Shown here: one piece after another, positions 1 through 64,000 of the stretch | Numbering within the stretch: the first letter of the stretch is position 1 | Layout: each line of letters starts with the position of its first letter | IMG/VR virus record: IMGVR_UViG_3300022925_000006 | DNA: 64,000 bases | Strand: one strand, 5' to 3' | From: a virus | The notes under the pieces: model-generated | The model's database searches: none | What the model saw: only the letters and a program-made list of their open reading frames with translations | Told to the model about the DNA's origin: nothing | Translations under genes and position numbers: made by a program

Positions 1-11
1 AGATTTACACG

Positions 12-605
12 ATGATAATTTTAGTTGACCCAGTATATAATCCACAGTTTCGGACAAACATTACGTCCGCAACTAAACTTGCGCCTGGCATTACTGTTGC
101 CAAGTTCCTTGGTGCGTATGGTGATAGAACACCATTCAACCACGTGACCAGTGAAACGAAGAGAAAGGAAATTGCAAGACATCTCTACCTCCAAGCTGAA
201 GCAATGAGAATCATCAACGGCAACACCGAAAACTTTAATGATGTTCGTTTGATTGTGTCAGAAGGTATCTATGACCTCAAAGAGATTGATGACGGTAACG
301 AAATAATGGAAAAGAAATCCGATGGTCGTTTGGTTTATTATCAAGTGATTGGTCAGGATGGAGAAATTAATCTGGAACAAACCTTTGATGTTGCTGAGTA
401 TTGGAAAGATTATATCAAGTTTGGAAAACTGTATCTAGATTATGACATCTACAATCCAGACGGAAGTCTTACTGCACAGATTGGTTTAGAGTTTCCAAAA
501 ACACCAGATTCCTTTGATATTGAGTTCTCTGGTGATGTTGCAACTTATTTTAATAATGAGTTAATGAGTTCAGATGAATTAATAGAAATTAAGGAAAGTG
601 ACTAA
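12..605 (+). CDS. Hypothetical baseplate-region protein upstream of gp25
   Basis: 197-aa ORF; ATG overlaps the TGA of an upstream frame (ATGA at 12-15); position before gp25; no catalytic motif recognised. Confidence 0.6.
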   Translation: MIILVDPVYNPQFRTNITSATKLAPGITVAKFLGAYGDRTPFNHVTSETKRKEIARHLYLQAEAMRIINGNTENFNDVRLIVSEGIYDLKEIDDGNEIMEKKSDGRLVYYQVIGQDGEINLEQTFDVAEYWKDYIKFGKLYLDYDIYNPDGSLTAQIGLEFPKTPDSFDIEFSGDVATYFNNELMSSDELIEIKESD

Positions 606-612
606 AAAGTCA

Positions 613-620
613 TATAAATA
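613..620 (+). promoter_or_regulatory. T4-type late promoter TATAAATA
   Basis: Exact gp55 consensus just upstream of the gp25 start. Confidence 0.8.
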
Positions 621-625
621 GAACT

Positions 626-1075
626 ATGGCAATACGTAGAGCGTTCGCACAAGAAGATACTAACTTACAGACTGCGTCAGTAACGACCACTCGTGTAAGA
701 CAGTATACCGATATCGACCTTGCATTTAGGGCAAAACCGTCTAGTGGAGAAATCTACAAGAAGACGGATGCAGCTGCGGTGCGACAAGCGGTAAAGAATC
801 TAGTTCAGACAAATAGACTAGAGAAACCGTTTCGTCCTCAATATGGTGGAAACCTTAGAGGTCAATTATTTGAATTGGCTGATAGGGGCCAGTCGGACGT
901 GTTACGTAGAGGTGTTATCGAAAATATCGAATACTTCGAACCAAGAGCGCAAGTTCTTGAAGTTATTGTATCACTACAACCAGATACTAATAGTTTATCA
1001 GTAACAATAAAATTTAAAGTAGTCAACACAGAAGAAGAAGTAACGTTCACTACCACACTCGCAAGGTTAAGATAA
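626..1075 (+). CDS. gp25: Baseplate wedge subunit gp25
   Basis: YTDIDLAF...AVRQAVKNLVQTNRLEKPFRPQYGG...IEYFEPR, a gp25/GPW signature; precedes gp6. Confidence 0.9.
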   Translation: MAIRRAFAQEDTNLQTASVTTTRVRQYTDIDLAFRAKPSSGEIYKKTDAAAVRQAVKNLVQTNRLEKPFRPQYGGNLRGQLFELADRGQSDVLRRGVIENIEYFEPRAQVLEVIVSLQPDTNSLSVTIKFKVVNTEEEVTFTTTLARLR

Positions 1076-1076
1076 A

Positions 1077-2903
1077 ATGGCAACAACAATTAAATCGACA
1101 TCATTAGACTTTGACGCAATCAAGAATAACCTAAAAACATTTCTCGCTGAAAAAGAAGAGTTTGCGGATTATAACTTTGAAGCGTCTGGTCTGTCTAATA
1201 TCTTGGATGTACTTGCATATAATACTCATTATAATGCACTGACTGCCAATTTTGCGTTGAATGAATCTTTTCTTGGAACCGCACAGTTACGTAGTTCTAT
1301 TTTATCACTTGCAGAAGGTATCGGTTACATTCCTGATTCTATGACTTCTGCTCAAGCGATTATAAACTTAACATTAAATCTTTCTGGTGTTACTGACAGA
1401 ACTCCAGAGATTCAAATCCCAACTGGATATAAGTTTAACGCTACTGTTGATAATGAAGAATTTATTTTTCAAACACAAGAAAACATTAGCGCAACAGATA
1501 ATGGTTCTGGTCTATATGAATTTAAAAACATTGCGGGTAGCAAAAACATAAAAGTTTTCGAGGGAATTGAACGAGTAAAGACGTTCCTTGTGTCGAGAGC
1601 AGAAGATAATGCGGTTTACATAGTTCCAGACAGAACGATGGATATTGATACTGCAATCATTCGTGTTTATGAAGTTCCGTCATCTTCAACATTTACTGCA
1701 TATACTAGTATTCTAAAAGCGACTACCATTAATGCAAACTCTACCCTATACATTCTCAAAGAGTCTCCGAATGGATTCTTTGAATTGTCATTTGGTAATG
1801 GTAGCACTCTAGGCGCTGCACCCAAAACAGGTTCTAAAGTTACGGCAACATATCTTGCTGCTAGTGGTGCATCCGCTAATACCGCAAAGGTTTTTGAACC
1901 ACAAGCACAAATCAGTGTTGGTGGGAGTAACTATACCATGAGTGTGGCCACAGTCGCAGCTGCTGTTGGTGGTTCTGCAAAAGAAACTACCGAATCAATT
2001 CGTCAGAATGCGCCTTTCCAATACGCATCTCAGAATCGAATGGTAACTGCGGTAGACTATTCATCTCTTGTCCTACGTAACTTTTCTACACTCATAAAAG
2101 ACATTCAATCATTTGGTGGAGAGGAAGCTCTTGACCCTGAGTTCGGAACAGTGTTTCTTTCAATTCTGTTTAATGCAGACGTTGATGATACTACAATTGC
2201 AACAACAAAAGATTCTATTGTTGACCTTGCAGCTCAGTTATCGGTCGCTTCCTTTAATGTCAAGTTTAGTGACCCTATCAAGACCTTTATTGAGACTAGA
2301 ACATTCTTCCAATTTAATCCTAGTTTGACCACACTTTCTAGGAATACTATCCAAGATTCGGTCAATGAGGTTATTACTAATTACTTTACCAATAACCTTG
2401 GTAAGTTCAATCAATCGTTTAGACGTTCAAACCTTCTTACTTTAGTCGATGATGTGAGTCCTTCGGTTCTCTCATCTCGTACAGATGTGTTTATGCAGAG
2501 AAGATTTACTCCTACGTTAACTAAGATTCAAGACCACACACTCAGATTTGCGGCTCCTCTAAAAGCATTTGATGATGTTTTCTATACAATCACATCTTCA
2601 GCATTTAGATACAAAAACCAAACTTGTATTCTGAGAAACAAACTGAACACCAATAAACTAGAAGTCTTCAACACCGAAGGTAACGAAGTTATTGTGGACA
2701 ATGTCGGTAACTATACGGGTGATACCGTATTTATTGTAGGTCTTCAGATTGATAACTTTGTTGGTTCGGATGGATTTATTAAGATTTCTGCCAAACCTGC
2801 AAACGAGAGTGCAATCTCTCCATTAAGAGAAGACGTTTTAGAACTAGACCCATCCAACACATTCTCACGTGTTGTTGAAATTGATACTGGGATTACTAAC
2901 TAA
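1077..2903 (+). CDS. gp6: Baseplate wedge subunit gp6
   Basis: LDFDAIKNNLK...DYNFEASGLSNILDVLAYNTHY...ESFL; QNRMVTAVDY motif. Confidence 0.93.
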   Translation: MATTIKSTSLDFDAIKNNLKTFLAEKEEFADYNFEASGLSNILDVLAYNTHYNALTANFALNESFLGTAQLRSSILSLAEGIGYIPDSMTSAQAIINLTLNLSGVTDRTPEIQIPTGYKFNATVDNEEFIFQTQENISATDNGSGLYEFKNIAGSKNIKVFEGIERVKTFLVSRAEDNAVYIVPDRTMDIDTAIIRVYEVPSSSTFTAYTSILKATTINANSTLYILKESPNGFFELSFGNGSTLGAAPKTGSKVTATYLAASGASANTAKVFEPQAQISVGGSNYTMSVATVAAAVGGSAKETTESIRQNAPFQYASQNRMVTAVDYSSLVLRNFSTLIKDIQSFGGEEALDPEFGTVFLSILFNADVDDTTIATTKDSIVDLAAQLSVASFNVKFSDPIKTFIETRTFFQFNPSLTTLSRNTIQDSVNEVITNYFTNNLGKFNQSFRRSNLLTLVDDVSPSVLSSRTDVFMQRRFTPTLTKIQDHTLRFAAPLKAFDDVFYTITSSAFRYKNQTCILRNKLNTNKLEVFNTEGNEVIVDNVGNYTGDTVFIVGLQIDNFVGSDGFIKISAKPANESAISPLREDVLELDPSNTFSRVVEIDTGITN

Positions 2904-3901
2904 TGACACACAAGAGTGATGATACACTAAACGACTTGAATCGAAGAAATATTTCTTTTCCTCGTAATGAGGTCGAAAAAGTATTGCCTGAGTTTTTCAA
3001 GTCTGAGTATCCCAAATTAATTACTCTTCTTAACGAATACTATCACTTTGAGGATGGTGATACTTCGCCATCAAAATTAGTAAATGAACTATTCTATAAT
3101 CGTGATATTACCCAAACTGATATAGAATTATTATCCTATATCGAAGATGAACTACTTTTGGGTCAATCTTACTTTGAAGGATTTACAGACAAACGTGCAG
3201 CTTCAAAATACTCAAGCACTCTTTATCGTTCTAAAGGAACAAAGTATTCTATTCAACAGTTCTTCAGAACTTTCTTTGGTATTGACCCCGATGTGATTTA
3301 TACCAAAGAAAATGTATTTAAAGTTGGAGAAGAGGATTCTCAGATTGGTTTGAACTCTCAGAAGTTTCTTACTGATAATAAATTATATCAGACTTTCGCT
3401 ATCCTTATCAAGTCTGACATTGCTTTTAGTGAATGGAAAGAACCATACAAATTGTTTACCCATCCCGCTGGTATGTTTATTGGCAGTGAGGTTCAGATTG
3501 TATCTGAAGTTATAGATACTGTGACAGCGCCACTAGTTGTTCTTGAACCACCACCACCTATCACAATAGAGGGAACAGGTGTATTCGGAGACTTCGCACA
3601 CATGGACTTAACCGCTCTTGTCGATGACCTATATAGTGATTCAGATGGTGTATTGAATAGAATCAATGCGGAACTTACAAGTATAGAAGATTTTGGTTAC
3701 AACATTCAAACAATTGAAAATCAATACTCATCATTACGTGAAGCGCAGACGGCTACATCACCTACATTTGATGATTCGGATGAATTCGAGACTAATGGTA
3801 TGGACTTGAGTAACAACTTCAGATGGGAAACACTAGACCAAGATATCAACAAATGGTACAGTGCGGACTCCGACCAGTATATAAAAAGTTTCACACTTTA
3901 G
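2903..3901 (+). CDS. gp7: Baseplate wedge protein, short gp7-like
   Basis: LPEFFKSEYP, LYRSKGT.YSIQQFFR.FFG and HPAG motifs; follows gp6. Confidence 0.7.
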   Translation: MTHKSDDTLNDLNRRNISFPRNEVEKVLPEFFKSEYPKLITLLNEYYHFEDGDTSPSKLVNELFYNRDITQTDIELLSYIEDELLLGQSYFEGFTDKRAASKYSSTLYRSKGTKYSIQQFFRTFFGIDPDVIYTKENVFKVGEEDSQIGLNSQKFLTDNKLYQTFAILIKSDIAFSEWKEPYKLFTHPAGMFIGSEVQIVSEVIDTVTAPLVVLEPPPPITIEGTGVFGDFAHMDLTALVDDLYSDSDGVLNRINAELTSIEDFGYNIQTIENQYSSLREAQTATSPTFDDSDEFETNGMDLSNNFRWETLDQDINKWYSADSDQYIKSFTL

Positions 3902-3912
3902 TTAATAATGCT

Positions 3913-3920
3913 TATAAATA
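3913..3920 (+). promoter_or_regulatory. T4-type late promoter TATAAATA
   Basis: Exact consensus in the intergenic gap. Confidence 0.8.
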
Positions 3921-3943
3921 GATAAAACAAGACGGATTTAAAA

Positions 3944-4975
3944 ATGGCAAGACAGACTCTAAACAGAGGTACAGCGGCAAATGACGGCACAGGGGATACT
4001 CTGCGTGTAGCTGCCCAAAAAATTAATGAAAACTTCGCTGAATTGTACACTTCAATCGGTGGAGATTCTGCGTCTACGTCTGTAACACTTACAGAACTTG
4101 GTGCGGTGTTTGAAGGTCTCGCTGAAAATGATTTTGAGACCACATTAACATCAATTGAACCCACCCAAGATAATACTGTATATCTTCCAGATACCAGTGG
4201 GACACTCTTATTAGACTCTGCTTCACAGACATTGTCTAATAAAACTATTCTAAGTCCTAGTTTAACTACTCCATCTATTAAAGATGCAGATTCAAGTCAT
4301 ACATACAATGTTGTGGTGAGTAACCTAAGTGCAAATCGTAATATTACACTTCCATTACTCACAACGAATGATACTTTTGTATTTGCAGATGCAACCCAAA
4401 CACTAACCAATAAAACTATTAGTAGTCCACACATTGAGAATCCAGAACTGGGTGGTCTTAGTGGTGGTTCAAAACTTTTTGACAGTGCTGGTGATGAATA
4501 CCTTGAATTTGTATCTACATCAAGTGCTGTAAATTATGTGATGATTACTAATGCGGCTACAGGTAATGGCCCTGCAATTGATGTCGATGGTGATGATACT
4601 AATATCAGTCTTGAACTTGCTGCGAAAGGTACAGGTGGTGTTGAAATTAAAAACAAATTTGTTCTTGAAAAAGGAACAGACGTTGCAACAAGTAGTGCAA
4701 TAGACCTAACAAAACCGATGACAGTATTTAATTCTGGTAGTTTGATTTCTCCTATTATTAACGATGGAACAATTCAGGCAGAGACCAAATTCTTTAGTAA
4801 TGTTGGTGCGGGTGAAGTAAGACTTACTCCACAAGGCGGAACATCAAATATCTTTGGTGTTGATTCTGGCAACGGATTTTTAAGTTTTGGTGAGGGTGAC
4901 GGATGTCAACTTATCTGGAATAATGGAAAGAGTAAATGGTTTATCGTTGGCAACAACGGTGTAACAACAGGATAA
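3944..4975 (+). CDS. Baseplate/tail-fibre connector with gp9/gp10-type N-terminus
   Basis: N-terminal GTAANDGTGDTLRVAAQKINENFAELY motif of T4 gp9/gp10. Confidence 0.75.
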   Translation: MARQTLNRGTAANDGTGDTLRVAAQKINENFAELYTSIGGDSASTSVTLTELGAVFEGLAENDFETTLTSIEPTQDNTVYLPDTSGTLLLDSASQTLSNKTILSPSLTTPSIKDADSSHTYNVVVSNLSANRNITLPLLTTNDTFVFADATQTLTNKTISSPHIENPELGGLSGGSKLFDSAGDEYLEFVSTSSAVNYVMITNAATGNGPAIDVDGDDTNISLELAAKGTGGVEIKNKFVLEKGTDVATSSAIDLTKPMTVFNSGSLISPIINDGTIQAETKFFSNVGAGEVRLTPQGGTSNIFGVDSGNGFLSFGEGDGCQLIWNNGKSKWFIVGNNGVTTG

Positions 4976-4979
4976 TAAG

Positions 4980-6338
4980 ATGGCAATTGTAACTCGAAAA
5001 ATTAAAAAACAAGTAATCGAATCAATCAAAACCGACATTTCGGACTCTGATACTAATTACTTTATAGCGATTGGACGTTCCGAGGATTGGAACGATTCTG
5101 ATATCGCACCAACTGTTCTAAACAGCGCAAGAGAGGAAAGAAACTTCCGTCTTGGTTTACAGTCAGTAAAAAATATTGTTGACCATTCTTTTGTTATTCC
5201 TCGTTACAACTGGGCATCTGGTGCAATATATTCTGCATATGATGATGCACAAGTTGGTTATCCTACTCAGACATACTATGTCATGAACGATAACAACCAA
5301 GTTTATATGTGTCTTCAACAAGCAAAAAACAATTCGGGTCAAGCCCAAGTATCCACGGTTCAACCAAGTGGTAATACTACAGGTACTCCGTTTGATACCG
5401 CAGATGGTTACATCTGGAAGTTCTTGTATTCTATTGGTGCCTTGGACGCAAACAAATATATCTCTGCAAATTATCTTCCTGTACAACTTATTACTGGTAC
5501 GGACTCGGATTCTCCTGCTGCTGATGTGGAACAAGAATTGGTTCAGAATGCAGCTGTTGTTGGTCAGATTATCGGTTATGTTGTTGATTCGGGTGGAACA
5601 GGATATACCTCAACACCTACAATTTCCGTCACAGGTGATGGAATAAAGGCAAAAGCTGGTGCAACGATTTCTGGTGGACAGGTTACTAGGGTAGAACTCA
5701 TCGATAGTTCTGGTAGTTACACACTTGGTAGTGGGTATAATTTTGCGGATGTTGCTGTCACTGGTGGTGGTTCACCAAGTAAACCAGCTTCAGTAAGAGC
5801 CGTTCTCTCGACACCTTTAGGTTTAGGTGCAGACCCAAGAGATGACTTACGTTCTACTGCTATTATGTTTAACGCAAAACCCGAAGGTGTTGAAGGCAAT
5901 GACTTTATTATTGGTAATGATTTCCGTCAAGTCGGTTTGATTAAGAACCTAATGGATAGTTCTGGTTCAACACTCTTTACAGAATCTACTGGTATTGCAC
6001 TCAAACAACTTAGGTTGTCTAGTGTGGTGACTGGATTTACCACAGACAATATTATTGAAGGTGGAACCTCTGGTGTACAGGCATATATTGATAAAGTAGA
6101 CTCTAACAGTATTTGGTATCACCAAACAGAAGTTACTGGATTTGGTAACTTTGATGCGGGAGAATCTATCTCAGAAATTGATGGTAATGGTACAGGTAGT
6201 CTTAACGCTACGTTTGCTCCATATATAACTCCTGAAGTTGATATTTTCAGCGGTGTGGTTTTGTATATTGACAATCGTGGGTCAGTTACTCGTAGTGCCG
6301 AACAGACCGAAGACATTAAAATCGTAATCCAAATTTAA
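4980..6338 (+). CDS. gp8: Baseplate wedge subunit gp8
   Basis: IPRYNW, YYVMNDNNQVYMCL, DGYIWKFLYSI, NDFRQVGLI and EDIKIVIQI motifs. Confidence 0.9.
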   Translation: MAIVTRKIKKQVIESIKTDISDSDTNYFIAIGRSEDWNDSDIAPTVLNSAREERNFRLGLQSVKNIVDHSFVIPRYNWASGAIYSAYDDAQVGYPTQTYYVMNDNNQVYMCLQQAKNNSGQAQVSTVQPSGNTTGTPFDTADGYIWKFLYSIGALDANKYISANYLPVQLITGTDSDSPAADVEQELVQNAAVVGQIIGYVVDSGGTGYTSTPTISVTGDGIKAKAGATISGGQVTRVELIDSSGSYTLGSGYNFADVAVTGGGSPSKPASVRAVLSTPLGLGADPRDDLRSTAIMFNAKPEGVEGNDFIIGNDFRQVGLIKNLMDSSGSTLFTESTGIALKQLRLSSVVTGFTTDNIIEGGTSGVQAYIDKVDSNSIWYHQTEVTGFGNFDAGESISEIDGNGTGSLNATFAPYITPEVDIFSGVVLYIDNRGSVTRSAEQTEDIKIVIQI

Positions 6339-6347
6339 GGTAGAGAC

Positions 6348-9300
6348 ATGCCAAAGACATTTACATCTAACGTATTTAACTCATCTTACAAGGATGATTT
6401 CAAGGATAGTGATAATTATCACCGTATCCTATTCAACAGTGGACGAGCGCTTCAAGCACGTGAACTTACACAGTTGCAAACAATCATCCAAGAAGAAATT
6501 GGTCGCTTTGGTAGGAATGTATTTACAGAAGGTGCTGCAGTAAATCCTGGCGGCCCATCTATAAACAATGATTACGAATTTATTAAACTGAATACTTCGG
6601 TTAATACTTTACCTAGTGATTTAACCACTCTGGTCGGAACAGAATTTACTGGTCAGACTTCCACTGTAAAAGCAAGAGTTCTCGAAGTTCTTGTTGCGTC
6701 AGGTTCAGACCCCGCAACCTTATATGTACAATACACCAATACCTCTGGTGCAACTGCGGGTGAAAATACTATTCGCATGGGTGCTGGTGAAGACATCTCT
6801 AATGGCACAGATACACTTACTGTACAATCAACCAACACAGTTAACAACCCTGCTGTTGGTCGAGGTTGTCAAATTTCATCTGCGGAAGGTGACTTCTTTA
6901 CTCGTGGACACTTTGTCTTTAACGGTAAACAGAGTCTAATCCTTTCCAAATACTCAAGATACCCTACTAAGGTTGTCGGTTTTAAAGTGACTGAAGATAT
7001 CGTTACTGTTACTGACACCAATACCCTGTATGATAATCAAGGTGCAACTCCTAACTTGTCTTCGCCTGGCGCAGACCGTTATCGCATCAAACTTACTCTT
7101 ACTACTAAAGACCAAATTGTTTCGGACGAAAACTTTGTTTACTACTGTGATGTAGCTGACGGGTTAATTGTCGATGAGGCAAAAGGCGAATCTAATTATA
7201 ACGCAATTAATAAACTTCTTGCGACCAGAACTGAGGAAGAATCAGGTAATTATATTGTAGAGCCATTCACGGTTGACTTTGGTGATTCTGCGAATGATTT
7301 CCTTGCTTCTGTTTCAGACGGAACCGCATATGTAAATGGTTACCGTGCTGACGCTCCAAAACCTACACCTCTAATAATCGCAAAACCAAGACAGACCGAA
7401 ACTCTAACAAACGAAGTTGCTGGTATTACTTACGGTCAATATTTTATATGTGATACGCTTGAAGGTAATCTTAACGTATCAGCATTTGCGACACTAAATT
7501 TACGTAGCACTGCATCATATGGTGGTTCTACCATTGGTACTGCAAGAGTCCGTTATGTAGAAGAAGATGGTGCGAACTATCGAGTCTACTTGTTCGACAT
7601 TAAAATGAACAGTGGTCAGTCTTTACGTAATGTTAAATCTCTTGGTACTGGTGCAGCTGATTTTGCTAACCCAATTCTTGAAAATAGTAAAGCTGTTATT
7701 AAAGAGTCAACCAAAACAACTTTGGTGTATCCTCTTCCTAATCCAAGACCAAGAACTATTAGTGACGTAGACTTTGAGGTTCAACGTATCCGTACAGGTA
7801 CATCAAGTGGTTCTGGTTCACTGACGCTTTCTTTGTCGGCAACTGGCGAAACATTTGTAAACACCTCTCAATGGATTGTCACTCGTAATGATACTGGTGC
7901 GGTGGTTTCTCCTTCTGGTATTACTGGCACAGGTACTCAGTCAACTACTATTAGTGGACTTCCAAACTCTACAGCAGTTACCGTATATCTTAAAGTTAAC
8001 AAAGCACAACCATCGGTGCGTCAAAAAACATTGGTAGAAACCACATTTAGTGGTGCAGTAGAATCCGATGGCACAGGAACTAAATTTGTTAATCTACACG
8101 CAACAGATGTATATGATGTATTATCAATCAAACAAACGGATTCTAGTGGTTCGGATATTTCTTATCTGTTTACTGTTGACGATGGTCAACGTGCTGGTTT
8201 CTATGATAATGCACGTCTAGTACTTGAGGGTGGCGCTACTGCTCCAGCTGGTTCGGTGTTTACAAGATTCAAACACTTTACCCACGGTGCAGGTGATTAC
8301 TTCGCAGTAAACTCTTACACGGGTCAGGTTGCTTACGAAAATATTCCTAACTTTCAGATTGGCCCTCGTAGTTCAATCAATCTACGTGATGTGATTGACT
8401 TCCGTTCATCGGTTGATTCTGACGGACTATTTGCTGGCGGTGACGCTGCATTTAACGAAATACCTACTAACGGTGACATCTTCCAAGGTGACGTAGAATA
8501 CTATGTTCCTCGTGCAGATAAAATTGTTATTACCACACAAGGTGATATAAAGAACATTAAAGGTGAACCTGGCTTTACTTCACAAGTACCCTTTACTCCC
8601 GAAAATACATTGCCCCTCTTTGAATTAGAACTTAACCCATATGGTCTAAGTGACTCAGATATCGTTGTAACTCCGATTGAAGCAAAACGTTTCACGATGA
8701 AAGATATCTCACAGATTGAGAAAAGAATTGATAAACTAGAAGAAGTTACTTCACTATCTCTTCTTGAAGTCGATACATCGGCTCTGTTGGTTCTTGATTC
8801 TTCGGGTAACCCTAGAAGTAAATCTGGATTCTTTGTTGATAACTTCAAAGATAGAAGTTTCTCGGATGCACAGAACTCTGAGTATCGTGCTGCGATTGAC
8901 CCATCTAGAAACTTCTTAGCACCACAAACAATTGAAGATAATGTCGGACTTATCTATGATAGTGCGCTTTCAAGCAATACTATCTTGAAAGGCGATACCA
9001 TTTTCCTTAATTATGCACATAAAGAAGCAATCACTCAACCAGTTGTTTCTGGTACTGAGAATGTTAACCCATTTGCGGTTATTACTGGAGAGGGTAATAT
9101 TACTCTTTCTCCCGCTTCGGATGAATGGCAACAGACAAAATATAAACCAGCGAACGTAATTAACAAGACTGCGGAAGAAGACCTTGGTACAATTAACGAA
9201 GGTAACCTTGCGGTAGGAACGGCAGTAAGAAGAGGCGTAGCTAACGAATTCGTATGGAGTGGTCGCCCATTTGCACCTATCGGTGGATTTGGATTTATGC

Positions 9301-11549
9301 AACTTCCAATCTTCAATGGTTGGAGAGGTGTTGCTGATTGGAACTGGCGTGGTGTACCACTTGCTACAAACAGACAGTCAGACGGTGTTGCTAGAGGTGG
9401 TGTTACAACTAACAGAGACCGTGCAGGAACCACAACGACCCGTTCATTTTCGCAACGTGTTGTTGTTGGAACAAGAACTGTTCGTAAAGTAGTTGGTGAT
9501 AAAACAGTATCTCTGACATTCTTACCATTTATCCGTTCACGTAAAGTGTTCTTCCGTGCAGAAGGACTCCGACCTAATACACAATTCTTCCCATTCTTTG
9601 ATGGTAAACTAGTATCGAATTTCTGTCGTGAAGAGTCTTTCGAAAGATTTTCGTTAGGTGGAACTTCAGGAATCTATTATGGTAACAGATTCCGCAATTC
9701 TAGTTCGCACCCACAGGGTTCGAGTAACTTAGAATCAAATGCAAATGGTGTGATTGAAGGTTCATTCTTCATCCCATCTTCAACTACTAATCGTTTCCGT
9801 ACAGGTACTCGTGAGTTTAAACTACTTGATATCAGTATCAACAATGATGCAGCTGCATTGTCTCATGCATCAATTAACTATGTTGCACAAGGTACATTAG
9901 ATACAAGACAGAAGACCATTACCTCTACTCGTATCACTCAGAAGAGAACCCGTAAGTGGACAGAAACTACTCGTGTCCGTAACCGTGACCCACTTGCTCA
10001 GTCATTTACTGTCACAAAACCTTCAGGTATGTTTGTAACTAAAGTTCAGTGTTACTTTAAGAGTAAGGATTCCAGTGTTCCTGTTGAACTACAGATTCGT
10101 CCTATGGTCAATGGTGTCCCGTCTGCAACTGATATTATCGGTAATGCGATTAAATTCCTGTCACCGTCACAAGTTAACTTACCAGCATCACAGACACAGG
10201 CTGCGGTACTTGCCGCTCCTACTACGTTTGAGTTTGATGAACCAATCTATCTGAATCCCGAAACGGATTATGCAATTGTTCTACTTGCGGAGTCGGTTGA
10301 GTATGAAGCCTATGTTGCTGAGACCTATGCGTTTGAACTAGGTTCTACCGAGAAACGTGTATCACGACAACCTTCAATGGGTTCACTCTTCAAGTCACAA
10401 AATGGTAAGACTTGGGAACCAGACCAAACAAAAGACTTGTCGTTCAAGATTTTCCAAGCAGAGTTTGATACTGCTGGAGGTTATGCGATATTTGAGAACC
10501 GTGACGTAGAAGATGAGGTTTTAGAAAACAATCCATTCTTCATGAACAATGCGGACGCAACCGTTACTATGTTGTTCCCAAATCATGGTTATGATGTTAA
10601 TGATACAGTAACTATTGCTGGATTGGATAGTGCAACAACTTATAACGGTATTCTTGGAACTAGTCTCCTTGGTAGCCGAACAGTTACCGCAATTGATGGA
10701 TTTGGTCTAAGATTTGAAGCTGATAGTGCTGCAACATCTTCGGGTAGATTTGGTGGAACAGATATCATAGTTGACCAACAAGTTCAATTTGATATTGCAA
10801 CACCAAACTTTACCACAATGCAACCAGACGATACAAGTTTATCCTTTGGTGCTAAGTTTACTACAGGTAAATCTCTGGCAGCTGTTGCTGGTCAACAGAC
10901 TCGTTATCAGAAAGATGCGACATATAGTGCCGATATTGTGGTGGGTGAAGAGAACTTCTTTACTGCACCAAGACTTGTTGCGAAAGCCTCAAATGAAACT
11001 ACGGAACTGGGTTCTGGTGTTCGTTCAACAACCTTTAAGATTGATATGGGAACGGTTCGTTCGGATGTATCTCCTGTTATTGATGCACAAAGAGCGTCTC
11101 TTACTACCACGTCAAACTTGATTGATAATCAAGTCTCATCTGCTGCTAATGGATATAATGTTCCATTAACATATACGGACGAGACAACACCGTTTGGCGG
11201 TTCCGCTTTGGCTAAACATATCACCTCGGTGAATGAACTTGAAGCAGATGCTGTTGGTATGAAAGTACTGGTATCTGCACTAAGACCATCTAATGCTGAC
11301 TTTGATTTATATTTCAGAGTTGCGAATGATGGTGAAAATATCTTTGATAAGGATTGGACACTTCAATCAACAGAAACAACTATTGCACCAGACCCTAATA
11401 ACTATCGTGAATATCGTTACTTGATTGGTGGTGATGGTGGTGATGTTGACCCGTTCACTCAATATCAATTTAAAATTGTGATGCGTTCAAATAACTCATC
11501 TAAGATTCCTGTCTTCAAAGACTTCCGAGCAATTGCGTTGGCAGTATAA
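6348..11549 (+). CDS. Large virion structural protein (DUF4815/VrlC-like)
   Basis: YHRILFNSGRALQARELTQLQTI, PGADRY, RFTMKDI, KSGFFVDNF and DPLAQSF motifs typical of marine T4-like phages. Confidence 0.85.
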   Translation: MPKTFTSNVFNSSYKDDFKDSDNYHRILFNSGRALQARELTQLQTIIQEEIGRFGRNVFTEGAAVNPGGPSINNDYEFIKLNTSVNTLPSDLTTLVGTEFTGQTSTVKARVLEVLVASGSDPATLYVQYTNTSGATAGENTIRMGAGEDISNGTDTLTVQSTNTVNNPAVGRGCQISSAEGDFFTRGHFVFNGKQSLILSKYSRYPTKVVGFKVTEDIVTVTDTNTLYDNQGATPNLSSPGADRYRIKLTLTTKDQIVSDENFVYYCDVADGLIVDEAKGESNYNAINKLLATRTEEESGNYIVEPFTVDFGDSANDFLASVSDGTAYVNGYRADAPKPTPLIIAKPRQTETLTNEVAGITYGQYFICDTLEGNLNVSAFATLNLRSTASYGGSTIGTARVRYVEEDGANYRVYLFDIKMNSGQSLRNVKSLGTGAADFANPILENSKAVIKESTKTTLVYPLPNPRPRTISDVDFEVQRIRTGTSSGSGSLTLSLSATGETFVNTSQWIVTRNDTGAVVSPSGITGTGTQSTTISGLPNSTAVTVYLKVNKAQPSVRQKTLVETTFSGAVESDGTGTKFVNLHATDVYDVLSIKQTDSSGSDISYLFTVDDGQRAGFYDNARLVLEGGATAPAGSVFTRFKHFTHGAGDYFAVNSYTGQVAYENIPNFQIGPRSSINLRDVIDFRSSVDSDGLFAGGDAAFNEIPTNGDIFQGDVEYYVPRADKIVITTQGDIKNIKGEPGFTSQVPFTPENTLPLFELELNPYGLSDSDIVVTPIEAKRFTMKDISQIEKRIDKLEEVTSLSLLEVDTSALLVLDSSGNPRSKSGFFVDNFKDRSFSDAQNSEYRAAIDPSRNFLAPQTIEDNVGLIYDSALSSNTILKGDTIFLNYAHKEAITQPVVSGTENVNPFAVITGEGNITLSPASDEWQQTKYKPANVINKTAEEDLGTINEGNLAVGTAVRRGVANEFVWSGRPFAPIGGFGFMQLPIFNGWRGVADWNWRGVPLATNRQSDGVARGGVTTNRDRAGTTTTRSFSQRVVVGTRTVRKVVGDKTVSLTFLPFIRSRKVFFRAEGLRPNTQFFPFFDGKLVSNFCREESFERFSLGGTSGIYYGNRFRNSSSHPQGSSNLESNANGVIEGSFFIPSSTTNRFRTGTREFKLLDISINNDAAALSHASINYVAQGTLDTRQKTITSTRITQKRTRKWTETTRVRNRDPLAQSFTVTKPSGMFVTKVQCYFKSKDSSVPVELQIRPMVNGVPSATDIIGNAIKFLSPSQVNLPASQTQAAVLAAPTTFEFDEPIYLNPETDYAIVLLAESVEYEAYVAETYAFELGSTEKRVSRQPSMGSLFKSQNGKTWEPDQTKDLSFKIFQAEFDTAGGYAIFENRDVEDEVLENNPFFMNNADATVTMLFPNHGYDVNDTVTIAGLDSATTYNGILGTSLLGSRTVTAIDGFGLRFEADSAATSSGRFGGTDIIVDQQVQFDIATPNFTTMQPDDTSLSFGAKFTTGKSLAAVAGQQTRYQKDATYSADIVVGEENFFTAPRLVAKASNETTELGSGVRSTTFKIDMGTVRSDVSPVIDAQRASLTTTSNLIDNQVSSAANGYNVPLTYTDETTPFGGSALAKHITSVNELEADAVGMKVLVSALRPSNADFDLYFRVANDGENIFDKDWTLQSTETTIAPDPNNYREYRYLIGGDGGDVDPFTQYQFKIVMRSNNSSKIPVFKDFRAIALAV

Positions 11550-11755
11550 TGAGTAGGTATATAATGGTAGACGGAAGTTCTAGTTTGGCAAGAGACCCAA
11601 GAACTGGTGCCATAGTTAATATAAATAAAGATGAGATTAACAAAGCACGAGATGCTAAACAACGAAGAAAGAATAAAGATAGAGAGTTTGACGAATTAAA
11701 GAATGAAGTCGGTGAGATAAAAGAACTCCTCAATAAACTAGTAGAGAAACTGTAA
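11549..11755 (+). CDS. Small conserved coiled-coil protein
   Basis: LARDPRTGAIVN followed by a coiled-coil tail; translationally coupled on both sides. Confidence 0.7.
   Translation: MSRYIMVDGSSSLARDPRTGAIVNINKDEINKARDAKQRRKNKDREFDELKNEVGEIKELLNKLVEKL
11620..11627 (+). promoter_or_regulatory. T4-type late promoter TATAAATA inside a gene, upstream of the fibre module
   Basis: Exact consensus ~130 nt upstream of the 11755 ORF. Confidence 0.5.
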
Positions 11756-13242
11756 TGGCAACAAATCAACCGACAATTACAACGATTCAGGATACGTTCA
11801 CTACGTTGGTGACCAATACCAATACAGTGTCCTTAGACTTAGGTGCGACTGGTAGACTAAACACTAATCAAGATTCTAGTGCGGTCGCAGCTATTAACGA
11901 ACTTGAATTAGGAATTCGTGGTACTTCTAATAATCTAGTCTTAACTGACCTTGCAGACTTTAGTGCTGATAACATCGTATCTGCACTGCATGAACTCGAC
12001 AGTGACCTTCATGGCGCTGGTGGTGGTAATGCTAAGGCTGACTTAACCACTAATGCGAATGATATCGTATCAGGTATTAATGAACTAGAAGTAGGTATCC
12101 GAGGAACATCAAACAATCTGGTCGCAACTGACCTTACAACTATTGCAAATAACCTTGTGTCGGGTGTTAACGAACTTGATAGTGATATCGGTGCGAGACC
12201 CCATACTAATCTTACGACAATTGCAAAAAATCTAACTGCTGCTGCAAATGAGTTGGATAGTGATATTGGCGCAAGACCACACACAACACTAACAACATCT
12301 GCAAAGAATCTGACAGCTGCAATCAATGAACATGATGCAGAGTTAGGTATAATCACTTCAGGTGCAATGGGAACAATCGCATCTACAGTAAGTGGTGCGA
12401 TTGCGGAACTGGATAGTGACCGTGACGTTCTTATTACTTTTGTTGAACCTAAACAGGCAATCAATACAACTGCAACAACTGTTGCTGACGCAATCAATGA
12501 ACTTGATAGTGATATTGGTGCGAGACCCCATACTAACCTAACAACCAGTGCATCAAATCTTACATCTGCGGTTAATGAACTTGATGCGGAACTAGGAACA
12601 ATTACTGCTGTTGCGATGGGCACTACCGCATCAACTGTATCTGGTGCAGTCTTTGAATTAGAACAAGAGATTGATACTCTTAATACCGCAGTTGAACCTA
12701 CTCAAGTATTAACAACAACTGCAAACTCACACGCAGACGCAATCAATGAGTTGGATAGTGATATTGGTGCGAGACCACACACTAATCTAACAACCACTGC
12801 CAAGACTCTGACGGGTGCTATCAACGAACACGATACAGAGATTGGTGCTGCTGCATTAAATACTTCTGCAACAACTCTACGTGGTGCAATTAACGAACTA
12901 CATACTGAAGTAGGGGACGCAATAAGTGGTGATAATCTTACTACAGGTAATATTGGTTCGTCTTTAAACTTACTAGATAGTGCAGTAGGTGATTTAGGTA
13001 TTCTTAACAGTGACGGTTCTATTGCAAATAGAACTAATCTGGTTAGAGCAATCAACTCTCTTGCGGACGATATCCTCCTCTTGGATTCGGATTCAACGTT
13101 ACAGAGTGCAAGACTGGGTTCATTGAATGATTTAGACGTAGCTTTTGTTGGTGCAGAAAGAGATAATTTTGTTGCAGCTTTAAATGCATTACGAGCGGAT
13201 ATACCACTGATATTTGATGAGAATGGAACACAACTTAATTAA
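11755..13242 (+). CDS. Fibritin/whisker-like repeat fibre protein
   Basis: Many imperfect ~25-aa repeats such as AINELDSDIGARPHTNLTT (segmented coiled coil); located among structural genes. Confidence 0.65.
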   Translation: MATNQPTITTIQDTFTTLVTNTNTVSLDLGATGRLNTNQDSSAVAAINELELGIRGTSNNLVLTDLADFSADNIVSALHELDSDLHGAGGGNAKADLTTNANDIVSGINELEVGIRGTSNNLVATDLTTIANNLVSGVNELDSDIGARPHTNLTTIAKNLTAAANELDSDIGARPHTTLTTSAKNLTAAINEHDAELGIITSGAMGTIASTVSGAIAELDSDRDVLITFVEPKQAINTTATTVADAINELDSDIGARPHTNLTTSASNLTSAVNELDAELGTITAVAMGTTASTVSGAVFELEQEIDTLNTAVEPTQVLTTTANSHADAINELDSDIGARPHTNLTTTAKTLTGAINEHDTEIGAAALNTSATTLRGAINELHTEVGDAISGDNLTTGNIGSSLNLLDSAVGDLGILNSDGSIANRTNLVRAINSLADDILLLDSDSTLQSARLGSLNDLDVAFVGAERDNFVAALNALRADIPLIFDENGTQLN

Positions 13243-13253
13243 TCGGAGAGAAC

Positions 13254-15824
13254 ATGACTGTTCCAGTAAAACTAAAAGACAGTGCTAGTGCCGATTTTGT
13301 TCAGTTCTCATCGACAGAAGAAAATTATTTAGCATACCAAGCGGGTCTACACCTTGCGTCTGGAGATAGTTCAGACGTAGGTTCTCTTGCGTTCAATATT
13401 CATGGGGTTGTTAATACAATCGGTTCCGTGGTTGATACGTCATATGACTCTGCTGTAGGAACAGGCGGTGATGGTTCGTTCTTATCATTCACCACAACTA
13501 CGACTCCGATTAGACAAACCAAAGGAACCATTACTCCTGCTGGAAGTAATAACCGTCTTCCCGTGATGCAGAGGGACAGTGACGGACAAAGAGTTATTCG
13601 TGAGATGAATGATTCTGATGTGAGTGCATTACTCGATAGAGTCGGTTCACGTATCTTTACATCTGACTATCCTGGCTCATATAAACTTTCAACATCAACT
13701 CCGTCTGGTGGATATTCGACAGTCTTATCAAATGTAACGACTGATACTAGAACTGATGGAACATCTATACAATATAATCTGTATAGAAGAACTTCAATGA
13801 CACCACCAACTAAAGTGTTGCCATTTTCTATCAAACGTTCTAGTGGTGATACTGGTACATATCAAGGTCTTCAGTTAATGACTGACGACCAAGTCAAATA
13901 TTCTATTGGTACTCGTTTACAAAACAAGATTGCGGGTACTGATAATTCTGTAGGTTCATATAAGATTTACAGTGCTTCTGCTGGTACTCCAACCAACAAT
14001 GGTTTGTCTGGTACATGGCAATCTAAAGGTACTGCAACAGATACTCGTCAAGATATTGTTGATGCAAACTATACTAGAGGACGTGTATCTACTTACTCTC
14101 GTCTAAGAGAATCTACTTATAGTGCTGCATATAACAGAACAAGAAGTAGTTCCTATGCTAGTACTAATGATGTTACTCGTACCAGTACATACTCAGCAAC
14201 ATATTCCCTACCAAGAACTAGTTCATTCACCACTAATGGTTTCATAGGAAACTACATTGGTAATTATCAAAGAACAACGAGTGGAGTTTATACTCGAAGT
14301 CGTCTGGCTACTCTCGATTATGCTGGTGATTATGTAGGTAACTTTGTAGGTAACTATTCTCGTTTATTAGGATTTACTGGTAACTATTCAGGTGTGGGCG
14401 GAAACTTTCTTAGAGATTCTACCAGAGTATCGACATATGGTAGAACCTCTACTAATACTTTTGTTGGTAATTATAATCGAAGTGTAACTTACCTCGGTAA
14501 TTATACTGGCAATTTCTTGGGCGAATACACTCGTGATAGTCAAAGAGTCCCAGCAGTTGACTTTACTGGCAACTTTGTTGGTAACTATTCACGTAACTTC
14601 CTTCGTACTCGTAATTCTAATTATCAAAGAAACACTTTAATAGACTCTACTAGAACGTCTACCAGAGATTCTCAAAGAACTGATATCGGCAACTTTACTG
14701 GTGATTTCACTGGTAACTATTCACGTAACTTTTCTGGCGCATTTACTAGAAACTCTTTGGACGAAATGGCCTATGTTACTGTTTACTCACGAGGTACAGT
14801 AAAGGCTGGTGACATTACATACTATACTGGTAACTATCTAGGCACCAATCAATATGTTAGACATAGTGTTACGGCAACTGGTACAAGTAGTGCATACTAT
14901 TACAGTAAAGTGAGTCTTGATTATATTTCCAGTGGTGATATATTCTGGCAAGTCCCGATTGCTGATGGTGATAACATTAACACTAAAATATTTAGAGTAT
15001 ACTGGGGAACAAGCGTATTGCCATCTCCTGGCCAAGTAGCGGTTGCTCTAGCTTATTATGACCCCAATGCCGATGGTAACGTATTGACAAGCGGGTTTAA
15101 TCTGACTTATGCTCAGTATGAATTGATAACTGGTTATTATGACCCAGATACTGCAAGTACTGTGGTTCCGACATACGAAGCCTTTATGACAGCGAGTTTA
15201 CTAGATTTTCATACAATGTTGTCGAAGATTACCCGAATAAAGGATGATGCGGATGGATATGAGTATGAAAAAGGAGACTTTCAAGCACTTGATGGTGATG
15301 GTGGACTGGACGGCCAGTTAGATAATGCTCTTTATTCTGTAAGAAGAAGAACACTGACATCTTATGTCGGTAACTTTAGTGGTAACTTCCTTGGTAATTA
15401 CTCCAGAAACTTTGCAAGGGATTTTCTCAGAAACAGTACTAGAACTTCTACTACTAACTTCCTTGGTAACTTTATTGGTGATTTCCTTGGAAACTTTGTT
15501 GGCGACTTTACGGGTGATTATCAAAGAAGTTTTATTGGTGAGTATAGTAGAAACTATCAACGTACTCGTGTGACAGTCTATACTGGACTTGATGGATTCA
15601 CAAATAACTATCTTGGTAACTATATTGGTAATTTCAGTCGAAACTTCACAACAACCTTTATAGGTAACTATTCCAGAAACTTTGTGGGTAATTACATTGG
15701 TAACTATGCACGTAACTTCATTGGAAACTACAATCGAACATTCACAGGCAACTACGCAGGTGCCACTATAGGGGCTACGAATTCAACCATTGAGACTTAT
15801 ACTCTCTATGTAAGAACAGCATAA
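13254..15824 (+). CDS. Tetrapeptide-repeat virion protein A (branched self-complementary hairpin with a globular insert)
   Basis: [FY]xG[ND], YxR[NT] and Rx[ST]x 4-mers; N-terminal ~270 aa and C-terminal YTLYxRTA shared with the next gene. Confidence 0.7.
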   Translation: MTVPVKLKDSASADFVQFSSTEENYLAYQAGLHLASGDSSDVGSLAFNIHGVVNTIGSVVDTSYDSAVGTGGDGSFLSFTTTTTPIRQTKGTITPAGSNNRLPVMQRDSDGQRVIREMNDSDVSALLDRVGSRIFTSDYPGSYKLSTSTPSGGYSTVLSNVTTDTRTDGTSIQYNLYRRTSMTPPTKVLPFSIKRSSGDTGTYQGLQLMTDDQVKYSIGTRLQNKIAGTDNSVGSYKIYSASAGTPTNNGLSGTWQSKGTATDTRQDIVDANYTRGRVSTYSRLRESTYSAAYNRTRSSSYASTNDVTRTSTYSATYSLPRTSSFTTNGFIGNYIGNYQRTTSGVYTRSRLATLDYAGDYVGNFVGNYSRLLGFTGNYSGVGGNFLRDSTRVSTYGRTSTNTFVGNYNRSVTYLGNYTGNFLGEYTRDSQRVPAVDFTGNFVGNYSRNFLRTRNSNYQRNTLIDSTRTSTRDSQRTDIGNFTGDFTGNYSRNFSGAFTRNSLDEMAYVTVYSRGTVKAGDITYYTGNYLGTNQYVRHSVTATGTSSAYYYSKVSLDYISSGDIFWQVPIADGDNINTKIFRVYWGTSVLPSPGQVAVALAYYDPNADGNVLTSGFNLTYAQYELITGYYDPDTASTVVPTYEAFMTASLLDFHTMLSKITRIKDDADGYEYEKGDFQALDGDGGLDGQLDNALYSVRRRTLTSYVGNFSGNFLGNYSRNFARDFLRNSTRTSTTNFLGNFIGDFLGNFVGDFTGDYQRSFIGEYSRNYQRTRVTVYTGLDGFTNNYLGNYIGNFSRNFTTTFIGNYSRNFVGNYIGNYARNFIGNYNRTFTGNYAGATIGATNSTIETYTLYVRTA

Positions 15825-15834
15825 ATAGGTTGAT

Positions 15835-18408
15835 ATGGGAACTACAACACTAAAACTTGAAGGCACCAATGGTGACCTCAAGGAGATAACAACCGCAGAA
15901 GAGAACTACCTTGCGTATCAGGCAGGGTTGCATCTGTCTGCGTTGGATTCTAGTGATGTCGCAACATTAACTCAAGTCAGTACCAGTAATACCCTAATCG
16001 GTACATTTACTGATACTACATTTGATGATGCGCCTGGCACACATGGATTTGCGGGTGGTACTGTTCCTGTTACACAAACAACAACTTCTTTATATCAAAG
16101 AGAAGGTGTCGCTGATTTCTCAGGAGATTCAGCTTCAGCTGCATTTCGATACCCCACAGAGTTTGTTGACAACGGTGGAACACCAGAAGTTCACGAACTG
16201 GATTCGGCTGAAGTAGATACCCTTGCCGACAGACTTACTTCTCGTATCGTAACATCCGAATATCCAGGCACATATCGACTGGGTTCGTCCTCGCCTGGCG
16301 GAACATATTCCGTATATAAAGCAGGCGTGTTTTCGGATAGACTACAAACAGGCACTTCGGGTACAGCCTACAATCTGTATGTGAAGTCCTCGATGACTCC
16401 ACCAACTACAGTAAGACCAGTATCCATTAAAAGGTCTAGTGGTCTGACAGGTTCGTTCCAAGGCATCCAAGAAATGAGTGATGCCCAGATACGATACACT
16501 TTTGGTTCAAGAGTCCAAAGTCGTGTCATGAATGGAAGTGGTGGAGTAGGCACATATCAATTAAGAAGTAATGTTCAAGGCGCTCCTACTGATACAGGGA
16601 CATGGTCTACCAGAGGAACTGCAACAGATACTCGTTATGCCTTGGTCAATACGGATTACTCTGCAACGTATCTAAGAAATAGTACACTAGATTCTACCCG
16701 AAATAGTACTAGAGACCGTTCAGCTGCAACAGATTATGTCGGTAATTACACTCGAAACTTCACTGCAAATTTCCTTGGGGAATATGTCGGTGATTTCACG
16801 GGCAACTTCATAGGCGACTTTACAGGCGATTATCAAAGAAGTTTTATTGGTAACTTTGTAGGTAACTATAGTAGAGACTTCATTGGTGATTATACGGGTA
16901 ACTATTCTAGAAGTTTCCTTGGTAACTATATTGGCAACTATGCTCGTGCATATTCCGCTGTATATTCAAGAACTCGTGTAACAACATATACTGGTAACTT
17001 TATCGGTAATTATGTTGGTAACTATGCTCGTAATTTCTCGGCTGCATACACAAGAGACCGAGTAACCAATTTTATCGGAGATTTTACTGGTAACTTTATT
17101 GGTAACTATGCACGTAACTTTTCTGCCAACTATCAAAGAACTAGAGCCACCAATTTTATAGGTAACTTCCTTGGTGATTATACTGGTAACTATGCTCGTG
17201 CATATGCTGCTGCTTATACTAGAAACAGAGTTGCAACCTTTACGGGTGACTTTGTAGGTAACTACACAGGTAACTTTGTAGGTAACTATGCAAGAACCAG
17301 AGCAACTAATTACCAAAGAACTCGTACAACTAACTATGCTCGTAACTTTGCTGCTGCTTATACTAGAAACAGGCTTGCAACCTTTACGGGTAACTTTGCA
17401 GGTAACTATGTAGGTAACTTCCTTGGCGACTATGTAGGTAACTTTGTAGGAAACTATGCAAGAACTCGTACAACCAACTTTCTTGGTGGTGGTAAAAGTG
17501 GTGATTTATATGCCTACACAGGTAACTTTGTAGGTAACTATTCAAGAACACGTGCAACTAATTACCAAAGAACTCGTGTTACTACATATTCAAGAACTCG
17601 TGTAACAAATTATGTAGCAGATTATGTCGGTAACTATACTGGTAACTATGCTCGTAACTACCTCGGCAACTTCCTTGGTGATTATGTAGGTAACTTTGTA
17701 GGTAACTATGCAAGAACTCGTGCTACTGCATACGCAAGGACTAGGATAACAAATTATGTAGCAGATTATGCTGGTAATTATACTGGTAACTATGCTCGTA
17801 ACTTTAGTGCAAACTATCAGAGAACTAGGGCGACTACCTACACTGGTAACTTCCTTGGTGATTATACTGGTAACTATGCTCGTACATATACTATTGATTC
17901 TACCCGAAATTCGACCAACACTTTTGCTGGCAACTTCGTTGGTGATTTTACGGGTAACTATGCTAGAAACTTTAGTGCTGATTATCAGAGAGACACTCTC
18001 ACCGATTTTGTTGGTGACTTTCTTGGCGAGTACACAGGCAACTATTCTAGAAGTTTCACTGCGGATTATCAGAGAACTCGTGTTTCAATATACTCAGCTG
18101 TATACTCTAGAACAAGAACATCTATATACAGCGCAGACTATCAACGAACACGTAACTCTAATTACACCAGAAATTCAACTAGGGATTCGTTAAGAAATTC
18201 TGTTGCGACCTTTACAAGAACTTCTGTTGTTGTTCGTTCAAGTGCATACAGTAGAACAAGAACCAGTGTGACTACCTTTACAGGTGATTTTACAGGTAAC
18301 TTTGTGGGCGACTTCACTGGTAACTATGTCGGTAACTATGTTGGAACAACCATTGATTCTGGAACTTCCACCATTACTACCTACACCCTGTACCAGAGAA
18401 CCGCATAA
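15835..18408 (+). CDS. Tetrapeptide-repeat virion protein B (single long self-complementary hairpin)
   Basis: Paralog of the previous gene (EENYLAYQAGLHL, GTATDTR); ~560 aa of 4-mer repeats around a central FLGGGKSGDLYA turn. Confidence 0.7.
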   Translation: MGTTTLKLEGTNGDLKEITTAEENYLAYQAGLHLSALDSSDVATLTQVSTSNTLIGTFTDTTFDDAPGTHGFAGGTVPVTQTTTSLYQREGVADFSGDSASAAFRYPTEFVDNGGTPEVHELDSAEVDTLADRLTSRIVTSEYPGTYRLGSSSPGGTYSVYKAGVFSDRLQTGTSGTAYNLYVKSSMTPPTTVRPVSIKRSSGLTGSFQGIQEMSDAQIRYTFGSRVQSRVMNGSGGVGTYQLRSNVQGAPTDTGTWSTRGTATDTRYALVNTDYSATYLRNSTLDSTRNSTRDRSAATDYVGNYTRNFTANFLGEYVGDFTGNFIGDFTGDYQRSFIGNFVGNYSRDFIGDYTGNYSRSFLGNYIGNYARAYSAVYSRTRVTTYTGNFIGNYVGNYARNFSAAYTRDRVTNFIGDFTGNFIGNYARNFSANYQRTRATNFIGNFLGDYTGNYARAYAAAYTRNRVATFTGDFVGNYTGNFVGNYARTRATNYQRTRTTNYARNFAAAYTRNRLATFTGNFAGNYVGNFLGDYVGNFVGNYARTRTTNFLGGGKSGDLYAYTGNFVGNYSRTRATNYQRTRVTTYSRTRVTNYVADYVGNYTGNYARNYLGNFLGDYVGNFVGNYARTRATAYARTRITNYVADYAGNYTGNYARNFSANYQRTRATTYTGNFLGDYTGNYARTYTIDSTRNSTNTFAGNFVGDFTGNYARNFSADYQRDTLTDFVGDFLGEYTGNYSRSFTADYQRTRVSIYSAVYSRTRTSIYSADYQRTRNSNYTRNSTRDSLRNSVATFTRTSVVVRSSAYSRTRTSVTTFTGDFTGNFVGDFTGNYVGNYVGTTIDSGTSTITTYTLYQRTA

Positions 18409-18447
18409 TTTTAATATATATAAACGTGAAGTCAACGGAGATTTAAA

Positions 18448-18897
18448 ATGGCAAGAACATGGTTAGACAACGCATTCTGGGAAACTCCCAAAAAACAAAT
18501 ATTGAATGCAATAAGTGAGGAAGAAATTGATAATCGCCAGATTCGTCAAGTTCATAAACTCAATAAACTAAATGATGATGGCACAGAGAACGAACTATTC
18601 ACTGAAGTTATGACCTTCCTTGGTGAAGAAAAGATTGATGCGTCAAGTAAAAAGCGTCTGGAAAAGAAACAGTCTGAGGCTGAACTTGAAAAACAAAAGG
18701 CGCTTGAACATGAACGTGCAAAGAAACTAGAGAAACTCTTTGAGTATAAACTAGAGACCTTTGAGATTGATGAAATTAAAGGTTCGAAGAATCGTTTATT
18801 AAAATCTAAACTGAGACGTTCCAAGTCGATTCCTGAAGTGAATCTATATGCTATGATGATTGTGAAGGAAACTCTCGATGACGAACACACCAAGTAA
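18448..18897 (+). CDS. Hypothetical charged helical protein (possible fibre chaperone)
   Basis: 149 aa, K/E-rich, GGAG SD; directly after the repeat proteins. Confidence 0.55.
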   Translation: MARTWLDNAFWETPKKQILNAISEEEIDNRQIRQVHKLNKLNDDGTENELFTEVMTFLGEEKIDASSKKRLEKKQSEAELEKQKALEHERAKKLEKLFEYKLETFEIDEIKGSKNRLLKSKLRRSKSIPEVNLYAMMIVKETLDDEHTK

Positions 18898-19627
18898 AGG
18901 TTTTGTAATTGTTGCGTCCAGAAATCAAAACTTCTATACGTATGCAGTTAACTTAATCGAATCAATCAAAGATTGGTATCCCGAAGCAAAAATCTGTCTT
19001 GTCACCGAACAACGTTTTATTGATGAACGTGCAGATGAAGCTGACCAAGTAATCTTTTGTACTGACCACTACCGTGCAAAACTATGGGGTATGTCTCAGA
19101 CTCCCTATGATGTAACAATGTATGTCGATGCAGACATGGATTGTGAACATGAAGATATCGCAAAGGTATGGGATGAGATGAAGGACTATGATATGGTCTT
19201 TCATGCATTGACCCCCGAACGTGAAAAGTACTATGCGATTCGTGAATTTAAATATGGTGATGGTATAGAGAAGTTTACTCTATGTGGGGGCGTGTGTCTA
19301 TATAGAAGTGGCAATCCTCTGGTTCGTGAGTTTATGGAAGACTGGTTTGAGTTGTTCAATAAACAACATAGTGGAATGTGGAAACCAAAAGGATTTGACA
19401 ACCAACAGTTTGATAGAGACCTTAAACATTTTGACCAGACAACTCTTTGGTGGTTAACAGAAAAAGAAGAAAAATATAAAGACCTCAAGATTGGTATTTT
19501 CCAAGATGACATTCGATGGAATTATTTTACCCAATATGCATATGAAGGTCTAAAGTCTATTGAAGGTAAACCACCTATCCTTAGACACTATTCTGGTTCA
19601 CTCCAGAAGGATAAGCTTATAGTATGA
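18878..19627 (+). CDS. GT-A fold glycosyltransferase (GT8-like)
   Basis: GFVIVA...NLIESIK, TPYDVTMYVDAD (DxD), GGVCLY, FDQ and C-terminal ILRHY motifs. Confidence 0.8.
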   Translation: MTNTPSKGFVIVASRNQNFYTYAVNLIESIKDWYPEAKICLVTEQRFIDERADEADQVIFCTDHYRAKLWGMSQTPYDVTMYVDADMDCEHEDIAKVWDEMKDYDMVFHALTPEREKYYAIREFKYGDGIEKFTLCGGVCLYRSGNPLVREFMEDWFELFNKQHSGMWKPKGFDNQQFDRDLKHFDQTTLWWLTEKEEKYKDLKIGIFQDDIRWNYFTQYAYEGLKSIEGKPPILRHYSGSLQKDKLIV

Positions 19628-20295
19628 AAGATATTCCGATAAAAAATCCTGAAGTACTAGAGGTTCTAAATAAATTCTTATGGTTTTATGACAACAAGGA
19701 TATTGTTGCAAAAAATCTAAGGGTTCATTCTGATGCAAATAAAAGGTCTCATTTTGTCGGTGAAAAATATCGTGACGAAATTATTGCAATGGATGACAGA
19801 CATGAAGGATTTCCCGATGAATGTCGTGGATATGGATTGAAGACTGACCGAATTCATACCGTTGATAGAGCAGACAACAGTGAAGTCGCTAGTATAGTTA
19901 AACAATACGGTAAGTTTAATCAAGAGTTATGTCAGTTACTATCAAGTCGGAATAATGCATTAGCACAATTATATCCGCCTGGCGGTTACATATCATGGCA
20001 CAATAATGCAAACGCATCTGCATACAATATTATTTTCTCTTGGTCAGAAACAGGAGAAGGTAACTTCAAGTATGTTGATGGTCATACAGGTGATACTGTT
20101 GTCATGCAAGATGTAAAAGGATGGCAGTGTAAAGCAGGATACTTTGGTGCATATGGGGAACCTTGGTACAATAGGGTCTATCATGCAGCCGAAACTGACT
20201 GTTGGAGACTTACTATATCATACATCTTTGACCGCAGCGACATGTCCCTTGGAATTCAAGATGATGTTATTGAGGAAATAATGTCAGAATTCTAG
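19624..20295 (+). CDS. 2OG-Fe(II) oxygenase/cupin-like protein
   Basis: YPPGGYISWHNN...YHAA...WRLTIS, a double-stranded beta-helix pattern with HxN...H...R. Confidence 0.65.
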   Translation: MKDIPIKNPEVLEVLNKFLWFYDNKDIVAKNLRVHSDANKRSHFVGEKYRDEIIAMDDRHEGFPDECRGYGLKTDRIHTVDRADNSEVASIVKQYGKFNQELCQLLSSRNNALAQLYPPGGYISWHNNANASAYNIIFSWSETGEGNFKYVDGHTGDTVVMQDVKGWQCKAGYFGAYGEPWYNRVYHAAETDCWRLTISYIFDRSDMSLGIQDDVIEEIMSEF

Positions 20296-20316
20296 TCCGT
20301 TAGACGTTGGAATCCT

Positions 20317-20324
20317 TATAAATA
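20317..20324 (+). promoter_or_regulatory. T4-type late promoter TATAAATA
   Basis: Exact consensus, intergenic. Confidence 0.8.
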
Positions 20325-20362
20325 AAGACAAGAAGAAATTGTTTTTACATGGGTATTCTACG

Positions 20363-20728
20363 ATGACACCAAATTACGAAGATATCACTATCCTACAAGG
20401 AACAGATGTAGCGATTGAAATACATCTGATTCACGATAGTGGTAGCGCTTTCAATTTGACCAATAGGTCGATTGAAGCCAAAATGAAAAGAAATTACGCC
20501 GACTCTGCGGATGACCCTGACACGGTGGCATTTAATTCGGTCGTAATAAATCCCCCCGAAGACGGCATCATCAATCTCTCATTAACAAATACACAAACCG
20601 ATGCACTGAAGACTCGTGGCAGATACGTCTATGACGTGGAAATATCATTCACAGACAGTGATTCGAATACAATAATCCAGAGAGTCCTTGAAGGACAGAT
20701 TGAAGTATCGCCTTCGGTCACCAAATAA
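20363..20728 (+). CDS. Small virion protein (BppU-N-like fibre adaptor)
   Basis: ITILQGTD...GIINLSLTNTQT...GRYVYDVEI...RVLEGQIEVSP; ATG at 20363 preferred over TTG at 20339. Confidence 0.65.
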   Translation: MTPNYEDITILQGTDVAIEIHLIHDSGSAFNLTNRSIEAKMKRNYADSADDPDTVAFNSVVINPPEDGIINLSLTNTQTDALKTRGRYVYDVEISFTDSDSNTIIQRVLEGQIEVSPSVTK

Positions 20729-20741
20729 AGGGAAAGTATAG

Positions 20742-23700
20742 ATGTCTGAAAAGATTTACATAAAGAAAATTGTAGTCGGAACACCCGTCAAAAAAGTGAC
20801 GGCTGGTGCCTTCTCTATTGATAATATATCTGGTGTCGTAACGGATAATATTCCAGAATCCGATGGTGCAATTTTTGCCTATAAGTCGTCAACAGGAAAA
20901 TACGAACTTGCTAATTTCATAAACGGTAGTAACATTACCGCTACCTATGATAGTGGTTTAAATAATTTTAGGTTTGACTTTACTGGTGGACAATATACTG
21001 GAAATCTTATTCCAGACAGCGACTCAATTCGTGACCTTGGTAGTCAAGATAACAAATGGCGTGACCTTTATCTTTCTGGTCAGACAATTACTCTCGGCAC
21101 ACTACAACTAAAAGACAGTGATGGTGAGTTTATTATTGTTGATGAGGTTAGTAATAAAACTTCGTTAAAGATTTCTCTTAGTAGTAACAATACCGATATT
21201 CTGAGTTTCAATGCCGAAACTGGTAACTTCATCTTTAGTGATTCGGATATTGCAAGAACGGATATTAACGACACATTCCATCAAGGTGTAACGGTAGTTA
21301 ATGGTGCGACTATTGATTCCGCAACAGTTACCAATCTTGCAAGTACAAACTTTACTGGTTCTCAGGCCACATTAGACAGTGCAAACATAAATGAACTGAG
21401 AGTATTGGGTAATACTGTTCTAGAAGGCAATCTTACTGTAACAGGCACAGAAACGACTGTCAACACCGAAACAATTAATCTTGCAGACAATACGATTGTT
21501 CTAAACTCGAATGCAACAGGAACACCAACAGAAAATGCGGGTATTGAAATTGAACGTGGTGACCTTGCTAACGTCTCATTTATATGGGATGAGGGTAATC
21601 AATATTGGACACTGGCTGACAAAACTCTAGAGACAACTGGTAAGATTCTTTTCGGAAACGTTTACTCTACCGAAGGTGACCTTCCGGCCGCATCATTGTA
21701 TCACGGTATGTATGCTCACGTCCATGCAACAGGTCGTGGATACTTCGCACACGCAGGTGACTGGCACAAACTGATTGATTCAGATACCACTACTTTACAA
21801 CAAGTTTATAATTTAACATCTAATAACGCTTCTATTGTTCAAGCAAATGTTACTACTGCGGACATTGTTAATTTAAATCCGACAAACACAATTGGTACGA
21901 ACGCAACCTATGATAGTGCTGCGATTCGAACACTAACATTTACCACCCTCACTAACACAACAAGTGATATTACTGAGGGTGGTAATCTCTATTATACTCG
22001 TGCAAGATTTGATTCTGCCTTGGGTGACGCAACATCGATTGCAAGTATCCGTAGTTACTTTGCAGCTTCAGGCGACTTGTCATATAATTCATCCACGGGT
22101 GTGTTTGAATTTGATGTAGAACAAGTATATACTAAAACAAACTTTGATAGTGACCTTGGTGCTGCCCTTGATGGTGGAACAGGTATCACTTATGATTCTG
22201 CTACAGACACAATTTCTATTACTGATACAGGGGTTGCTGCAGGAACCTATGGTTCTGCAAGTCAGATTCCAGTATTCACAGTAAACGCACAGGGTCAACT
22301 TGATAGTGCGGGTACAGTTGCGGTTGCAGGCGTAACCTCGTTTGCTTTTGATTCTTCTAATGGTAATCTTACTATCGGAACTGCCGATGGTGCCTCGTTT
22401 GTCACTACTGCAACACTTGACCCATATACAACAACCAATTTAGTTGAAGGTAGTAACCTCTATTATACTCGTGCGAGATTTGATTCTGCATTGGGTGACA
22501 CTACATCTACACAAACAATCCGTGGAATGTTTAGTTCTGGCGGAGACTTGACTTATGATTCTGCGACAGGTAACTTTACCTTCGATGTAGAACAGGTTTA
22601 TACCAAGTCTAACTTTGATTCTGATTTAGGTGCTGCCCTTGATGGTGGTACGGGAATCACGTATGATAGTTCAACTGATACAATTTCTATTACTGACACT
22701 GGTGTTGTCGCAGGTACATATGGTTCTGCAACACAAATTCCAGTATTTACTGTCAATGCACAAGGTCAGTTAGATAGTGCAGGTAGTGTAGCTGTTGCGG
22801 GTGTATCATCCTTCTCGTTTGATTCCGCAAATGGAAATATCTCTATTGGTACTGTCGATGGTAACACTTTCCTCACAACTATTACCCTTGACCCATATAC
22901 AACTACAGATTTAACTGAAGGGACAAATCTCTATTATACAACTGTTCGTGCGGACTCTGACTTTGATGTTAGACTTGCTACGAAAACAACAGATGATGTC
23001 ACAGAAGGGACTAATCTCTATTATACCACTGCAAGATGGGATGCTCAACTTGCTACGAAAACAACAGGCGATGTAACCGAAGGGTCAAATCTTTACTATA
23101 CCACTGCTCGTGCAGATAGTGATGCAAAGAATTCTGTATCAGTCACCGATGCGGGTGGAGATGGTTCGTTAAGTTATAATGCGGGTACTGGTGTAATTAC
23201 ATATACTGGGCCGAGTTCATCTGAGGTGAGAGCGCACTTTAGTGCGACAGGTGACCTATCCTACGATTCTTCTACTGGTGTATTTTCAATTGATGTTGAG
23301 AACGTATACTCTCAAGCAAACTTTGATAGTGACTTCTTAACTAGACTGACATCACAAATTGATAGTGCAGGTATCACTACACTTACGACTACTAACGGCA
23401 CAATTACTAATATTATATCCGATAGTGCGAGTATTGGCAACCTTTCTTTCACAAATCTTGCAAACACTACTTCAGATATTACTGAAGGGTCTAATCTTTA
23501 CTATACGACAGTAAGAAGTGATTCGGACTTTGATGTTCGTCTTGCAACTAAGTCTACCACAAACCTTGTAGAAGGTTCTAATTTATACTATACATTAGCA
23601 CGTGACGATAGTGCGTTTGATGTTAGATTTGCGATTAAATCTACAACAGACTTGACAGAAGGGACTAATTTATATTATACTACTGCTCGTCAGAACACAG

Positions 23701-26700
23701 ACTTTGACACCAGATTAGGTACAAAGTCTACCTCAGATGTTTCTGAAGGAACGAATCTTTATTACGTAAAATCTCGTGTAGATAGTGATATTGATTCTAA
23801 GTTCACTGCAAACTCTACGTCAGACTTATCAGAAGGGTCTAACCTCTATTATACTACTGCAAGAGCAGACAGTGATGCAAAAGCGTCTCTCTTAGTCAAT
23901 GACGCAGGTGGTGATGGTTCACTTACCTACGATAGTGGTACTGGTGTATTTACCTATACGGGGCCAAGTGCGACAGAAGTAAGAGCGCATTTCAATGGTG
24001 GTTCTGGTGTTACTATCAATGCAGGTGGAACGATTTCTATTGGTCAACCTGTAGGAACTACCGATGACGTAGTATTCGGTAAATCAACTATTGACTCTGC
24101 GGTTGTTGATGGAATTAACTTTAATGTTCTTACATCAAGACATTCAAATGCTGCTGGAACAGTATTCTTTGACTCAGACCACCAAAAAGGTCTGTCTGTT
24201 GTCATGGACACTCAGAACAATCCAAATCCTGATGTAACTCTTAACCTTGGTCAAGAGATATTCTTATATGTCCATAACTTAACTGGCGCTCAGATTAACA
24301 ACGGTGATGCAGTATACATCTCTGGAACTGCACACGGTAAACACCCACAAGTATCTCTTGCTCGTGCGGATATGTCGTCAACAGGTAATCCTTCTGGTCT
24401 TGCGACTATGGACATTCCAGATGGCGCTCACGGTTGGGTAACAAGATACGGTATTGTCCGTGATGTAAACACTGGTAGTTTTGCTGAAGGTTCTACACTA
24501 TATCTTTCCGCTGATTCCGCAGGTAAGTGGACATCAACCGAAGTTACTGTAGATACTGGATATCCTTTCCATATTGGTCAGGTTCTGACTGCTGACTCTA
24601 ATGTTGGTACAATCCTTGTAGACGGATTTAGTGAACACTTTGAGTATCTGCGTATTGAAGATAGACTGAAAGTCTCAGGTAGACTTGAAGCTGACTCTGC
24701 GTCACTTCTGAATGTTCAATTTAATACTACACTGTTTGATTCACATCAACCGTATAGTGAAGGTCTGTTGTATTATGATAATGCACACAAGACTCTGAAC
24801 TATAATGATGACATCACTGGTATGGTTCACGAAATTGGTATTCAAGAACACCAACGTGTTTATAATAATAGTGGTGCAACCATTAAGAAAGGTAATGCAC
24901 TATACTTTAGTGGTAACTACCTATCAGGTGATATTGATGTTCCGACTATTGGTCTTGCAGACGCAACGGACGTAAACGCATATAACGCTCAAGGTATTGC
25001 TGCCCAAGATATTGCAAACAACTCTTATGGTCACTGTTTGATTGCTGGTCAATTAACCGAAGTTGATACCTCACACTTGAGTGACGGTTCAAACTTCTTC
25101 GTATCCGTGACTACGCCTGGGTCTCACCAAAACGCATCTCCGACATATCCAAACTTCCCTATGTGTTTGGGTTGGGTTGTTAAGGCTGGTGATTCAGATA
25201 ATGGTATCTTACTTGTCAATCAACAGAACCACTCGGTTAACTCATTCCGTGTAAGAACTTCTGCACACATTGGTACAGACTTACAGGTTGACGGTAACTT
25301 AACGATTTTAGGTAGTCAGACCACTGTAGGTACATCTAATGTAACTCAGGGTTCTCCAATCTATCGTCTTAATGAAGGTGATGCGATTGGTGAAGCAGGA
25401 ACAGTCTTTACTGGTACTGGTCTTGACGATGCCTTCTTTGCAGGTCACTTTACAGGAACTTCTTCACAAACTTACTATGTAAGAATTGATGGTGTAGGAA
25501 CTGGTGCAGGTGGTGTAGATACCTTTGCTGTTGCACTTGGTAACGATAGTGCGTTTACTTCACCAGTTTTAATTAAACAGAATATTACTGGTGAACCACA
25601 ACTTATTCACTCTGCCGATAATATCTCGGTTGATTTTGGTGCGACTACAGGTCACGATAGTGGTGATAGATGGGCTGGTACTGCATCTCCTGTTAATGTA
25701 GATACTGGTTTCTTCACAAACCGAAATACTGGCACAAGTGGTGTCGGTTATACCCATATGGGTCTATGGTTTGATGTCACTGACGAGAAGTGGAAAATCA
25801 TTGATGAGTATGACTCAACACCTACAGGAACAATTAATGCTGCCGACTCTTCGTTCAGTCTTGCAACTCTAGTTGCAAATACGTTTGAAGGTAATCTGAT
25901 TGGTGCGGTAACAGGTAATGCTCAAACCGCTTCTGCTCTTGCAACTGGTCGTAACTTCTCCTTAACAGGTGATATTACTGCAAGTGCGGTATCCTTTGAC
26001 GGAACAGGTAACGTAACACTTACAACTGCATACAATCCAGGCAGTATCGTAAACGCAGATATCAATGCAACTGCAAATATCGCTGATAGTAAACTCGCAA
26101 CCATTACTACTGCGGGTAAGGTAAACAACTCTGCAACGACCGCTACAAGTGCAAATACTGCTTCTGCAATTATTGCTCGTGATGCAAGTGGTAACTTTGC
26201 GGGGGGTACATTCACTGGTGAAGTGAATCGTGACGCACAGACTACAGTAACCGCTGGAACATATGGTTCTGCAACTGCAATCCCTGTAATAACAGTTGAT
26301 GCAAATGGTTTTGTAGATAGTATGGGAACAATCGGTGTATCAGGTATTACTGGTGTAGACTTTAATAATTCAGACGGAACACTTACTATCAATACAAGTG
26401 GTAGTGACTTCTCTGATGTCCTTACCCTTGACCCATTCACTACTGCGGACTTGACAGAGAATACTAATCTCTATCACACAACCGCAAGAGTAAGAAGTGC
26501 CATTAGTGTAGATTCTGGCAGTGACTTGTCATACAACTCAACTACTGGTGTAATATCATTTACTGAATCGGATAGAAGTCCTGCTGATATTAGAGGATTA
26601 TTCTCCGCAGGTGGTGATTTAAGTTATAACGATAGTACTGGACAATTCTCATTCACCGATTCTGCACAACATACAAGTGCAGAGATTCGTGCAATGTTCT

Positions 26701-27185
26701 CTGCGGGTGGAGACCTTACATTTAATAGTGGTACTGGTCAATTTAGTGTAACTAAGTTTACTACCGCAAACGCAAGAAGTTCAATCTCATTGACAGACGC
26801 TGGCGGTGCTGGTTCTGCTTCATATAACTCTGGTACTGGTGTGATTACCTATACAGGGCCGAGTGATGCGGAGATTCGTGGTAAGATTAGTGTAGATTCT
26901 GGCGGTGACTTGTCATACAACTCAACTACTGGCGTGGTATCATTTACTCAAAGAACCGATGCTCAAGTAAGAGGTCTTATCTCTGCTGGCGGAGACTTAT
27001 CATATAATAGTAGTACTGGTGTCATGTCATTCAGTGAAACATATTCTACTGCAAGTGAACTTCTGACCGCAGTTAAGACTGTAGATGGCGATTCGAGTGG
27101 ATTGAACGCTGACCTATTAGACGGTCAAGAGGGTTCTCATTACAGAATTAATGTTTATAACAATGCAGGCACGTTGTTAAACTAA
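20742..27185 (+). CDS. Long tail fibre protein
   Basis: 2147 aa, T/S/G/D-rich; repeated TxDLTEGTNLYYT and GDLSYNSSTG motifs; AGIEIERG module. Confidence 0.85.
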   Translation: MSEKIYIKKIVVGTPVKKVTAGAFSIDNISGVVTDNIPESDGAIFAYKSSTGKYELANFINGSNITATYDSGLNNFRFDFTGGQYTGNLIPDSDSIRDLGSQDNKWRDLYLSGQTITLGTLQLKDSDGEFIIVDEVSNKTSLKISLSSNNTDILSFNAETGNFIFSDSDIARTDINDTFHQGVTVVNGATIDSATVTNLASTNFTGSQATLDSANINELRVLGNTVLEGNLTVTGTETTVNTETINLADNTIVLNSNATGTPTENAGIEIERGDLANVSFIWDEGNQYWTLADKTLETTGKILFGNVYSTEGDLPAASLYHGMYAHVHATGRGYFAHAGDWHKLIDSDTTTLQQVYNLTSNNASIVQANVTTADIVNLNPTNTIGTNATYDSAAIRTLTFTTLTNTTSDITEGGNLYYTRARFDSALGDATSIASIRSYFAASGDLSYNSSTGVFEFDVEQVYTKTNFDSDLGAALDGGTGITYDSATDTISITDTGVAAGTYGSASQIPVFTVNAQGQLDSAGTVAVAGVTSFAFDSSNGNLTIGTADGASFVTTATLDPYTTTNLVEGSNLYYTRARFDSALGDTTSTQTIRGMFSSGGDLTYDSATGNFTFDVEQVYTKSNFDSDLGAALDGGTGITYDSSTDTISITDTGVVAGTYGSATQIPVFTVNAQGQLDSAGSVAVAGVSSFSFDSANGNISIGTVDGNTFLTTITLDPYTTTDLTEGTNLYYTTVRADSDFDVRLATKTTDDVTEGTNLYYTTARWDAQLATKTTGDVTEGSNLYYTTARADSDAKNSVSVTDAGGDGSLSYNAGTGVITYTGPSSSEVRAHFSATGDLSYDSSTGVFSIDVENVYSQANFDSDFLTRLTSQIDSAGITTLTTTNGTITNIISDSASIGNLSFTNLANTTSDITEGSNLYYTTVRSDSDFDVRLATKSTTNLVEGSNLYYTLARDDSAFDVRFAIKSTTDLTEGTNLYYTTARQNTDFDTRLGTKSTSDVSEGTNLYYVKSRVDSDIDSKFTANSTSDLSEGSNLYYTTARADSDAKASLLVNDAGGDGSLTYDSGTGVFTYTGPSATEVRAHFNGGSGVTINAGGTISIGQPVGTTDDVVFGKSTIDSAVVDGINFNVLTSRHSNAAGTVFFDSDHQKGLSVVMDTQNNPNPDVTLNLGQEIFLYVHNLTGAQINNGDAVYISGTAHGKHPQVSLARADMSSTGNPSGLATMDIPDGAHGWVTRYGIVRDVNTGSFAEGSTLYLSADSAGKWTSTEVTVDTGYPFHIGQVLTADSNVGTILVDGFSEHFEYLRIEDRLKVSGRLEADSASLLNVQFNTTLFDSHQPYSEGLLYYDNAHKTLNYNDDITGMVHEIGIQEHQRVYNNSGATIKKGNALYFSGNYLSGDIDVPTIGLADATDVNAYNAQGIAAQDIANNSYGHCLIAGQLTEVDTSHLSDGSNFFVSVTTPGSHQNASPTYPNFPMCLGWVVKAGDSDNGILLVNQQNHSVNSFRVRTSAHIGTDLQVDGNLTILGSQTTVGTSNVTQGSPIYRLNEGDAIGEAGTVFTGTGLDDAFFAGHFTGTSSQTYYVRIDGVGTGAGGVDTFAVALGNDSAFTSPVLIKQNITGEPQLIHSADNISVDFGATTGHDSGDRWAGTASPVNVDTGFFTNRNTGTSGVGYTHMGLWFDVTDEKWKIIDEYDSTPTGTINAADSSFSLATLVANTFEGNLIGAVTGNAQTASALATGRNFSLTGDITASAVSFDGTGNVTLTTAYNPGSIVNADINATANIADSKLATITTAGKVNNSATTATSANTASAIIARDASGNFAGGTFTGEVNRDAQTTVTAGTYGSATAIPVITVDANGFVDSMGTIGVSGITGVDFNNSDGTLTINTSGSDFSDVLTLDPFTTADLTENTNLYHTTARVRSAISVDSGSDLSYNSTTGVISFTESDRSPADIRGLFSAGGDLSYNDSTGQFSFTDSAQHTSAEIRAMFSAGGDLTFNSGTGQFSVTKFTTANARSSISLTDAGGAGSASYNSGTGVITYTGPSDAEIRGKISVDSGGDLSYNSTTGVVSFTQRTDAQVRGLISAGGDLSYNSSTGVMSFSETYSTASELLTAVKTVDGDSSGLNADLLDGQEGSHYRINVYNNAGTLLN
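21975..22916 (+). repeat. Tandem 471-bp (157-aa) duplication within the tail fibre gene
   Basis: EGxNLYYTRARFDSALGD...FDVEQVYTKxNFDSDLGAALDGGTGITYDS...GTYGSAxQIPVFTVNAQGQLDSAG occurs twice, starting at 21975 and 22446. Confidence 0.85.
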
Positions 27186-27199
27186 GGATAAATAGATAA

Positions 27200-27997
27200 A
27201 TGGCATCATATACAAGAATACAAACTAGACAAGAGTTCATTGAATATTGTCTACGTAGGTTAGGTTATCCCGTTATTGAAATTAATGTGGATGACGAACA
27301 AATCGAAGACCGTGTCAATGACGCATTGCAATTGTTTAATGAATATGGTGGGGAAGGTAGTTTTCGTGCATATATTCCATTCACAATAACACAAGCTATT
27401 ATTGACCGTGGGTTTATTGATTTTGACTTAGACCCTATTACTGGTGTTACTGACCCCAATAATATTCTAAATGTTGTTCGTGTATTGCCAATTGATTCTC
27501 AAGTAGAAAGTGTTAATTTCTTTGATGTAAAATATCAAATGCGTCTTAACGATATGTGGGATTTGAACACTGGTGTCGGAGACCTTGCATACTATGAACA
27601 AATGCAACAGTATCTCTCTACTATTGATATGAAACTAAGCGGCACTCCTCAGATTCAGTTTGTTCGTGCAGGTAATACCTTGAATATCTTTGGTGATATT
27701 TCTGGAAGTAAGGGTGACCTACAAGCTGGTGATAAAATTTTAATGGAAATGTATTTTACAACTGACGCAAATGTCAATGGTAAAATCTATAATAATATCT
27801 TCTTAAAAGAATACGCAACCGCACTTATCAAAGAACAGTGGGGACAGAATCTTATTAAGTTTGAAGGAATGGTATTGCCTGGCGGTGTTCAGTTGAATGG
27901 TAGACAGATATTTGAAGATGCACGACAAGAAATAGAAGTAATTCGTCAACGAATATATAATGAGTATGACACACCACCAGACTTCTTTGTAGGATAA
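27200..27997 (+). CDS. gp13: Neck protein gp13
   Basis: YCLRRLGYPVIEINVDDEQIEDR; KEQWGQNLIKF..LPGGVQLNG. Confidence 0.92.
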   Translation: MASYTRIQTRQEFIEYCLRRLGYPVIEINVDDEQIEDRVNDALQLFNEYGGEGSFRAYIPFTITQAIIDRGFIDFDLDPITGVTDPNNILNVVRVLPIDSQVESVNFFDVKYQMRLNDMWDLNTGVGDLAYYEQMQQYLSTIDMKLSGTPQIQFVRAGNTLNIFGDISGSKGDLQAGDKILMEMYFTTDANVNGKIYNNIFLKEYATALIKEQWGQNLIKFEGMVLPGGVQLNGRQIFEDARQEIEVIRQRIYNEYDTPPDFFVG

Positions 27998-28001
27998 CAT
28001 A

Positions 28002-28871
28002 ATGGCAACGAACCCGTATTTTAAACAAGGTGTTCGTTCTGAACAGACCGTTTATGAGGACATTATCATTGAAGCCCTCAAAATGTATGGTCAGGATGTG
28101 TATTACCTTCCACGAGAAATCATCAATCAAGATAACATCTTTCTTGATGACGTACCGTCACGTTTCGGTTCTTCTTATAAAGTTGAAATGTATATTGAGA
28201 ACACCGAAGCATTTGATGGTGAAGGTGACCTGTTCACAAAATTCGGTATCGAATTAAGAGACCAAGCTAATTTTGTTGTTTCTAGAAAGAGATGGAAACA
28301 ACTTGTCGGTACTCGTCTAGCTGAGAACAACTTCCGTCCTCGTGAAGGCGACCTAATTTATCTGACACTATCTAAATCTATATTTGAGATACGTAGAGTA
28401 GAAACCGAAACTCCATTCTATCAGTTATCAAATCTACCCACATTCCGTATGCAGTGTGAGTTATTCGAATATAATGACGAAGACTTTGATACAGGTATTG
28501 ATGATATCAATAAAGTTGAAGAAGAGTCAGCATATCAAATTTCATTGACAATGGATTCTGCGGCAGGATATGACATTGGAGAAACCGTTACTCAGGTATT
28601 TGAAACATATAGTATGAAGGGTGAAGTTATTGATTGGTCTGATTCTGATGGTATTCTTCAACTTGCACATGTTGGCGCTACCGATGGTAAGTTCCACACA
28701 TTTAACACATCAAGACTTATCACTGGGGACACCTCTGGTGCGAAAGCAAATGCAACACTAGTCGCTGAACTACAGAATATTCAAAGAGATGCACAGAACG
28801 CTATCTTTGATGATTTTGAAGGGGACTTCTTGGACTTCAGTGAGTCTAATCCATTCGGAGACATATCATAA
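28002..28871 (+). CDS. gp14: Neck protein gp14
   Basis: YGQDVYYLPR, TKFGIELRD, RPREGDLIY, PFYQL and SESNPFG. Confidence 0.92.
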   Translation: MATNPYFKQGVRSEQTVYEDIIIEALKMYGQDVYYLPREIINQDNIFLDDVPSRFGSSYKVEMYIENTEAFDGEGDLFTKFGIELRDQANFVVSRKRWKQLVGTRLAENNFRPREGDLIYLTLSKSIFEIRRVETETPFYQLSNLPTFRMQCELFEYNDEDFDTGIDDINKVEEESAYQISLTMDSAAGYDIGETVTQVFETYSMKGEVIDWSDSDGILQLAHVGATDGKFHTFNTSRLITGDTSGAKANATLVAELQNIQRDAQNAIFDDFEGDFLDFSESNPFGDIS

Positions 28872-29650
28872 TGTTTGGCACATGGTTTTATCATAAGAGA
28901 GTAAGAACAGCCGTATCTGTATTTGGTTCGATGTTCAACAACCTATATGTTCTAAGACAGAACAGTTCGGGCGAAACTATTTCTCAAGTAAAAGTTCCGT
29001 TATCCTATGCACCCAAAAGAAATTTCATCTCACGATTAGAAGAGATGAGTAAGGGTGAGGATGCAGAACGTAGGGTTGCAATCAAGTTACCTCGAATGTC
29101 GTTTGAGATTACGAACATGCAATATGATGCAACTCGACAGTTACCCAAGAACAATAATATCTCATCCCTCGTTGAGAACAGTATCACAAGTAGACGTAAA
29201 CTTTATACGTCCACCCCATACACAATATCATTTCAATTAAATATATATGCTAAATCACAAGACGATGCACTACAAATTGTAGAACAGATTCTACCATACT
29301 TTGCACCACAATATACTTTAACTATTAAACCCTTTGCTGATGTCGATACTTTGACCGAAGACGTTCCCGTTACATTATCGGGAGTCACCTTTCAAGATGA
29401 CTTTGAGGGTTCGGTTGAACAACGTAGAACAATTATATATACATTAGACTTTGAAATGAAAATCTCTCTATATGGCCCAGAGTCTAATAAGAATATTATT
29501 CGTGATGTACGTAGTAATTTATTCTTACAGGAAGCTGGATTATCTGATAGTGATGTGTATATCAAAACTATAAAGGTTACACCAGACCCTTCAACCATAA
29601 GTGCGGATAGTGATTACGGATTTGTTGAAACCGACTTGGATAGTGCATAA
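28871..29650 (+). CDS. gp15: Tail sheath stabiliser/terminator gp15
   Basis: KVPLSYAPK, LPRMSFE, QIVEQILPYF and RRTIIYTLDF. Confidence 0.92.
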   Translation: MFGTWFYHKRVRTAVSVFGSMFNNLYVLRQNSSGETISQVKVPLSYAPKRNFISRLEEMSKGEDAERRVAIKLPRMSFEITNMQYDATRQLPKNNNISSLVENSITSRRKLYTSTPYTISFQLNIYAKSQDDALQIVEQILPYFAPQYTLTIKPFADVDTLTEDVPVTLSGVTFQDDFEGSVEQRRTIIYTLDFEMKISLYGPESNKNIIRDVRSNLFLQEAGLSDSDVYIKTIKVTPDPSTISADSDYGFVETDLDSA

Positions 29651-30003
29651 TGAGTGATAATGAAAAGAATATAAAAGACGACTACACCACCTCCCGTGAC
29701 ACCTATCACGATATAATTGAGAAGGGACGGGAGAGTATGGACTTGATGATTGAAGTCGCACGAGAGAGTGAACACCCCCGTGCCTTTGAGGTGTTGTCTG
29801 GCATGATGAAGAACATGGCGGATGTCACTGATAAACTGATGGACTTGAATAAGAAACACAAGGAAATCAATCAGACAGACGAACCCAAACAAATTGGTAA
29901 CACAACCAATAACCTGTTCGTAGGAACTACTACAGACCTACAGAGACTTATACAGAATGAGAGAGTGGAAAAAGTAATAGATGTTGAACCCGAATCAGAA
30001 TGA
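29650..30003 (+). CDS. gp16: Terminase small subunit gp16
   Basis: ESEHPRAFEV...NNLFVGTTTDLQ. Confidence 0.9.
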   Translation: MSDNEKNIKDDYTTSRDTYHDIIEKGRESMDLMIEVARESEHPRAFEVLSGMMKNMADVTDKLMDLNKKHKEINQTDEPKQIGNTTNNLFVGTTTDLQRLIQNERVEKVIDVEPESE

Positions 30004-31600
30004 AAGTTATCTTGGCAATATTAATGTCAAGCGTGATGGAGTTCAACACAATTTTACTGAAGAAGAAGTCAAAGAATATATTAAGTGTTCTAAAGACCCT
30101 GTATATTTCTGTAAAAAATATCTAAAAGTTATTTCTCTTGATGAGGGTTTAGTACCCTTTACACTTTATCCCTATCAAGAGAAAATGTTTGACCACTTCA
30201 ATAACAATCGATTCTCTATCGTACTTGCGTGTAGACAGTCTGGTAAATCGATTAGTTCCGTAGGATATATAATCTGGTTTGCTTGTTTCCATAGTGAGAA
30301 GACTATTGCGATACTAGCAAACAAGGGTGCAACTGCAAGGGAGATGTTGGCTCGTGTTACACTCATGTTGGAAAATCTACCATTCTTTTTGCAGCCTGGC
30401 ACAAAGGCACTCAACAAAGGTTCGATTGAGTTTAGTAATAATTCTCGTATCATTGCCGCTGCTACCTCTGGTAGTTCCATTAGGGGTATGTCTGTTAACC
30501 TACTATTTCTTGACGAGTTTGCCTTTGTGGAAAGAGCAAATGAATTCTATACTTCTACATATCCAGTTATCTCAGCAGGTAAAGATACTAAGGTTATCAT
30601 TACATCAACTGCAAACGGTATCGGTAATACGTTTCATAAGATTTGGGAAGGGGCGGTACAGAAGGTAAACGAATTCGTACCATTTACCGTTAACTGGTAT
30701 GATGTGCCTGGACGTGACGAAGAGTGGAAAAGACAAACAATTTCCAACACGTCTCAGTTACAGTTCGACCAAGAATTTGGTAACACCTTTTTTGGTACAG
30801 GTGATACACTAATCAATGCCGAAACACTGTTATCATTTAGAGCATTCAACCCAAAAGAATTTCTTGAGGGTGGCGACTTATTAATATATGAACGCCCAGA
30901 CAAAGACCATGAATATATCATGACTGTGGACGTATCAAAAGGAAGAGGTCAGGATTATTCTACGTTTAACGTAATCGACATTAGCACGAGACCGTTCAAA
31001 CAGGTTGCTGTCTATCGCAATAATACTATATCTCCAATACTCTTTCCTAATATTATATATAAGTACGCAAATCTCTACAACGAGTCATATGTTGTTATCG
31101 AATCAAATGACCAAGGAACATTGGTCTGTCAAGGACTGTATCAAGACTTAGAATACGAGAATATCCATATGGAATCTGCCGTCAAAGCAGACCGTATTGG
31201 TATTGAAATGAATCGAAAGGTTAAACGATTGGGTTGTTCTGCAATCAAGGATATTCTAGAGAATACTAAACTAAATATTATTGATGAGAATACCATCATG
31301 GAAATCTCTACTTTTGTGTCAAGGGGTCAATCATACGAAGCTTCGGATGGTAATCACGATGACTTAATGATGAATCTAGTTATGTTTGGTTACTTTGTAT
31401 CATCTCAATTCTTTGCTGATATGACTGATATTAACCTAAAAGAACTCATGTTTGCGAAGAAGATGAAAGAAATTGAGGATGATGTACCACCCGTAGGTTT
31501 CATTGATGATGGGTTATCCCAAGTCAGAGAAGAAGAAGAACAGAAAACGGCAGGTTGGCATACGTTCGAAGGTATGGATACTGGTGTGGAAGAATGGTAA
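29981..31600 (+). CDS. gp17: Terminase large subunit gp17
   Basis: Walker A RQSGKS, Walker B LFLDEFAF, ITSTANG and nuclease HDDLMM. Confidence 0.96.
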   Translation: MLNPNQNESYLGNINVKRDGVQHNFTEEEVKEYIKCSKDPVYFCKKYLKVISLDEGLVPFTLYPYQEKMFDHFNNNRFSIVLACRQSGKSISSVGYIIWFACFHSEKTIAILANKGATAREMLARVTLMLENLPFFLQPGTKALNKGSIEFSNNSRIIAAATSGSSIRGMSVNLLFLDEFAFVERANEFYTSTYPVISAGKDTKVIITSTANGIGNTFHKIWEGAVQKVNEFVPFTVNWYDVPGRDEEWKRQTISNTSQLQFDQEFGNTFFGTGDTLINAETLLSFRAFNPKEFLEGGDLLIYERPDKDHEYIMTVDVSKGRGQDYSTFNVIDISTRPFKQVAVYRNNTISPILFPNIIYKYANLYNESYVVIESNDQGTLVCQGLYQDLEYENIHMESAVKADRIGIEMNRKVKRLGCSAIKDILENTKLNIIDENTIMEISTFVSRGQSYEASDGNHDDLMMNLVMFGYFVSSQFFADMTDINLKELMFAKKMKEIEDDVPPVGFIDDGLSQVREEEEQKTAGWHTFEGMDTGVEEW

Positions 31601-31602
31601 TG

Positions 31603-31610
31603 TATAAATA
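31603..31610 (+). promoter_or_regulatory. T4-type late promoter TATAAATA
   Basis: Exact consensus upstream of gp18. Confidence 0.85.
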
Positions 31611-31669
31611 AAGGTATGTGAATATAATCGTATTATGAAAACTTATAATTAAACTAAAGGAAAAAAGTT

Positions 31670-33436
31670 ATGGCTCTTTTTACACCCTCTGCTTCTCCTG
31701 CTGTAACAGTAAAAGAAATTGACCTGACGGGCGTAGTGCCTAACGTTCAAACTTCTACTGGTGCAATTGTAGGAAACTTCGGTTGGGGGCCTGTTGGAGT
31801 TGCGACTCTGGTTTCAGATGAATCTGGACTAGTTAGCACTTTCTCGGCACCGACTGACGAAAACACAGTAGATTTTCACTCTGCTGCGTATTTTTTAAGA
31901 TATTCTAACTCACTCTATGTTGTGCGTGAGCAGGACAGTGATGGCGTTAATGCTGTCGCAAACCACACCTCCCTCGGTTCATTGACTGCACAAGCAATCA
32001 ATAATCTAGACGCATTCGAAGGTCTGTCGCTTGACAGTTCTGATGGTGCATTCATCGCTAAGTACCCAGGCGAACTAGGTAACTCTCTAAAAGTTTCTAT
32101 TGTAGGAACGGATAGTGCCGCCGGCGCCACAACCAACTTTAATAGTTGGGCATATAAAGACCAGTTTGATGCTGCTCCAGGCACTTCAACCTTCGTATCT
32201 AACCTCGGTGGTAGTAATGACGAAATCCACGTTGCGGTTATTGACGAAGATGGTGAATTGACTGGAACCGCTGGAACAGTTCTTGAAACATTCCCGTTCT
32301 TGTCCGTTGCTAAAAACGCAAAGGCATCTGACGGTACATCTAACTACTATAAAGATGTGTTAAAGACTCGTTCAAATTGGGTATATGCTGGTGGATTCCA
32401 TACGGGTGACTCAGATAGTCTGAGTGACTTTGTAGGTACAAACTGGGGTAATAACGCAACAACAACTGGTGAGAACTTTGCGACTGGACAAAACTTCAGC
32501 GCAACTCAAAACACTTGGTCATTTGCTTCTGGTGTTACTTCAAGTTCAATCGGAACTGACGACATTATGCGTGGTTACGATAACTTCAACGACAAGGATA
32601 ATATCGAGATTGACTTCTTGATTAGTCCTGAGTCTGTGTCAGATGCAACCGCAACAACTGTGGTCAATGATTTGGTAAGTATTGCAACTGCTCGTAAAGA
32701 CTGTGTGGTTACTGCCTCACCTTCTCGTGCTGCTGTAGTTACAACTGGCACGAACGCTGCTGTTCTTGCTTGTAACAACACATACACCAAGTCTTCTTAC
32801 TTGATACATGACAACAACTATATCAAAATATTTGATAAGTATAATGACAAATATATTAAGATTCCTGCTAACTCCTCAACTGCGGGTCTCATGGCTGCAA
32901 CCGACTTAGTCGCTGCACCGTGGTACTCTCCTGCTGGTGCTAGACGTGGTAGATATCTTGGTATTACAGATATTATTGTGTCTCCAACTAAAGTAGAAAG
33001 AGACGCACTATATAAGGTAGGTATCAACCCTATTGCAAACATCCCTGGCGAAGGCGTTATGCTCTTCGGTGACAAGACTAACGAATCAAGACCTTCTGCA
33101 TTTGACAGAATCAATGTTCGTAGATTGTTCCTCGCTGTGGAACGTGCAATTAGTATAGCTGGTAGAAACGTAATGTTTGAATTCAATGACGAGTTTACTC
33201 GTGCAGAATTCGTTAACATCGTTGAACCGTTCTTACGTGAGATTCAAGGAAGACGTGGTATCACTGACTTCCGTGTAGTCTGTGACGCAACGAACAATAC
33301 ACAAGCTGTGGTTGACCGTAATGAATTCATCGCAAGTATCTTCATCAAACCTGCACGTTCTATCAACTATGTAACATTGAACTTTGTTGCTGTTAGAACT
33401 GGTGTAGACTTTGAAGAAGTTGTTGGCACAGTTTAA
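31670..33436 (+). CDS. gp18: Tail sheath protein gp18
   Basis: SPAVTVKEIDLT, PWYSPAG, FDRINVRRLF and IKPARSINY. Confidence 0.95.
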   Translation: MALFTPSASPAVTVKEIDLTGVVPNVQTSTGAIVGNFGWGPVGVATLVSDESGLVSTFSAPTDENTVDFHSAAYFLRYSNSLYVVREQDSDGVNAVANHTSLGSLTAQAINNLDAFEGLSLDSSDGAFIAKYPGELGNSLKVSIVGTDSAAGATTNFNSWAYKDQFDAAPGTSTFVSNLGGSNDEIHVAVIDEDGELTGTAGTVLETFPFLSVAKNAKASDGTSNYYKDVLKTRSNWVYAGGFHTGDSDSLSDFVGTNWGNNATTTGENFATGQNFSATQNTWSFASGVTSSSIGTDDIMRGYDNFNDKDNIEIDFLISPESVSDATATTVVNDLVSIATARKDCVVTASPSRAAVVTTGTNAAVLACNNTYTKSSYLIHDNNYIKIFDKYNDKYIKIPANSSTAGLMAATDLVAAPWYSPAGARRGRYLGITDIIVSPTKVERDALYKVGINPIANIPGEGVMLFGDKTNESRPSAFDRINVRRLFLAVERAISIAGRNVMFEFNDEFTRAEFVNIVEPFLREIQGRRGITDFRVVCDATNNTQAVVDRNEFIASIFIKPARSINYVTLNFVAVRTGVDFEEVVGTV

Positions 33437-33448
33437 GGAGTAGGAAAA

Positions 33449-33976
33449 ATGGCAATATTAGGCGTAGATGATTTTAAATCGAAACTCAGAGGGGGCGGTG
33501 CTCGTCCTAATCTGTTTAAAGCGACCGTCAACTTTCCAGGCTATGCAGCGGGAGATGTAGAACTTACATCTTTCCTTTGTAAGACTGCTCAGTTGCCAGC
33601 GTCCGTAATGAATGTGTTTGAAGTTCCGTTCCGAGGTCGTCAATTAAAAATGGCGGGTGACCGAACATTTGAACCTTGGACAGTAACCATTATCAATGAT
33701 ACTGACTTCAGCATCCGTAACGCTATGGAACGTTGGATGAACGGTATCAATGCCCACCAAGCTAATACTGGTCTGAGTAATCCTATTGATTACCAATCAG
33801 ACTTGATTATTGAGCAGTTGGATAGAGATGGTGAAACACTCAAAACTTATAACTTCCGTGGTTGTTTCCCGACTAATGTCAGTGCAATCGATGTGAGTTA
33901 TGAGACTGTAGATGCTATCGAAGAGTTTACAGTTGAGTTCCAAGTTCAATATTGGGAATCTGATACCACTAGTTAA
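33449..33976 (+). CDS. gp19: Tail tube protein gp19
   Basis: GGARPNLF, FRGRQLKMAGDRTFEPW and IEEFTVEF. Confidence 0.95.
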   Translation: MAILGVDDFKSKLRGGGARPNLFKATVNFPGYAAGDVELTSFLCKTAQLPASVMNVFEVPFRGRQLKMAGDRTFEPWTVTIINDTDFSIRNAMERWMNGINAHQANTGLSNPIDYQSDLIIEQLDRDGETLKTYNFRGCFPTNVSAIDVSYETVDAIEEFTVEFQVQYWESDTTS

Positions 33977-33989
33977 TCTAGTTATAGAT

Positions 33990-34022
33990 AGAGGGGTAAG
34001 GGGATAATCTCTTACCTCTTTA
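33990..34022 (+). terminator. Probable hairpin terminator after gp19
   Basis: Imperfect inverted repeat GAGGGGTAAGGGG-ataa-TCTCTTACCTC followed by TTT. Confidence 0.5.
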
Positions 34023-34045
34023 TTATATACATTGAAGGTACATAA

Positions 34046-35557
34046 ATGGCAGAACAAGACAATAGTATTCTCAAACTATTTGGTTTTGAAATCAAGAGAC
34101 AAGACTCTAAATCAGACCAAAAAGAAAAAGAGAAGTTAAAATCAATTGTTGCTCCCACCGATGAAGATGGTGCGGGGTATGTTACTGCGTCTGGTAGCCA
34201 CTACGGTCAATATATTGACATGGAAGGTAGTCAGGCAAAGGACAACCAACAACTCATTATGAAATATCGTGGTGTCGCATCACACCCTGAAGTAGATGCA
34301 GCTGTTGAAGATATCGTTAACGAATCAATTGTTGGTTCAGAAATGGATGTCACATGTGAATTGAATCTGGACAAAGTAGACGCACCAGATAGTATTAAAA
34401 AACAAATGACCGAAGAGTTCAACAACGTTTATGGTATGTTGAAATTCACCGATTTGGGTCATGACATATTCCGTTCATTCTATGTTGATGGTCGTATCTA
34501 TCACCACCTCGTAGCGAATGAATCAAATCTTAAAGCTGGTATCCAAGAAATCAGAACGATTGATGCCGCAAAGATTCGTAAAGTAAAAGAAGTAAAACAT
34601 AAGAAAGACCCAATAACTGGCGCAAAGGTTGTTGAGAAGGTCTCCGAATTTTATATCTATCAAGAAAGAGCAGGTGCAAATCAAGGCGTAAGACTTTCTC
34701 CTGATAGTGTTTCATATGTGTCTAGTGGTCTCCTTGACCCTAGTAAGAAACAGGTTGTGTCCTATTTACACAAGGCACTAAAACCAATTAACCAATTACG
34801 TATGATGGAAGACAGTCTTGTTATCTATCGTCTCGCACGTGCCCCCGAACGTAGAATTTTCTACATCGATGTCGGTAACATGCCACGTAATAAATCAGAA
34901 TCATATATGCGTGACATTATGTCTCGTTATAGAAATAAGATTGTATATGATTCAAGTACTGGTCAACTTAAAGATGACCGCAAACACATGTCTATGTTGG
35001 AGGACTTCTGGTTACCTCGTAGAGAAGGTGGTCGTGGTACAGAGATTAGTACATTGCCTGGCGGTGAGAACCTTGGTCAGATTGATGACATCCTGTACTT
35101 CCAGAAGAGACTGTATCGTTCATTGAACGTACCTGTCAACCGATTGGAACAAGAAGCGCAATTTACACTAGGTAGGTCAACAGAGATTTCTAGGGACGAA
35201 GTTAAGTTCCAGAAGTTTATTGACCGTCTACGTAGAAGATTCTCAATGTTGTTTACTGGTATTCTCAAGAAACAACTTATCATGAAAGGTATTATTACCG
35301 AACAGGATTGGGAAGAGTGGAAGAATTCTATTACAGTTGACTTCCAAAGCGACAACCACTTCTCGGAACTAAAGGATGCAGAACTGTTACAAAACAGACT
35401 ACAAACTCTAGACCAAGTATCACAATATGTTGGTGAGTACTTCTCACGTGAGTGGGCAATGAAAAACGTCATGATGATGTCTGACGAGGACATCGAAGAA
35501 ATGAAAAAACAAGTCGAAGCTGAAAACTCAGTAGTAGACGAAGATGAGGAAATTTAA
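34046..35557 (+). CDS. gp20: Portal protein gp20
   Basis: YRLARAPERRIFYIDVGN and MLEDFWLPRREGGRGTEISTLPGG. Confidence 0.97.
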   Translation: MAEQDNSILKLFGFEIKRQDSKSDQKEKEKLKSIVAPTDEDGAGYVTASGSHYGQYIDMEGSQAKDNQQLIMKYRGVASHPEVDAAVEDIVNESIVGSEMDVTCELNLDKVDAPDSIKKQMTEEFNNVYGMLKFTDLGHDIFRSFYVDGRIYHHLVANESNLKAGIQEIRTIDAAKIRKVKEVKHKKDPITGAKVVEKVSEFYIYQERAGANQGVRLSPDSVSYVSSGLLDPSKKQVVSYLHKALKPINQLRMMEDSLVIYRLARAPERRIFYIDVGNMPRNKSESYMRDIMSRYRNKIVYDSSTGQLKDDRKHMSMLEDFWLPRREGGRGTEISTLPGGENLGQIDDILYFQKRLYRSLNVPVNRLEQEAQFTLGRSTEISRDEVKFQKFIDRLRRRFSMLFTGILKKQLIMKGIITEQDWEEWKNSITVDFQSDNHFSELKDAELLQNRLQTLDQVSQYVGEYFSREWAMKNVMMMSDEDIEEMKKQVEAENSVVDEDEEI

Positions 35558-35558
35558 A

Positions 35559-35852
35559 ATGAGTGAAGTAGAAAATCAAGAAATTGAAACCGTACAACCC
35601 CATGCGGTAGAAGAACTAATTAATCAAATCACTTCGGGTGACTTGACTAATGCAGAGGGTTCGTTCCATAGTATCGTTCAAGATAAGATGGCAGATGCAC
35701 TAGAAGCACAACGTATTGCGACTGCACAAGCAATCTTTAACGACCAAGACGATGACATCGAAGACGAAGATGACTTCGAAGTGGACGAAGAATCCGAAGA
35801 AAATGAAGAAATTATTGCAGAATTAGAGGATGATGACGAAGAAACTGCATAA
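35559..35852 (+). CDS. Acidic prohead core protein (gp67-like)
   Basis: Position after the portal gene; very acidic C-terminus; ATG at 35559 with GAGG SD. Confidence 0.6.
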   Translation: MSEVENQEIETVQPHAVEELINQITSGDLTNAEGSFHSIVQDKMADALEAQRIATAQAIFNDQDDDIEDEDDFEVDEESEENEEIIAELEDDDEETA

Positions 35853-35878
35853 ATATGTTGTTTCAAAAACATTATTCT

Positions 35879-35886
35879 TATAAATA
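35879..35886 (+). promoter_or_regulatory. T4-type late promoter TATAAATA
   Basis: Exact consensus upstream of the 35892 ORF. Confidence 0.8.
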
Positions 35887-35891
35887 ATACT

Positions 35892-36110
35892 ATGAAAACA
35901 TACAAAGAACTTTTGTCAGAATTAAAAGAACGCAAGCCAAAAGGTGAAGTGGTCTTAGACAAGAAAGTTAAACGTATCCCTGTTCTTATCACTAAGGAGA
36001 AGGGTACTTTACCTTTTGTGGTACATATTGATGGTGACCGATTGGACGCTTTCAAATCACTAAAGGATGCAGAGAAGTCTGCGATGAGAGTAATAAAGGA
36101 ATTAACCTAA
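35892..36110 (+). CDS. Small basic protein in the gp68 position
   Basis: 72 aa, lies between the gp67-like gene and gp21. Confidence 0.55.
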   Translation: MKTYKELLSELKERKPKGEVVLDKKVKRIPVLITKEKGTLPFVVHIDGDRLDAFKSLKDAEKSAMRVIKELT

Positions 36111-36772
36111 TGAAGTTAATTACAGAATTTACAGAAAACGAAACTCTACAATGTATAGTAGAGAAGAAAGAGAATGGCGAGAAAAGTTACGTCATCGAAG
36201 GCGTTTTCGCACAGGCAGACAAAAAGAATAGAAACGGACGTGTTTACCCCAAGGCCATTATGGAGAATGCGGTAAACAAATACGTAACAGAACAAGTATC
36301 TAAGAAACGGGCAGTAGGGGAACTAAACCATCCCGAAGGGCCGACAGTTAACTTAGACAAAGTTTCACATCTCATCACAGACCTCAGATTTGAGGGAAAT
36401 GATGTGGTTGGAAAGGCACAAATATTGGAAACTCCAATGGGTAAGATTGTAAAAGGTCTCCTTGATGGTGGTGTCCAACTAGGAGTGTCAACTCGTGGTA
36501 TGGGTAGTCTTGAGCAGAGAAACGGCGCAATGGTCGTCAAAGACGACTTTATTCTTAGTACGATTGACATCGTACAAGACCCTAGCGCACCTGAAGCTTT
36601 CGTTAATGGTATAATGGAAGGTGTAGACTGGGTTTGGAATAACGGTGTTTTAACGCCTCAAGTAATTGAAAAAATGGAGACTGAAATTAAACACGCTCCG
36701 AAAACTGTCTTATATGAGACAAGTGTTCGAGAGTTCAAGAATTTCCTCTCGTTAATTAAATCTAATATGTAA
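36110..36772 (+). CDS. gp21: Prohead protease gp21
   Basis: NRNGRVY, GELNHP, GVSTRGMGS and DPSAPEA. Confidence 0.95.
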   Translation: MKLITEFTENETLQCIVEKKENGEKSYVIEGVFAQADKKNRNGRVYPKAIMENAVNKYVTEQVSKKRAVGELNHPEGPTVNLDKVSHLITDLRFEGNDVVGKAQILETPMGKIVKGLLDGGVQLGVSTRGMGSLEQRNGAMVVKDDFILSTIDIVQDPSAPEAFVNGIMEGVDWVWNNGVLTPQVIEKMETEIKHAPKTVLYETSVREFKNFLSLIKSNM

Positions 36773-36782
36773 GGAGTCAATT

Positions 36783-37835
36783 ATGACTGAAGAAAGTAAA
36801 GTCGAAGTTGAACTTCACGATGAAGACATTAACGACATTGTGGAAGAAACTCTCGAAGAAGGAAGCGCTCCTGCTCCTAAAGGGAAACCTGATACAAATG
36901 CAACTGACGAAGAAGAGTCAATCGCATCTGTAGATAAAGCAGCAGACGCAACCAAAGCAAAACAAGCTCCTGCACCGAAAACAAAAGCGGGCATGATTAA
37001 TGCAATGAGCATGAAGTTACACGCTATGAAAAAAGCAGACCTTCAAGCCTCATACGGCAAGATGATGGGCGAAGAAGTTGAAGTAGACGATGCAATCGTG
37101 GAAACACAGATTGATACCTCTGCTGAACTGGACGCATTAGTCGAGTCTGAAGCTACTCTCAGTGATGAGTTTAAAGCTAAAACCGCAGTAATTTTCGAAG
37201 CAGCTGTAAAATCAAAACTATCAGAAGAAGTTGATAGAATTGAAGCGCAGTACAAGGAAGAGTTGGCAGAAGAAATTTCTTCTACTAAATCAGAACTTGT
37301 AGAGAAAGTAGACAGCTACCTGAACTACGTAGTTGAAACTTGGATGGAAGAAAATCAAGTTGCAATCCAGAGCGGTCTCCGCACTGAAATTGCCGAGACT
37401 TTCATGGACAAAATGAAAGACCTGTTTACAGAGTCTTACATTGAAGTACCTGAATCCAAGGTTGACCTAGTTGACGAACTGGCTGAGTCAGTAGAAGAAC
37501 TTGAGACTCGTCTCAACGAAACTACTCAGAAAGTTATTGACACTACAGAGGAACTGGAAGTATACAAACGTGAAACGATTATTCGTGAAGCGACACGTGA
37601 ACTTGCAGAAACTCAAGTTGAAAAATTGAAATCACTCGTTGATGGTTTGGATTTTGATGACGAAGAATCTTTCGCATCTAAAGTAAAAACTGTAAAAGAG
37701 TCGTATTTCTCAAAAGAAATCACTGATAAGGGTGAAGTAGAACAAATCATTGAAGACGCTGATGAAACATCTGAAGTATCTTCTGTGATGGAATCCTATC
37801 TAGCAACTATCAGAAAAACAGCATCTAAATCATAA
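36783..37835 (+). CDS. gp22: Prohead scaffold gp22
   Basis: FKAKTAVIFEAAV and KVDSYLNYVVETW; acidic coiled coil. Confidence 0.92.
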   Translation: MTEESKVEVELHDEDINDIVEETLEEGSAPAPKGKPDTNATDEEESIASVDKAADATKAKQAPAPKTKAGMINAMSMKLHAMKKADLQASYGKMMGEEVEVDDAIVETQIDTSAELDALVESEATLSDEFKAKTAVIFEAAVKSKLSEEVDRIEAQYKEELAEEISSTKSELVEKVDSYLNYVVETWMEENQVAIQSGLRTEIAETFMDKMKDLFTESYIEVPESKVDLVDELAESVEELETRLNETTQKVIDTTEELEVYKRETIIREATRELAETQVEKLKSLVDGLDFDDEESFASKVKTVKESYFSKEITDKGEVEQIIEDADETSEVSSVMESYLATIRKTASKS

Positions 37836-37847
37836 GGAAAAATTAAA

Positions 37848-39161
37848 ATGCAATCTTACGACACATTAATCGAAAAGTGGGCTCCAGTTCTTAACGAAGA
37901 GTCTGCTGGCGTGATTGGCGATAATCACCGCCGTGCAGTTACCGCTGCAATCTTAGAAAACCAAGAAAGAGCAATGATGGACGACCGTCAGGCTTCTCAT
38001 GGTTTTATGACCGAAAACGCTGCTGCTGGTGCTAATAACACTGGTTCAGTAAATAACTTTGACCCAGTACTAATCTCATTAGTACGCCGTGCAATGCCTA
38101 ACCTCATCGCTTATGATGTGTGTGGTGTTCAACCTATGAATGGCCCAACTGGTCTCATCTTTGCGATGAAATCACGTTACCAAGGTGGCGCTACTGCAAA
38201 TCGTGAAGCACTATTCAACGAAGCTGAAACTCAGTTCTCTGGTGATAGTTCTGGTACTCACGACAGTGACAACGCTTCTGGTTGGAATGGTGTTGACAGT
38301 GAAGGCGCTCGTTTGACTGACCTTGCTGCTGGCGGAATGCCAACTGCGGACGCTGAAGCACTTGGTCGTGTTGGTGGTTCATCTTTCAACGAAATGGGTT
38401 TCACCATTGAAAGACAGACTGTAACTGCTAAGTCACGTGCTCTTAAAGCTGAGTACACTTTAGAACTTGCACAAGACCTTAAAGCGATTCATGGTCTTGA
38501 CGCAGAAACAGAATTGGCTAACATCCTCTCTACTGAAATCCTTGCGGAAATCAACCGAGAAGTTATCCGTACTGTTAACAGCCAAGCGAAAACTGGTGCT
38601 CAACAAGCTAACGTTACTGCAAAAGGTATCTTTAACTTGTCTTCTGACGCTGATGGTCGTTGGTCTGCTGAGAAGTTCAAAGGTCTAACTGTACAGATTG
38701 ACCGTGAAGCAAACGTAATTGCAAAAGAAACAAGACGTGGAAAAGGTAACGTAGTTATCTGTTCTTCAGATGTTGCTACTGCACTTGCTGCTGCTGGTTC
38801 TTTGGACTACTCACCTGCAATCAGCAACAACCTTCAGGTTGATGACACTGGTAATACTTTTGCTGGTGTATTAAACGGACGTATCCGTGTATACATCGAC
38901 CCTTATGCTAGCACTGATTATATCACTGTTGGTTATAAAGGTACTAACCCGTATGACAGTGGTGTATTCTACTGCCCATACGTACCGTTGCAAATGGTTA
39001 AAGCAGTTGGTGAAGATGACTTCCAACCACGTATCGGGTTTAAAACTCGTTACGGTATGGCTTCAAACCCATTCGTTGGTGCTACACCTTCTGACGGTCT
39101 TGCTGCTGCAAAGACTAACCAGTACTACAGAATCTTCAAGGTTACTAATATCTTGACTTAA
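37848..39161 (+). CDS. gp23: Major capsid protein gp23
   Basis: LVRRAMPNLIAYDVCGVQPM, AKSRALKAEYTLELAQDLKAIHG and FQPRIGFKTRYG. Confidence 0.98.
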   Translation: MQSYDTLIEKWAPVLNEESAGVIGDNHRRAVTAAILENQERAMMDDRQASHGFMTENAAAGANNTGSVNNFDPVLISLVRRAMPNLIAYDVCGVQPMNGPTGLIFAMKSRYQGGATANREALFNEAETQFSGDSSGTHDSDNASGWNGVDSEGARLTDLAAGGMPTADAEALGRVGGSSFNEMGFTIERQTVTAKSRALKAEYTLELAQDLKAIHGLDAETELANILSTEILAEINREVIRTVNSQAKTGAQQANVTAKGIFNLSSDADGRWSAEKFKGLTVQIDREANVIAKETRRGKGNVVICSSDVATALAAAGSLDYSPAISNNLQVDDTGNTFAGVLNGRIRVYIDPYASTDYITVGYKGTNPYDSGVFYCPYVPLQMVKAVGEDDFQPRIGFKTRYGMASNPFVGATPSDGLAAAKTNQYYRIFKVTNILT

Positions 39162-39220
39162 TCTGTAATAAGAAGAGTGATTGGATTGGGAGCGCCCAGT
39201 CGTTAAATCACCGTTCTTTA

Positions 39221-39249
39221 AGGGAGACTTTCGGGTCTCCCTTTTTTTT
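39221..39249 (+). terminator. Rho-independent terminator of the head operon
   Basis: AGGGAGAC-tttcgg-GTCTCCCT followed by a T-run. Confidence 0.9.
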
Positions 39250-39254
39250 GGCAT

Positions 39255-39277
39255 AAAAAACCCCACCGAAGTGGGGT
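39255..39277 (-). terminator. Rho-independent terminator for the minus-strand tRNA island
   Basis: Minus strand CCCCAC-TTCG-GTGGGG-TTTTTT (cUUCGg loop), back-to-back with the gp23 terminator. Confidence 0.9.
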
Positions 39278-39287
39278 AAAGGAAAGT

Positions 39288-39362
39288 TGGAGCGGAGAGA
39301 TAGAATTGCACTACCACTTCTAGGTTGGAAACCTAATGTTCTACTCTTTGAACTATCTCCGC
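39288..39362 (-). tRNA. tRNA-Gly (anticodon UCC), CCA encoded, atypical D- and T-loops
   Basis: GCGGAGA TA GTTC AAAGAGTA GAAC A TTAGG TTTCCAA CCTAG AAGT GGTAG TGCAATT CTATC TCTCCGC T CCA; full cloverleaf with U73 discriminator. Confidence 0.92.
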
Positions 39363-39373
39363 ATTGTTTGTAT

Positions 39374-39402
39374 ATAGTACCACACTATACAGTTAAAGTC
39401 AA
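39374..39402 (-). promoter_or_regulatory. sigma70-type promoter for tRNA-Gly
   Basis: Minus strand TTGACT-17 nt-TACTAT with TGn extension; -10 ends 12 nt before the tRNA 5' end. Confidence 0.75.
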
Positions 39403-40373
39403 GCCACTTTTACCAATTCTTTTACATTTTCTGTTTCCCTATTTTGCGGTAGGAATCCAAGAACACGTAAAGGAAAAACTTTCAGTCCACAATGTTCCAA
39501 CGCAGCCTTGTGTTGATTCAGTTGTTCTATGAATTTCTTTCTTTTTAGTTCAAGTGGCAACTTTGCAGTTGGCGCTTTCACATGTCCAATTAAGTCAGTA
39601 TACTTCCCTGTTTCCATGTAACGTTGAACAGCTTGCATGATAACACGATACTGATAACCTTCACCAATACACACACCGTATGTATCACTATCTTCATTAT
39701 ATTCACCACCAACGACATGTTCAGTCGATGCGTGATTTTCAACCCACTCTTGTACTCTTACGGGTGAGGGAAATAATCTGTAAGGTTGTGGGGTTCCAAC
39801 TTCTTCCATAACCATATTCAGTACACGACCCTTACATGATGCATCACGAGTTCTACCGTAAATACGTGTGAACTCTTTACGAATAGCATCTTCGGTGTTA
39901 GGGATACGTCCGTCAGATACCTTACGACTAAGGTGATGTCGCATATCCACTTCCTTGTTGAGATGTTTGGGATAACCCTCATTCTCTCGTGCTTGTACAT
40001 CTTCCATCTGTGATGGTGTACCAACAAGTAGTGTGAATATCCAGTCCTTTTGTCCTAAGGCACGGATTGCGTCACTACGTCCATATCCATAGACTAGGAC
40101 ATAACGTTTCGCATGGCCATCACCACGGTCATATACAGCTGGGGGGAACTCTGCCGTATCAACACCGTTTGCGAATGACAAACGAAGTTGTTCAAGTTCT
40201 TGTGCTGTGTGGGTTTCTACTTTTTGGTTATTACCCCCTTCATCATCGATATGAATATTATCGAAAGATATCTTGAGGTTTTTTACTGAAGTTACACCAA
40301 GGTCGGTGTAGTTGGGTAACGCAATTGCGTCAGGGTTTGATGCAGAATAATCTGCGAGTGCTATAATAGCCAT
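39399..40373 (-). CDS. Hypothetical protein with ParB/Srx-like N-terminal region
   Basis: FPPAVY...YVLVYGYGRSDAIRALG resembles the ParB-N P.xV...Y.lv.G..R..A...LG pattern; AGGAG SD. Confidence 0.5.
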   Translation of the reverse strand: MAIIALADYSASNPDAIALPNYTDLGVTSVKNLKISFDNIHIDDEGGNNQKVETHTAQELEQLRLSFANGVDTAEFPPAVYDRGDGHAKRYVLVYGYGRSDAIRALGQKDWIFTLLVGTPSQMEDVQARENEGYPKHLNKEVDMRHHLSRKVSDGRIPNTEDAIRKEFTRIYGRTRDASCKGRVLNMVMEEVGTPQPYRLFPSPVRVQEWVENHASTEHVVGGEYNEDSDTYGVCIGEGYQYRVIMQAVQRYMETGKYTDLIGHVKAPTAKLPLELKRKKFIEQLNQHKAALEHCGLKVFPLRVLGFLPQNRETENVKELVKVA

Positions 40374-40454
40374 AGTTTTCTCCTATTGGATTAAAGTTAA
40401 GTGAAGTAGAATGCCAAAGAGGTTTCCTAAAACACAATAATATATATAAGACTT

Positions 40455-41594
40455 TTATCTTATAATATCAATATCGTCTGCGTTTGTATTCCAAGTCTCT
40501 ATAACAGAACGCAAACGTCCATCTGCTTTTAGAGTTTCGTATCGATTGGTCGCCTTCTTACGCCACCAATCTGTCACACCCTCAAGACTGAACCTATCAA
40601 AGTTATCTGCTTTGACAATGGTATCCGACTCAAGGTTGAGATACTTCTTCACACTCTCACGGTCAAATCCCATGCAAGAGTAATATGAATTCTTTTGTTG
40701 TGTTAGTCCCTTCGCATCAATAAAGGTTTGACAGAACTTGTCGTATGCATTTACGTCATATTCCTTTAGAGAGTTTTTGATGATAGACACCATCTTCTGT
40801 TGTGTCTTCAACTTACGAGATGATGCATCCTTTGGTACAAGAGACTCACCGTTGTTACGTTTAATAAACCAGTCACTCAATGTACGATAGTTGTTGTCAT
40901 TGATAAGTGGTGCAAAATTAGAGTCTGTCTGGCCATTACCAATCAATAGTGGTTTCATACCAGAGTACATAGACACACCACCCTTGGCATTACCGTACAG
41001 GGACGTGGTCTCGAACATACAGATGTTTGAGTCATACTTCTTATTGAGTGCGTCACGTACCGTATGAGAGGTACATATAGAGGCGAGTAACTTACCACCA
41101 AGGTAGTTGAACCCGAATGGTTGCACAGGTACGATATTGAATCCCATGATACAGGACTCATTGAATCGTTTCATAACCTCTGCATTCATAGTATCAAGAG
41201 GTTTACCCAACCACTCATTACGTGGTCGGCTATTAATAGTGGGTGACCCGAATCGAATCATACCAATGACCATACCCGTGTTCTTCTCACGTACTACCCA
41301 GTTCATCATCTTGCCAGGAATTGACGCTTCTACAGGTGCGGATGTGGTGATATCCATATAGGACATGAATTGGTCACGTTTCGCCTCTGCGATAGTGAAC
41401 TCCATATCTTGGGGGTGCATATCGAAGTTGTTGAACAGGTCTTCCTCTGGGCCCATGCCAGGCAGAGTGAACGGCATAGAGTCCATCCGTTCCAATTTAA
41501 TCTGTCGCATATAGTCATCGATACGGTCAAAGTTCGCAAAGAACTCCGTAAAGACGTTTGCAGCATATTCTGCATCTGTTTTCGATAGAATCAT
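40455..41594 (-). CDS. DUF4338/DruA-like protein (GNAT/Mom-related)
   Basis: IGMIRFGSP..NSRPRNEWLG, PFGFNYLGGKLLA and FETTSLYG motifs. Confidence 0.65.
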   Translation of the reverse strand: MILSKTDAEYAANVFTEFFANFDRIDDYMRQIKLERMDSMPFTLPGMGPEEDLFNNFDMHPQDMEFTIAEAKRDQFMSYMDITTSAPVEASIPGKMMNWVVREKNTGMVIGMIRFGSPTINSRPRNEWLGKPLDTMNAEVMKRFNESCIMGFNIVPVQPFGFNYLGGKLLASICTSHTVRDALNKKYDSNICMFETTSLYGNAKGGVSMYSGMKPLLIGNGQTDSNFAPLINDNNYRTLSDWFIKRNNGESLVPKDASSRKLKTQQKMVSIIKNSLKEYDVNAYDKFCQTFIDAKGLTQQKNSYYSCMGFDRESVKKYLNLESDTIVKADNFDRFSLEGVTDWWRKKATNRYETLKADGRLRSVIETWNTNADDIDIIR

Positions 41595-41618
41595 GTATAT
41601 CTCTCAGTTATGTGTACC

Positions 41619-41647
41619 ACTATACAGTATATAGCAAATAATGTCAA
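41619..41647 (-). promoter_or_regulatory. sigma70-type promoter for the minus-strand island
   Basis: TTGACA-17 nt-TATAGT on the minus strand, upstream of the 41594 start. Confidence 0.75.
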
Positions 41648-41672
41648 GGGTTAATTTAATTAAAAAAAAGTG

Positions 41673-41701
41673 TTGCCAAAGGTTGCTGTTGTTGTTATAA
41701 T
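41673..41701 (+). promoter_or_regulatory. Early sigma70-type promoter with A-tract UP element
   Basis: TTGCCA-17 nt-TATAAT preceded by an A-tract. Confidence 0.75.
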
Positions 41702-41731
41702 AAGTACATAAACTAAAGAAAGGAAAGAAAT

Positions 41732-42022
41732 ATGACACCATTTACTAAAGAAGACTTCACTTGGGACGGTATGTATCTCATGTATAGGGGTAAACATACT
41801 AAGAGTGTGAACATGGAGGTCGCAAGACCAAACTGTCATCCATCTTGGGTTGGTCTACCAAAACCAGAGTTCATCGCAAGGTTCAAGTATGGTTACAAAC
41901 CTTGGAAGGCATGGGTTAACTTCCTTGTGAAGAATGTTACTGTTGAACAGTACCTTGCATTGTCTGAAGAGATTCATCCCGCTCCTGCAATGAAAGCCCT
42001 TGGTTATAGAGGTAAGTGTTAA
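41732..42022 (+). CDS. Hypothetical early protein
   Basis: 96 aa, strong AAGGA SD, downstream of an early promoter. Confidence 0.7.
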   Translation: MTPFTKEDFTWDGMYLMYRGKHTKSVNMEVARPNCHPSWVGLPKPEFIARFKYGYKPWKAWVNFLVKNVTVEQYLALSEEIHPAPAMKALGYRGKC

Positions 42023-42216
42023 TGGAATATTTACAAGAGATTACTGATTGGGGAGAACACAATGTCCCCAATCACACATACATTGTGAACCAAGCGGGAC
42101 AACTTGCTGGTTATATTAAGGTAGGCACTACTGAAGAAATCATGTTTAAGAAGCCCATGAAACAGTGGTCAAAGGCACGAAGAAAGTTTAAAAAACTTGT
42201 TGCCAAAACTAGTTAA
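42022..42216 (+). CDS. Hypothetical early protein
   Basis: LQEITDW...PNHTYI...RRKFKKL; ATG coupled to the upstream stop. Confidence 0.7.
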   Translation: MEYLQEITDWGEHNVPNHTYIVNQAGQLAGYIKVGTTEEIMFKKPMKQWSKARRKFKKLVAKTS

Positions 42217-42228
42217 ATATAGTATAAT
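42200..42228 (+). promoter_or_regulatory. Early sigma70-type promoter
   Basis: TTGCCA-17 nt-TATAAT with the same tgttgccaaa context as the 41673 promoter. Confidence 0.75.
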
Positions 42229-42261
42229 ACTTGTATTGATAATGAGAAAAGGAAATAAATT

Positions 42262-42780
42262 ATGAAGATTGTAATCCAAACCCAAATCCTTGAAAACTAT
42301 GCCGCTCATGATGAGAACTATTCTCATGGGGTTGATGAGGCATACTGGAAGGCCAAAGGTGGTAACACCTACGTGGTCGAGGGTGTATCTATTGAGGACG
42401 CACAGTCCGAAGGTTACTACGATACAATCTTCGATTTAATCACGGAGAACAACCCGTCATTCCAAGAGTACATCTTGGGTTCCGACCTGATTGATGATGC
42501 AGACTTTGTTGAGTCTGACCACAAACAACCGTGGGAATCAATCACCTATATCACCCAAGAGGGTGAACAGTTCCGTGCAACCAAGGCCTTGGAGAACGGT
42601 GAGTATGGTTACATGAGAAAGGAAATCGCAAAGACCGTTGAGACCTATATAATGAAAGATAGGGACTTTGATGGTGCGAATTCGTTCTTCGAGAACGGAA
42701 CATTCCGTAAACAGTTTCATCTTGTTGATGGTACTGTTTGTCAAAACCAAAGTGAATTTTTAAATGTGATAGGAGCATAA
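42262..42780 (+). CDS. Hypothetical early protein
   Basis: MKIVIQTQILENYAAH...YWKAKGG; AAGGA SD. Confidence 0.7.
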   Translation: MKIVIQTQILENYAAHDENYSHGVDEAYWKAKGGNTYVVEGVSIEDAQSEGYYDTIFDLITENNPSFQEYILGSDLIDDADFVESDHKQPWESITYITQEGEQFRATKALENGEYGYMRKEIAKTVETYIMKDRDFDGANSFFENGTFRKQFHLVDGTVCQNQSEFLNVIGA

Positions 42781-42781
42781 T

Positions 42782-42982
42782 ATGAAAAAGGTATATGAAG
42801 TACGATTGGCCAATCAAGGTCGTGAGTGTTTGAAGTGGTATTCTTTTGATACCGCAAAAGAGGCAGTGAAGTTTGTTTTGAAACAACTGCACGAAGTTGG
42901 GTTTACTGTTGATGGTAAAACCTATGAAGAGAAGTTCGAGGAAATCGAATGGGTAGGAAAGGGGAGAATCGTCAATGTATGA
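42782..42982 (+). CDS. Hypothetical early protein
   Basis: 66 aa, AGGAG SD. Confidence 0.65.
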   Translation: MKKVYEVRLANQGRECLKWYSFDTAKEAVKFVLKQLHEVGFTVDGKTYEEKFEEIEWVGKGRIVNV

Positions 42983-43112
42983 TTATCATCGATTAATCGC
43001 AGCTGCCATGGTTGCACAACAACGTGGCACATCCGATTGGTGTAAAAAGTACTGGGGTGGTGTTATTGACCAACTCGTAAAAAATATGCATGAATCAGAA
43101 ACCGTTCATTAA
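42975..43112 (+). CDS. Small hypothetical protein (45 aa, not in the ORF track)
   Basis: MYDYHRLIAAAMVAQQRGTSDWCKKYWGGVIDQLVKNMHESETVH; GGAG SD; fills the gap before gp3. Confidence 0.6.
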   Translation: MYDYHRLIAAAMVAQQRGTSDWCKKYWGGVIDQLVKNMHESETVH

Positions 43113-43117
43113 ACTCT

Positions 43118-43125
43118 TATAAATA
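43118..43125 (+). promoter_or_regulatory. T4-type late promoter TATAAATA
   Basis: Exact consensus upstream of gp3. Confidence 0.85.
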
Positions 43126-43151
43126 GTAGTATAGACTATTAAGAGGACATT

Positions 43152-43679
43152 ATGGCAGTTAATTCAAAAGTTCAGATTCTAGATGAAGAACTGACAACCA
43201 ATTTAAACTATCTCCAACCTACGGGGTTTCGTGTTGTTATTGACAGAACGAGATACCCGAACTTGGAATATTTTTGTCAATCGGTGTCACATCCTGGCGC
43301 ACAGTTAACTCCACTAGAATTACCTGTACGTAGGATTACTTCCGTACCTTTGGCTGGTGATAAGATGACATTCTCGGAAGTGTCGTTTTCTATCATCCTT
43401 GATGAGAACATGACCTCCTATCGTGAGATGTATGACTGGATGGTTCGTATTACTAATGACGGTCAAGTGTCTGCATCTGAGAGAGATACCAAAGTCCCTA
43501 CATATGCTGACGTTACATTACATGTGTTGTCTAGTCACAATAACACAACACAGAAGATTAAGTATTTTGATTGTGTGCCTACTGGAGTTGGTTCTATTGA
43601 ATTCAATTCAACGCAAGGTGATACAACCTACGTTACCTTTGACGCAACATTTAGGTTCTCACAATTTACAATAGTTTGA
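43152..43679 (+). CDS. gp3: Tail tube terminator/completion protein gp3
   Basis: NYLQPTGF, YFCQSV.HPG, GDKMTF and LDENM..Y.EMYDW; precedes uvsY. Confidence 0.85.
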   Translation: MAVNSKVQILDEELTTNLNYLQPTGFRVVIDRTRYPNLEYFCQSVSHPGAQLTPLELPVRRITSVPLAGDKMTFSEVSFSIILDENMTSYREMYDWMVRITNDGQVSASERDTKVPTYADVTLHVLSSHNNTTQKIKYFDCVPTGVGSIEFNSTQGDTTYVTFDATFRFSQFTIV

Positions 43680-43705
43680 CATTAACCCTTTAGTTATGGT
43701 ATAAT
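43676..43705 (+). promoter_or_regulatory. sigma70-type promoter for uvsY-uvsW
   Basis: TTGACA-18 nt-TATAAT with TGn extension. Confidence 0.7.
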
Positions 43706-43710
43706 ACATT

Positions 43711-44160
43711 ATGATTGACTTAGAAAGCATCCTTGCGGAGTGGAAAGAAGACTCCCAAATATCACCACATCAACTTGATGAAACCTCACGTGTGACGCCT
43801 GCGTTACACTCAAAGTATCTTGAGTATCTGTCACTGACTAAACTTCGTCTGAAGAAGTCGGAGTTTAAACAGAAGGAACTACTCAAGGACAAGTATCTTT
43901 ACTACGAAGGAAAGATGTCTAGAGAGGAAATTGAATCTCGTGGTTGGGCATATGACCCGTATGATGGCCTCAATGCAACAACCAAAAACTTTAAGGAGTA
44001 CTACTACGACTCCGATAAAGAGATTCAGGATTCTGAGATGAGAATCCAATACCTCAAAACAACTGTTGAAACTCTCACTGAAATTGTATCTAATCTTAAC
44101 TGGAGACACCAGACGATTGGTAACATGATTCGATGGAGAAGTTTCGAAGCAGGTATGTAA
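43711..44160 (+). CDS. uvsY: Recombination mediator UvsY
   Basis: W.EDS.I...LHSKYL...YYEGK...I.NMIRWR.F; gp3-uvsY-uvsW gene order. Confidence 0.85.
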   Translation: MIDLESILAEWKEDSQISPHQLDETSRVTPALHSKYLEYLSLTKLRLKKSEFKQKELLKDKYLYYEGKMSREEIESRGWAYDPYDGLNATTKNFKEYYYDSDKEIQDSEMRIQYLKTTVETLTEIVSNLNWRHQTIGNMIRWRSFEAGM

Positions 44161-44175
44161 GGCATATATAGATGC

Positions 44176-45657
44176 ATGACACTACCTAATACTATTACCG
44201 TTGGTTTAAGAGACCACTCGATGATGTTGGTTGATTGTAACCAACACCAACTCCAAGAACTGAGAGACTACTTCTCATTTTATGTCCCAGGCCATAAGTT
44301 CATGCCGGCTTTCAAATCAAGAAAGTGGGACGGTAAAATCAAACTCTTCAATCAGATTACCCGTGAATTAAATACGGGTCTCTACGAACATCTGAAGAAA
44401 TTCTGTTCTGACCGCATGTATCCTCTCCAACTACAGGAGACTGCATATGGTCATCCCGCACAATTCAATCATGTGCAACACCAGAATCTAGTTAAGTTCC
44501 AAAGCGAACTCAACCTACCGTTCGAACTACGTGACTATCAATATGATGCGGTAACCCACGGTATTGAAAAGAAACGTGCAATTCTTCTATCACCTACGGG
44601 TAGTGGTAAGTCGTTTATCATCTATAATCTACTACGATGGTATCTTGATAACTTTGATAAACAGGTTCTTATCGTTGTTCCGACAACAAGTCTGGTAGAA
44701 CAGATGTACAAGGATTTTGAAGACTATGGGTATGATGTCACAGACAATGTGCATCGCATCTATAGTGGTAAGGATAAGACCACCGATAAACCCATCATCA
44801 TTTCTACGTGGCAGTCAATCTATAAGTTCCCGAAGGAATGGTTCGAGACTATGGGGTGCGTGTTTGGTGACGAGGTACACCTGTTCAAAGCAAAGTCTCT
44901 GTCAGGTATCATGAACAAGTGTGTCAATGCGGAGTATCGTTTCGGTACTACAGGTACACTAGATGGTACAGAGACGAACAAACTCGTATTAGAAGGACTC
45001 TTTGGCCCGACTAAACGAGTGACCGCAACCAAGGACTTGCAAGAGAAGGGTACACTGGCAAAATTAGATATATCTGTCCTATTACTGCGTTACCATAATG
45101 ATGTGTGCCACATGATGAAGGACAAGACCTATCAAGAAGAGATGGATTATATTGTCACCAATGAGAGTCGTAATAGACTTATAAGTAATCTTGCATTAGA
45201 CCAAAAAGGTAATACTCTGGTCATGTTTCAGTTCGTAGAGAAACATGGTAAACCTTTATTTGATATGATTAAGGATAAAGCGGGTGACCGACCAGTGTAT
45301 TATGTGAGTGGTGAAGTCGAGACAAAAGACCGTGAACAGATACGTGGTATCGTAGAAGGACAAAAGAATGCAATTATTGTTGCTAGTTTGGGCACTTTCA
45401 GTACTGGTATTAATATTAGGAATTTGCATAATATAGTATTTGCATCCCCTAGTAAGAGTCAAGTTAAGGTGTTACAATCGATAGGGCGTGGTCTGAGGAA
45501 GTCTGACGATGGCTCTGTGACCAAGTTATATGATATTGCGGATGATATGCACATCAAGTCTCATAAGAACTTTACACTGCGACACAGCGCAGAAAGAATT
45601 AAGATATATACTAAGGAACAGTTCCCCTACAACATATATAAATTGGATTTAAAATGA
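44176..45657 (+). CDS. uvsW: Helicase UvsW
   Basis: SPTGSGKS, DEVH and LQSIGRGLR SF2 motifs; WDGKIKLF. Confidence 0.95.
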   Translation: MTLPNTITVGLRDHSMMLVDCNQHQLQELRDYFSFYVPGHKFMPAFKSRKWDGKIKLFNQITRELNTGLYEHLKKFCSDRMYPLQLQETAYGHPAQFNHVQHQNLVKFQSELNLPFELRDYQYDAVTHGIEKKRAILLSPTGSGKSFIIYNLLRWYLDNFDKQVLIVVPTTSLVEQMYKDFEDYGYDVTDNVHRIYSGKDKTTDKPIIISTWQSIYKFPKEWFETMGCVFGDEVHLFKAKSLSGIMNKCVNAEYRFGTTGTLDGTETNKLVLEGLFGPTKRVTATKDLQEKGTLAKLDISVLLLRYHNDVCHMMKDKTYQEEMDYIVTNESRNRLISNLALDQKGNTLVMFQFVEKHGKPLFDMIKDKAGDRPVYYVSGEVETKDREQIRGIVEGQKNAIIVASLGTFSTGINIRNLHNIVFASPSKSQVKVLQSIGRGLRKSDDGSVTKLYDIADDMHIKSHKNFTLRHSAERIKIYTKEQFPYNIYKLDLK

Positions 45658-46109
45658 AAGAAGTTGATACAGAATTAAGACAGTTTAAGTTATCTTCGGG
45701 TGAAGAAATTGTATGTGAAATCATGCACTGGAATGACGAAGAAAACCTTGAAATCGTAGTCAGAAAAGCGATGCGATTGGTCATGCAACAAGGTGACGAT
45801 GGGACAAAGTACTACTCATTCCGACCATGGATGATATATCAAGAAAGTTCTGAAGATATTCTTGTTCTCAACACAAACACTGTTGTTGGTATCGCATGGC
45901 CACCTGAAACTCTAATTGTACAATATGATGAAGCTGTCAAGGACATGAATCAATTAAATGAAGTTAGAGAACGGGAACATGCCGAAAAGTTTAAAACTAA
46001 ACCTTTACCCAAAGGGAAGGTTGGTATGCAAGAGTTTATGAGGGGTGTTGATAGTGGAAGTAATGTTATTAATCTGTTTGCTAATATAGACCCGACCAAA
46101 ATACACTAA
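45654..46109 (+). CDS. Conserved hypothetical protein (Sm-like fold)
   Basis: QFKLSSGEEIVC...FRPWM; usual position after uvsW. Confidence 0.6.
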   Translation: MKEVDTELRQFKLSSGEEIVCEIMHWNDEENLEIVVRKAMRLVMQQGDDGTKYYSFRPWMIYQESSEDILVLNTNTVVGIAWPPETLIVQYDEAVKDMNQLNEVREREHAEKFKTKPLPKGKVGMQEFMRGVDSGSNVINLFANIDPTKIH

Positions 46110-46687
46110 TGATTAAACTTCGTAATGAACATGATGATTATATTTGTATCAAGATGATTGATGATGAAGATATGAATATGAGGATAGTTAACCGCATTGA
46201 TACTATTGGCGACCAAACTAATCATACAACTAATGTGAAAGCGGATTGTACTCTAAGTCTTTTAAAGTATCCTGAGTTTCAAAGATTACAAACAATCGTA
46301 GAAGACTTTTGTAAAGAATCTTCTGAAGAGATACAGTTAGAGTGGTGGGGTCATCATTCACGAAATGAAAGACCAGTTTGGAATGAATCATATATACAAT
46401 CACAGTACTGTAACGTTATGTGGGGAACACGGTCGGTTAGTGGAGAAATTACTACACCACATGACCATTGGCCAACTACATGGTCATTTTGTTATTACAT
46501 AGACCCACCAGAGGGGTGTTCTAATTTATATTTTCCAACATTAGATTATGAACTAGAAATTGAACATGGGAAATTAGTTATCTTTAGAAGTCATTTGATA
46601 CATGAAACAGTATCATTACCATTCAAAGGTCACCGATATTGTGTTGCAGGAACAGTAGTATCCAACCCTCCCCGAACGCTAAGCTAA
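46109..46687 (+). CDS. 2OG-Fe(II) oxygenase (TIGR02466-like)
   Basis: PHDH..WSFCYY...GKLVIFRSHLIH...RYCVAG. Confidence 0.8.
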   Translation: MIKLRNEHDDYICIKMIDDEDMNMRIVNRIDTIGDQTNHTTNVKADCTLSLLKYPEFQRLQTIVEDFCKESSEEIQLEWWGHHSRNERPVWNESYIQSQYCNVMWGTRSVSGEITTPHDHWPTTWSFCYYIDPPEGCSNLYFPTLDYELEIEHGKLVIFRSHLIHETVSLPFKGHRYCVAGTVVSNPPRTLS

Positions 46688-46715
46688 TTATATCATGGAA
46701 AACAAATTTTGTCAA
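46687..46715 (-). promoter_or_regulatory. Perfect-consensus antisense sigma70 promoter
   Basis: Minus strand TTGACA-17 nt-TATAAT with TGn extension; no sizeable ORF downstream. Confidence 0.6.
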
Positions 46716-47146
46716 GCCCTAATTTAAAAAGAATCGGATTCACCTGTAGTGCTTTTGACCTGTTTCATGCTGGTCATGTCGCTATGCTTAAAGAAGCACG
46801 GACTGTGTGTGACTATCTAATAGTCGGATTACAGACTGACCCGTCTGTAGATAGACCAGAAAAGAACAAACCCCTACAGTCTATTGCGGAGAGACATCTC
46901 CAAATTGCGGGTTGTAAATACGTGGATGAGATAATTCCTTATGAGTCTGAAGAAGATTTACTAAAGCTTATGCAGTTAATTAACTTTAATGTTCGTATCA
47001 TTGGTGAGGAATATAGAGAAAAAGATTTCACTGGAAAGGATTATGCGCTTGACAATTACATCCAAATACACTATAATAGTAGACATCACAACCTATCAAG
47101 CAGTAACTTGAGATATAAAATGGAAAATTACAATGACAAAGATTAA
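46709..47146 (+). CDS. Glycerol-3-phosphate cytidylyltransferase-like protein (TagD family)
   Basis: FDLFHAGH (HxGH), DYLIVGLQTD, KYVDEI and R.H.LSSS; TTG start uncertain. Confidence 0.85.
   Translation: MSSPNLKRIGFTCSAFDLFHAGHVAMLKEARTVCDYLIVGLQTDPSVDRPEKNKPLQSIAERHLQIAGCKYVDEIIPYESEEDLLKLMQLINFNVRIIGEEYREKDFTGKDYALDNYIQIHYNSRHHNLSSSNLRYKMENYNDKD
47049..47077 (+). promoter_or_regulatory. sigma70-type promoter for gp55, inside the upstream gene
   Basis: TTGACA-17 nt-TATAAT. Confidence 0.75.
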
Positions 47147-47729
47147 ACCAAAAGATAAACCACACTATGTGAATAACGCACAGTTCTCACAGGCAGTTGT
47201 GGACTATTGCACAACCGTGCAGGAAGCAAAGAAGAATGAGTACAAGTTACCTATCGTTCCTGATTATATTGCAACATGTTTTCTAAAAATCTGTGAGGGT
47301 CTGTCACACAAGGCAAACTTTGTCCGATATACCTATCGAGAAGAAATGGTAATGGATGCGGTAGAGAACTGTCTCAAGGCAATCGAAAACTATAATATTG
47401 AAGCTGCAACTCGTACAGGTAAACCTAATGCGTTTGCATACTTCACACAGATTTCGTGGTTCGCATTCTTACGTAGGATTGAGAAAGAAAAGAAACAACA
47501 AGATATCAAGATGAAGTACATGGAACGGGCTGGTGTTGAGAACTTCCTTGATAATGAACTGGGTGACGCACAATCAAATCAAGTTGCTGCTGCATTCGTT
47601 GACCAACTTAGATTTCGTATTGATGAAATTAAAGACAAAGATAAAGAATGGAAAGAAATCGTTAAGAAGGAACGCAAGAGAAGAACTGTAAAGGTAGACT
47701 CTGACTTGGGTGACTTCATAGACACTTGA
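47133..47729 (+). CDS. gp55: Late sigma factor gp55
   Basis: HYVNN, NFVRYTYREEMVMDAVENC and NAFAYFTQI.WFAFLRRIEKEKKQ. Confidence 0.95.
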   Translation: MTKIKPKDKPHYVNNAQFSQAVVDYCTTVQEAKKNEYKLPIVPDYIATCFLKICEGLSHKANFVRYTYREEMVMDAVENCLKAIENYNIEAATRTGKPNAFAYFTQISWFAFLRRIEKEKKQQDIKMKYMERAGVENFLDNELGDAQSNQVAAAFVDQLRFRIDEIKDKDKEWKEIVKKERKRRTVKVDSDLGDFIDT

Positions 47730-47754
47730 CATTTTATGCCAAGGATGGTATGAT
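47726..47754 (+). promoter_or_regulatory. sigma70-type promoter for gp47
   Basis: TTGACA-17 nt-TATGAT. Confidence 0.7.
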
Positions 47755-47784
47755 GTGCAAATGAATAAGTAAAGGTACACAACT

Positions 47785-48843
47785 TTGAAAATAGCTATAT
47801 TAAACGATACCCATGCAGGTTGTCGAAATTCATCTGATATCTTTATGGATTATCAAGAACGTTTCTATGCAGAAGTGTTTTTTCCATACTTGATTGAGAA
47901 CGATATTAAACAAATTTTACACCTTGGTGATTACTACGATAACCGTAAGACAATCAACTTCAAGGCACTACAACACAATCGTAAGATGTTCTTAGAACCT
48001 ATGCGTGAACATGGTATCACGATGGACATCATTCCAGGCAATCATGACGTATACTATAAGAACACCAATGAGTTGAACGCACTGAAAGAACTCCAAGGTC
48101 ACTATATGAATGAAGTGAATCTTATTATGGAACCAACAGTGATGAACTATGGCGGTACAGAGATTGCATTGATTCCTTGGATTAATCCAGAGAATGAAAA
48201 AGCAACGCTTGAGTTTCTAAAGACAACAAAAGCAACACTTGTGGGCGCACACTTAGAGTTACAAGGATTCGAAATGGCCCGTGGTCAAGTGTGTATGGAT
48301 GGTATGAGTAAGTCGCATTTCGACAGGTTCGATATGGTTCTGACTGGTCACTTCCACGCCAAGTCTAGTATGGACAACATTCATTATCTTGGTTCGCAGA
48401 TGGAGTTCTTCTGGAATGATTGTGATGACCCCAAACACTTTCACGTCTTTGATACCGAGACACGAGAACTTACTGCGGTTCGCAATCCTATTCGTATCTA
48501 CGAAAAGATTTACTATGACCATGAGAACATGAATAAGTTCAAAGACCTCGCTTATCTTGATAACAAGTTCGTAAAGGTCATCGTTATCAACAAGGGTGAC
48601 CCATATGATTTTGAACGATTCATTGACCGTGTACAATCACAGAAGATTCATGAGTTGAAGATTGCGGAAGACTTCAAAGAGTTCACTGGTGAGAATGTAG
48701 GGGACGATAACATAAATGTTGACGATACCGAAACACTTGTATATGATTACGTTGACAATGTTACAACCGACCTAGATAAAGGACGTATCAAGAAAGAACT
48801 CTCTCACTTGATGAACGAGGCCCAATCTATGGAGATTGTATAA
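47785..48843 (+). CDS. gp47: Recombination nuclease gp47 (Mre11-like)
   Basis: DTH, HLGD, GNHD and GHFH phosphoesterase motifs. Confidence 0.93.
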   Translation: MKIAILNDTHAGCRNSSDIFMDYQERFYAEVFFPYLIENDIKQILHLGDYYDNRKTINFKALQHNRKMFLEPMREHGITMDIIPGNHDVYYKNTNELNALKELQGHYMNEVNLIMEPTVMNYGGTEIALIPWINPENEKATLEFLKTTKATLVGAHLELQGFEMARGQVCMDGMSKSHFDRFDMVLTGHFHAKSSMDNIHYLGSQMEFFWNDCDDPKHFHVFDTETRELTAVRNPIRIYEKIYYDHENMNKFKDLAYLDNKFVKVIVINKGDPYDFERFIDRVQSQKIHELKIAEDFKEFTGENVGDDNINVDDTETLVYDYVDNVTTDLDKGRIKKELSHLMNEAQSMEIV

Positions 48844-49034
48844 TGGCAACAAAGAATGATATTACTGGTGATAGTATAGTTACCAAGGGTACGTCAGAAG
48901 AGTACCGTGATAACTATGACAACATCTTTCGTAAGAAGAAACCAACTTTCTGGGAACACTATTGTCTGGTTGAGGATACCTTATTAGGTGTCGAATCAGG
49001 TAGTCCGTGTAACTGGTGTGGTCTTGAAGAGTGA
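48843..49034 (+). CDS. Small hypothetical protein with Cys motif
   Basis: KNDITGDSI.TK...YRDNYDNIF and HYC...CNWC. Confidence 0.6.
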   Translation: MATKNDITGDSIVTKGTSEEYRDNYDNIFRKKKPTFWEHYCLVEDTLLGVESGSPCNWCGLEE

Positions 49035-49551
49035 CTTTACTGTAGATGAGATTGGATATGATGATGCTAAATCAATAATAGTTCGTCATCATTATCTGGG
49101 TAAAATATACGATGAACATGATGAGAGAGTTCGTGAATACAAATACTACGGTCTTTACGATAAAGATATTCTAGTCGGTGCAATTCAATACACCTCGTAT
49201 TGTCCCATCTTCAATGGCAATAACGCATTACGTTGGTATTACGGGTGTGACTATTCCGACTACACTAAGTTCTATGAGATATCCAGACTTGCAGTAAACA
49301 GTAAAGAATACAATATTACTTCTTGGTTTGTGTCCCGAACCATGAAGATGATTGATGCAGATTATATCTGTACATCAACTGACAGTAGAATGCATGACGG
49401 TATAATCTATGTGGCATGTAATATGGACTACCACGGGACTATGTTAGAAAGGGTAAATGGATATGAACATATACCTTTCAATGTATTTAGTAAAGTGTAC
49501 AATAAAAATGTTGTACGAGAATGGGAAACAAAACAGCTTGACTTTAATTGA
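49024..49551 (+). CDS. Mom-like GNAT-family DNA (adenine) modification protein
   Basis: AKSIIVRHHYLG, YGLY..LVGAI, YEISRLAV, TSWFVSR and D...HDGIIY.ACN motifs; TTG start at 49024 preferred. Confidence 0.7.
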   Translation: MKSDFTVDEIGYDDAKSIIVRHHYLGKIYDEHDERVREYKYYGLYDKDILVGAIQYTSYCPIFNGNNALRWYYGCDYSDYTKFYEISRLAVNSKEYNITSWFVSRTMKMIDADYICTSTDSRMHDGIIYVACNMDYHGTMLERVNGYEHIPFNVFSKVYNKNVVREWETKQLDFN

Positions 49552-49566
49552 TGAATGTGATATTAT
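49538..49566 (+). promoter_or_regulatory. sigma70-type promoter for gp46
   Basis: TTGACT-17 nt-TATTAT. Confidence 0.65.
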
Positions 49567-49572
49567 TACACC

Positions 49573-51291
49573 ATGATAAATTTCCAAAAACTTAGATTTA
49601 AGAACTTCCTGTCAACAGGAAACAATTTTACGGATATCAGTTTCGATAAGACTCCGACTACATTAGTGGTAGGACATAATGGTGCAGGTAAGTCCACCAT
49701 GTTGGATGCTTTGTCATTTGGTCTATTTGGCAAACCTCATCGAAAGATATCTAAAAACCAACTAATCAATACAATCAACGGTAAGGGTACGCTGGTCGAG
49801 GTTGAGTTCTCGGTCGGTAAAAAACAGTACAAGGTTATCCGTGGTATCAAGCCCAACAAGTTTGAAATCTGGGTTGACGGTAATATGGTCAACCAAGACT
49901 CTCACGCAAAAGAATATCAGTCTATGCTTGAGAAGAATATTCTTATGTTATCTCACAAATCATTCCACCAAATTGTGGTGTTAGGGTCTAGTTCTTTTGT
50001 ACCTTTCATGCAATTGACTGGTGGTTCTAGACGTGAGGTTATTGAAGACCTACTTGACATCAACATGTTCTCCAAGATGAACGGACTATTGAAAGAGCGA
50101 ATGTCTATTCTAAAAAACCAGATGACCGATAATAGTCATCACTTGAATATCGTTGAGACTAAGATTAATGCACAGAAGAAGTATCTACGTGACTTGAGTG
50201 AGATTACTACATATCAGAAGAAGGAGAAGTTGTCGAATATCAAGTCCTTGCAGGAAAACATTCGAATTCTTAATGATAAGAACAACAAACTCACCGAAGA
50301 CATTACGTCAAAATCTCCTGATATTAAGACACAGACTAAAACCGCAATCGATAAGTTACAGAAACTAGATGAGTTTGGTGCTGGGTTCAAGGCGAAGCAG
50401 AAGGATGTGGTCAAACAGGCAAAGTTTTTTGAGACCAATGATAAGTGTCCGACATGTGACCAAGATATTGACAATACATTAAAACAGTATCACTTAGGTA
50501 TGTGTAAAACTAAAGCTGGTACTATCGGTACTGCTTTGGAGATGTATGAGAACGACAAGTCAAAACTAGATGCTCTGATTTACGAACTCAGAGAACAGAG
50601 TGATGCAATCTATGAATGGCAGAGTCAAGTCAATGCAAACAGTCAAGAGATTGCAACAATCAATCGTAACATTGACACACTCAATGATGAGATGTCTCGT
50701 ATTGATAATGAGTCTGGTGACCTATCTGAGGCTAATGCTGAGTTAGAGAAACTGCGTACCAGTAAAGAAGAACTACAAGATGGTAAGTATAAACTCAATG
50801 AACAACACTCATACAATCAAGTGTATGCAGAGTTGTTAAAAGACACTGGTATTAAGACCAAGATTATTAAACAGTACTTACCTGTCATCAATCAGTTGAC
50901 TAACAAGTACCTACAGATTCTAGACTTCTTTGTACACTTTGATTTGGATGAAAGTTTCGTTGAGACTATTCGTTCAAGACATCGTGATAACTTTTCGTAT
51001 GACTCATTCTCTGAGGGTGAGAAACAACGGATTGACTTGTCCTTACTATTTACGTGGAGACAGATTGCAAAGATGAAGAACAGTGTTGCGACCAATCTAC
51101 TAGTCCTTGATGAAACTTTTGATTCATCTCTGGACGAAGAGGGTATTGAAAACCTCATGAAGATTATATCAACACTGGGTGAGGATACCAACGTGTTTGT
51201 TATCTCTCACAAGAGTGAACTCGAAGATGCACATTTCCATCGTAAAATTGAGTTCGTAAAAGAAAAGAACTTTAGTAAAATAAAGACTTGA
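49573..51291 (+). CDS. gp46: Recombination ATPase gp46 (Rad50-like)
   Basis: GHNGAGKS, CPTC zinc hook, FSEGEK, LVLDE and ISH. Confidence 0.95.
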   Translation: MINFQKLRFKNFLSTGNNFTDISFDKTPTTLVVGHNGAGKSTMLDALSFGLFGKPHRKISKNQLINTINGKGTLVEVEFSVGKKQYKVIRGIKPNKFEIWVDGNMVNQDSHAKEYQSMLEKNILMLSHKSFHQIVVLGSSSFVPFMQLTGGSRREVIEDLLDINMFSKMNGLLKERMSILKNQMTDNSHHLNIVETKINAQKKYLRDLSEITTYQKKEKLSNIKSLQENIRILNDKNNKLTEDITSKSPDIKTQTKTAIDKLQKLDEFGAGFKAKQKDVVKQAKFFETNDKCPTCDQDIDNTLKQYHLGMCKTKAGTIGTALEMYENDKSKLDALIYELREQSDAIYEWQSQVNANSQEIATINRNIDTLNDEMSRIDNESGDLSEANAELEKLRTSKEELQDGKYKLNEQHSYNQVYAELLKDTGIKTKIIKQYLPVINQLTNKYLQILDFFVHFDLDESFVETIRSRHRDNFSYDSFSEGEKQRIDLSLLFTWRQIAKMKNSVATNLLVLDETFDSSLDEEGIENLMKIISTLGEDTNVFVISHKSELEDAHFHRKIEFVKEKNFSKIKT

Positions 51292-51316
51292 CTTTAACTG
51301 AAACGTATGGTATCAT
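51288..51316 (+). promoter_or_regulatory. sigma70-type promoter for gp45
   Basis: TTGACT-17 nt-TATCAT. Confidence 0.65.
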
Positions 51317-51351
51317 ACACTTTATAAATTAGAAACCGAGAGGAATATATT

Positions 51352-52029
51352 ATGGAATTATCCCAAGCTACAATGAGTGTTCTCAAGAACTACTCTACTA
51401 TTAACCCCAACATCGTTATCACGGAAGGTAACACACTGAAGACTATTTCAGTTGCACGTAATGTACTATCAACTGCTGAACTCAACGAATCGTTCCCAAC
51501 ATCGTTTGGTATCTACGACCTGACAGAATTCTTGAATGTACTGTCATTGGTGGATTCGCCCCGTCTCAAGTTCGAAAATGACTATGTTGTTGTGGGTGAT
51601 TCGACTGGTCGTTCTTCGGTGAAGTATTTCTTCTCTGACCCTGAGATGTTAACATCGCCTGGCAAGAACATTACTATGCCAGAAGCAGAAGTTAAGTTTA
51701 CCCTAGATACTGATACGTTGGGTAAAGTAAAACGTGCTGCAGCTGCCTTGGGTCATGATGAAATTTCCATCACACCCGTGACTGGTGCGGTTCGACTATC
51801 TGTCATTGACAGTAAGGACGCAACGAGTAACGCATTCTCTATTGACGTAGAGGGTACATACCCTGAAGGAGTTGATTTTAACTTCATCATGAATGTTGGT
51901 AACATAAAAGTTGTCAACGAAGACTTTGAAGTAGGTATCAGTTCGAAACTTATTTCTCAGTTCACGAGTAAACAATCTACGATTGAATACTTTATTGCAC
52001 TTGAAAAATCATCTAATTACGGAGCATAA
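51352..52029 (+). CDS. gp45: Sliding clamp gp45
   Basis: LKNYSTIN, FGIYDLTEFL and YFIALE. Confidence 0.93.
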   Translation: MELSQATMSVLKNYSTINPNIVITEGNTLKTISVARNVLSTAELNESFPTSFGIYDLTEFLNVLSLVDSPRLKFENDYVVVGDSTGRSSVKYFFSDPEMLTSPGKNITMPEAEVKFTLDTDTLGKVKRAAAALGHDEISITPVTGAVRLSVIDSKDATSNAFSIDVEGTYPEGVDFNFIMNVGNIKVVNEDFEVGISSKLISQFTSKQSTIEYFIALEKSSNYGA

Positions 52030-52031
52030 AG

Positions 52032-52247
52032 ATGGCTAAAGCACAAACACAAAAAGACCACTCTTCAATCTACGAACTCGGAAACCGAGTGTCTCGTTCA
52101 ACGGTTGCAGTAATTGATACTGTAGTCCAACGAGGTGGATTTAAAGGTGAGGAACTGTCCACTATTGGACAACTGCGTGACCAAGCAGTTCAGATTATTC
52201 AACTCTGCGAAGAGTATCAATCTGACCAAGGCGTCGATTCTGAATAA
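52032..52247 (+). CDS. Hypothetical protein
   Basis: IDTVVQRGGFKGEELSTIGQLRD; GGAG SD. Confidence 0.65.
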   Translation: MAKAQTQKDHSSIYELGNRVSRSTVAVIDTVVQRGGFKGEELSTIGQLRDQAVQIIQLCEEYQSDQGVDSE

Positions 52248-52311
52248 AAACGTTGCGACTCTAGTGACGTGGGGGTGTGAGAGTTCCTTTCCTTTCCACC
52301 CCCGAATTTTC

Positions 52312-52340
52312 TTGACAATTTGTTTCATATAGTGTACAAT
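52312..52340 (+). promoter_or_regulatory. sigma70-type promoter for gp44
   Basis: TTGACA-17 nt-TACAAT. Confidence 0.75.
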
Positions 52341-52379
52341 GTACATTATTAGAAACACTTATTTTATTATGGAGACGAC

Positions 52380-53318
52380 ATGTCTAAAGAATTCTTATGG
52401 GTCGAGAAGTATAGACCCCGACTAATCGGAACTACGGTTCTGAATCAAAACCTCAAAGACACATTTCAAAAGATTGTGGACACTGGGGAAATTCCTAACA
52501 TGATGTTTACTGGTACTGCGGGTACTGGTAAAACCACGATTGCACGTGCAATCTGTGACGAACTGAACATTGACTATATTGTCATCAACGGTTCTGAGGA
52601 GGGTAACATTGATACCCTTCGTGGAAAGATTAAACAGTTTGCCTCATCCGTCTCCCTTTCTGGCGGTTACAAGGTTGTAATCCTTGATGAGGCAGACTAC
52701 CTTAATGCACAGTCAACTCAACCCGCACTTCGTGGATTCATCGAAGAGTTCTCTCAGAACTGTCGATTCATTCTAACGTGCAACTTCAAGAACAAAGTAA
52801 TCGAACCCCTACACTCTCGTTGTAGTGTGTATGAGTTCAACACTTCTAAGAAACAAATGGCTGGGTTGTGTGGTGAGTTTATGACTCGACTACAAATCAT
52901 CCTAGATGGTGAGGGTATCAAATACAATAATGATACCATTGCGGGACTGATTAGTAAGTATGCACCCGACTGGAGACGTGTTCTTAACGAAGCGCAACGT
53001 CATTCTATCTCTGGGTCATTGGATACTAAAGTTATCATAAATGACGCAAATGGTAACTATAACAACCTTTTCCTATCACTAAAGAACAAAGATTTCAAGA
53101 AGATGCGTTCGTGGGTTGTCAACAATGTAGATGCTGAACCAGCCGCAATCTTCCGTGGTATCTATGATTCAATGGACGGTAAAGTCGTTCCTGCGTCTAT
53201 TCCACAACTTGTACTAATCCTTGCTGATTATCAATACAAGAATGCGTTTGTGGCTGACCATGAATTAAACCTTGTTGCATGTCTAACAGAATGCATGGCA
53301 AACGTGGAGTTTGTGTAA
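52380..53318 (+). CDS. gp44: Clamp loader large subunit gp44
   Basis: LWVEKYRP, GTGKTT, ILDEAD and LHSRC. Confidence 0.95.
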   Translation: MSKEFLWVEKYRPRLIGTTVLNQNLKDTFQKIVDTGEIPNMMFTGTAGTGKTTIARAICDELNIDYIVINGSEEGNIDTLRGKIKQFASSVSLSGGYKVVILDEADYLNAQSTQPALRGFIEEFSQNCRFILTCNFKNKVIEPLHSRCSVYEFNTSKKQMAGLCGEFMTRLQIILDGEGIKYNNDTIAGLISKYAPDWRRVLNEAQRHSISGSLDTKVIINDANGNYNNLFLSLKNKDFKKMRSWVVNNVDAEPAAIFRGIYDSMDGKVVPASIPQLVLILADYQYKNAFVADHELNLVACLTECMANVEFV

Positions 53319-53689
53319 TGAACCTTATCCGTAATGCATTACAAACACCCGATGGTACTGTTATTGAATCACGTAGCCGTCATGACTACGTGACTTATGA
53401 AGATGCCAACGGTAAACAATATATGGTCGATGGTGGTCTTGATTATGTAAGACGGTCTGCCCATGCAGACCAGATAGACCTGTGTGAGTATGACGATGCG
53501 CCCCATGAACGACAACGTGAACTACTGACGTGGGGAACATACGGTATCAATGGTGACCAACCATTGCAGTATAGGACTATTGCAGAAATGGAAACAGGAC
53601 ACCTTGAGGCTGTAGTAGAAATGAAGAATGTGTCTCCAGTCCTAAGAAAATGTATGCAAGTAGAATTACAGACTAGGGAGTCAAAGTAA
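53318..53689 (+). CDS. Hypothetical protein
   Basis: ESRSRHDYV...MVDGGLDYVRR; ATG at 53318 coupled to the gp44 stop. Confidence 0.7.
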   Translation: MNLIRNALQTPDGTVIESRSRHDYVTYEDANGKQYMVDGGLDYVRRSAHADQIDLCEYDDAPHERQRELLTWGTYGINGDQPLQYRTIAEMETGHLEAVVEMKNVSPVLRKCMQVELQTRESK

Positions 53690-53955
53690 TGTATAAACGT
53701 AATACAATTCAGAAACTAGAGGAAGACATCATGAAATCATGGGGCATCGTTGATGAACTTGATACCTTGATTAAATATGTTGGTGATGACCCCTTCTTCA
53801 TTGGTATGAACCCCGAACATCAAGATAGACTTATAAATATTTTAATTGGTGTCAAAGAAATGTCTGACGTTAAGTTTCAATTAATGTGGAACACTTTTGA
53901 ATACACACTGGAAGAATATTATAAATATAAGGGAAGTCATGACACGGAAGAATAG
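53689..53955 (+). CDS. Hypothetical protein
   Basis: 88 aa, coupled start, GGAG SD. Confidence 0.65.
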   Translation: MYKRNTIQKLEEDIMKSWGIVDELDTLIKYVGDDPFFIGMNPEHQDRLINILIGVKEMSDVKFQLMWNTFEYTLEEYYKYKGSHDTEE

Positions 53956-53959
53956 GTAA

Positions 53960-54133
53960 GTGGAAACTCAATGTGCAATCGTTAAGGAAAAAAGAACTTT
54001 TAAAGAAGTTCAACAAGACCTCACCGAACTCAACGGTGACGGGAATAGAACCCGTGGTAGGTATGGAGAAGACAATGAAAAAGTGGTGGAGGATTTGGGC
54101 GAGGTCGCTCGGAGAGAAGGTCGGAGAGACTGA
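53960..54133 (+). CDS. Possible small protein (57 aa, GTG start, not in the ORF track)
   Basis: METQCAIVKEKRTFKEVQQDLTELNGDGNRTRGRYGEDNEK...; fills the gap and overlaps the next gene. Confidence 0.35.
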   Translation: METQCAIVKEKRTFKEVQQDLTELNGDGNRTRGRYGEDNEKVVEDLGEVARREGRRD

Positions 54134-54248
54134 CCGACAAGCTGATACCGTAGCCATCATTAGAACTATTTGGTGGTTGACACACATGGCAACATGTATC
54201 TTTATTATATTAAACGCAATAGCAAATCATGGTTGGAATTTATTATGA
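54075..54248 (+). CDS. Small membrane protein
   Basis: MKKWWRIWARSLGEK...AD.VAIIRT followed by a hydrophobic segment; GGAG SD before ATG at 54075. Confidence 0.6.
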   Translation: MKKWWRIWARSLGEKVGETDRQADTVAIIRTIWWLTHMATCIFIILNAIANHGWNLL

Positions 54249-54613
54249 GTTATCAAGAAGACGTAGAAAAGTTTATGGTGGTTGGTGGACATGAAGTTCC
54301 TGACCATGGTGGGATGGAGAGCGCTCAAGCAAATCTGTATATGGATTTAATTGAGGAAGAGTTTTGGGAGACCAAACAGGCATTCTTACACGGTGACCGT
54401 GTAGAAGTTGCGGACGGTCTTGCGGATATGGTGTGGGTCATCATGGGTATGGCCTCTACTCTAGATATGGATTTCAATGATATTTGGGAAGAAGTTAAAC
54501 GTTCTAACATGTCTAAGTTCCCCGATGGGGTTGCTGTTAGGGATGAGAACGGGAAGATTATGAAACCAGAAGGGTACTTCCCTCCAAACATTGCGGAGAT
54601 TCTAAATGATTAA
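54245..54613 (+). CDS. MazG-like nucleotide pyrophosphohydrolase
   Basis: LIEEE..E, EVADGLAD, EV.RSNMSK and GKIMKP. Confidence 0.85.
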   Translation: MSYQEDVEKFMVVGGHEVPDHGGMESAQANLYMDLIEEEFWETKQAFLHGDRVEVADGLADMVWVIMGMASTLDMDFNDIWEEVKRSNMSKFPDGVAVRDENGKIMKPEGYFPPNIAEILND

Positions 54614-54806
54614 GTATCTACGTAATAATGACAAGATTAAAGATTGTCTAACAACAGACGAGCTTGGTAACCGAGTACATAAAGGTGACGGTTCATATGT
54701 TATTGTTGTTCCTGAAACAAAAGAACCCATTAACCATCAACCCATTGCACTAACTAAAGTCAATAATGAGTGGGTGCCAAAGCAGATGGAGTTAGATTTT
54801 GGATAA
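54606..54806 (+). CDS. Hypothetical protein
   Basis: 66 aa, GGAG SD, C-terminal QMELDF. Confidence 0.55.
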   Translation: MIKYLRNNDKIKDCLTTDELGNRVHKGDGSYVIVVPETKEPINHQPIALTKVNNEWVPKQMELDFG

Positions 54807-55278
54807 GTGGGATATTGCACATATGCAAGTCGCAGAGATTTATGCAAAGTTGTCTTCTGCGATACGTATGAAAGTTGGTGCTGTTATTGTAAAAGATAAC
54901 CGAATTATCTCCATTGGATATAATGGTATGCCTAGTGGTTGGGATAATAATTGCGAATATAGAACTTGGAAAACCCTTTCAAAGGGGGCATCCTATCTTA
55001 CTAAAGAACTAAAAACTAAAGACGAGGTGTTACATGCGGAAACGAATGCAATTGCAAAGGTTGCGAAGTCAACAGAGTCGGCGGAGGATGCAGTTCTCTA
55101 CTCAACGTGCGCCCCATGCCTCGACTGCGCCAAACTCATCCACCAATCGGGAATCTCAAGAGTTGTCTATGGACACAACTATAAATCAGACGAAGGGTTG
55201 ACTTTTCTTGAGAAGTGTGGTATTATAATCGACACCGAAAACAAACCCGACCCTGACGATTTACCTTGGAGCATTTAG
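54799..55278 (+). CDS. cd: dCMP deaminase
   Basis: VGAVIVKD.RIISIGYNG, HAE and PCLDC zinc motifs. Confidence 0.9.
   Translation: MDKWDIAHMQVAEIYAKLSSAIRMKVGAVIVKDNRIISIGYNGMPSGWDNNCEYRTWKTLSKGASYLTKELKTKDEVLHAETNAIAKVAKSTESAEDAVLYSTCAPCLDCAKLIHQSGISRVVYGHNYKSDEGLTFLEKCGIIIDTENKPDPDDLPWSI
55198..55226 (+). promoter_or_regulatory. sigma70-type promoter for gp62-regA, inside the upstream gene
   Basis: TTGACT-17 nt-TATTAT with TGn extension. Confidence 0.55.
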
Positions 55279-55655
55279 TGAATCCTTTTAATTATGTAAA
55301 CAGTATCAACCTATCCAAAAAAGACATCATGGTAACTCCTGATGACGAGAAGGCCTATAACTCCTTTATGGTTAATCGTTCTCTATCTTACTTTTCCGAT
55401 ACGGTTGTTATTGCAAATGAGATGAATAAGTATCACCACCTAGACTCACGTCTACAATATCAGTTTCTTATAAATATAGTTAGGAAACGAAAACGTTTCT
55501 CCAAGTGGGTAAAACCTGAATTAGAAAATGACCTTGAGTCGGTGAAAGAATATTATGGATATAGTAATGAAAAAGCACGGCAAATCCTGCCACTTCTCTC
55601 GCCTTCTCAAAGAAAAGAAATAAAAGAAAAGGTGAACAAAGGTGGAAGAAAATAA
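55278..55655 (+). CDS. gp62: Clamp loader small subunit gp62
   Basis: FMVNRSLSYF.D, ANEMN, RKRKRFSKW and KEYYGYS.EKA; GTG start at 55278. Confidence 0.9.
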   Translation: MNPFNYVNSINLSKKDIMVTPDDEKAYNSFMVNRSLSYFSDTVVIANEMNKYHHLDSRLQYQFLINIVRKRKRFSKWVKPELENDLESVKEYYGYSNEKARQILPLLSPSQRKEIKEKVNKGGRK

Positions 55656-56052
55656 CTTAATATCATGGAGTCCTGTGCAAATGCTAGAGATTACTCTAGC
55701 TGAACCCGATGACTTCCTCAAAGTGCGTGAGACCCTAACTCGTATAGGTGTTGCATCACGCAAAGAACAAAAACTATTCCAATCATGTCATATCTTGCAT
55801 AAACAAGGACGCTACTATATTGTCCATTTCAAAGAGTTGTTTATGTTGGATGGTAAGAAATCCAACCTAGAAGACAGTGATATTGCACGTAGAAATACTA
55901 TAGCAACATTGTTATCCGACTGGGGACTGGTTGAGATTCAAAACAAAGAGGTGTGTGTTGATTGTGCGCCTTTACGACAAATTAAGATTATTGGCTATAA
56001 AGACAAGGATGAGTGGGAACTCTGTCCCAAGTATAATATCGGAAACAAATGA
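55642..56052 (+). CDS. regA: Translational repressor RegA
   Basis: DDFLKVRETLTRIG and QSCHILHKQGRYYIVHFKELF. Confidence 0.96.
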   Translation: MEENNLISWSPVQMLEITLAEPDDFLKVRETLTRIGVASRKEQKLFQSCHILHKQGRYYIVHFKELFMLDGKKSNLEDSDIARRNTIATLLSDWGLVEIQNKEVCVDCAPLRQIKIIGYKDKDEWELCPKYNIGNK

Positions 56053-56612
56053 TTGGATTTGCGGAACGTTTAGAGGATATTCGTAATAAGAAATATTGGT
56101 GGACAACCATAGATATTAGTTATGGTTGGCCAGAAATCATGCATCTTATTGATACACATCCTCAAGAAATGTATGACTGGAATCGTGAGAAACAACGACT
56201 CGGTCTAAACTCATTTCATAGAAGACCTTCTGCTCCTCAATTTACAAAAGATATTGTAAAGGAAATGGAAACGTTTTTTGTAGAACCCGCTCCAAAGAAA
56301 GACACGTATGAAAAGGGACATCCCCAAATCACGAACATTGCGTTTGTTGGTTTTGGTCAGTTCTCTGGTTCATACCCAAGACATAAAGACAGTATGGATG
56401 TCTTCTTGGTTCAAGTAATCGGTGAATGTAAGATAACTATCGGTGAAGATGAAGAACCAAGGAACAGCGATGAAACAAAGGTCATGAAGCCAGGCGATTG
56501 TGTTTTCATACCAAGAGGTACATGGCATCATCTTGAACCATCTGTATCAAGGGTGACATTCTCATTCGGGTTTGAAAGCGACCCTGACTGTGACCCAAAA
56601 ACTTTTATATAA
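56049..56612 (+). CDS. JmjC/cupin 2OG-Fe(II) oxygenase
   Basis: HKD..DVFLVQ.IG...PGDCVFIPRGTWH...RVTFSF. Confidence 0.8.
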   Translation: MIGFAERLEDIRNKKYWWTTIDISYGWPEIMHLIDTHPQEMYDWNREKQRLGLNSFHRRPSAPQFTKDIVKEMETFFVEPAPKKDTYEKGHPQITNIAFVGFGQFSGSYPRHKDSMDVFLVQVIGECKITIGEDEEPRNSDETKVMKPGDCVFIPRGTWHHLEPSVSRVTFSFGFESDPDCDPKTFI

Positions 56613-56614
56613 GG

Positions 56615-56642
56615 CTTGAATTAAAGAAATTAATCCTTATAT
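56615..56642 (+). promoter_or_regulatory. sigma32 (RpoH)-like promoter of hsp20
   Basis: CTTGAA-14 nt-CCTTATAT. Confidence 0.55.
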
Positions 56643-56650
56643 ATAGTAGT

Positions 56651-56735
56651 GTGAGAATTGTTCTCACATACGTGAATGCCGTTAATCGGGTTCACGTCCA
56701 TCTTGCTAAATTAATATAGGAGATAAAGCAACATG
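56651..56735 (+). promoter_or_regulatory. ROSE-like RNA thermometer in the hsp20 5' UTR
   Basis: Two upstream hairpins, then TCTTGCT...AGGAGA: a UUGCU motif opposite the SD. Confidence 0.6.
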
Positions 56736-57149
56736 ACAAATCTAAAAGTAGGTAAATCACTTTTCCCACGTTCAGCATTCATTGGTTTCGACCATTTATT
56801 TAACGAACTGGAATACGCAACCAAACACGCTAACGACCATTACCCACCTCACAATATTGTGAAACTGGGTGAAGACGAGTTCGTTATCGAAGTAGCCGTT
56901 GCGGGATTCACACAGGACGAAATAAGTGTTGAACAAAAAGAACGCTCGTTAACCATTAGTGGTACACACGAATCTAGAGACCGTGAAATTATTCACAGAG
57001 GTATCTCTACAAAAGCGTTCAGGAGACACTTCAGACTTTCTGAGTATGTTCTAGTAACTGGTGCTTCACTAAAAGACGGTATCCTTGCAGTCACATTGAA
57101 GACGGAAATCCCAAAAGAGAAGCAGCCTCGTACAATTAAAATCACTTAA
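56733..57149 (+). CDS. hsp20: Small heat-shock protein Hsp20 (IbpA-like)
   Basis: IGFDHLF, YPPHNI, IEVAVAGF, HRGIS..F.R.F and DGIL. Confidence 0.95.
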   Translation: MTNLKVGKSLFPRSAFIGFDHLFNELEYATKHANDHYPPHNIVKLGEDEFVIEVAVAGFTQDEISVEQKERSLTISGTHESRDREIIHRGISTKAFRRHFRLSEYVLVTGASLKDGILAVTLKTEIPKEKQPRTIKIT

Positions 57150-57164
57150 TTGCGAGGAAATAAA

Positions 57165-57248
57165 ATGACAACCGATGCTAAGTTAGAGTTCGGGTTGTTT
57201 GCAGGCACCATCTGGATGATGGTAATTGCACTACAACCACTGCTCTAA
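57165..57248 (+). CDS. Small single-TM peptide (27 aa, not in the ORF track)
   Basis: MTTDAKLEFGLFAGTIWMMVIALQPLL; GAGGA SD; followed by a GC hairpin at ~57256-57277. Confidence 0.55.
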   Translation: MTTDAKLEFGLFAGTIWMMVIALQPLL

Positions 57249-57287
57249 AAGTTATGGGGGGCGGGAAACTGTCCCCTATATATTGTT

Positions 57288-58034
57288 ATGAAAGCATACA
57301 TGATTGCAGACCTAAACAATCCAACCTCTGTGAGATACACGGAGATTGCATTAGAATCTTGGTCAAAACAAAATATCCTTGACATTGAAGTCATTCAGTG
57401 TTATACTCCCGATACAATATCAGAATTAGAACCTCTCTATAACTGGCGGCCGTTACAACACCACCTACAAGTAGATGCGAAACTTATGGCTTCACCAAGT
57501 GAAAGGGCGGGTGATATATCTCATTGGCAACTCATCAAGAAACGAGCAGAGAGTAGTTCAAGGTTCTATGTAATGGAACACGATTCATATCTATTAGATG
57601 TGGACGAGTTCAAGAGACAGTTTGACTTTACTATGGAACATGGGTTATCATATGCAAATCATGGTCTGTTCATGTCTTGTTATTCTTTCTCACGACCAGC
57701 TGCCATCTTTATGAATGACTTGTTAGTAAACCAAGCGTTCCCATTGAATGGTGGCCCATATGGATGTGTGGAGAGACTGGTAAAAACATATTTGTCAAAC
57801 AATAGAAAGGACTGGGGACGATATACGTGGATGTCCCATGACCCAAATGGAAATGTCAATATCGGACAAACCAGCGAAGAACTATTTAATACATATAATT
57901 TTCCAGTGAGGAATGCACCATTTAAACTGGCGTCCACTCAAGTTATATCAAAGTCTTGGGGTATTACTCAAGACCACCGAAAAGCAAACGAACTTTTATG
58001 GGAAAGACACAAAGATTTTAAAGTTATTGATTGA
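57288..58034 (+). CDS. Glycosyltransferase, GT25-like
   Basis: MKAYMI...SE....ISHWQL...FYVMEHD pattern. Confidence 0.6.
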   Translation: MKAYMIADLNNPTSVRYTEIALESWSKQNILDIEVIQCYTPDTISELEPLYNWRPLQHHLQVDAKLMASPSERAGDISHWQLIKKRAESSSRFYVMEHDSYLLDVDEFKRQFDFTMEHGLSYANHGLFMSCYSFSRPAAIFMNDLLVNQAFPLNGGPYGCVERLVKTYLSNNRKDWGRYTWMSHDPNGNVNIGQTSEELFNTYNFPVRNAPFKLASTQVISKSWGITQDHRKANELLWERHKDFKVID

Positions 58035-58059
58035 CTTTCTCTGTTCACTGGTGTATAAT
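58031..58059 (+). promoter_or_regulatory. sigma70-type promoter for gp43
   Basis: TTGACT-17 nt-TATAAT. Confidence 0.75.
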
Positions 58060-58083
58060 GAACATTAAATCATGAGGTAAACT

Positions 58084-60570
58084 ATGAAATTCTATACGTC
58101 TGTAGAAAGATTCGGTAACTCCATATTCTATCGGGGATACCAAGACGGAGAACGTGTTAAGAAACGTGTTCCGTTTAAACCAACATTATATGTGTCATCA
58201 CAAACACCATCTAAGGGTACACTGTCCCCTTGGAAGACCCTTGATGGTAAGGCAGTTGCCCCCATTGAGTTTGACTCTATGCGGGATGCCACCGACTTCA
58301 TCAAGCAGTATCAACATGTTCCTACCATGAAAGTATATGGTATGAATAACTTCATCAACCAATACATCACCGAACAATTCCCCCGTGATATCACCTTCAA
58401 TCGTGACCAGATTGTCGTATCGACTATCGACATCGAGGTTGCTTCGGATGAGGGATTTCCTGAACCTGATAAGGCAGATTATCCTATCATCTCTATCTGC
58501 ACAAAATCCAGTAAGGAAGACTTCTTCCGTGTCTGGGGCCTGGGTGATTATAATCCTTCCGAGAATACAATCTATAATAAATGTGACACAGAGTTGCAAC
58601 TGATTGAGTCCTTCCTCGGTTACTGGCAGAATCATGGTTCGCCTGATGTAGTTACTGGTTGGAATACGAAGGGGTTTGATATTCCCTACCTTGTTAACAG
58701 AACAAGAAAAGTTATCGGTGAAGAGTCGGTCAAACGATTCTCTCCGTGGGGTGTGGTCAATGCACGTAAAGTTCGTGCAAACAAGTTTGGTATGAACGAA
58801 ACCGAGACCTATGACATTATGGGTATCGCACAACTAGATTACTATGACCTATTCAAGAAGTTTACCTACAACACTCTAGGTCAACAAGAGTCTTATCGAC
58901 TCGACCATATCGCAAATGTTGTTCTGGGTGAACGCAAACTATCTTATGAAGAACACGGTAACCTACACACACTCTATAAAAATGACTATCAGAAGTTTAT
59001 TGACTACAACATCAAAGACGTTGAACTTGTTGATAAACTAGAAGAGAAGTTGGGTATCCTGACTCTTGCTATGACTATGGCTTATCGTGGTGGTGTGAAC
59101 TATGAAGATGTTCTGGGTACTACCGCAATTTGGGATAGTATCATCTATCGCCTTTTGTATAATCAACAAACCGTAGTTCCCCCAAAGATTGAGAAACCCA
59201 AAGGTGACTATGCTGGTGGTTATGTGAAAGAACCACAAGTCGGTTCCCATGAATGGGTTACCTCGTTCGACCTGAACTCCCTGTATCCTATGATTATTGT
59301 TCAATACAATATGTCGCCCGAAACTGTGGTTGATGGTCTGGTGCATACTTCGGTAGAACATATGTTACGTGGTGTGACTGAGACTGACCCTAACTATGCT
59401 CTTGCACCAAGCGGTGTTCGTTTCAGTAAAGATAGAGAAGGTATCATTCCTAGTGTGATTCGACAGTACTATAGTGAACGTAGACAAATTAAGAAGGCGA
59501 TGTTGGAAGCGCAACAAGAATATGAACAGACTCCCACCAAGGCCTTGTCTAATAAGATTGCGACCCTAGACAACCAACAAATGTCCATCAAGATTCTTAT
59601 GAACAGTCTCTATGGTGCATTGGGTAATCGATGGTTCAGATACTTTGACCAACGGGTTGCTGAGTCTATTACTCTTGCGGGTCAGTTGTCAATCAAATGG
59701 GCAGAACGAACAGTCAACAGAGAGATGAACAAACTTCTCTCGTCAGACGATGTTGACTACGTTATTGCGATTGACACTGACTCTCTTTATATTAACATGG
59801 GTGAACTAGTCAAGAAGTTTAACCCCAAAGACCCCGTGAAGTTTCTTGATAAGATTTCTTCGGAACACTTCGAAGACGTTCTAAAGAAAACCTACCAAGA
59901 CCTTGCTGACTATACTAATGCATATGTGAATCGTATGGAGATGGGTCGTGAGGTGATTGCTGACCGTGGTATCTGGGTTGCAAAGAAACGATACATCTTG
60001 AATGTCCACAACTCTGAGGGTGTTCAGTATGCAGAACCAAAACTCAAGATGATGGGTATCGAAGCTATTAAGTCATCCACTCCCATGGTTGTGCGTGATA
60101 AGATGAAGGAGATGTTCCGCATACTGGTGAAGGGTACTGAGACTGAGACGCAATCGTTCATTACTAAATTCCGTAATGAATTCTCTTCCCTACCTGCCGA
60201 AGATATCTCGTTCCCTCGTGGAGTGAGTGATGTTAAGAAGTGGGCAGACCGTAAGGTTATTTACAAGAAGGGTACGCCCATTCATGTGCGTGGTGCGTTA
60301 TTATACAATCACTACACCAAAGACATCTCTCGTTATGAAACCATCAAAAATGGTGAGAAGGTGAAGTTTGTCTATCTCAAGACACCCAATCCTATCAAAG
60401 AAAACATTATTTCATATCCTGTTAACTTGCCTCGTGAACTTGCGTTGGATAGATATGTGGACTATGACAAGATGTTCTCCAAGACCTTTCTTGACCCCCT
60501 AGAACCTATATTGACTGCGGTTGGTTGGTCAGCTGAACCTCAAGCATCGTTAGAGGATTTCTTCGGATAG
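58084..60570 (+). CDS. gp43: Family B DNA polymerase gp43
   Basis: DIE exonuclease motif, [23 protein letters not shown] and C-terminal SLEDFF clamp-binding motif. Confidence 0.97.
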
Positions 60571-60573
60571 TGC

Positions 60574-60602
60574 TTGACTTTTAAAGGACGTTATGTTATT
60601 AT
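60574..60602 (+). promoter_or_regulatory. sigma70-type promoter
   Basis: TTGACT-17 nt-TATTAT; implies the true start of the next gene is ATG at 60610. Confidence 0.65.
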
Positions 60603-60609
60603 ATACACA

Positions 60610-61566
60610 ATGAAATATTCTCTTACAATATTCAAGAACACGTTTGACAACCAGACCCATCGGCGTATGGTCTTCGAGTCGTGGACTGAGTTTGAAAAGT
60701 TATTATATGATTTATCCAATAGGGAGGGTAGAAAAGGTGGTAGAGATAGTAGTCCTCTTATCAGTCCTGCTAGTTACTACGATGTTACTACTAGGTCTAA
60801 TAAAAATGTTTCTTCGTGGGGTGGTTGGGCTTGTCTTGACGTTGATGATTATGTTGTACATAGTGATACCACTCGCAGTCCTGTTGAGTGCTTAAAACAA
60901 CAACTACAGGAAAGGTATGGTCGATTCTACTATGTGTGTTACAATACCGCATCATCTAAGACTGAACAACCTAAGTTTAGATTAGTGTTCCCATTGACCC
61001 GAAAGGTGGATAGAAAAGACTTACCACACTTCTGGTTCTCTATGAACAAACAATTTGATGGATTGGGAGATAAACAGACAAAAGATTTGTCACGGATGTA
61101 TTATGTCCCCGCACAATATCCTGACGCATATAGTTTCATATTTACCAACGAGGGTGTACATCTTGACCCTGATATGTTGATGGACAAGTATTCGTTTGTT
61201 GAACCGCAGGGCAGAACCTTTATGGATAGGTTACCACCTGAGTTACAGAAAGCGGTGATGGAACATCGTAAGAATTCACTAGACAATACTGATATTACTT
61301 GGACATCGTATCGTGACTGTCCGTTCTTCCCAAGAAAGTTGGAGAACGAATATCGTGCGATTACTAACACTGGGTGGTATCATAAAATGTATCAGATTAT
61401 GATTGCGGTGGCTGGTAACGCAATCTCAAAAGGTTATCCCATTTCCTCATCTCAGATTGCACAGATGTGTTCTGAGTTGGACTTGGAAACTGGTAACTGG
61501 TATGAAAACCGACCACTTAATAAAGAGGCAGACAGAGCATTGGAGTACATATATCGTAATGGTTAA
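60610..61566 (+). CDS. AEP-superfamily primase/polymerase-like protein
   Basis: ACLDVDD (DxD), YNTASS, KFRLVFPL and D..TKD.SRMYY.P motifs; helical C-terminal domain. Confidence 0.6.
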   Translation: MKYSLTIFKNTFDNQTHRRMVFESWTEFEKLLYDLSNREGRKGGRDSSPLISPASYYDVTTRSNKNVSSWGGWACLDVDDYVVHSDTTRSPVECLKQQLQERYGRFYYVCYNTASSKTEQPKFRLVFPLTRKVDRKDLPHFWFSMNKQFDGLGDKQTKDLSRMYYVPAQYPDAYSFIFTNEGVHLDPDMLMDKYSFVEPQGRTFMDRLPPELQKAVMEHRKNSLDNTDITWTSYRDCPFFPRKLENEYRAITNTGWYHKMYQIMIAVAGNAISKGYPISSSQIAQMCSELDLETGNWYENRPLNKEADRALEYIYRNG

Positions 61567-61825
61567 GAAATGGGAAGTAGTACAGGGACGTAAGTCCGAG
61601 AAAGATAAGATACTTTTGTATCAAGGTCAAGCAGTTGCATTTCGTGATGTTGCAATGATGTGTATCTTCTTTATGGAAAATGAAGACAATTTGTATCCGC
61701 CCTCTCATGGGTTGAAGGGAGCAGAGATGTTTAAGGACTATATAAAAGAAGTATTAGAGACAAGATGTGTACCTACAGATAGTAAGTACGCTATCAAAAA
61801 GAATCACGGTGTGGTGAAAGTATGA
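61559..61825 (+). CDS. Hypothetical protein
   Basis: ATG at 61559 with GGAG SD; fills the gap before the epimerase. Confidence 0.6.
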   Translation: MVKKWEVVQGRKSEKDKILLYQGQAVAFRDVAMMCIFFMENEDNLYPPSHGLKGAEMFKDYIKEVLETRCVPTDSKYAIKKNHGVVKV

Positions 61826-62760
61826 GAATTTTAATTACAGGTGCGGCTGGTTTTATCGGTAGTCACCTTGCAGATACACTATTGGATGATGGGTTTGATG
61901 TTGTTGGATTGGACAACTTTAATGATTTCTATGACCCTTTATTGAAACATGATAGAGTACAGTATTTTGGTCACCAAGTTTTTAACTGCGACCTAAAAGA
62001 CTTTGATGCTCTTGACGAAGCATTCAATAAACTGCGACCTGACATCGTTATGCATTTAGCTGCACGTGCAAATGTGCGTGACTCTTTTGGTAAGGAAGTA
62101 ATTTATCACAAAGATAATATTGATGCTACTCAGAATCTTATTGAAGTATGTAAGATGTATGATGTCGCTAAGGTTGTATATGCATCAACCAGTTCTGTAT
62201 ATGGTGGTACACCAATTCCAGCAACAGGTTGGGTAGAAGACGAAGTCACAGGACACCAGTTGAATGCATATGCATACTCAAAGTATGTCAATGAATGTCA
62301 GTTTAAAATATCTGGTCTAAACAATGTAGGTCTACGTTTCTTTACCGTATATGGGCCTTGGGGTAGACCTGACATGGCACTGTTTGATTTTACTAAGAAT
62401 ATTGTTGCGGGTAACCCTATCGAGGCATTTAACTATGGTAAGATGAAGCGTGACTTTACCTATATCGGTGATATCATTGAGGGTATTAAGATTGCAATGT
62501 TTACTAATACTAATCCGAACGAAATTTATAATATCGGTAGAGGTAGACAAGTTGAATTGATGCATTTTATTAAGTGCATAAGTAAAGAACTAGGAAGAGA
62601 GGCAGACGTGGTTCTCGCTCCTCGACATCCCGCTGATACACTAGAAACATTTAGTAACACAGCAAAAATAAGAGAACTTGGATATAAACCCAAAGTAAAC
62701 ATTGAGGTGGGTGTTGACGCATTCGTTCGATGGTACAAAGAATATTACGGAGTAAATTAA
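61822..62760 (+). CDS. NAD-dependent nucleotide-sugar epimerase (UDP-glucuronate 4-epimerase-like)
   Basis: GAAGFIG, YASTSSVYG, YAYSK (YxxxK), LRFFTVYGPWGRPDMA and RDFTYI. Confidence 0.9.
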   Translation: MRILITGAAGFIGSHLADTLLDDGFDVVGLDNFNDFYDPLLKHDRVQYFGHQVFNCDLKDFDALDEAFNKLRPDIVMHLAARANVRDSFGKEVIYHKDNIDATQNLIEVCKMYDVAKVVYASTSSVYGGTPIPATGWVEDEVTGHQLNAYAYSKYVNECQFKISGLNNVGLRFFTVYGPWGRPDMALFDFTKNIVAGNPIEAFNYGKMKRDFTYIGDIIEGIKIAMFTNTNPNEIYNIGRGRQVELMHFIKCISKELGREADVVLAPRHPADTLETFSNTAKIRELGYKPKVNIEVGVDAFVRWYKEYYGVN

Positions 62761-63746
62761 TGAGTGAAGCAGAATGGGTAGATGGTGGTGATGGATATGA
62801 ATATCCAAAGGGTTCGAGAAATGTTGACCCCAATGGAATTCCACAGGAAGTTGCCCTTAAATTAAAGATTGGTATTGTTGGACATGGATTTGTTGGTGGT
62901 GCGGTGGACTACGCATTTACCCATCCAGAAATTGAGAAGTTTTATGTTGACCCGAAATATGGGACAACTATTGATGACCTAGTTGATTGGCAACCTCATG
63001 TATCATTTATTTGTGCCCCAACACCAATGGCAGAAAGTGGATTTGTTGATGCATCAATTGTAGAAGATGCCGCTCTGAAACTATTGGAACATACCGAAGG
63101 TGGTGTTGTTGTCAAATCAACAATTACTCCAGACATTGTTGACCGTTTATATTCGTCCGTATTTGAGGATGACATCAAACGACTAACTATCAACCCTGAG
63201 TTCTTGACTGAGTCAAATGCGAAGGAACAGTTTGTTAATGCTAAATATCACGTAATCGGTGGCCACCCTGACGCATGTCAAGGTCTTGCACAGTTATATG
63301 ATGTGTATAGTTTATGTACCGCATCCGAGTATCTCTTTACGTCTGGCCCTGAGGCTGCGTTTGTGAAGTATGGTGTGAACTCATTCCTTGCAACTAAGGT
63401 AACGTTCTTCAACCAACTCTATGATGCGATTCAGAAGTTTGGTTGTAACTTCCCCACGGTTGCTAATGCGATTGGTAAGGATGAGAGAATTGGTATCGGT
63501 CATACACGTGTGCCTGGTTATGATGGTAAACGTGGTTATGGTGGTGCCTGTTTTCCCAAGGATACAAAAGCATTCACTTTGTTTGATACTGACTTGACTT
63601 TAATTGAAAAGTGTGTTACTATAAACAACAATTACAGAAATAAATATGAACTAGACGAACGTGAGGAGTCAAATAATGTCAAGTATGATGGACAAGCTGA
63701 AGAAAAACAGCAAGATAAAAACAACGGAAGTACTGTCGGAGAGTAA
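62760..63746 (+). CDS. UDP-glucose/GDP-mannose 6-dehydrogenase-like protein lacking the C-terminal domain
   Basis: GHGFVG, PTP, KST, NPEFL, KY..NSFLATKV.F.N and GYGGACFPKD; ATG at 62760. Confidence 0.88.
   Translation: MSEAEWVDGGDGYEYPKGSRNVDPNGIPQEVALKLKIGIVGHGFVGGAVDYAFTHPEIEKFYVDPKYGTTIDDLVDWQPHVSFICAPTPMAESGFVDASIVEDAALKLLEHTEGGVVVKSTITPDIVDRLYSSVFEDDIKRLTINPEFLTESNAKEQFVNAKYHVIGGHPDACQGLAQLYDVYSLCTASEYLFTSGPEAAFVKYGVNSFLATKVTFFNQLYDAIQKFGCNFPTVANAIGKDERIGIGHTRVPGYDGKRGYGGACFPKDTKAFTLFDTDLTLIEKCVTINNNYRNKYELDEREESNNVKYDGQAEEKQQDKNNGSTVGE
63594..63622 (+). promoter_or_regulatory. sigma70-type promoter for uvsX
   Basis: TTGACT-17 nt-TACTAT with TGn extension. Confidence 0.6.
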
Positions 63747-64000
63747 GTTCTTCACAGAAAAAGATATGGTGCCAACCAATGTTCCTATGGTGAACGTTGC
63801 GTTAGCAGGAAGTATTGACGGTGGTGTCACGCCAGGACTTACAGTTCTAGCGGGCCCGAGTAAGCACTTCAAGACATCTTTCGCACTGCTTATGGCGGGT
63901 GCGTACTTAGATGCAAAGAAGGATGCAGTCATGCTGTTCTATGATAGTGAGTTTGGTAGTCCCCAATCTTACTTTGAACAGTTTGGGGTTGACACCGCAC
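63676..64000 (+). CDS. uvsX: RecA-like recombinase UvsX (partial, runs off the window)
   Basis: MSSMMDKLKKNSK...NVALAGS.DGG..PGLTVLAGPSKHFKT...FYDSEFG; GAGGAG SD; not in the ORF track. Confidence 0.93.
   Translation, partial: MSSMMDKLKKNSKIKTTEVLSESKFFTEKDMVPTNVPMVNVALAGSIDGGVTPGLTVLAGPSKHFKTSFALLMAGAYLDAKKDAVMLFYDSEFGSPQSYFEQFGVDTA

Follow-up and report, generated by a model that had tools for sequence, protein, structure and literature searches.

A mirror-coded tetrapeptide repeat points to a fold-back hairpin stalk in a protein of a marine T4-like phage

Known fold-back stalks and the layout of protein B

Long stalks in which the chain folds back on itself are known from the antiparallel coiled-coil arms of SMC/Rad50 and the helical hairpin of colicin Ia. 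An extended beta-hairpin is carried by the perforin-2 P2 domain, and a Gly-dependent, tightly packed repeat is found in gp38, the receptor-binding adhesin of S16/T2-type phages, whose short segments form a polyglycine-II helix sandwich. A further case is the needle (D10-D11; PDB entry 2XGF) that gp37 forms at the tip of the T4 long tail fibre. Domain D10 of gp37 consists of residues 811-881 and 1010-1026, the needle lying between these two segments, and a Gly is required in a strand as room for an aromatic residue (G921/F970) (PMC6957217).

Here we describe protein B, encoded in a 64,000-nt stretch of viral DNA (the window). Gene B (15835-18408; all coordinates are on the + strand) is flanked by baseplate-wedge genes and neck genes and lies amid fibre genes, a position from which B would be a structural-module protein, probably present in the virion, of an uncultured marine T4-like myophage. 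Its 857 aa comprise a triplicated base domain, an N-arm, a turn, a C-arm and a return strand. The base domain (15835-16644, residues 1-270) is made of three homologous modules, in each of which ~90 aa form a helix and a beta-hairpin. BLASTP of the modules against each other gave no match, and their homology was detected by profile comparison alone (hhalign; E=3.6e-6 for modules 2 and 3, E=9e-5 for modules 1 and 2). The C-terminal strand (18349-18405, residues 839-857, …TYTLYQRTA), in which T849, Y850, T851, Y853 and R855 are invariant, is homologous to SLYQRE and YNLYVK, the return strands of modules 1 and 2 (hhalign, sequence). As the three base modules are homologous, the C-terminus of B supplies module 3 with its return strand and completes it.

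Between the base and this strand lie the two arms. The N-arm (16645-17490, residues 271-552) is built of tetrapeptide units, 31 of which are G units ([FY]xG[NDE]); the turn FLGGGKSGDLYA (17479-17514, residues 549-560) is the sole break in the repeat and contains the mirror centre (554-556); and the C-arm (17503-18348, residues 557-838) has 19 G units among the 62 pairs that run from the turn to residue 812, with six further [FY]xG units at 815-838, past a 6-mer break. Aromatic residues occupy position 1 of the four-residue unit in unbroken phase over residues 301-812, and the phase moves by 2 at residue 813. The composition of the arms is strongly biased, with T, N, Y, R, G, A and F accounting for three quarters of it, and the net charge of the stalk is about +30.

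The closest analogue of B would be the gp37 needle, by topology only. Both have an out-and-back topology with a C-terminal strand that re-enters the base domain, and the chain ends are similar (…NYIVRLA in gp37, …TLYQRTA in B). However, the arms of gp37 are ~60 residues long against ~282 in B and carry HxH iron sites, whereas the arm region of B contains no His in 568 residues. In addition, gp37 occurs as an obligate trimer, and its collar is trimeric too, whereas the base of B is triplicated within a single chain, and gp37 lacks a tetrapeptide repeat or unit-level code. The family alignment showed no detectable homology to gp37 residues 800-1026 (hhalign probability, 0.2%). The SMC/Rad50 and colicin Ia arms resemble B in their out-and-back chain, long stalk and functional domain at the far end, and in that the lengths of the two arms must keep matching; yet they are alpha-helical with heptad packing, whereas the arms of B lack helix formers and, with a period of 4 and aromatic residues that alternate with small ones, are compatible with beta strands. 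Compared with gp38, B has a mirror-coded pair of long arms instead of short segments; gp38 is absent from the fold-search matches of B, an absence that does not exclude kinship.

B appears to fit no described protein family. Its best Pfam match, DUF3334, scored 22.9 bits against a cut-off of 25.2, so that no family was above threshold, and PHROGs returned only phrog_22557 (E=8.8e-5), a match on the repeat and of unknown function. Searches of PDB sequences with phmmer and hmmsearch gave no match at E<=1 or E<=10, and Foldseek gave none at E<=0.001 against either PDB or BFVD, the full-length B model used for the latter being an uninformative query. In the ESM Atlas, the shape search returned just unnamed viral clusters matching the base domain, and searching it by features of the arms yielded nothing usable. 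An S-RIM2 'structural protein' found by tblastn was rejected, as the match is to a (V/L)TGN run that lacks aromatics and reflects composition, not homology. A limited literature search also found no published account of such a repeat or pairing code, in agreement with the preliminary description made from the sequence, to which no phage fibre with such a code was known.

A mirror code relates the two arms

That description had divided the repeat into G and non-G tetrapeptides, read outward from the turn and counted 62 unit pairs without a single G:G pair. We reproduced both the parse and the count (0 G:G, 50 G:non-G and 12 non-G:non-G pairs; 31 G units in the N-arm, 19 in the C-arm); every C-arm G unit faces a non-G unit of the N-arm. 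Centred on unit GKSG (553-556), the mirror spans 63 unit pairs with 0 G:G, 51 G:non-G and 12 non-G:non-G, and omission of the turn pair FLGG:DLYA gives the 62. By chance, ~9.7 G:G pairs would be expected. The centre coincides with the only non-repeat interruption and with the midpoint between the end of the base domain and the C-terminal strand. The scoring of all registers against block shuffles that had been proposed as a check came out in favour of the code: no rival centre matches 0 G:G at comparable overlap, making the observed register the unique optimum among all centres, and its score was reached by 0/5000 unit shuffles and 0/5000 run-length shuffles, although each shuffled sequence was allowed its own best register.

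At the residue level, a scan of residues 268-838 gave 284 pairs with 0 G:G and 228 exclusive positions, and the absence of G:G is unique to i+j=1110. At i+j=1112, Arg stands opposite F/Y/G in 56/57 cases with no R:R, and the peak of this residue rule is again unique to its register. Peaks at 1110 and 1112 are the pattern expected if direct and diagonal neighbours share one face. The Arg-Asp contacts suggested earlier find no support, as Arg faces Gly, Phe or Tyr at both sums and Asp/Asn are found on the opposite face. The two 6-mers described as mirrored, RSAATD (295-300) and RTSVTT (809-814), do preserve i+j=1109, and beyond them the pairing continues down to the base (STRD:FTGD, STRN:FTGN), as had been claimed.

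Simple periodicity could produce a similar signal. An 84-nt period (a 28-residue module) is detected in parts of both arms, and the recurring partners of the preliminary description, i.e. FLGD:YQRT (four times), YARN:YARN-type pairs and RxAT:YVAD, are present but are copies of this module and not independent observations. It is from this period that one may envisage a parallel beta-solenoid, tailspike-like, with ~28 residues (seven units) per turn, in which the mirror is a by-product of a module palindromic in G and non-G units; a perfectly periodic 7-unit GGGnnnn repeat yields 0 G:G and ties the headline score at 2/7 mirror phases. Because a periodic 7-unit repeat can mimic the score, the proof rests on the irregular runs. 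In B, G runs of 1-6 units and non-G runs of 1-19 units are irregular and nevertheless matched across the mirror, with p ~0.02 for the irregular core only (24 pairs, fixed register). The best parallel offset is also weaker than the mirror, at 71% exclusive with 3 G:G against 81% with 0 G:G. We consider the solenoid very unlikely on these sequence statistics and on the homologues discussed below.

The antiparallel arrangement is further supported by the way the arms have grown. The N-arm contains a 144-nt tandem duplication (17187-17474; residues ~452-499 and 500-547; 78% identity), and the C-arm contains another (17514-17801; residues ~561-608 and 609-656; 76% identity), which is the mirror image of the first under i+j=1109. 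Within the duplicated segments, a two-unit switch in one arm (YART RATN to YVGN FVGN) is compensated in the facing arm (YVGN FVGN to YSRT RATN).

The anchored register in homologues

B has 134 homologues after clustering at 90%, and clustering at 50% gives 343 clusters. For each homologue (420-1370 aa), the register was predicted from the end of the N-domain plus the protein length. At this fixed register, 35 of 116 homologues reached p<=0.05 against 5.8 expected, 11 of them at the floor of 0.005. In an unbiased scan of 113 homologues, the best register fell <=10 residues from the anchor-predicted one in 29%, compared with 3.2% of run-shuffled controls. The close relatives P0003-P0006 range from 546 to 1043 aa in total length, and each of them has 0 G:G at the predicted register. 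P0091 and P0036, which place 11-13 non-G units opposite 12-13 G units, have no 7-unit period and still obey the anchored mirror, contrary to what a solenoid would predict. The anchored register is also kept among homologues at 40-70% identity with dissimilar run patterns.

In relatives with globular domains, these sit exactly at the turn, and in single-insert homologues the arms are equal to <=12 aa in 36%, compared with 12% by permutation; a solenoid leaves such equality around tip inserts unexplained. The homologue check suggested in the preliminary description is thus borne out for mirrored changes and for an anchored register in 35/116, but not across the family: about two thirds of the homologues misfit one mirror register, and in many the arm lengths differ by >100 residues. 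The simple hairpin is thus not general among homologues. Mutual information between paired-unit positions (31 homologues) was diffuse and left the strand register unfixed.

The upstream paralogue A (13254-15824; 856 aa) has a base domain and C-terminal strand as in B, at 37% identity, and unequal repeat arms with a globular insert between them. A reading of its arms as branched stems was not confirmed, as the top score of a local-stem search (46) was below the null mean of run-shuffled controls (50) and the pairing was not significant.

Predicted base structure and the proposed stalk

AlphaFold2 predicted the base domain of B with pLDDT mostly >85. Strand 833-855 adjoins strand 257-277 at sums 1110-1112 with pLDDT >90, and the C-terminal strand reaches 93-96. 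In the 420-aa homologue P0125, the predicted ribbon extends to 256-286/386-418 at low confidence, with pLDDT <50 for residues 282-389. The fold-back at the base, in which the C-terminal strand completes the base domain, is seen in the models of both proteins. The structure prediction proposed earlier as a check agrees with the register at the base strands and not along the arms, which in full-length B have pLDDT ~30 and no secondary structure; neither AlphaFold2 nor ESMFold2 yielded a confident fold for them. This, together with the very biased composition, is what would be seen if the arms were unpaired and formed a flexible low-complexity linker, with the mirror a relic of repeat expansion. 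However, a neutral relic would not hold an anchored register over homologues of such divergence and different run patterns, nor would it give a compensatory switch within duplicated segments or a near-perfect Arg-partner rule at one register, and we regard it as the least likely of the explanations. Antiparallel, in-register arms that start and end at the N-terminal domain, as first described, are in turn well supported by the register, the homologues, the duplications, the C-terminal strand and the module homology, i.e. by sequence and by models of the base.

We propose that B has a single-chain base of three helix-plus-hairpin modules, with the beta-hairpin of module 3 lengthened by tetrapeptide repeats that total ~568 residues. 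The chain would go outward for ~282 residues, turn at GGGKSGD and come back antiparallel in register, its last strand, TYTLYQRTA, going back into the base. The code that dictates the register would be steric and would lie on a single ribbon face, shared by unit positions 1 and 3 from the two arms: each rung would set one Gly unit ([FY]xG[ND]) against a unit whose third residue is Arg, Ala, Thr or Ser, and Arg would pack against Phe, Tyr or Gly in the ribbon. Unit switches and length changes would then persist only if mirrored in the opposite arm. Since the stalk of relatives bears globular domains at its tip, the long basic stalk of B would most likely act in host contact, as a fibre or spacer. 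For this fold-back hairpin explanation as a whole, with its base, out-and-back arms, steric code and role as fibre or spacer, we estimate a probability of roughly 0.7.

The code could also be read between chains. Pairing would still be antiparallel in a swapped dimer or trimer, or in three hairpins forming a six-stranded gp37-like needle, and the code would reflect packing round a symmetry axis. Inter-chain pairing satisfies i+j=constant equally well, and the side chains on one face, nearly constant in bulk from rung to rung, would suggest a buried interface. Phage fibres are usually trimers, and in the gp37 needle Gly packs on Phe of a neighbouring chain (PMC6957217). Nevertheless, the base of B is a full pseudo-threefold unit in one chain, and the hairpin of module 3 closes intramolecularly in both models; the turn has merely ~12 residues; and the globular domains of relatives lie exactly there. 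We find inter-chain pairing unlikely, if less so than the solenoid or the linker.

A more specific form of the fold-back hairpin is offered tentatively, and we hold it to be doubtful: that a single chain makes up a two-stranded beta ribbon of ~280 rungs and ~90 nm that stands free, with its register specified by a tetrapeptide code in which every rung holds one Gly unit and Arg meets an aromatic residue or Gly, the code evolving by mirrored insertions and compensatory switches and the ribbon being extendable to branched, multi-tip forms in relatives. We know of no structural precedent for a free two-stranded ribbon of ~280 rungs. If this reading is true, B would be a protein counterpart of the RNA stem; compensatory evolution is the classic way to prove an RNA structure and is rarely applicable to protein, and the B family offers such a case. 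If the arms pair according to the code, they would provide natural, evolvable rules for building beta ribbons that are very long and yet fixed in length and register, rules that protein design has for coiled coils and not for beta structure. They would also represent a new phage host-recognition architecture, a single-chain pseudo-trimeric base plus a fold-back stalk with swappable tip domains, in a family spread in abundant uncultured marine T4-like phages (the 343 clusters at 50% identity).

The base domain itself has its best structural matches, which are weak, in the C-terminal beta-prism of MACPF/perforin-like proteins and MABP domains (8b6v, 2qp2, 3tow, 6sb1), with Z of 5.1-7.1 (VIA-align), a range that the structure-alignment tool calls common among unrelated models; 114-122 residues align at an rmsd of 3.6-6.0 A and 6-10% identity. 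The beta-prisms have a pseudo-threefold architecture and lack a repeat arm; for the base of B, the internal triplication is supported by hhalign. Downstream of gene B stand four small genes (18448-20728; 149, 249, 223 and 129 aa), none above the Pfam threshold, whose order is conserved in two distant relatives at 34-66% identity.

Mirrored units in the arms of protein B

The stretch 16657-18348 falls within a single ORF (15835-18408, + strand) whose 857-aa product, protein B, comprises a base domain, an N-arm, a turn, a C-arm and a return strand. Throughout residues 301-812, all aromatics occupy position 1 of a four-residue unit, and this phase is unbroken, the putative turn included, until it shifts by two at residue 813. 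Units matching [FYW]xGx were called G type and the rest non-G, and mirroring was tried about every possible centre. With the centre on unit GKSG (553-556), the 63 pairs comprise 51 G:non-G, 12 non-G:non-G and no G:G, where 9.7 G:G would be expected; among all centres scanned, no other of comparable overlap reached zero. Omitting the turn pair reproduced the 62 pairs (50 + 12) and the 31 and 19 G units of the preliminary description. The observed mirror score was reached by 0/5000 unit shuffles and 0/5000 run-length-preserving shuffles, each allowed its own best centre. The mirror in B is real and far beyond chance. The mirrored break of two 6-mers, reported earlier, was also found, with 295-300 facing 809-814, and the residue-number sum of facing positions (i+j=1109) is therefore maintained down to the base. 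Pairing continues past the 6-mers, as had been described: STRD, STRN, STLD, YLRN and YSAT face FTGD, FTGN, FVGD, FTGN and YVGN, respectively.

Both arms are partly copies of an 84-nt module with unit types GGG-R-A-R-T, and a perfect period-7 pattern yields zero G:G at two of seven mirror phases. The recurring specific partners first pointed out (FLGD:YQRT and others) are present, but given this copying and periodicity they reflect the module consensus rather than independent events, and the proof is carried by the irregular runs. These match across the mirror: 6 G units face 6 non-G units, 4 face 4, and 19 consecutive non-G units lie opposite the G-rich start of the N-arm. Within the irregular core only (24 pairs, fixed register), 20 of 24 pairs are exclusive, and G:G pairs are absent (p about 0.02).

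The N-arm contains a tandem 144-nt duplication (17187-17330 and 17331-17474, 78% identity; residues 452-499 and 500-547), as does the C-arm (17514-17657 and 17658-17801, 76% identity; residues 561-608 and 609-656), and the two are mirror images under i+j=1109, within one residue. The N-arm copies differ by a two-unit switch, YART RATN in copy 1 versus YVGN FVGN in copy 2, and the facing C-arm units are switched oppositely (YVGN FVGN in copy 2, YSRT RATN in copy 1). This switch across the arms corresponds, at the protein level, to a compensatory base change.

The partners of every residue were then tabulated for each i+j. Odd sums gave diffuse partners. Of the registers comprising 150 or more residue pairs, 1110 is the only one with no G:G; at 1112, 56 of 57 Arg lie opposite Phe, Tyr or Gly and Arg:Arg is absent (next best register, 46 of 56). 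In an antiparallel ribbon, residues that neighbour each other directly and diagonally on the same face would produce two such sharp optima, offset by two residues. The aromatics, Arg and Gly at positions 1 and 3 would lie on a face shared by the two arms, with roughly constant bulk per rung, and Thr/Val/Ile/Ala at position 2 and Asn/Asp/Thr at position 4 would make up the opposite face. The Arg-Asp pairing originally proposed is absent at registers 1110 and 1112. The arm region (16645-18348) lacks Cys, His, Met, Pro and Trp altogether and contains a single Lys, two Glu, 30 Asp and 61 Arg (net charge about +30).

Base domain, topology and known analogues

Using AlphaFold2, residues 1-280 and 833-857 of B were modelled at high confidence, with strands 833-855 and 257-277 adjacent and end-to-end sums of 1110-1112. 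In the model of a 420-aa metagenomic homologue (P0125), paired strands reach 256-286 and 386-418, plus a small tip hairpin, with confidence <50 for residues 282-389; no prediction tool used gave a confident arm model of B. The base domain (15835-16644) consists of three repeats of two short strands, a helix and a long hairpin. These ~90-aa modules are homologous by hhalign (2 versus 3, E=3.6e-6; 1 versus 2, E=9e-5), and the internal triplication was undetected by BLASTP. The hairpins of modules 1 and 2 each close via a short loop, with SLYQRE and YNLYVK as their return strands; the counterpart of these strands in module 3 is the C-terminus of B (YTLYQR), and the 568-residue repeat region therefore extends the third hairpin. 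Module homology establishes, without recourse to the pairing code, that the chain runs out and back.

Four independent kinds of evidence give good support to antiparallel in-register pairing of the arms. This part of the long beta-ribbon claimed initially stands, whereas we infer its physical form as a stalk, which would measure ~90 nm if the ribbon were fully extended.

Protein B had no above-threshold match in Pfam, PHROGs or PDB sequences and no fold match in Foldseek; its base domain weakly resembles the MACPF C-terminal and MABP beta-prisms (Z 5.1-7.1). Antiparallel coiled-coil arms (SMC, Rad50, colicin Ia) are the helical counterpart of its arms. The closest functional analogue is the T4 gp37 tip. 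In gp37, the needle is inserted within the collar domain, the C-terminal strand comes back to the collar, and strand Gly gives space to neighbouring Phe (PMC6957217). Protein B likewise has an extension inserted in a base domain that the C-terminal strand rejoins, although no homology between the two was detected. Unlike gp37, B has no His in its arms, and the repeat code is not common to both; gp37 is trimeric, whereas no trimer is known for B.

Pairing across the homologue family

Searching with the N-terminal 275 residues of B recovers a family of 134 proteins when clustered at 90%, or 343 clusters at 50% identity. Members are all metagenomic, carry no Pfam domains and range from about 400 to >2000 aa, and all complete ones end in …ETYTLYVRTA. 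As arms pairing from the base outward would make the register predictable without glycine, we computed this anchored register by adding the protein length to the position where the GTATDTR motif ends and subtracting a constant; the family is a stronger test of pairing than B alone. In an unbiased scan of 113 homologues, the best register fell inside the 11-residue predicted window in 29%, versus 3.2% when run-shuffled. With the register held at its predicted value, p<=0.05 was reached by 35 of 116 homologues (5.8 expected), 11 of them at the floor of 0.005. Members whose unit patterns are quite unlike one another follow it. In P0091, the first 11 non-G units lie opposite the final 12 G units, and in P0036, blocks of 13, 4, 4, 4… alternate exactly under the anchored register. 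P0003-P0006 (51-69% identical, 546-1043 aa) all have zero G:G at the predicted register; their large length differences are therefore divided evenly between the arms. In the 422-aa P0183 the repeat vocabulary differs, with NF[LGS]GVR[ND]V octads in the N-arm and NFTGPQPQ octads in the C-arm, which suggests other pairing codes within the family.

A single mirror register does not fit about two thirds of homologues. Among 36 single-insert members, arms are equal within 12 residues in 36% (12% by permutation), and many differ by >100. The 856-aa paralogue A (13254-15824, + strand), directly upstream of B and 37% identical in the family alignment, shares the base domain and C-terminal strand of B. 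The phase of its repeats shifts several times, it carries a globular insert of ~150-170 aa (about residues 530-697; no Pfam match), and its arms are unequal (about 284 versus 142 residues); its local pairing test was no better than shuffled controls. The Phage C48C1 relative (WJE88074.1, 7980-18023 of locus L001; 3347 aa) combines one base domain and a single C-terminal strand (TYTLYVRVA) with very long tracts of repeats and at least six globular inserts. Its segment 'RHRSYLYYSTDTSTNQQFFEPRVDDMTHSS…' is present in duplicate, and the units lying between its inserts recur with period 3 (G, G, R), which is incompatible with a two-strand mirror rule. The poor register fit, the unequal arms, the failure of A and the C48C1 inserts show that the simple hairpin is not universal; the non-fitting relatives may be branched forms.

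Viral context and neighbouring genes

Its gene content marks the window as a T4-like myophage. The major head protein is nearest to that of Phage C48C1 (70%), with Methylophilales phage Melnitz and Pelagibacter phage HTVC008M at about 61%, which therefore places it as an uncultured marine myophage of this group. The baseplate-wedge genes (1077-6338) are followed by a giant structural protein and fibre-like genes, A and B, and a 2147-aa fibre, beyond which lie neck, terminase, sheath, tube, portal and major head genes. The position of the gene points to a virion location for B.

Four small genes follow B (18448-20728; 149, 249, 223 and 129 aa). The same order occurs behind the hairpin gene in two distant metagenomic relatives (34-66% identity), whose N-domains are 47% and 41% identical to that of B. 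A Pfam search of the four gave no family above threshold, the best match overall being Glycos_transf_2 for the 249-aa protein (E=0.18, below threshold); among PHROGs, phrog_1084 and a tail-fibre-assembly family match the 129-aa protein. A part in fibre maturation is possible for these genes.

A 1733-aa protein (6348-11549) matches phrog_358/877 (unknown function), and its counterparts in relatives' loci carry PF16075 (DUF4815); its position, flanked by the gp8-like wedge gene and the fibre genes, is conserved. The 2147-aa fibre protein (20742-27185) contains many copies of a motif like TEGSNLYYTTARADSD. This type of motif also occurs, as TEGTNLYYTDARADARIAA, in a 1912-aa S-RIM2 structural protein (1417-7155 of locus L002), where (V/L)TGN tetrapeptides lacking aromatics also form a run.

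What the first reader, a model, noticed from the sequence alone, without database searches (positions are those of the whole stretch)
39288..41647. Minus-strand island: atypical tRNA-Gly with ParB-like and DUF4338 (GNAT/Mom-related) genes, a possible tRNA-dependent DNA modification system
Seen in sequence: these are the only minus-strand genes in the window, with their own promoters and terminator. The tRNA keeps the GlyRS identity elements (G1-C72, C2-G71, G3-C70, C35/C36, U73, CCA). It lacks the D-loop GG (AAAGAGUA), has UGCAAUU in place of UUCRANY, and has G50-U64 and U51-A63 in the T-stem. Established: staphylococcal non-proteinogenic tRNA-Gly species that feed Fem transferases show this kind of deviation (loss of GG, GUGC, a weak 51-63 pair lowering EF-Tu affinity), and several GNAT-fold enzymes use aminoacyl-tRNA. 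I recall recent work reporting that Mu Mom uses glycyl-tRNA-Gly as donor, but cannot verify it here. Inference: a dedicated glycyl-donor tRNA for the DUF4338 and/or Mom-like enzyme. Caveat: UGC T-loops also occur in ordinary phage tRNAs, and A18/G55 may be compensatory.
Basis: partly seen in the sequence, partly recalled or inferred. Interest (0 to 1): 0.75.

Follow-up and report, generated by a model that had tools for sequence, protein, structure and literature searches.

The report
Phage GNAT enzyme with own tRNA-Gly
A marine T4-like phage carries, as one early-expressed unit, a DruA-family acyltransferase, a ParB-like DNA-binding protein and a glycine tRNA; in related phages this enzyme gene repeatedly sits beside a glycine tRNA, which points to an untested system that uses tRNA-bound glycine outside protein synthesis, most likely to modify DNA as phage Mu's Mom does.

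Summary
On the minus strand at 39260-41647 lie a sigma-70-type promoter, a 379-aa DruA/DUF4338 GNAT, a 324-aa ParB-fold protein, a second promoter, tRNA-Gly(UCC) and a terminator. The tRNA has A18/G55 in place of G18/U55.

The strongest result is comparative.
- A glycine-type tRNA lies within 3 kb of this GNAT in 29 of 48 informative viral loci.
- The linked loci span at least 7 GNAT lineages and several gene orders, with anticodon UCC or ACC.
- No other tRNA species lies within 2 kb of the GNAT.
- Among polymerase-anchored loci the tRNA occurs in 10/18 with the GNAT and 0/62 without. Among capsid-anchored relatives it occurs in 5/6 against 0/39.

The glycyl-tRNA synthetase (GlyRS) identity elements are near-invariant, while decoding features decay in some lineages.

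Sister phages carry a canonical, T4-like tRNA-Gly at the same spot.

In an exhaustive PDB fold search the GNAT's top match is Mu Mom, but it ties with ordinary GNATs.

A true Mom-family gene also lies at 48988-49551.

The biochemistry is untested. Earlier notes of this scan report the same association on other phage DNA. I found no paper describing it.

The parts
41619..41647 (-). Sigma-70-type (early) promoter of the GNAT/ParB-like operon, TTGACA-17-TATAGT
   Evidence: Consensus scan gives 11 of 12 matches. It lies 25 nt upstream of the ORF start at 41594.
40455..41594 (-). DruA/DUF4338-family GNAT-fold acyltransferase, 379 aa
   Evidence: Family matches: Pfam PF14236 at 2.5e-10, with all 36 aligned relatives matching it; PADLOC DruA at 1.6e-7; phrog_19197 at 4e-145. 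The AF2 model has pLDDT 91. Fold search: GNATs, with top hit Mu Mom 8bv8 at Z 9.6, rmsd 3.7, 166 residues aligned. The protein collection holds 6615 homologues.
39399..40373 (-). ParB/sulfiredoxin-fold protein, 324 aa: ParB-N-like domain (about residues 25-132), helical domain (134-195) and an unassigned alpha/beta C-terminal domain
   Evidence: The AF2 model has pLDDT 87. Fold matches: PadC Z 10.2, pNOB8 ParB-N Z 10.0, KorB Z 9.2; Foldseek probability 1.0. G96-x-G98-R99 and E130-N131-E132 are invariant. The family is small, 166 proteins. Its stop codon overlaps the -35 hexamer of the tRNA promoter.
39374..39402 (-). Sigma-70-type promoter of the tRNA gene, TTGACT-17-TACTAT with an extended TG
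   Evidence: Found by the consensus scan. The same promoter sequence is conserved upstream of all three tRNA sequence types in sister phages.
39288..39362 (-). tRNA-Gly(UCC), 75 nt with encoded CCA; A18/G55 variant of the elbow
   Evidence: ARAGORN; Rfam 62.7 bits; own model R1 79.8 bits. Across 22 linked tRNAs 96% of cells pair, and 15 of 21 pairs show compensatory change.
39260..39277 (-). Intrinsic terminator directly after the tRNA
   Evidence: Stem of 7 pairs with a GC-rich core, followed by a T run. It faces the plus-strand terminator of the capsid gene at 39220-39243.
48988..49551 (+). Separate Mom-family gene (187 aa) between the gp47-like and gp46-like genes; a possible second user of Gly-tRNA
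   Evidence: Pfam PF25680 Mom at 2.4e-11, 44.1 bits against a cut-off of 27.1, covering profile positions 1-137 of 202. phrog_1384 'Mom-like' at 1.6e-13. BLASTP to Mu Mom aligns the equivalents of R111, S124, D149, R151 and Y159.

Best explanation
The island is a three-part module, transcribed early by the host RNA polymerase.

Parts and proposed roles:
- A DruA-family GNAT acyltransferase.
- A fast-evolving ParB-like DNA-binding protein, possibly nucleotide-dependent.
- A phage-encoded tRNA-Gly.

Proposed steps:
1. The host glycyl-tRNA synthetase charges the phage tRNA.
2. The GNAT takes the activated glycine from its CCA end.
3. The GNAT transfers the glycine to a non-ribosomal acceptor. The most likely acceptor is a base in phage DNA, as Mu Mom does at adenine N6.
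4. The ParB-like protein brings or spreads the enzyme on DNA.
5. The linked tRNA ensures a supply of donor. In some lineages it has become a private carrier that no longer decodes.

What is shown: the gene content, the folds, the promoters and terminator, and the non-random, glycine-specific linkage of tRNA and GNAT.

What is inferred: charging of the tRNA, the donor role, DNA as acceptor, and the role of the ParB-like protein.
For: (1) Linkage in loci anchored on the GNAT.
- Of 95 viral loci, 32 hold a glycine-type tRNA or tRNA-like gene.
- It lies within 3 kb in 29 of 48 loci with enough flank.
- No tRNA of another type lies within 2 kb. The only others are Thr at 5-9 kb and Ala at 10 kb.

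(2) Many arrangements.
- The tRNA lies 9-66 nt after the GNAT stop in L031, L047 and L052.
- It lies 17 nt before the start in L044.
- It lies one gene upstream in L048-L050 and L053, or one gene downstream in L093.
- It lies after a ParB-like gene in the window clade and in L023/25/27.
- The GNAT tree needs adjacency in at least 7 separate lineages.

(3) Controls.
- DNA-polymerase-anchored loci: 10/18 with the GNAT hold the tRNA against 0/62 without, Fisher p = 2.7e-8.
- Capsid-anchored relatives of this phage: 5/6 against 0/39, p = 4.9e-6.

(4) Complete genomes.
- HTVC008M's only tRNA is Gly(ACC), 8.3 kb from its GNAT.
- In S-SSM7 the tRNA-Gly lies 3.2 kb from the GNAT and 65 kb from the phage's four-tRNA cluster.
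- Mosig holds an unannotated tRNA-Gly(ACC)-like gene 630 nt from its ParB-like homologue.

(5) What is conserved is what GlyRS needs.
- G1-C72, C2-G71 and G4-C69 are invariant, G3-C70 is kept in 21/22, and U73, C35 and C36 are kept.
- Decoding features vary: anticodon UCC or ACC, G33 in five types, and a 69-nt form with a 5-nt anticodon loop (L036).

(6) Codon use.
- GGA makes up only 18% of glycine codons in the window.
- It accounts for 3 of 40 glycine codons in the capsid gene and 0 of 28 in the portal gene.

(7) Fold.
- In an exhaustive PDB search the best match of the GNAT is Mu Mom, at Z 9.6 with the longest alignment.
- FemA, another Gly-tRNA user, scores Z 9.1.
- Mom's use of Gly-tRNA-Gly is established (PMC13219725).

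(8) The middle slot is ParB-like in every variant examined, although the sequences are unalignable. Distant ORF1 homologues follow the GNAT in other lineages: L015/16, L033, L060 and L064.
Against: - No experiment exists for any DruA-family protein that I could find.
- Sequence profiles do not link the GNAT to Mom: hhalign gives probability 0.2, and Pfam Mom gives no hit at E up to 10.
- The Mom fold match ties with ordinary acetyl-CoA GNATs at Z 9.5-8.
- The family keeps a near-invariant Q158-x-x-G161-x-N163...G166-G167-K168 stretch at the beta4-alpha3 position. In classical GNATs that position binds the CoA pyrophosphate, so an acyl-CoA donor is not excluded.
- About 40% of informative loci show no nearby tRNA, including many cyanophage-type loci and S-SCSM2R, whose tRNA-Gly sits in a tRNA cluster 47 kb away.
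- tRNA-Gly also occurs in phages without the GNAT: T4, S-SKS1 and S-CAM1.
- Sister phages have a canonical, T4-like tRNA-Gly in the same slot, so the tRNA may also serve translation.
- GNAT-bearing loci also hold more tRNAs of other kinds than GNAT-less loci, 6/18 against 2/62. Some lineage confounding therefore remains.
Confidence: 0.5

Rival explanations
1. The tRNA is an ordinary translational tRNA. tRNA-Gly(UCC) is an inherited member of the T4-type tRNA set. It supplements GGA/GGG decoding and merely shares a hyperplastic, promoter-flanked insertion site with unrelated accessory genes.
For: - The canonical form in sister phages is 80% identical to T4 tRNA-Gly.
- The window's tRNA keeps U33, a 7-nt anticodon loop and a full cloverleaf.
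- The junction after the capsid gene is an insertion hot spot. It holds tRNA-Asp in five GNAT-less relatives.
- The modules are shuffled between phages at conserved early promoters.
Against: - Only glycine tRNAs lie within 2 kb of the GNAT, in at least 7 lineages and several gene orders.
- Relatives without the GNAT have none: 0/62 and 0/39.
- GGA is a minor codon and is nearly absent from the capsid and portal genes.
- Some linked forms have G33, a 5-nt anticodon loop or shrunken arms.
Confidence: 0.15
2. The tRNA is the target or an antidote, not the donor. The GNAT would acylate or otherwise modify (aminoacyl-)tRNA-Gly, as the TacT-type GNAT toxins acetylate Gly-tRNA-Gly or as TmcA acetylates a tRNA base. 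The phage tRNA would then be its dedicated substrate, or a resistant replacement for inactivated host tRNA-Gly.
For: - The glycine-specific linkage fits this reading equally well.
- GNATs that act on tRNA are known; TacT and TmcA are discussed in PMC13219725.
- The family keeps a CoA-type beta4-alpha3 motif.
- The varied elbow and anticodon-loop sequences could be escape changes.
Against: - The recurrent ParB-like (DNA-binding fold) partner points to DNA.
- Tolerance of both UCC and ACC anticodons argues against a wobble-base modification.
- The best fold match is Mom rather than TacT-type toxins; 7byy scores Z 8.0.
- It is unclear what a lytic phage would gain from blocking glycine decoding early in infection.
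Confidence: 0.15
3. The tRNA is a counter-defence spare, functionally unrelated to the GNAT. It would replace host tRNA-Gly cut or depleted by a host tRNA-targeting defence. Its odd loops would be escape mutations, as proposed for other phage tRNAs (PMC10264068).
For: - The anticodon loop varies: position 32/33 changes, and A34 alternates with U34.
- The elbow variants recur.
- The tRNA has a strong early promoter of its own.
Against: - This does not explain why the tRNA appears only where the GNAT is present.
- It does not explain why non-decoding forms are kept.
Confidence: 0.1

Closest known systems
Mom of phage Mu (Pfam PF25680; PDB 8bv8), the Gly-tRNA-Gly-dependent N6-adenine modifier of dsDNA (PMC13219725)
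   Same: Both are phage-encoded GNAT-fold enzymes. Mom is the best structural match of the 379-aa protein, at Z 9.6 with 166 residues aligned. A glycine tRNA is the proposed co-substrate, and the likely role is anti-restriction.
   Different: - It belongs to a different sequence family (DruA/DUF4338) with no profile match to Mom.
- It is about 150 residues longer, with extra N- and C-terminal helical regions.
- It is expressed from an early promoter, whereas Mom is late.
- Mom uses any host tRNA-Gly isoacceptor and carries no tRNA of its own. Here the phage supplies the tRNA and adds a ParB-like partner.
- Mom's essential residues could not be mapped onto it.
Staphylococcal non-proteogenic tRNA-Gly with the FmhB/FemA/FemB transferases (PMC7826273, PMC4574755)
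   Same: Both involve extra tRNA-Gly(UCC) species with deviant D/T loops that are still charged by the one GlyRS. They are used as glycine donors by GNAT-fold transferases outside the ribosome. FemA is among the top fold matches, at Z 9.1.
   Different: - The staphylococcal tRNAs lose G18, G19, U55 and C56 together and carry A49-U65/U50-A64/A51-U63.
- The window's tRNA keeps G19-C56 and swaps G18/U55 for A18/G55.
- The acceptor there is a peptidoglycan precursor, not nucleic acid.
- The lineages are unrelated.
DruA of type I Druantia anti-phage systems (Pfam PF14236)
   Same: It is the same Pfam family. The window protein scores above the curated cut-off and also matches the PADLOC DruA models.
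   Different: - The window protein is encoded by a phage.
- The match covers only the GNAT core, residues 82-198.
- I did not look for DruB-E or other Druantia genes in the window.
- The function of DruA itself is unknown, so membership explains nothing about mechanism.
ParB-like partners of DNA-modification systems, such as DpdB of the Dpd 7-deazaguanine system, DndB, and ParB-methyltransferase fusions (recalled from my own knowledge, not checked here)
   Same: In each case a ParB/Srx-fold protein is encoded next to an enzyme that alters DNA.
   Different: - The 324-aa protein has no detectable sequence match to these proteins.
- Its family is small and hypervariable.
- Neither binding to the GNAT nor nucleotide hydrolysis has been shown.

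Membership tests
DruA / DUF4338 (Pfam PF14236) | Profile score above the curated gathering score | tested here: met
   The window protein scores 40.4 bits against 27, E 2.5e-10, over residues 82-198. All 36 aligned relatives match, best 3e-29.
DruA / DUF4338 (Pfam PF14236) | GNAT fold of the core | tested here: met
   The AF2 model has pLDDT 91. GNAT structures fill the hit lists.
DruA / DUF4338 (Pfam PF14236) | Genomic context of a Druantia type I system (DruB-E) | not tested
   PADLOC was run on only three window proteins; the GNAT matched the DruA models and the other two matched nothing. The flanking genes I scanned are capsid, tail and recombination genes of a T4-like phage. DruB-E were not searched for in the rest of the window.
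Mom family (Pfam PF25680): the 379-aa GNAT | Profile match to Mom | tested here: not met
   None of the 36 members hits Pfam Mom at E up to 10. hhalign against Mu Mom gives probability 0.2.
Mom family (Pfam PF25680): the 379-aa GNAT | Fold closest to Mom, including its insertion | tested here: inconclusive
   8bv8_B ranks first of 48,161 chains (Z 9.6, rmsd 3.7, 166 aligned), but it ties with ordinary GNATs at Z 9.5-8.7. A phage Mom ranks 7th in BFVD.
Mom family (Pfam PF25680): the 379-aa GNAT | Essential residues R111, S124, D149 and R151 | not testable with these tools
   No residue-level structural alignment is returned, and the sequence alignment fails.
Mom family (Pfam PF25680): the 379-aa GNAT | Transfer of glycine from Gly-tRNA-Gly to dsDNA | not testable with these tools
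   This is a biochemical property. Only genomic linkage to tRNA-Gly is shown.
Mom family (Pfam PF25680): the 187-aa gene at 48988-49551 | Profile match and essential residues | tested here: met
   Pfam Mom gives 44.1 bits against 27.1. phrog_1384 matches. The equivalents of R111, S124, D149, R151 and Y159 align with Mu Mom.
Mom family (Pfam PF25680): the 187-aa gene at 48988-49551 | HTH-like insertion (Mu residues about 175-209), needed for activity in Mu | tested here: inconclusive
   The match covers profile positions 1-137 of 202. The protein ends about 36 residues after the aligned part, against 72 in Mu Mom.
ParB / sulfiredoxin fold (ParB_N, PF02195) | Pfam profile match | tested here: not met
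   There is no Pfam family at E up to 1 and no PDB sequence match.
ParB / sulfiredoxin fold (ParB_N, PF02195) | ParB-N/Srx fold followed by a helical DNA-binding-type domain | tested here: met
   PadC gives Z 10.2 (rmsd 2.3, 94 aligned), pNOB8 ParB-N Z 10.0 (156 aligned), KorB Z 9.2 and sulfiredoxin Z 8.3. These stand above unrelated rows at Z 7 or less. Foldseek gives probability 1.0.
ParB / sulfiredoxin fold (ParB_N, PF02195) | GxxR and EN motifs of the nucleotide-binding pocket | tested here: met
   G96, G98, R99, E130, N131 and E132 are invariant in 25 homologues. Assigning them to the ParB motifs rests on my own reading.
ParB / sulfiredoxin fold (ParB_N, PF02195) | CTP or ATP binding, and DNA clamping | not testable with these tools
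   This is a biochemical property.
Bacterial-type tRNA-Gly | Cloverleaf with the GlyRS identity set (G1-C72, C2-G71, G3-C70, U73, C35, C36) | tested here: met
   Supported. The set is conserved across 22 linked tRNAs.
Bacterial-type tRNA-Gly | Canonical elbow G18-U55 and G19-C56 | tested here: not met
   The window has A18 and G55, with G19-C56 kept. A18/G55 covaries without exception in 7 of 22 linked tRNAs.
Staphylococcal-type non-proteogenic tRNA-Gly | Loss of G18, G19, U55 and C56, with a weak 49-65/50-64/51-63 set | tested here: not met
   Only positions 18 and 55 differ, and they covary. The T-stem is G-C, G-U, U-A, against A-U, U-A, A-U in staphylococci (PMC7826273).
Staphylococcal-type non-proteogenic tRNA-Gly | Poor binding to EF-Tu and the ribosome | not testable with these tools
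   This is a biochemical property.

The most novel reading that the evidence does not exclude
DruA-family GNATs as a whole would be aminoacyl-tRNA-dependent transferases. This would include the DruA of Druantia type I defence systems. Aquatic T4-like phages would use them, together with a private and sometimes non-decoding tRNA-Gly and a ParB-like loader, to install a glycine-derived hypermodification on their DNA. That would be a second, independent origin of tRNA-dependent DNA modification, and the first case of a virus encoding a tRNA for a purpose other than translation.
Probability: 0.3. Interest if true: 0.9.

Novelty: new variant of a known kind. Interest (0 to 1): 0.78.

Why it matters
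- Phage tRNAs have been explained for fifty years by codon supply, and more recently by escape from tRNA-cleaving defences. A tRNA kept as an amino-acid carrier for a DNA-modifying, or otherwise non-ribosomal, enzyme would be a third and different reason.
- The GNAT family is very abundant in the ocean. The protein collection holds 6615 homologues, found in phages of cyanobacteria, SAR11 and related plankton. An unrecognised DNA modification there would affect restriction, sequencing signals and host-range models.
- The tRNA-Gly linkage is also the first concrete biochemical clue to DruA/DUF4338, a family of unknown function in the Druantia defence system.
- It is directly testable with cultured phages (HTVC008M, S-SSM7, Mosig) and with the assays already published for Mom.

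Tried and rejected
- Megablast of the island against phage records found nothing. The window's tRNA also has no blastn match there.
- I tried to use blastn with tRNA sequences to list phages that carry tRNA-Gly. T4-type coliphages and vibriophages swamped the results, and the method was too insensitive for divergent tRNAs, so I dropped it.
- No whole genome is held for the window, so the phage's full tRNA set is unknown.
- Profile searches of both proteins against PDB sequences gave nothing.
- hhalign of the ParB-like profile against the unalignable middle-slot proteins of L008 and L017 gave nothing usable. The protein atlas then pointed to ParB_N/DUF6551 clusters, which is a lead only.
- Complex prediction for GNAT plus ParB-like returned no answer. 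It says nothing either way.
- My first pair count on the tRNA alignment used a mis-registered structure. The corrected count replaces it.
- My early conclusion that Mosig has no tRNA-Gly was wrong. My own model finds a Gly(ACC)-like gene there.
- I considered that the Mom-family gene at 48988-49551 might be the real partner of the tRNA. This is unlikely as the main link. No homologue of that gene turned up in any fetched locus, including L045, a relative with the GNAT and the tRNA whose flank reaches 10 kb upstream. HTVC008M lacks any Mom-family gene.
- I considered tRNA punctuation, that is, an mRNA-processing role. I rejected it because any tRNA would serve that purpose, yet only glycine tRNAs are found.


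Full report
**What is in the window**

The window is part of a marine T4-like myophage.
- Sheath, portal, prohead protease, scaffold and major capsid genes lie at 31670-39161. A gp3-like gene, UvsY and a UvsW-type helicase lie at 43152-45657, all on the plus strand.
- The capsid protein is 70% identical to that of Phage C48C1. It is about 61% identical to those of the OM43 phage Melnitz and the SAR11 phage HTVC008M.
- G+C is 39.8%.

Between the capsid gene and the gp3-like gene lies the only minus-strand coding block. Its parts, in order of transcription, are:
- a promoter, TTGACA-17-TATAGT, at 41647-41619;
- a 379-aa ORF at 41594-40455;
- a 324-aa ORF at 40373-39399, after 81 nt with a good Shine-Dalgarno sequence and no promoter-like site;
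- a second promoter, TTGACT-17-TACTAT, at 39402-39374, whose -35 hexamer overlaps the ORF's stop codon;
- tRNA-Gly(UCC) at 39362-39288;
- a terminator at 39277-39260, facing the terminator of the capsid gene.

**The tRNA**

- ARAGORN and Rfam (62.7 bits) agree that it is a tRNA.
- It keeps G1-C72, C2-G71, G3-C70, U73, U33, C35, C36 and an encoded CCA.
- It has A18 in place of G18 (D-loop AAAGAGUA) and G55 in place of U55 (T-loop UGCAAUU).
- Its T-stem pairs are G49-C65, G50-U64 and U51-A63.

**The two proteins**

The 379-aa protein:
- It is a member of Pfam DruA, formerly DUF4338 (40.4 bits against a cut-off of 27). Every one of 36 relatives matches that family.
- An earlier comparative study calls DUF4338 a GNAT domain (PMC10853773).
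- Its AlphaFold2 model (pLDDT 91) has a GNAT core at about residues 60-320, with helical extensions at both ends.
- Compared with 48,161 PDB representatives, the first hit is phage Mu Mom (8bv8_B: Z 9.6, rmsd 3.7, 166 residues). Ordinary GNATs (Z 9.5-8) and FemA (Z 9.1) follow closely, so this is a tie.
- Sequence profiles do not connect it to Mom.

The 324-aa protein:
- It has no Pfam or PHROG match.
- Its model (pLDDT 87) is a ParB/sulfiredoxin-fold domain followed by a helical domain. PadC gives Z 10.2, pNOB8 ParB-N Z 10.0 and KorB Z 9.2. Foldseek gives probability 1.0 for Noc and ParB.
- G-x-G-R and E-N-E motifs are invariant.
- "ParB-like" is therefore confirmed at the level of fold.

**Is Mom really tRNA-dependent?**

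Yes. Silva et al. (Nat Commun 2026, PMC13219725) show the following.
- Mom transfers glycine from Gly-tRNA-Gly to N6 of adenine in dsDNA, and the adduct then rearranges.
- All three E. coli isoacceptors work.
- R111, S124 and R151 are essential, R111A, S124A and D149A greatly reduce activity, and an HTH-like insertion is required.
- The paper does not mention DUF4338, DruA or phage-encoded tRNAs.

**The linkage test**

I fetched viral contigs that encode relatives of the GNAT, 48-100% identical.

Close relatives:
- In all relatives at 90% identity or more with enough flank, tRNA-Gly(UCC) lies about 1.1 kb downstream.
- The tRNA comes in three quite different sequence types behind the same conserved promoter:
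  - the window's A18/G55 type;
  - a 72-nt type with a short D-arm, a single D-loop G and G33;
  - a fully canonical type.
- The canonical type is 80% identical to T4 tRNA-Gly.
- The three modules are shuffled between phages. L002 has a 99.7% identical GNAT but a 68.5% identical ParB-like protein. L009 has 92% and 94% respectively, but the canonical tRNA.

More distant relatives, where glycine tRNAs appear in other arrangements:
- 9-23 nt after the GNAT stop (L031, L047);
- 17 nt before its start (L044);
- one gene upstream, with anticodon ACC (L048, L050);
- one gene downstream, with anticodon ACC (L093);
- several kb away (L029, L084, S-SSM7).

Following a lead from earlier notes of this scan, I looked for forms that ARAGORN misses. 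I used an acceptor-stem pattern and a covariance model built from 22 linked tRNAs. These found:
- further tRNA-Gly genes in L030, L049, L052, L053, L092 and L100;
- 69-nt shrunken forms in L046 and L036, the latter with a 5-nt anticodon loop;
- a Gly(ACC)-like gene in Pelagibacter phage Mosig, annotated there as a 96-nt CDS, 630 nt from Mosig's homologue of the ParB-like protein.

Totals:
- 32 of 95 loci hold a glycine-type RNA.
- It lies within 3 kb in 29 of 48 loci with enough flank.
- The only other tRNAs near the GNAT are Thr at 5-9 kb and Ala at 10 kb.
- On a tree of the GNAT, adjacency within 2 kb occurs in at least 7 separate lineages.

**Controls**

- Loci anchored on the DNA polymerase of the same phage group: 10 of 18 with the GNAT hold a glycine-type tRNA, against 0 of 62 without it (Fisher p = 2.7e-8).
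- Loci anchored on this phage's capsid protein (73-94% identical): 5 of 6 with the GNAT at the capsid-gp3 junction hold the tRNA, against 0 of 39 without it (p = 4.9e-6).
- Two of these loci have a capsid 94% identical to the window's but a GNAT only 63% identical. They still carry a tRNA-Gly.
- Five GNAT-less loci carry tRNA-Asp at the same junction, so the site attracts tRNAs. Glycine comes only with the GNAT.

Complete genomes:
- HTVC008M's single tRNA is Gly(ACC), 8.3 kb from its GNAT.
- S-SSM7 keeps its tRNA-Gly 3.2 kb from the GNAT, apart from its cluster of four other tRNAs.
- S-SCSM2R is a counter-example. Its tRNA-Gly sits in a cluster 47 kb away.
- tRNA-Gly also exists in phages without the GNAT, such as T4, S-SKS1 and S-CAM1.

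**What is conserved in the linked tRNAs**

- The cloverleaf is strongly supported. 96% of cells are paired, against 44-52% with slid partners, and 15 of 21 pairs show compensatory changes.
- G1-C72, C2-G71 and G4-C69 never vary. G3-C70 holds in 21 of 22. C35 and C36 are invariant in all 22 and U73 is kept; CCA is encoded in 21 of 22, the S-SSM7 tRNA lacking it.
- Position 34 is U or A. Position 33 is G in five sequence types.
- Positions 18 and 55 covary without exception: G18/U55 in 10 and A18/G55 in 7. The other 5 have U55 with a shortened D-loop that has one G or none. Mosig, L092 and L100 add three more A18/G55 cases.
A18/G55 is a compensated variant of the elbow, not a broken one.
- The 51-63 pair is G-C in only 5 of 22. 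Proteogenic tRNA-Gly normally carries strong pairs there, and the staphylococcal cell-wall tRNAs carry weak ones (PMC7826273). An AT-rich genome would drift the same way, and no affinity was computed.
- The staphylococcal tRNAs lose G18, G19, U55 and C56 together (PMC4574755), which this tRNA does not.

**Codon use**

GGA is 18% of glycine codons in the window's genes. It accounts for 3 of 40 in the capsid gene and 0 of 28 in the portal gene. This is weak evidence against codon supply, because the host is unknown.

**The partner genes**

- The slot between GNAT and tRNA always holds a protein of 320-345 residues, but the sequences can be unalignable.
- The protein atlas places two such variants in viral ParB_N/DUF6551 clusters. 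This is a lead, not a test.
- Distant homologues of the window's ParB-like protein follow the GNAT in L015/16, L033, L060 and L064.
- Other neighbours are a second DruA-family protein directly after the tRNA (L031), a radical SAM/SPASM protein (L047) and a cytidylyltransferase-like protein (L093).

**A second candidate user**

I confirm that it is a Mom-family gene.
- Pfam PF25680 gives 44.1 bits against 27.1, and phrog_1384 matches.
- The equivalents of R111, S124, D149, R151 and Y159 align with Mu Mom.
- The C-terminal part that holds Mom's HTH-like insertion is missing.

It is not what the tRNA tracks.
- No homologue of it turned up in any fetched locus. This includes L045, a relative with the GNAT and the tRNA and 10 kb of upstream flank.
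- HTVC008M, Mosig and S-SCSM2R have no Mom-family gene.
- In S-SSM7 a Mom-family gene lies about 100 nt after the tRNA cluster that lacks glycine.

**Reading**

The functional coupling of the DruA-family GNAT and tRNA-Gly is well supported. I put it at about 0.85. The direction of the coupling is inferred. I favour donor tRNA to GNAT to DNA (0.5) for four reasons:
- the Mom precedent;
- the fold match;
- the recurring DNA-binding-fold partner;
- the retention of charging elements while decoding elements decay.

The main reservations are:
- the tie with acetyl-CoA GNATs;
- a conserved Q-x-x-G-x-N...G-G-K stretch where CoA-binding GNATs hold the pyrophosphate;
- the loci without a nearby tRNA;
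- the canonical tRNAs in sister phages.

For this window specifically, the tRNA may serve both translation and the enzyme.

**Novelty**

Full-text searches for DUF4338 (4 papers), for DruA with acetyltransferase, and for phage tRNA-Gly found no description of this association. Earlier agents of this scan reported the same kind of module on other phage DNA. I used those notes as leads and tested what I reuse.

Noticed in passing
window 48988-49551 (+): A Mom-family gene (Pfam PF25680, phrog_1384) splits the gp47-like and gp46-like recombination nuclease genes. Mom's essential residues align, but the C-terminal region holding Mom's HTH-like insertion is absent.
   Followed up: partly
L001:3780-3853 (-) = MT647606.1 7779-7852: Pelagibacter phage Mosig has a tRNA-Gly(ACC)-like gene with A18/G55 and T-loop GGCAGUA. 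It scores 79 bits with my model. The record annotates it as a 96-nt hypothetical CDS (Mosig_000011), and the general tRNA search did not report it.
   Followed up: partly
L036:7381-7449 and L046:200-268: These are 69-nt glycine-tRNA-like RNAs next to the GNAT. They keep an intact GCGG...CCGC-U-CCA acceptor end but have shrunken arms. L036 has a 5-nt anticodon loop (CCCAA) that could not read a codon.
   Followed up: partly
L217, L219, L221, L222, L224 (just after the capsid gene): Relatives without the GNAT island carry tRNA-Asp(GUC) on the plus strand at the same capsid-gp3 junction. The junction is therefore a general insertion hot spot for tRNAs.
   Followed up: no
GU071098.1 216422-217392 (L102, L120): In Synechococcus phage S-SSM7 a Mom-family gene (E 2e-33) starts about 100 nt after a cluster of four tRNAs (Ile, Thr, Arg, Leu). 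The phage's tRNA-Gly lies elsewhere, near the DruA-family gene.
   Followed up: no
L031:2621-3997; L047:4019-4942; L093:2031-2423: The genes directly beside the linked tRNA in other lineages are a second DruA-family protein (458 aa), a radical SAM/SPASM protein and a cytidylyltransferase-like protein. These may be further steps of the same pathway.
   Followed up: no
window 39374-39402 and 41619-41647; L002-L017 upstream of the tRNA: Nearly the same early-promoter sequence precedes three unrelated-looking tRNA-Gly types. The GNAT, ParB-like and tRNA modules recombine independently at these promoters. This resembles the promoter-flanked shuffling cassettes described for T4-type phages (recalled from my own knowledge).
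   Followed up: partly
window 39399-40373, residues about 200-324: The C-terminal alpha/beta domain of the ParB-like protein has only weak fold matches (Z about 5), to SfsA and to restriction endonucleases BglII and BsaWI. A nuclease-like fold is possible but not shown.
   Followed up: no
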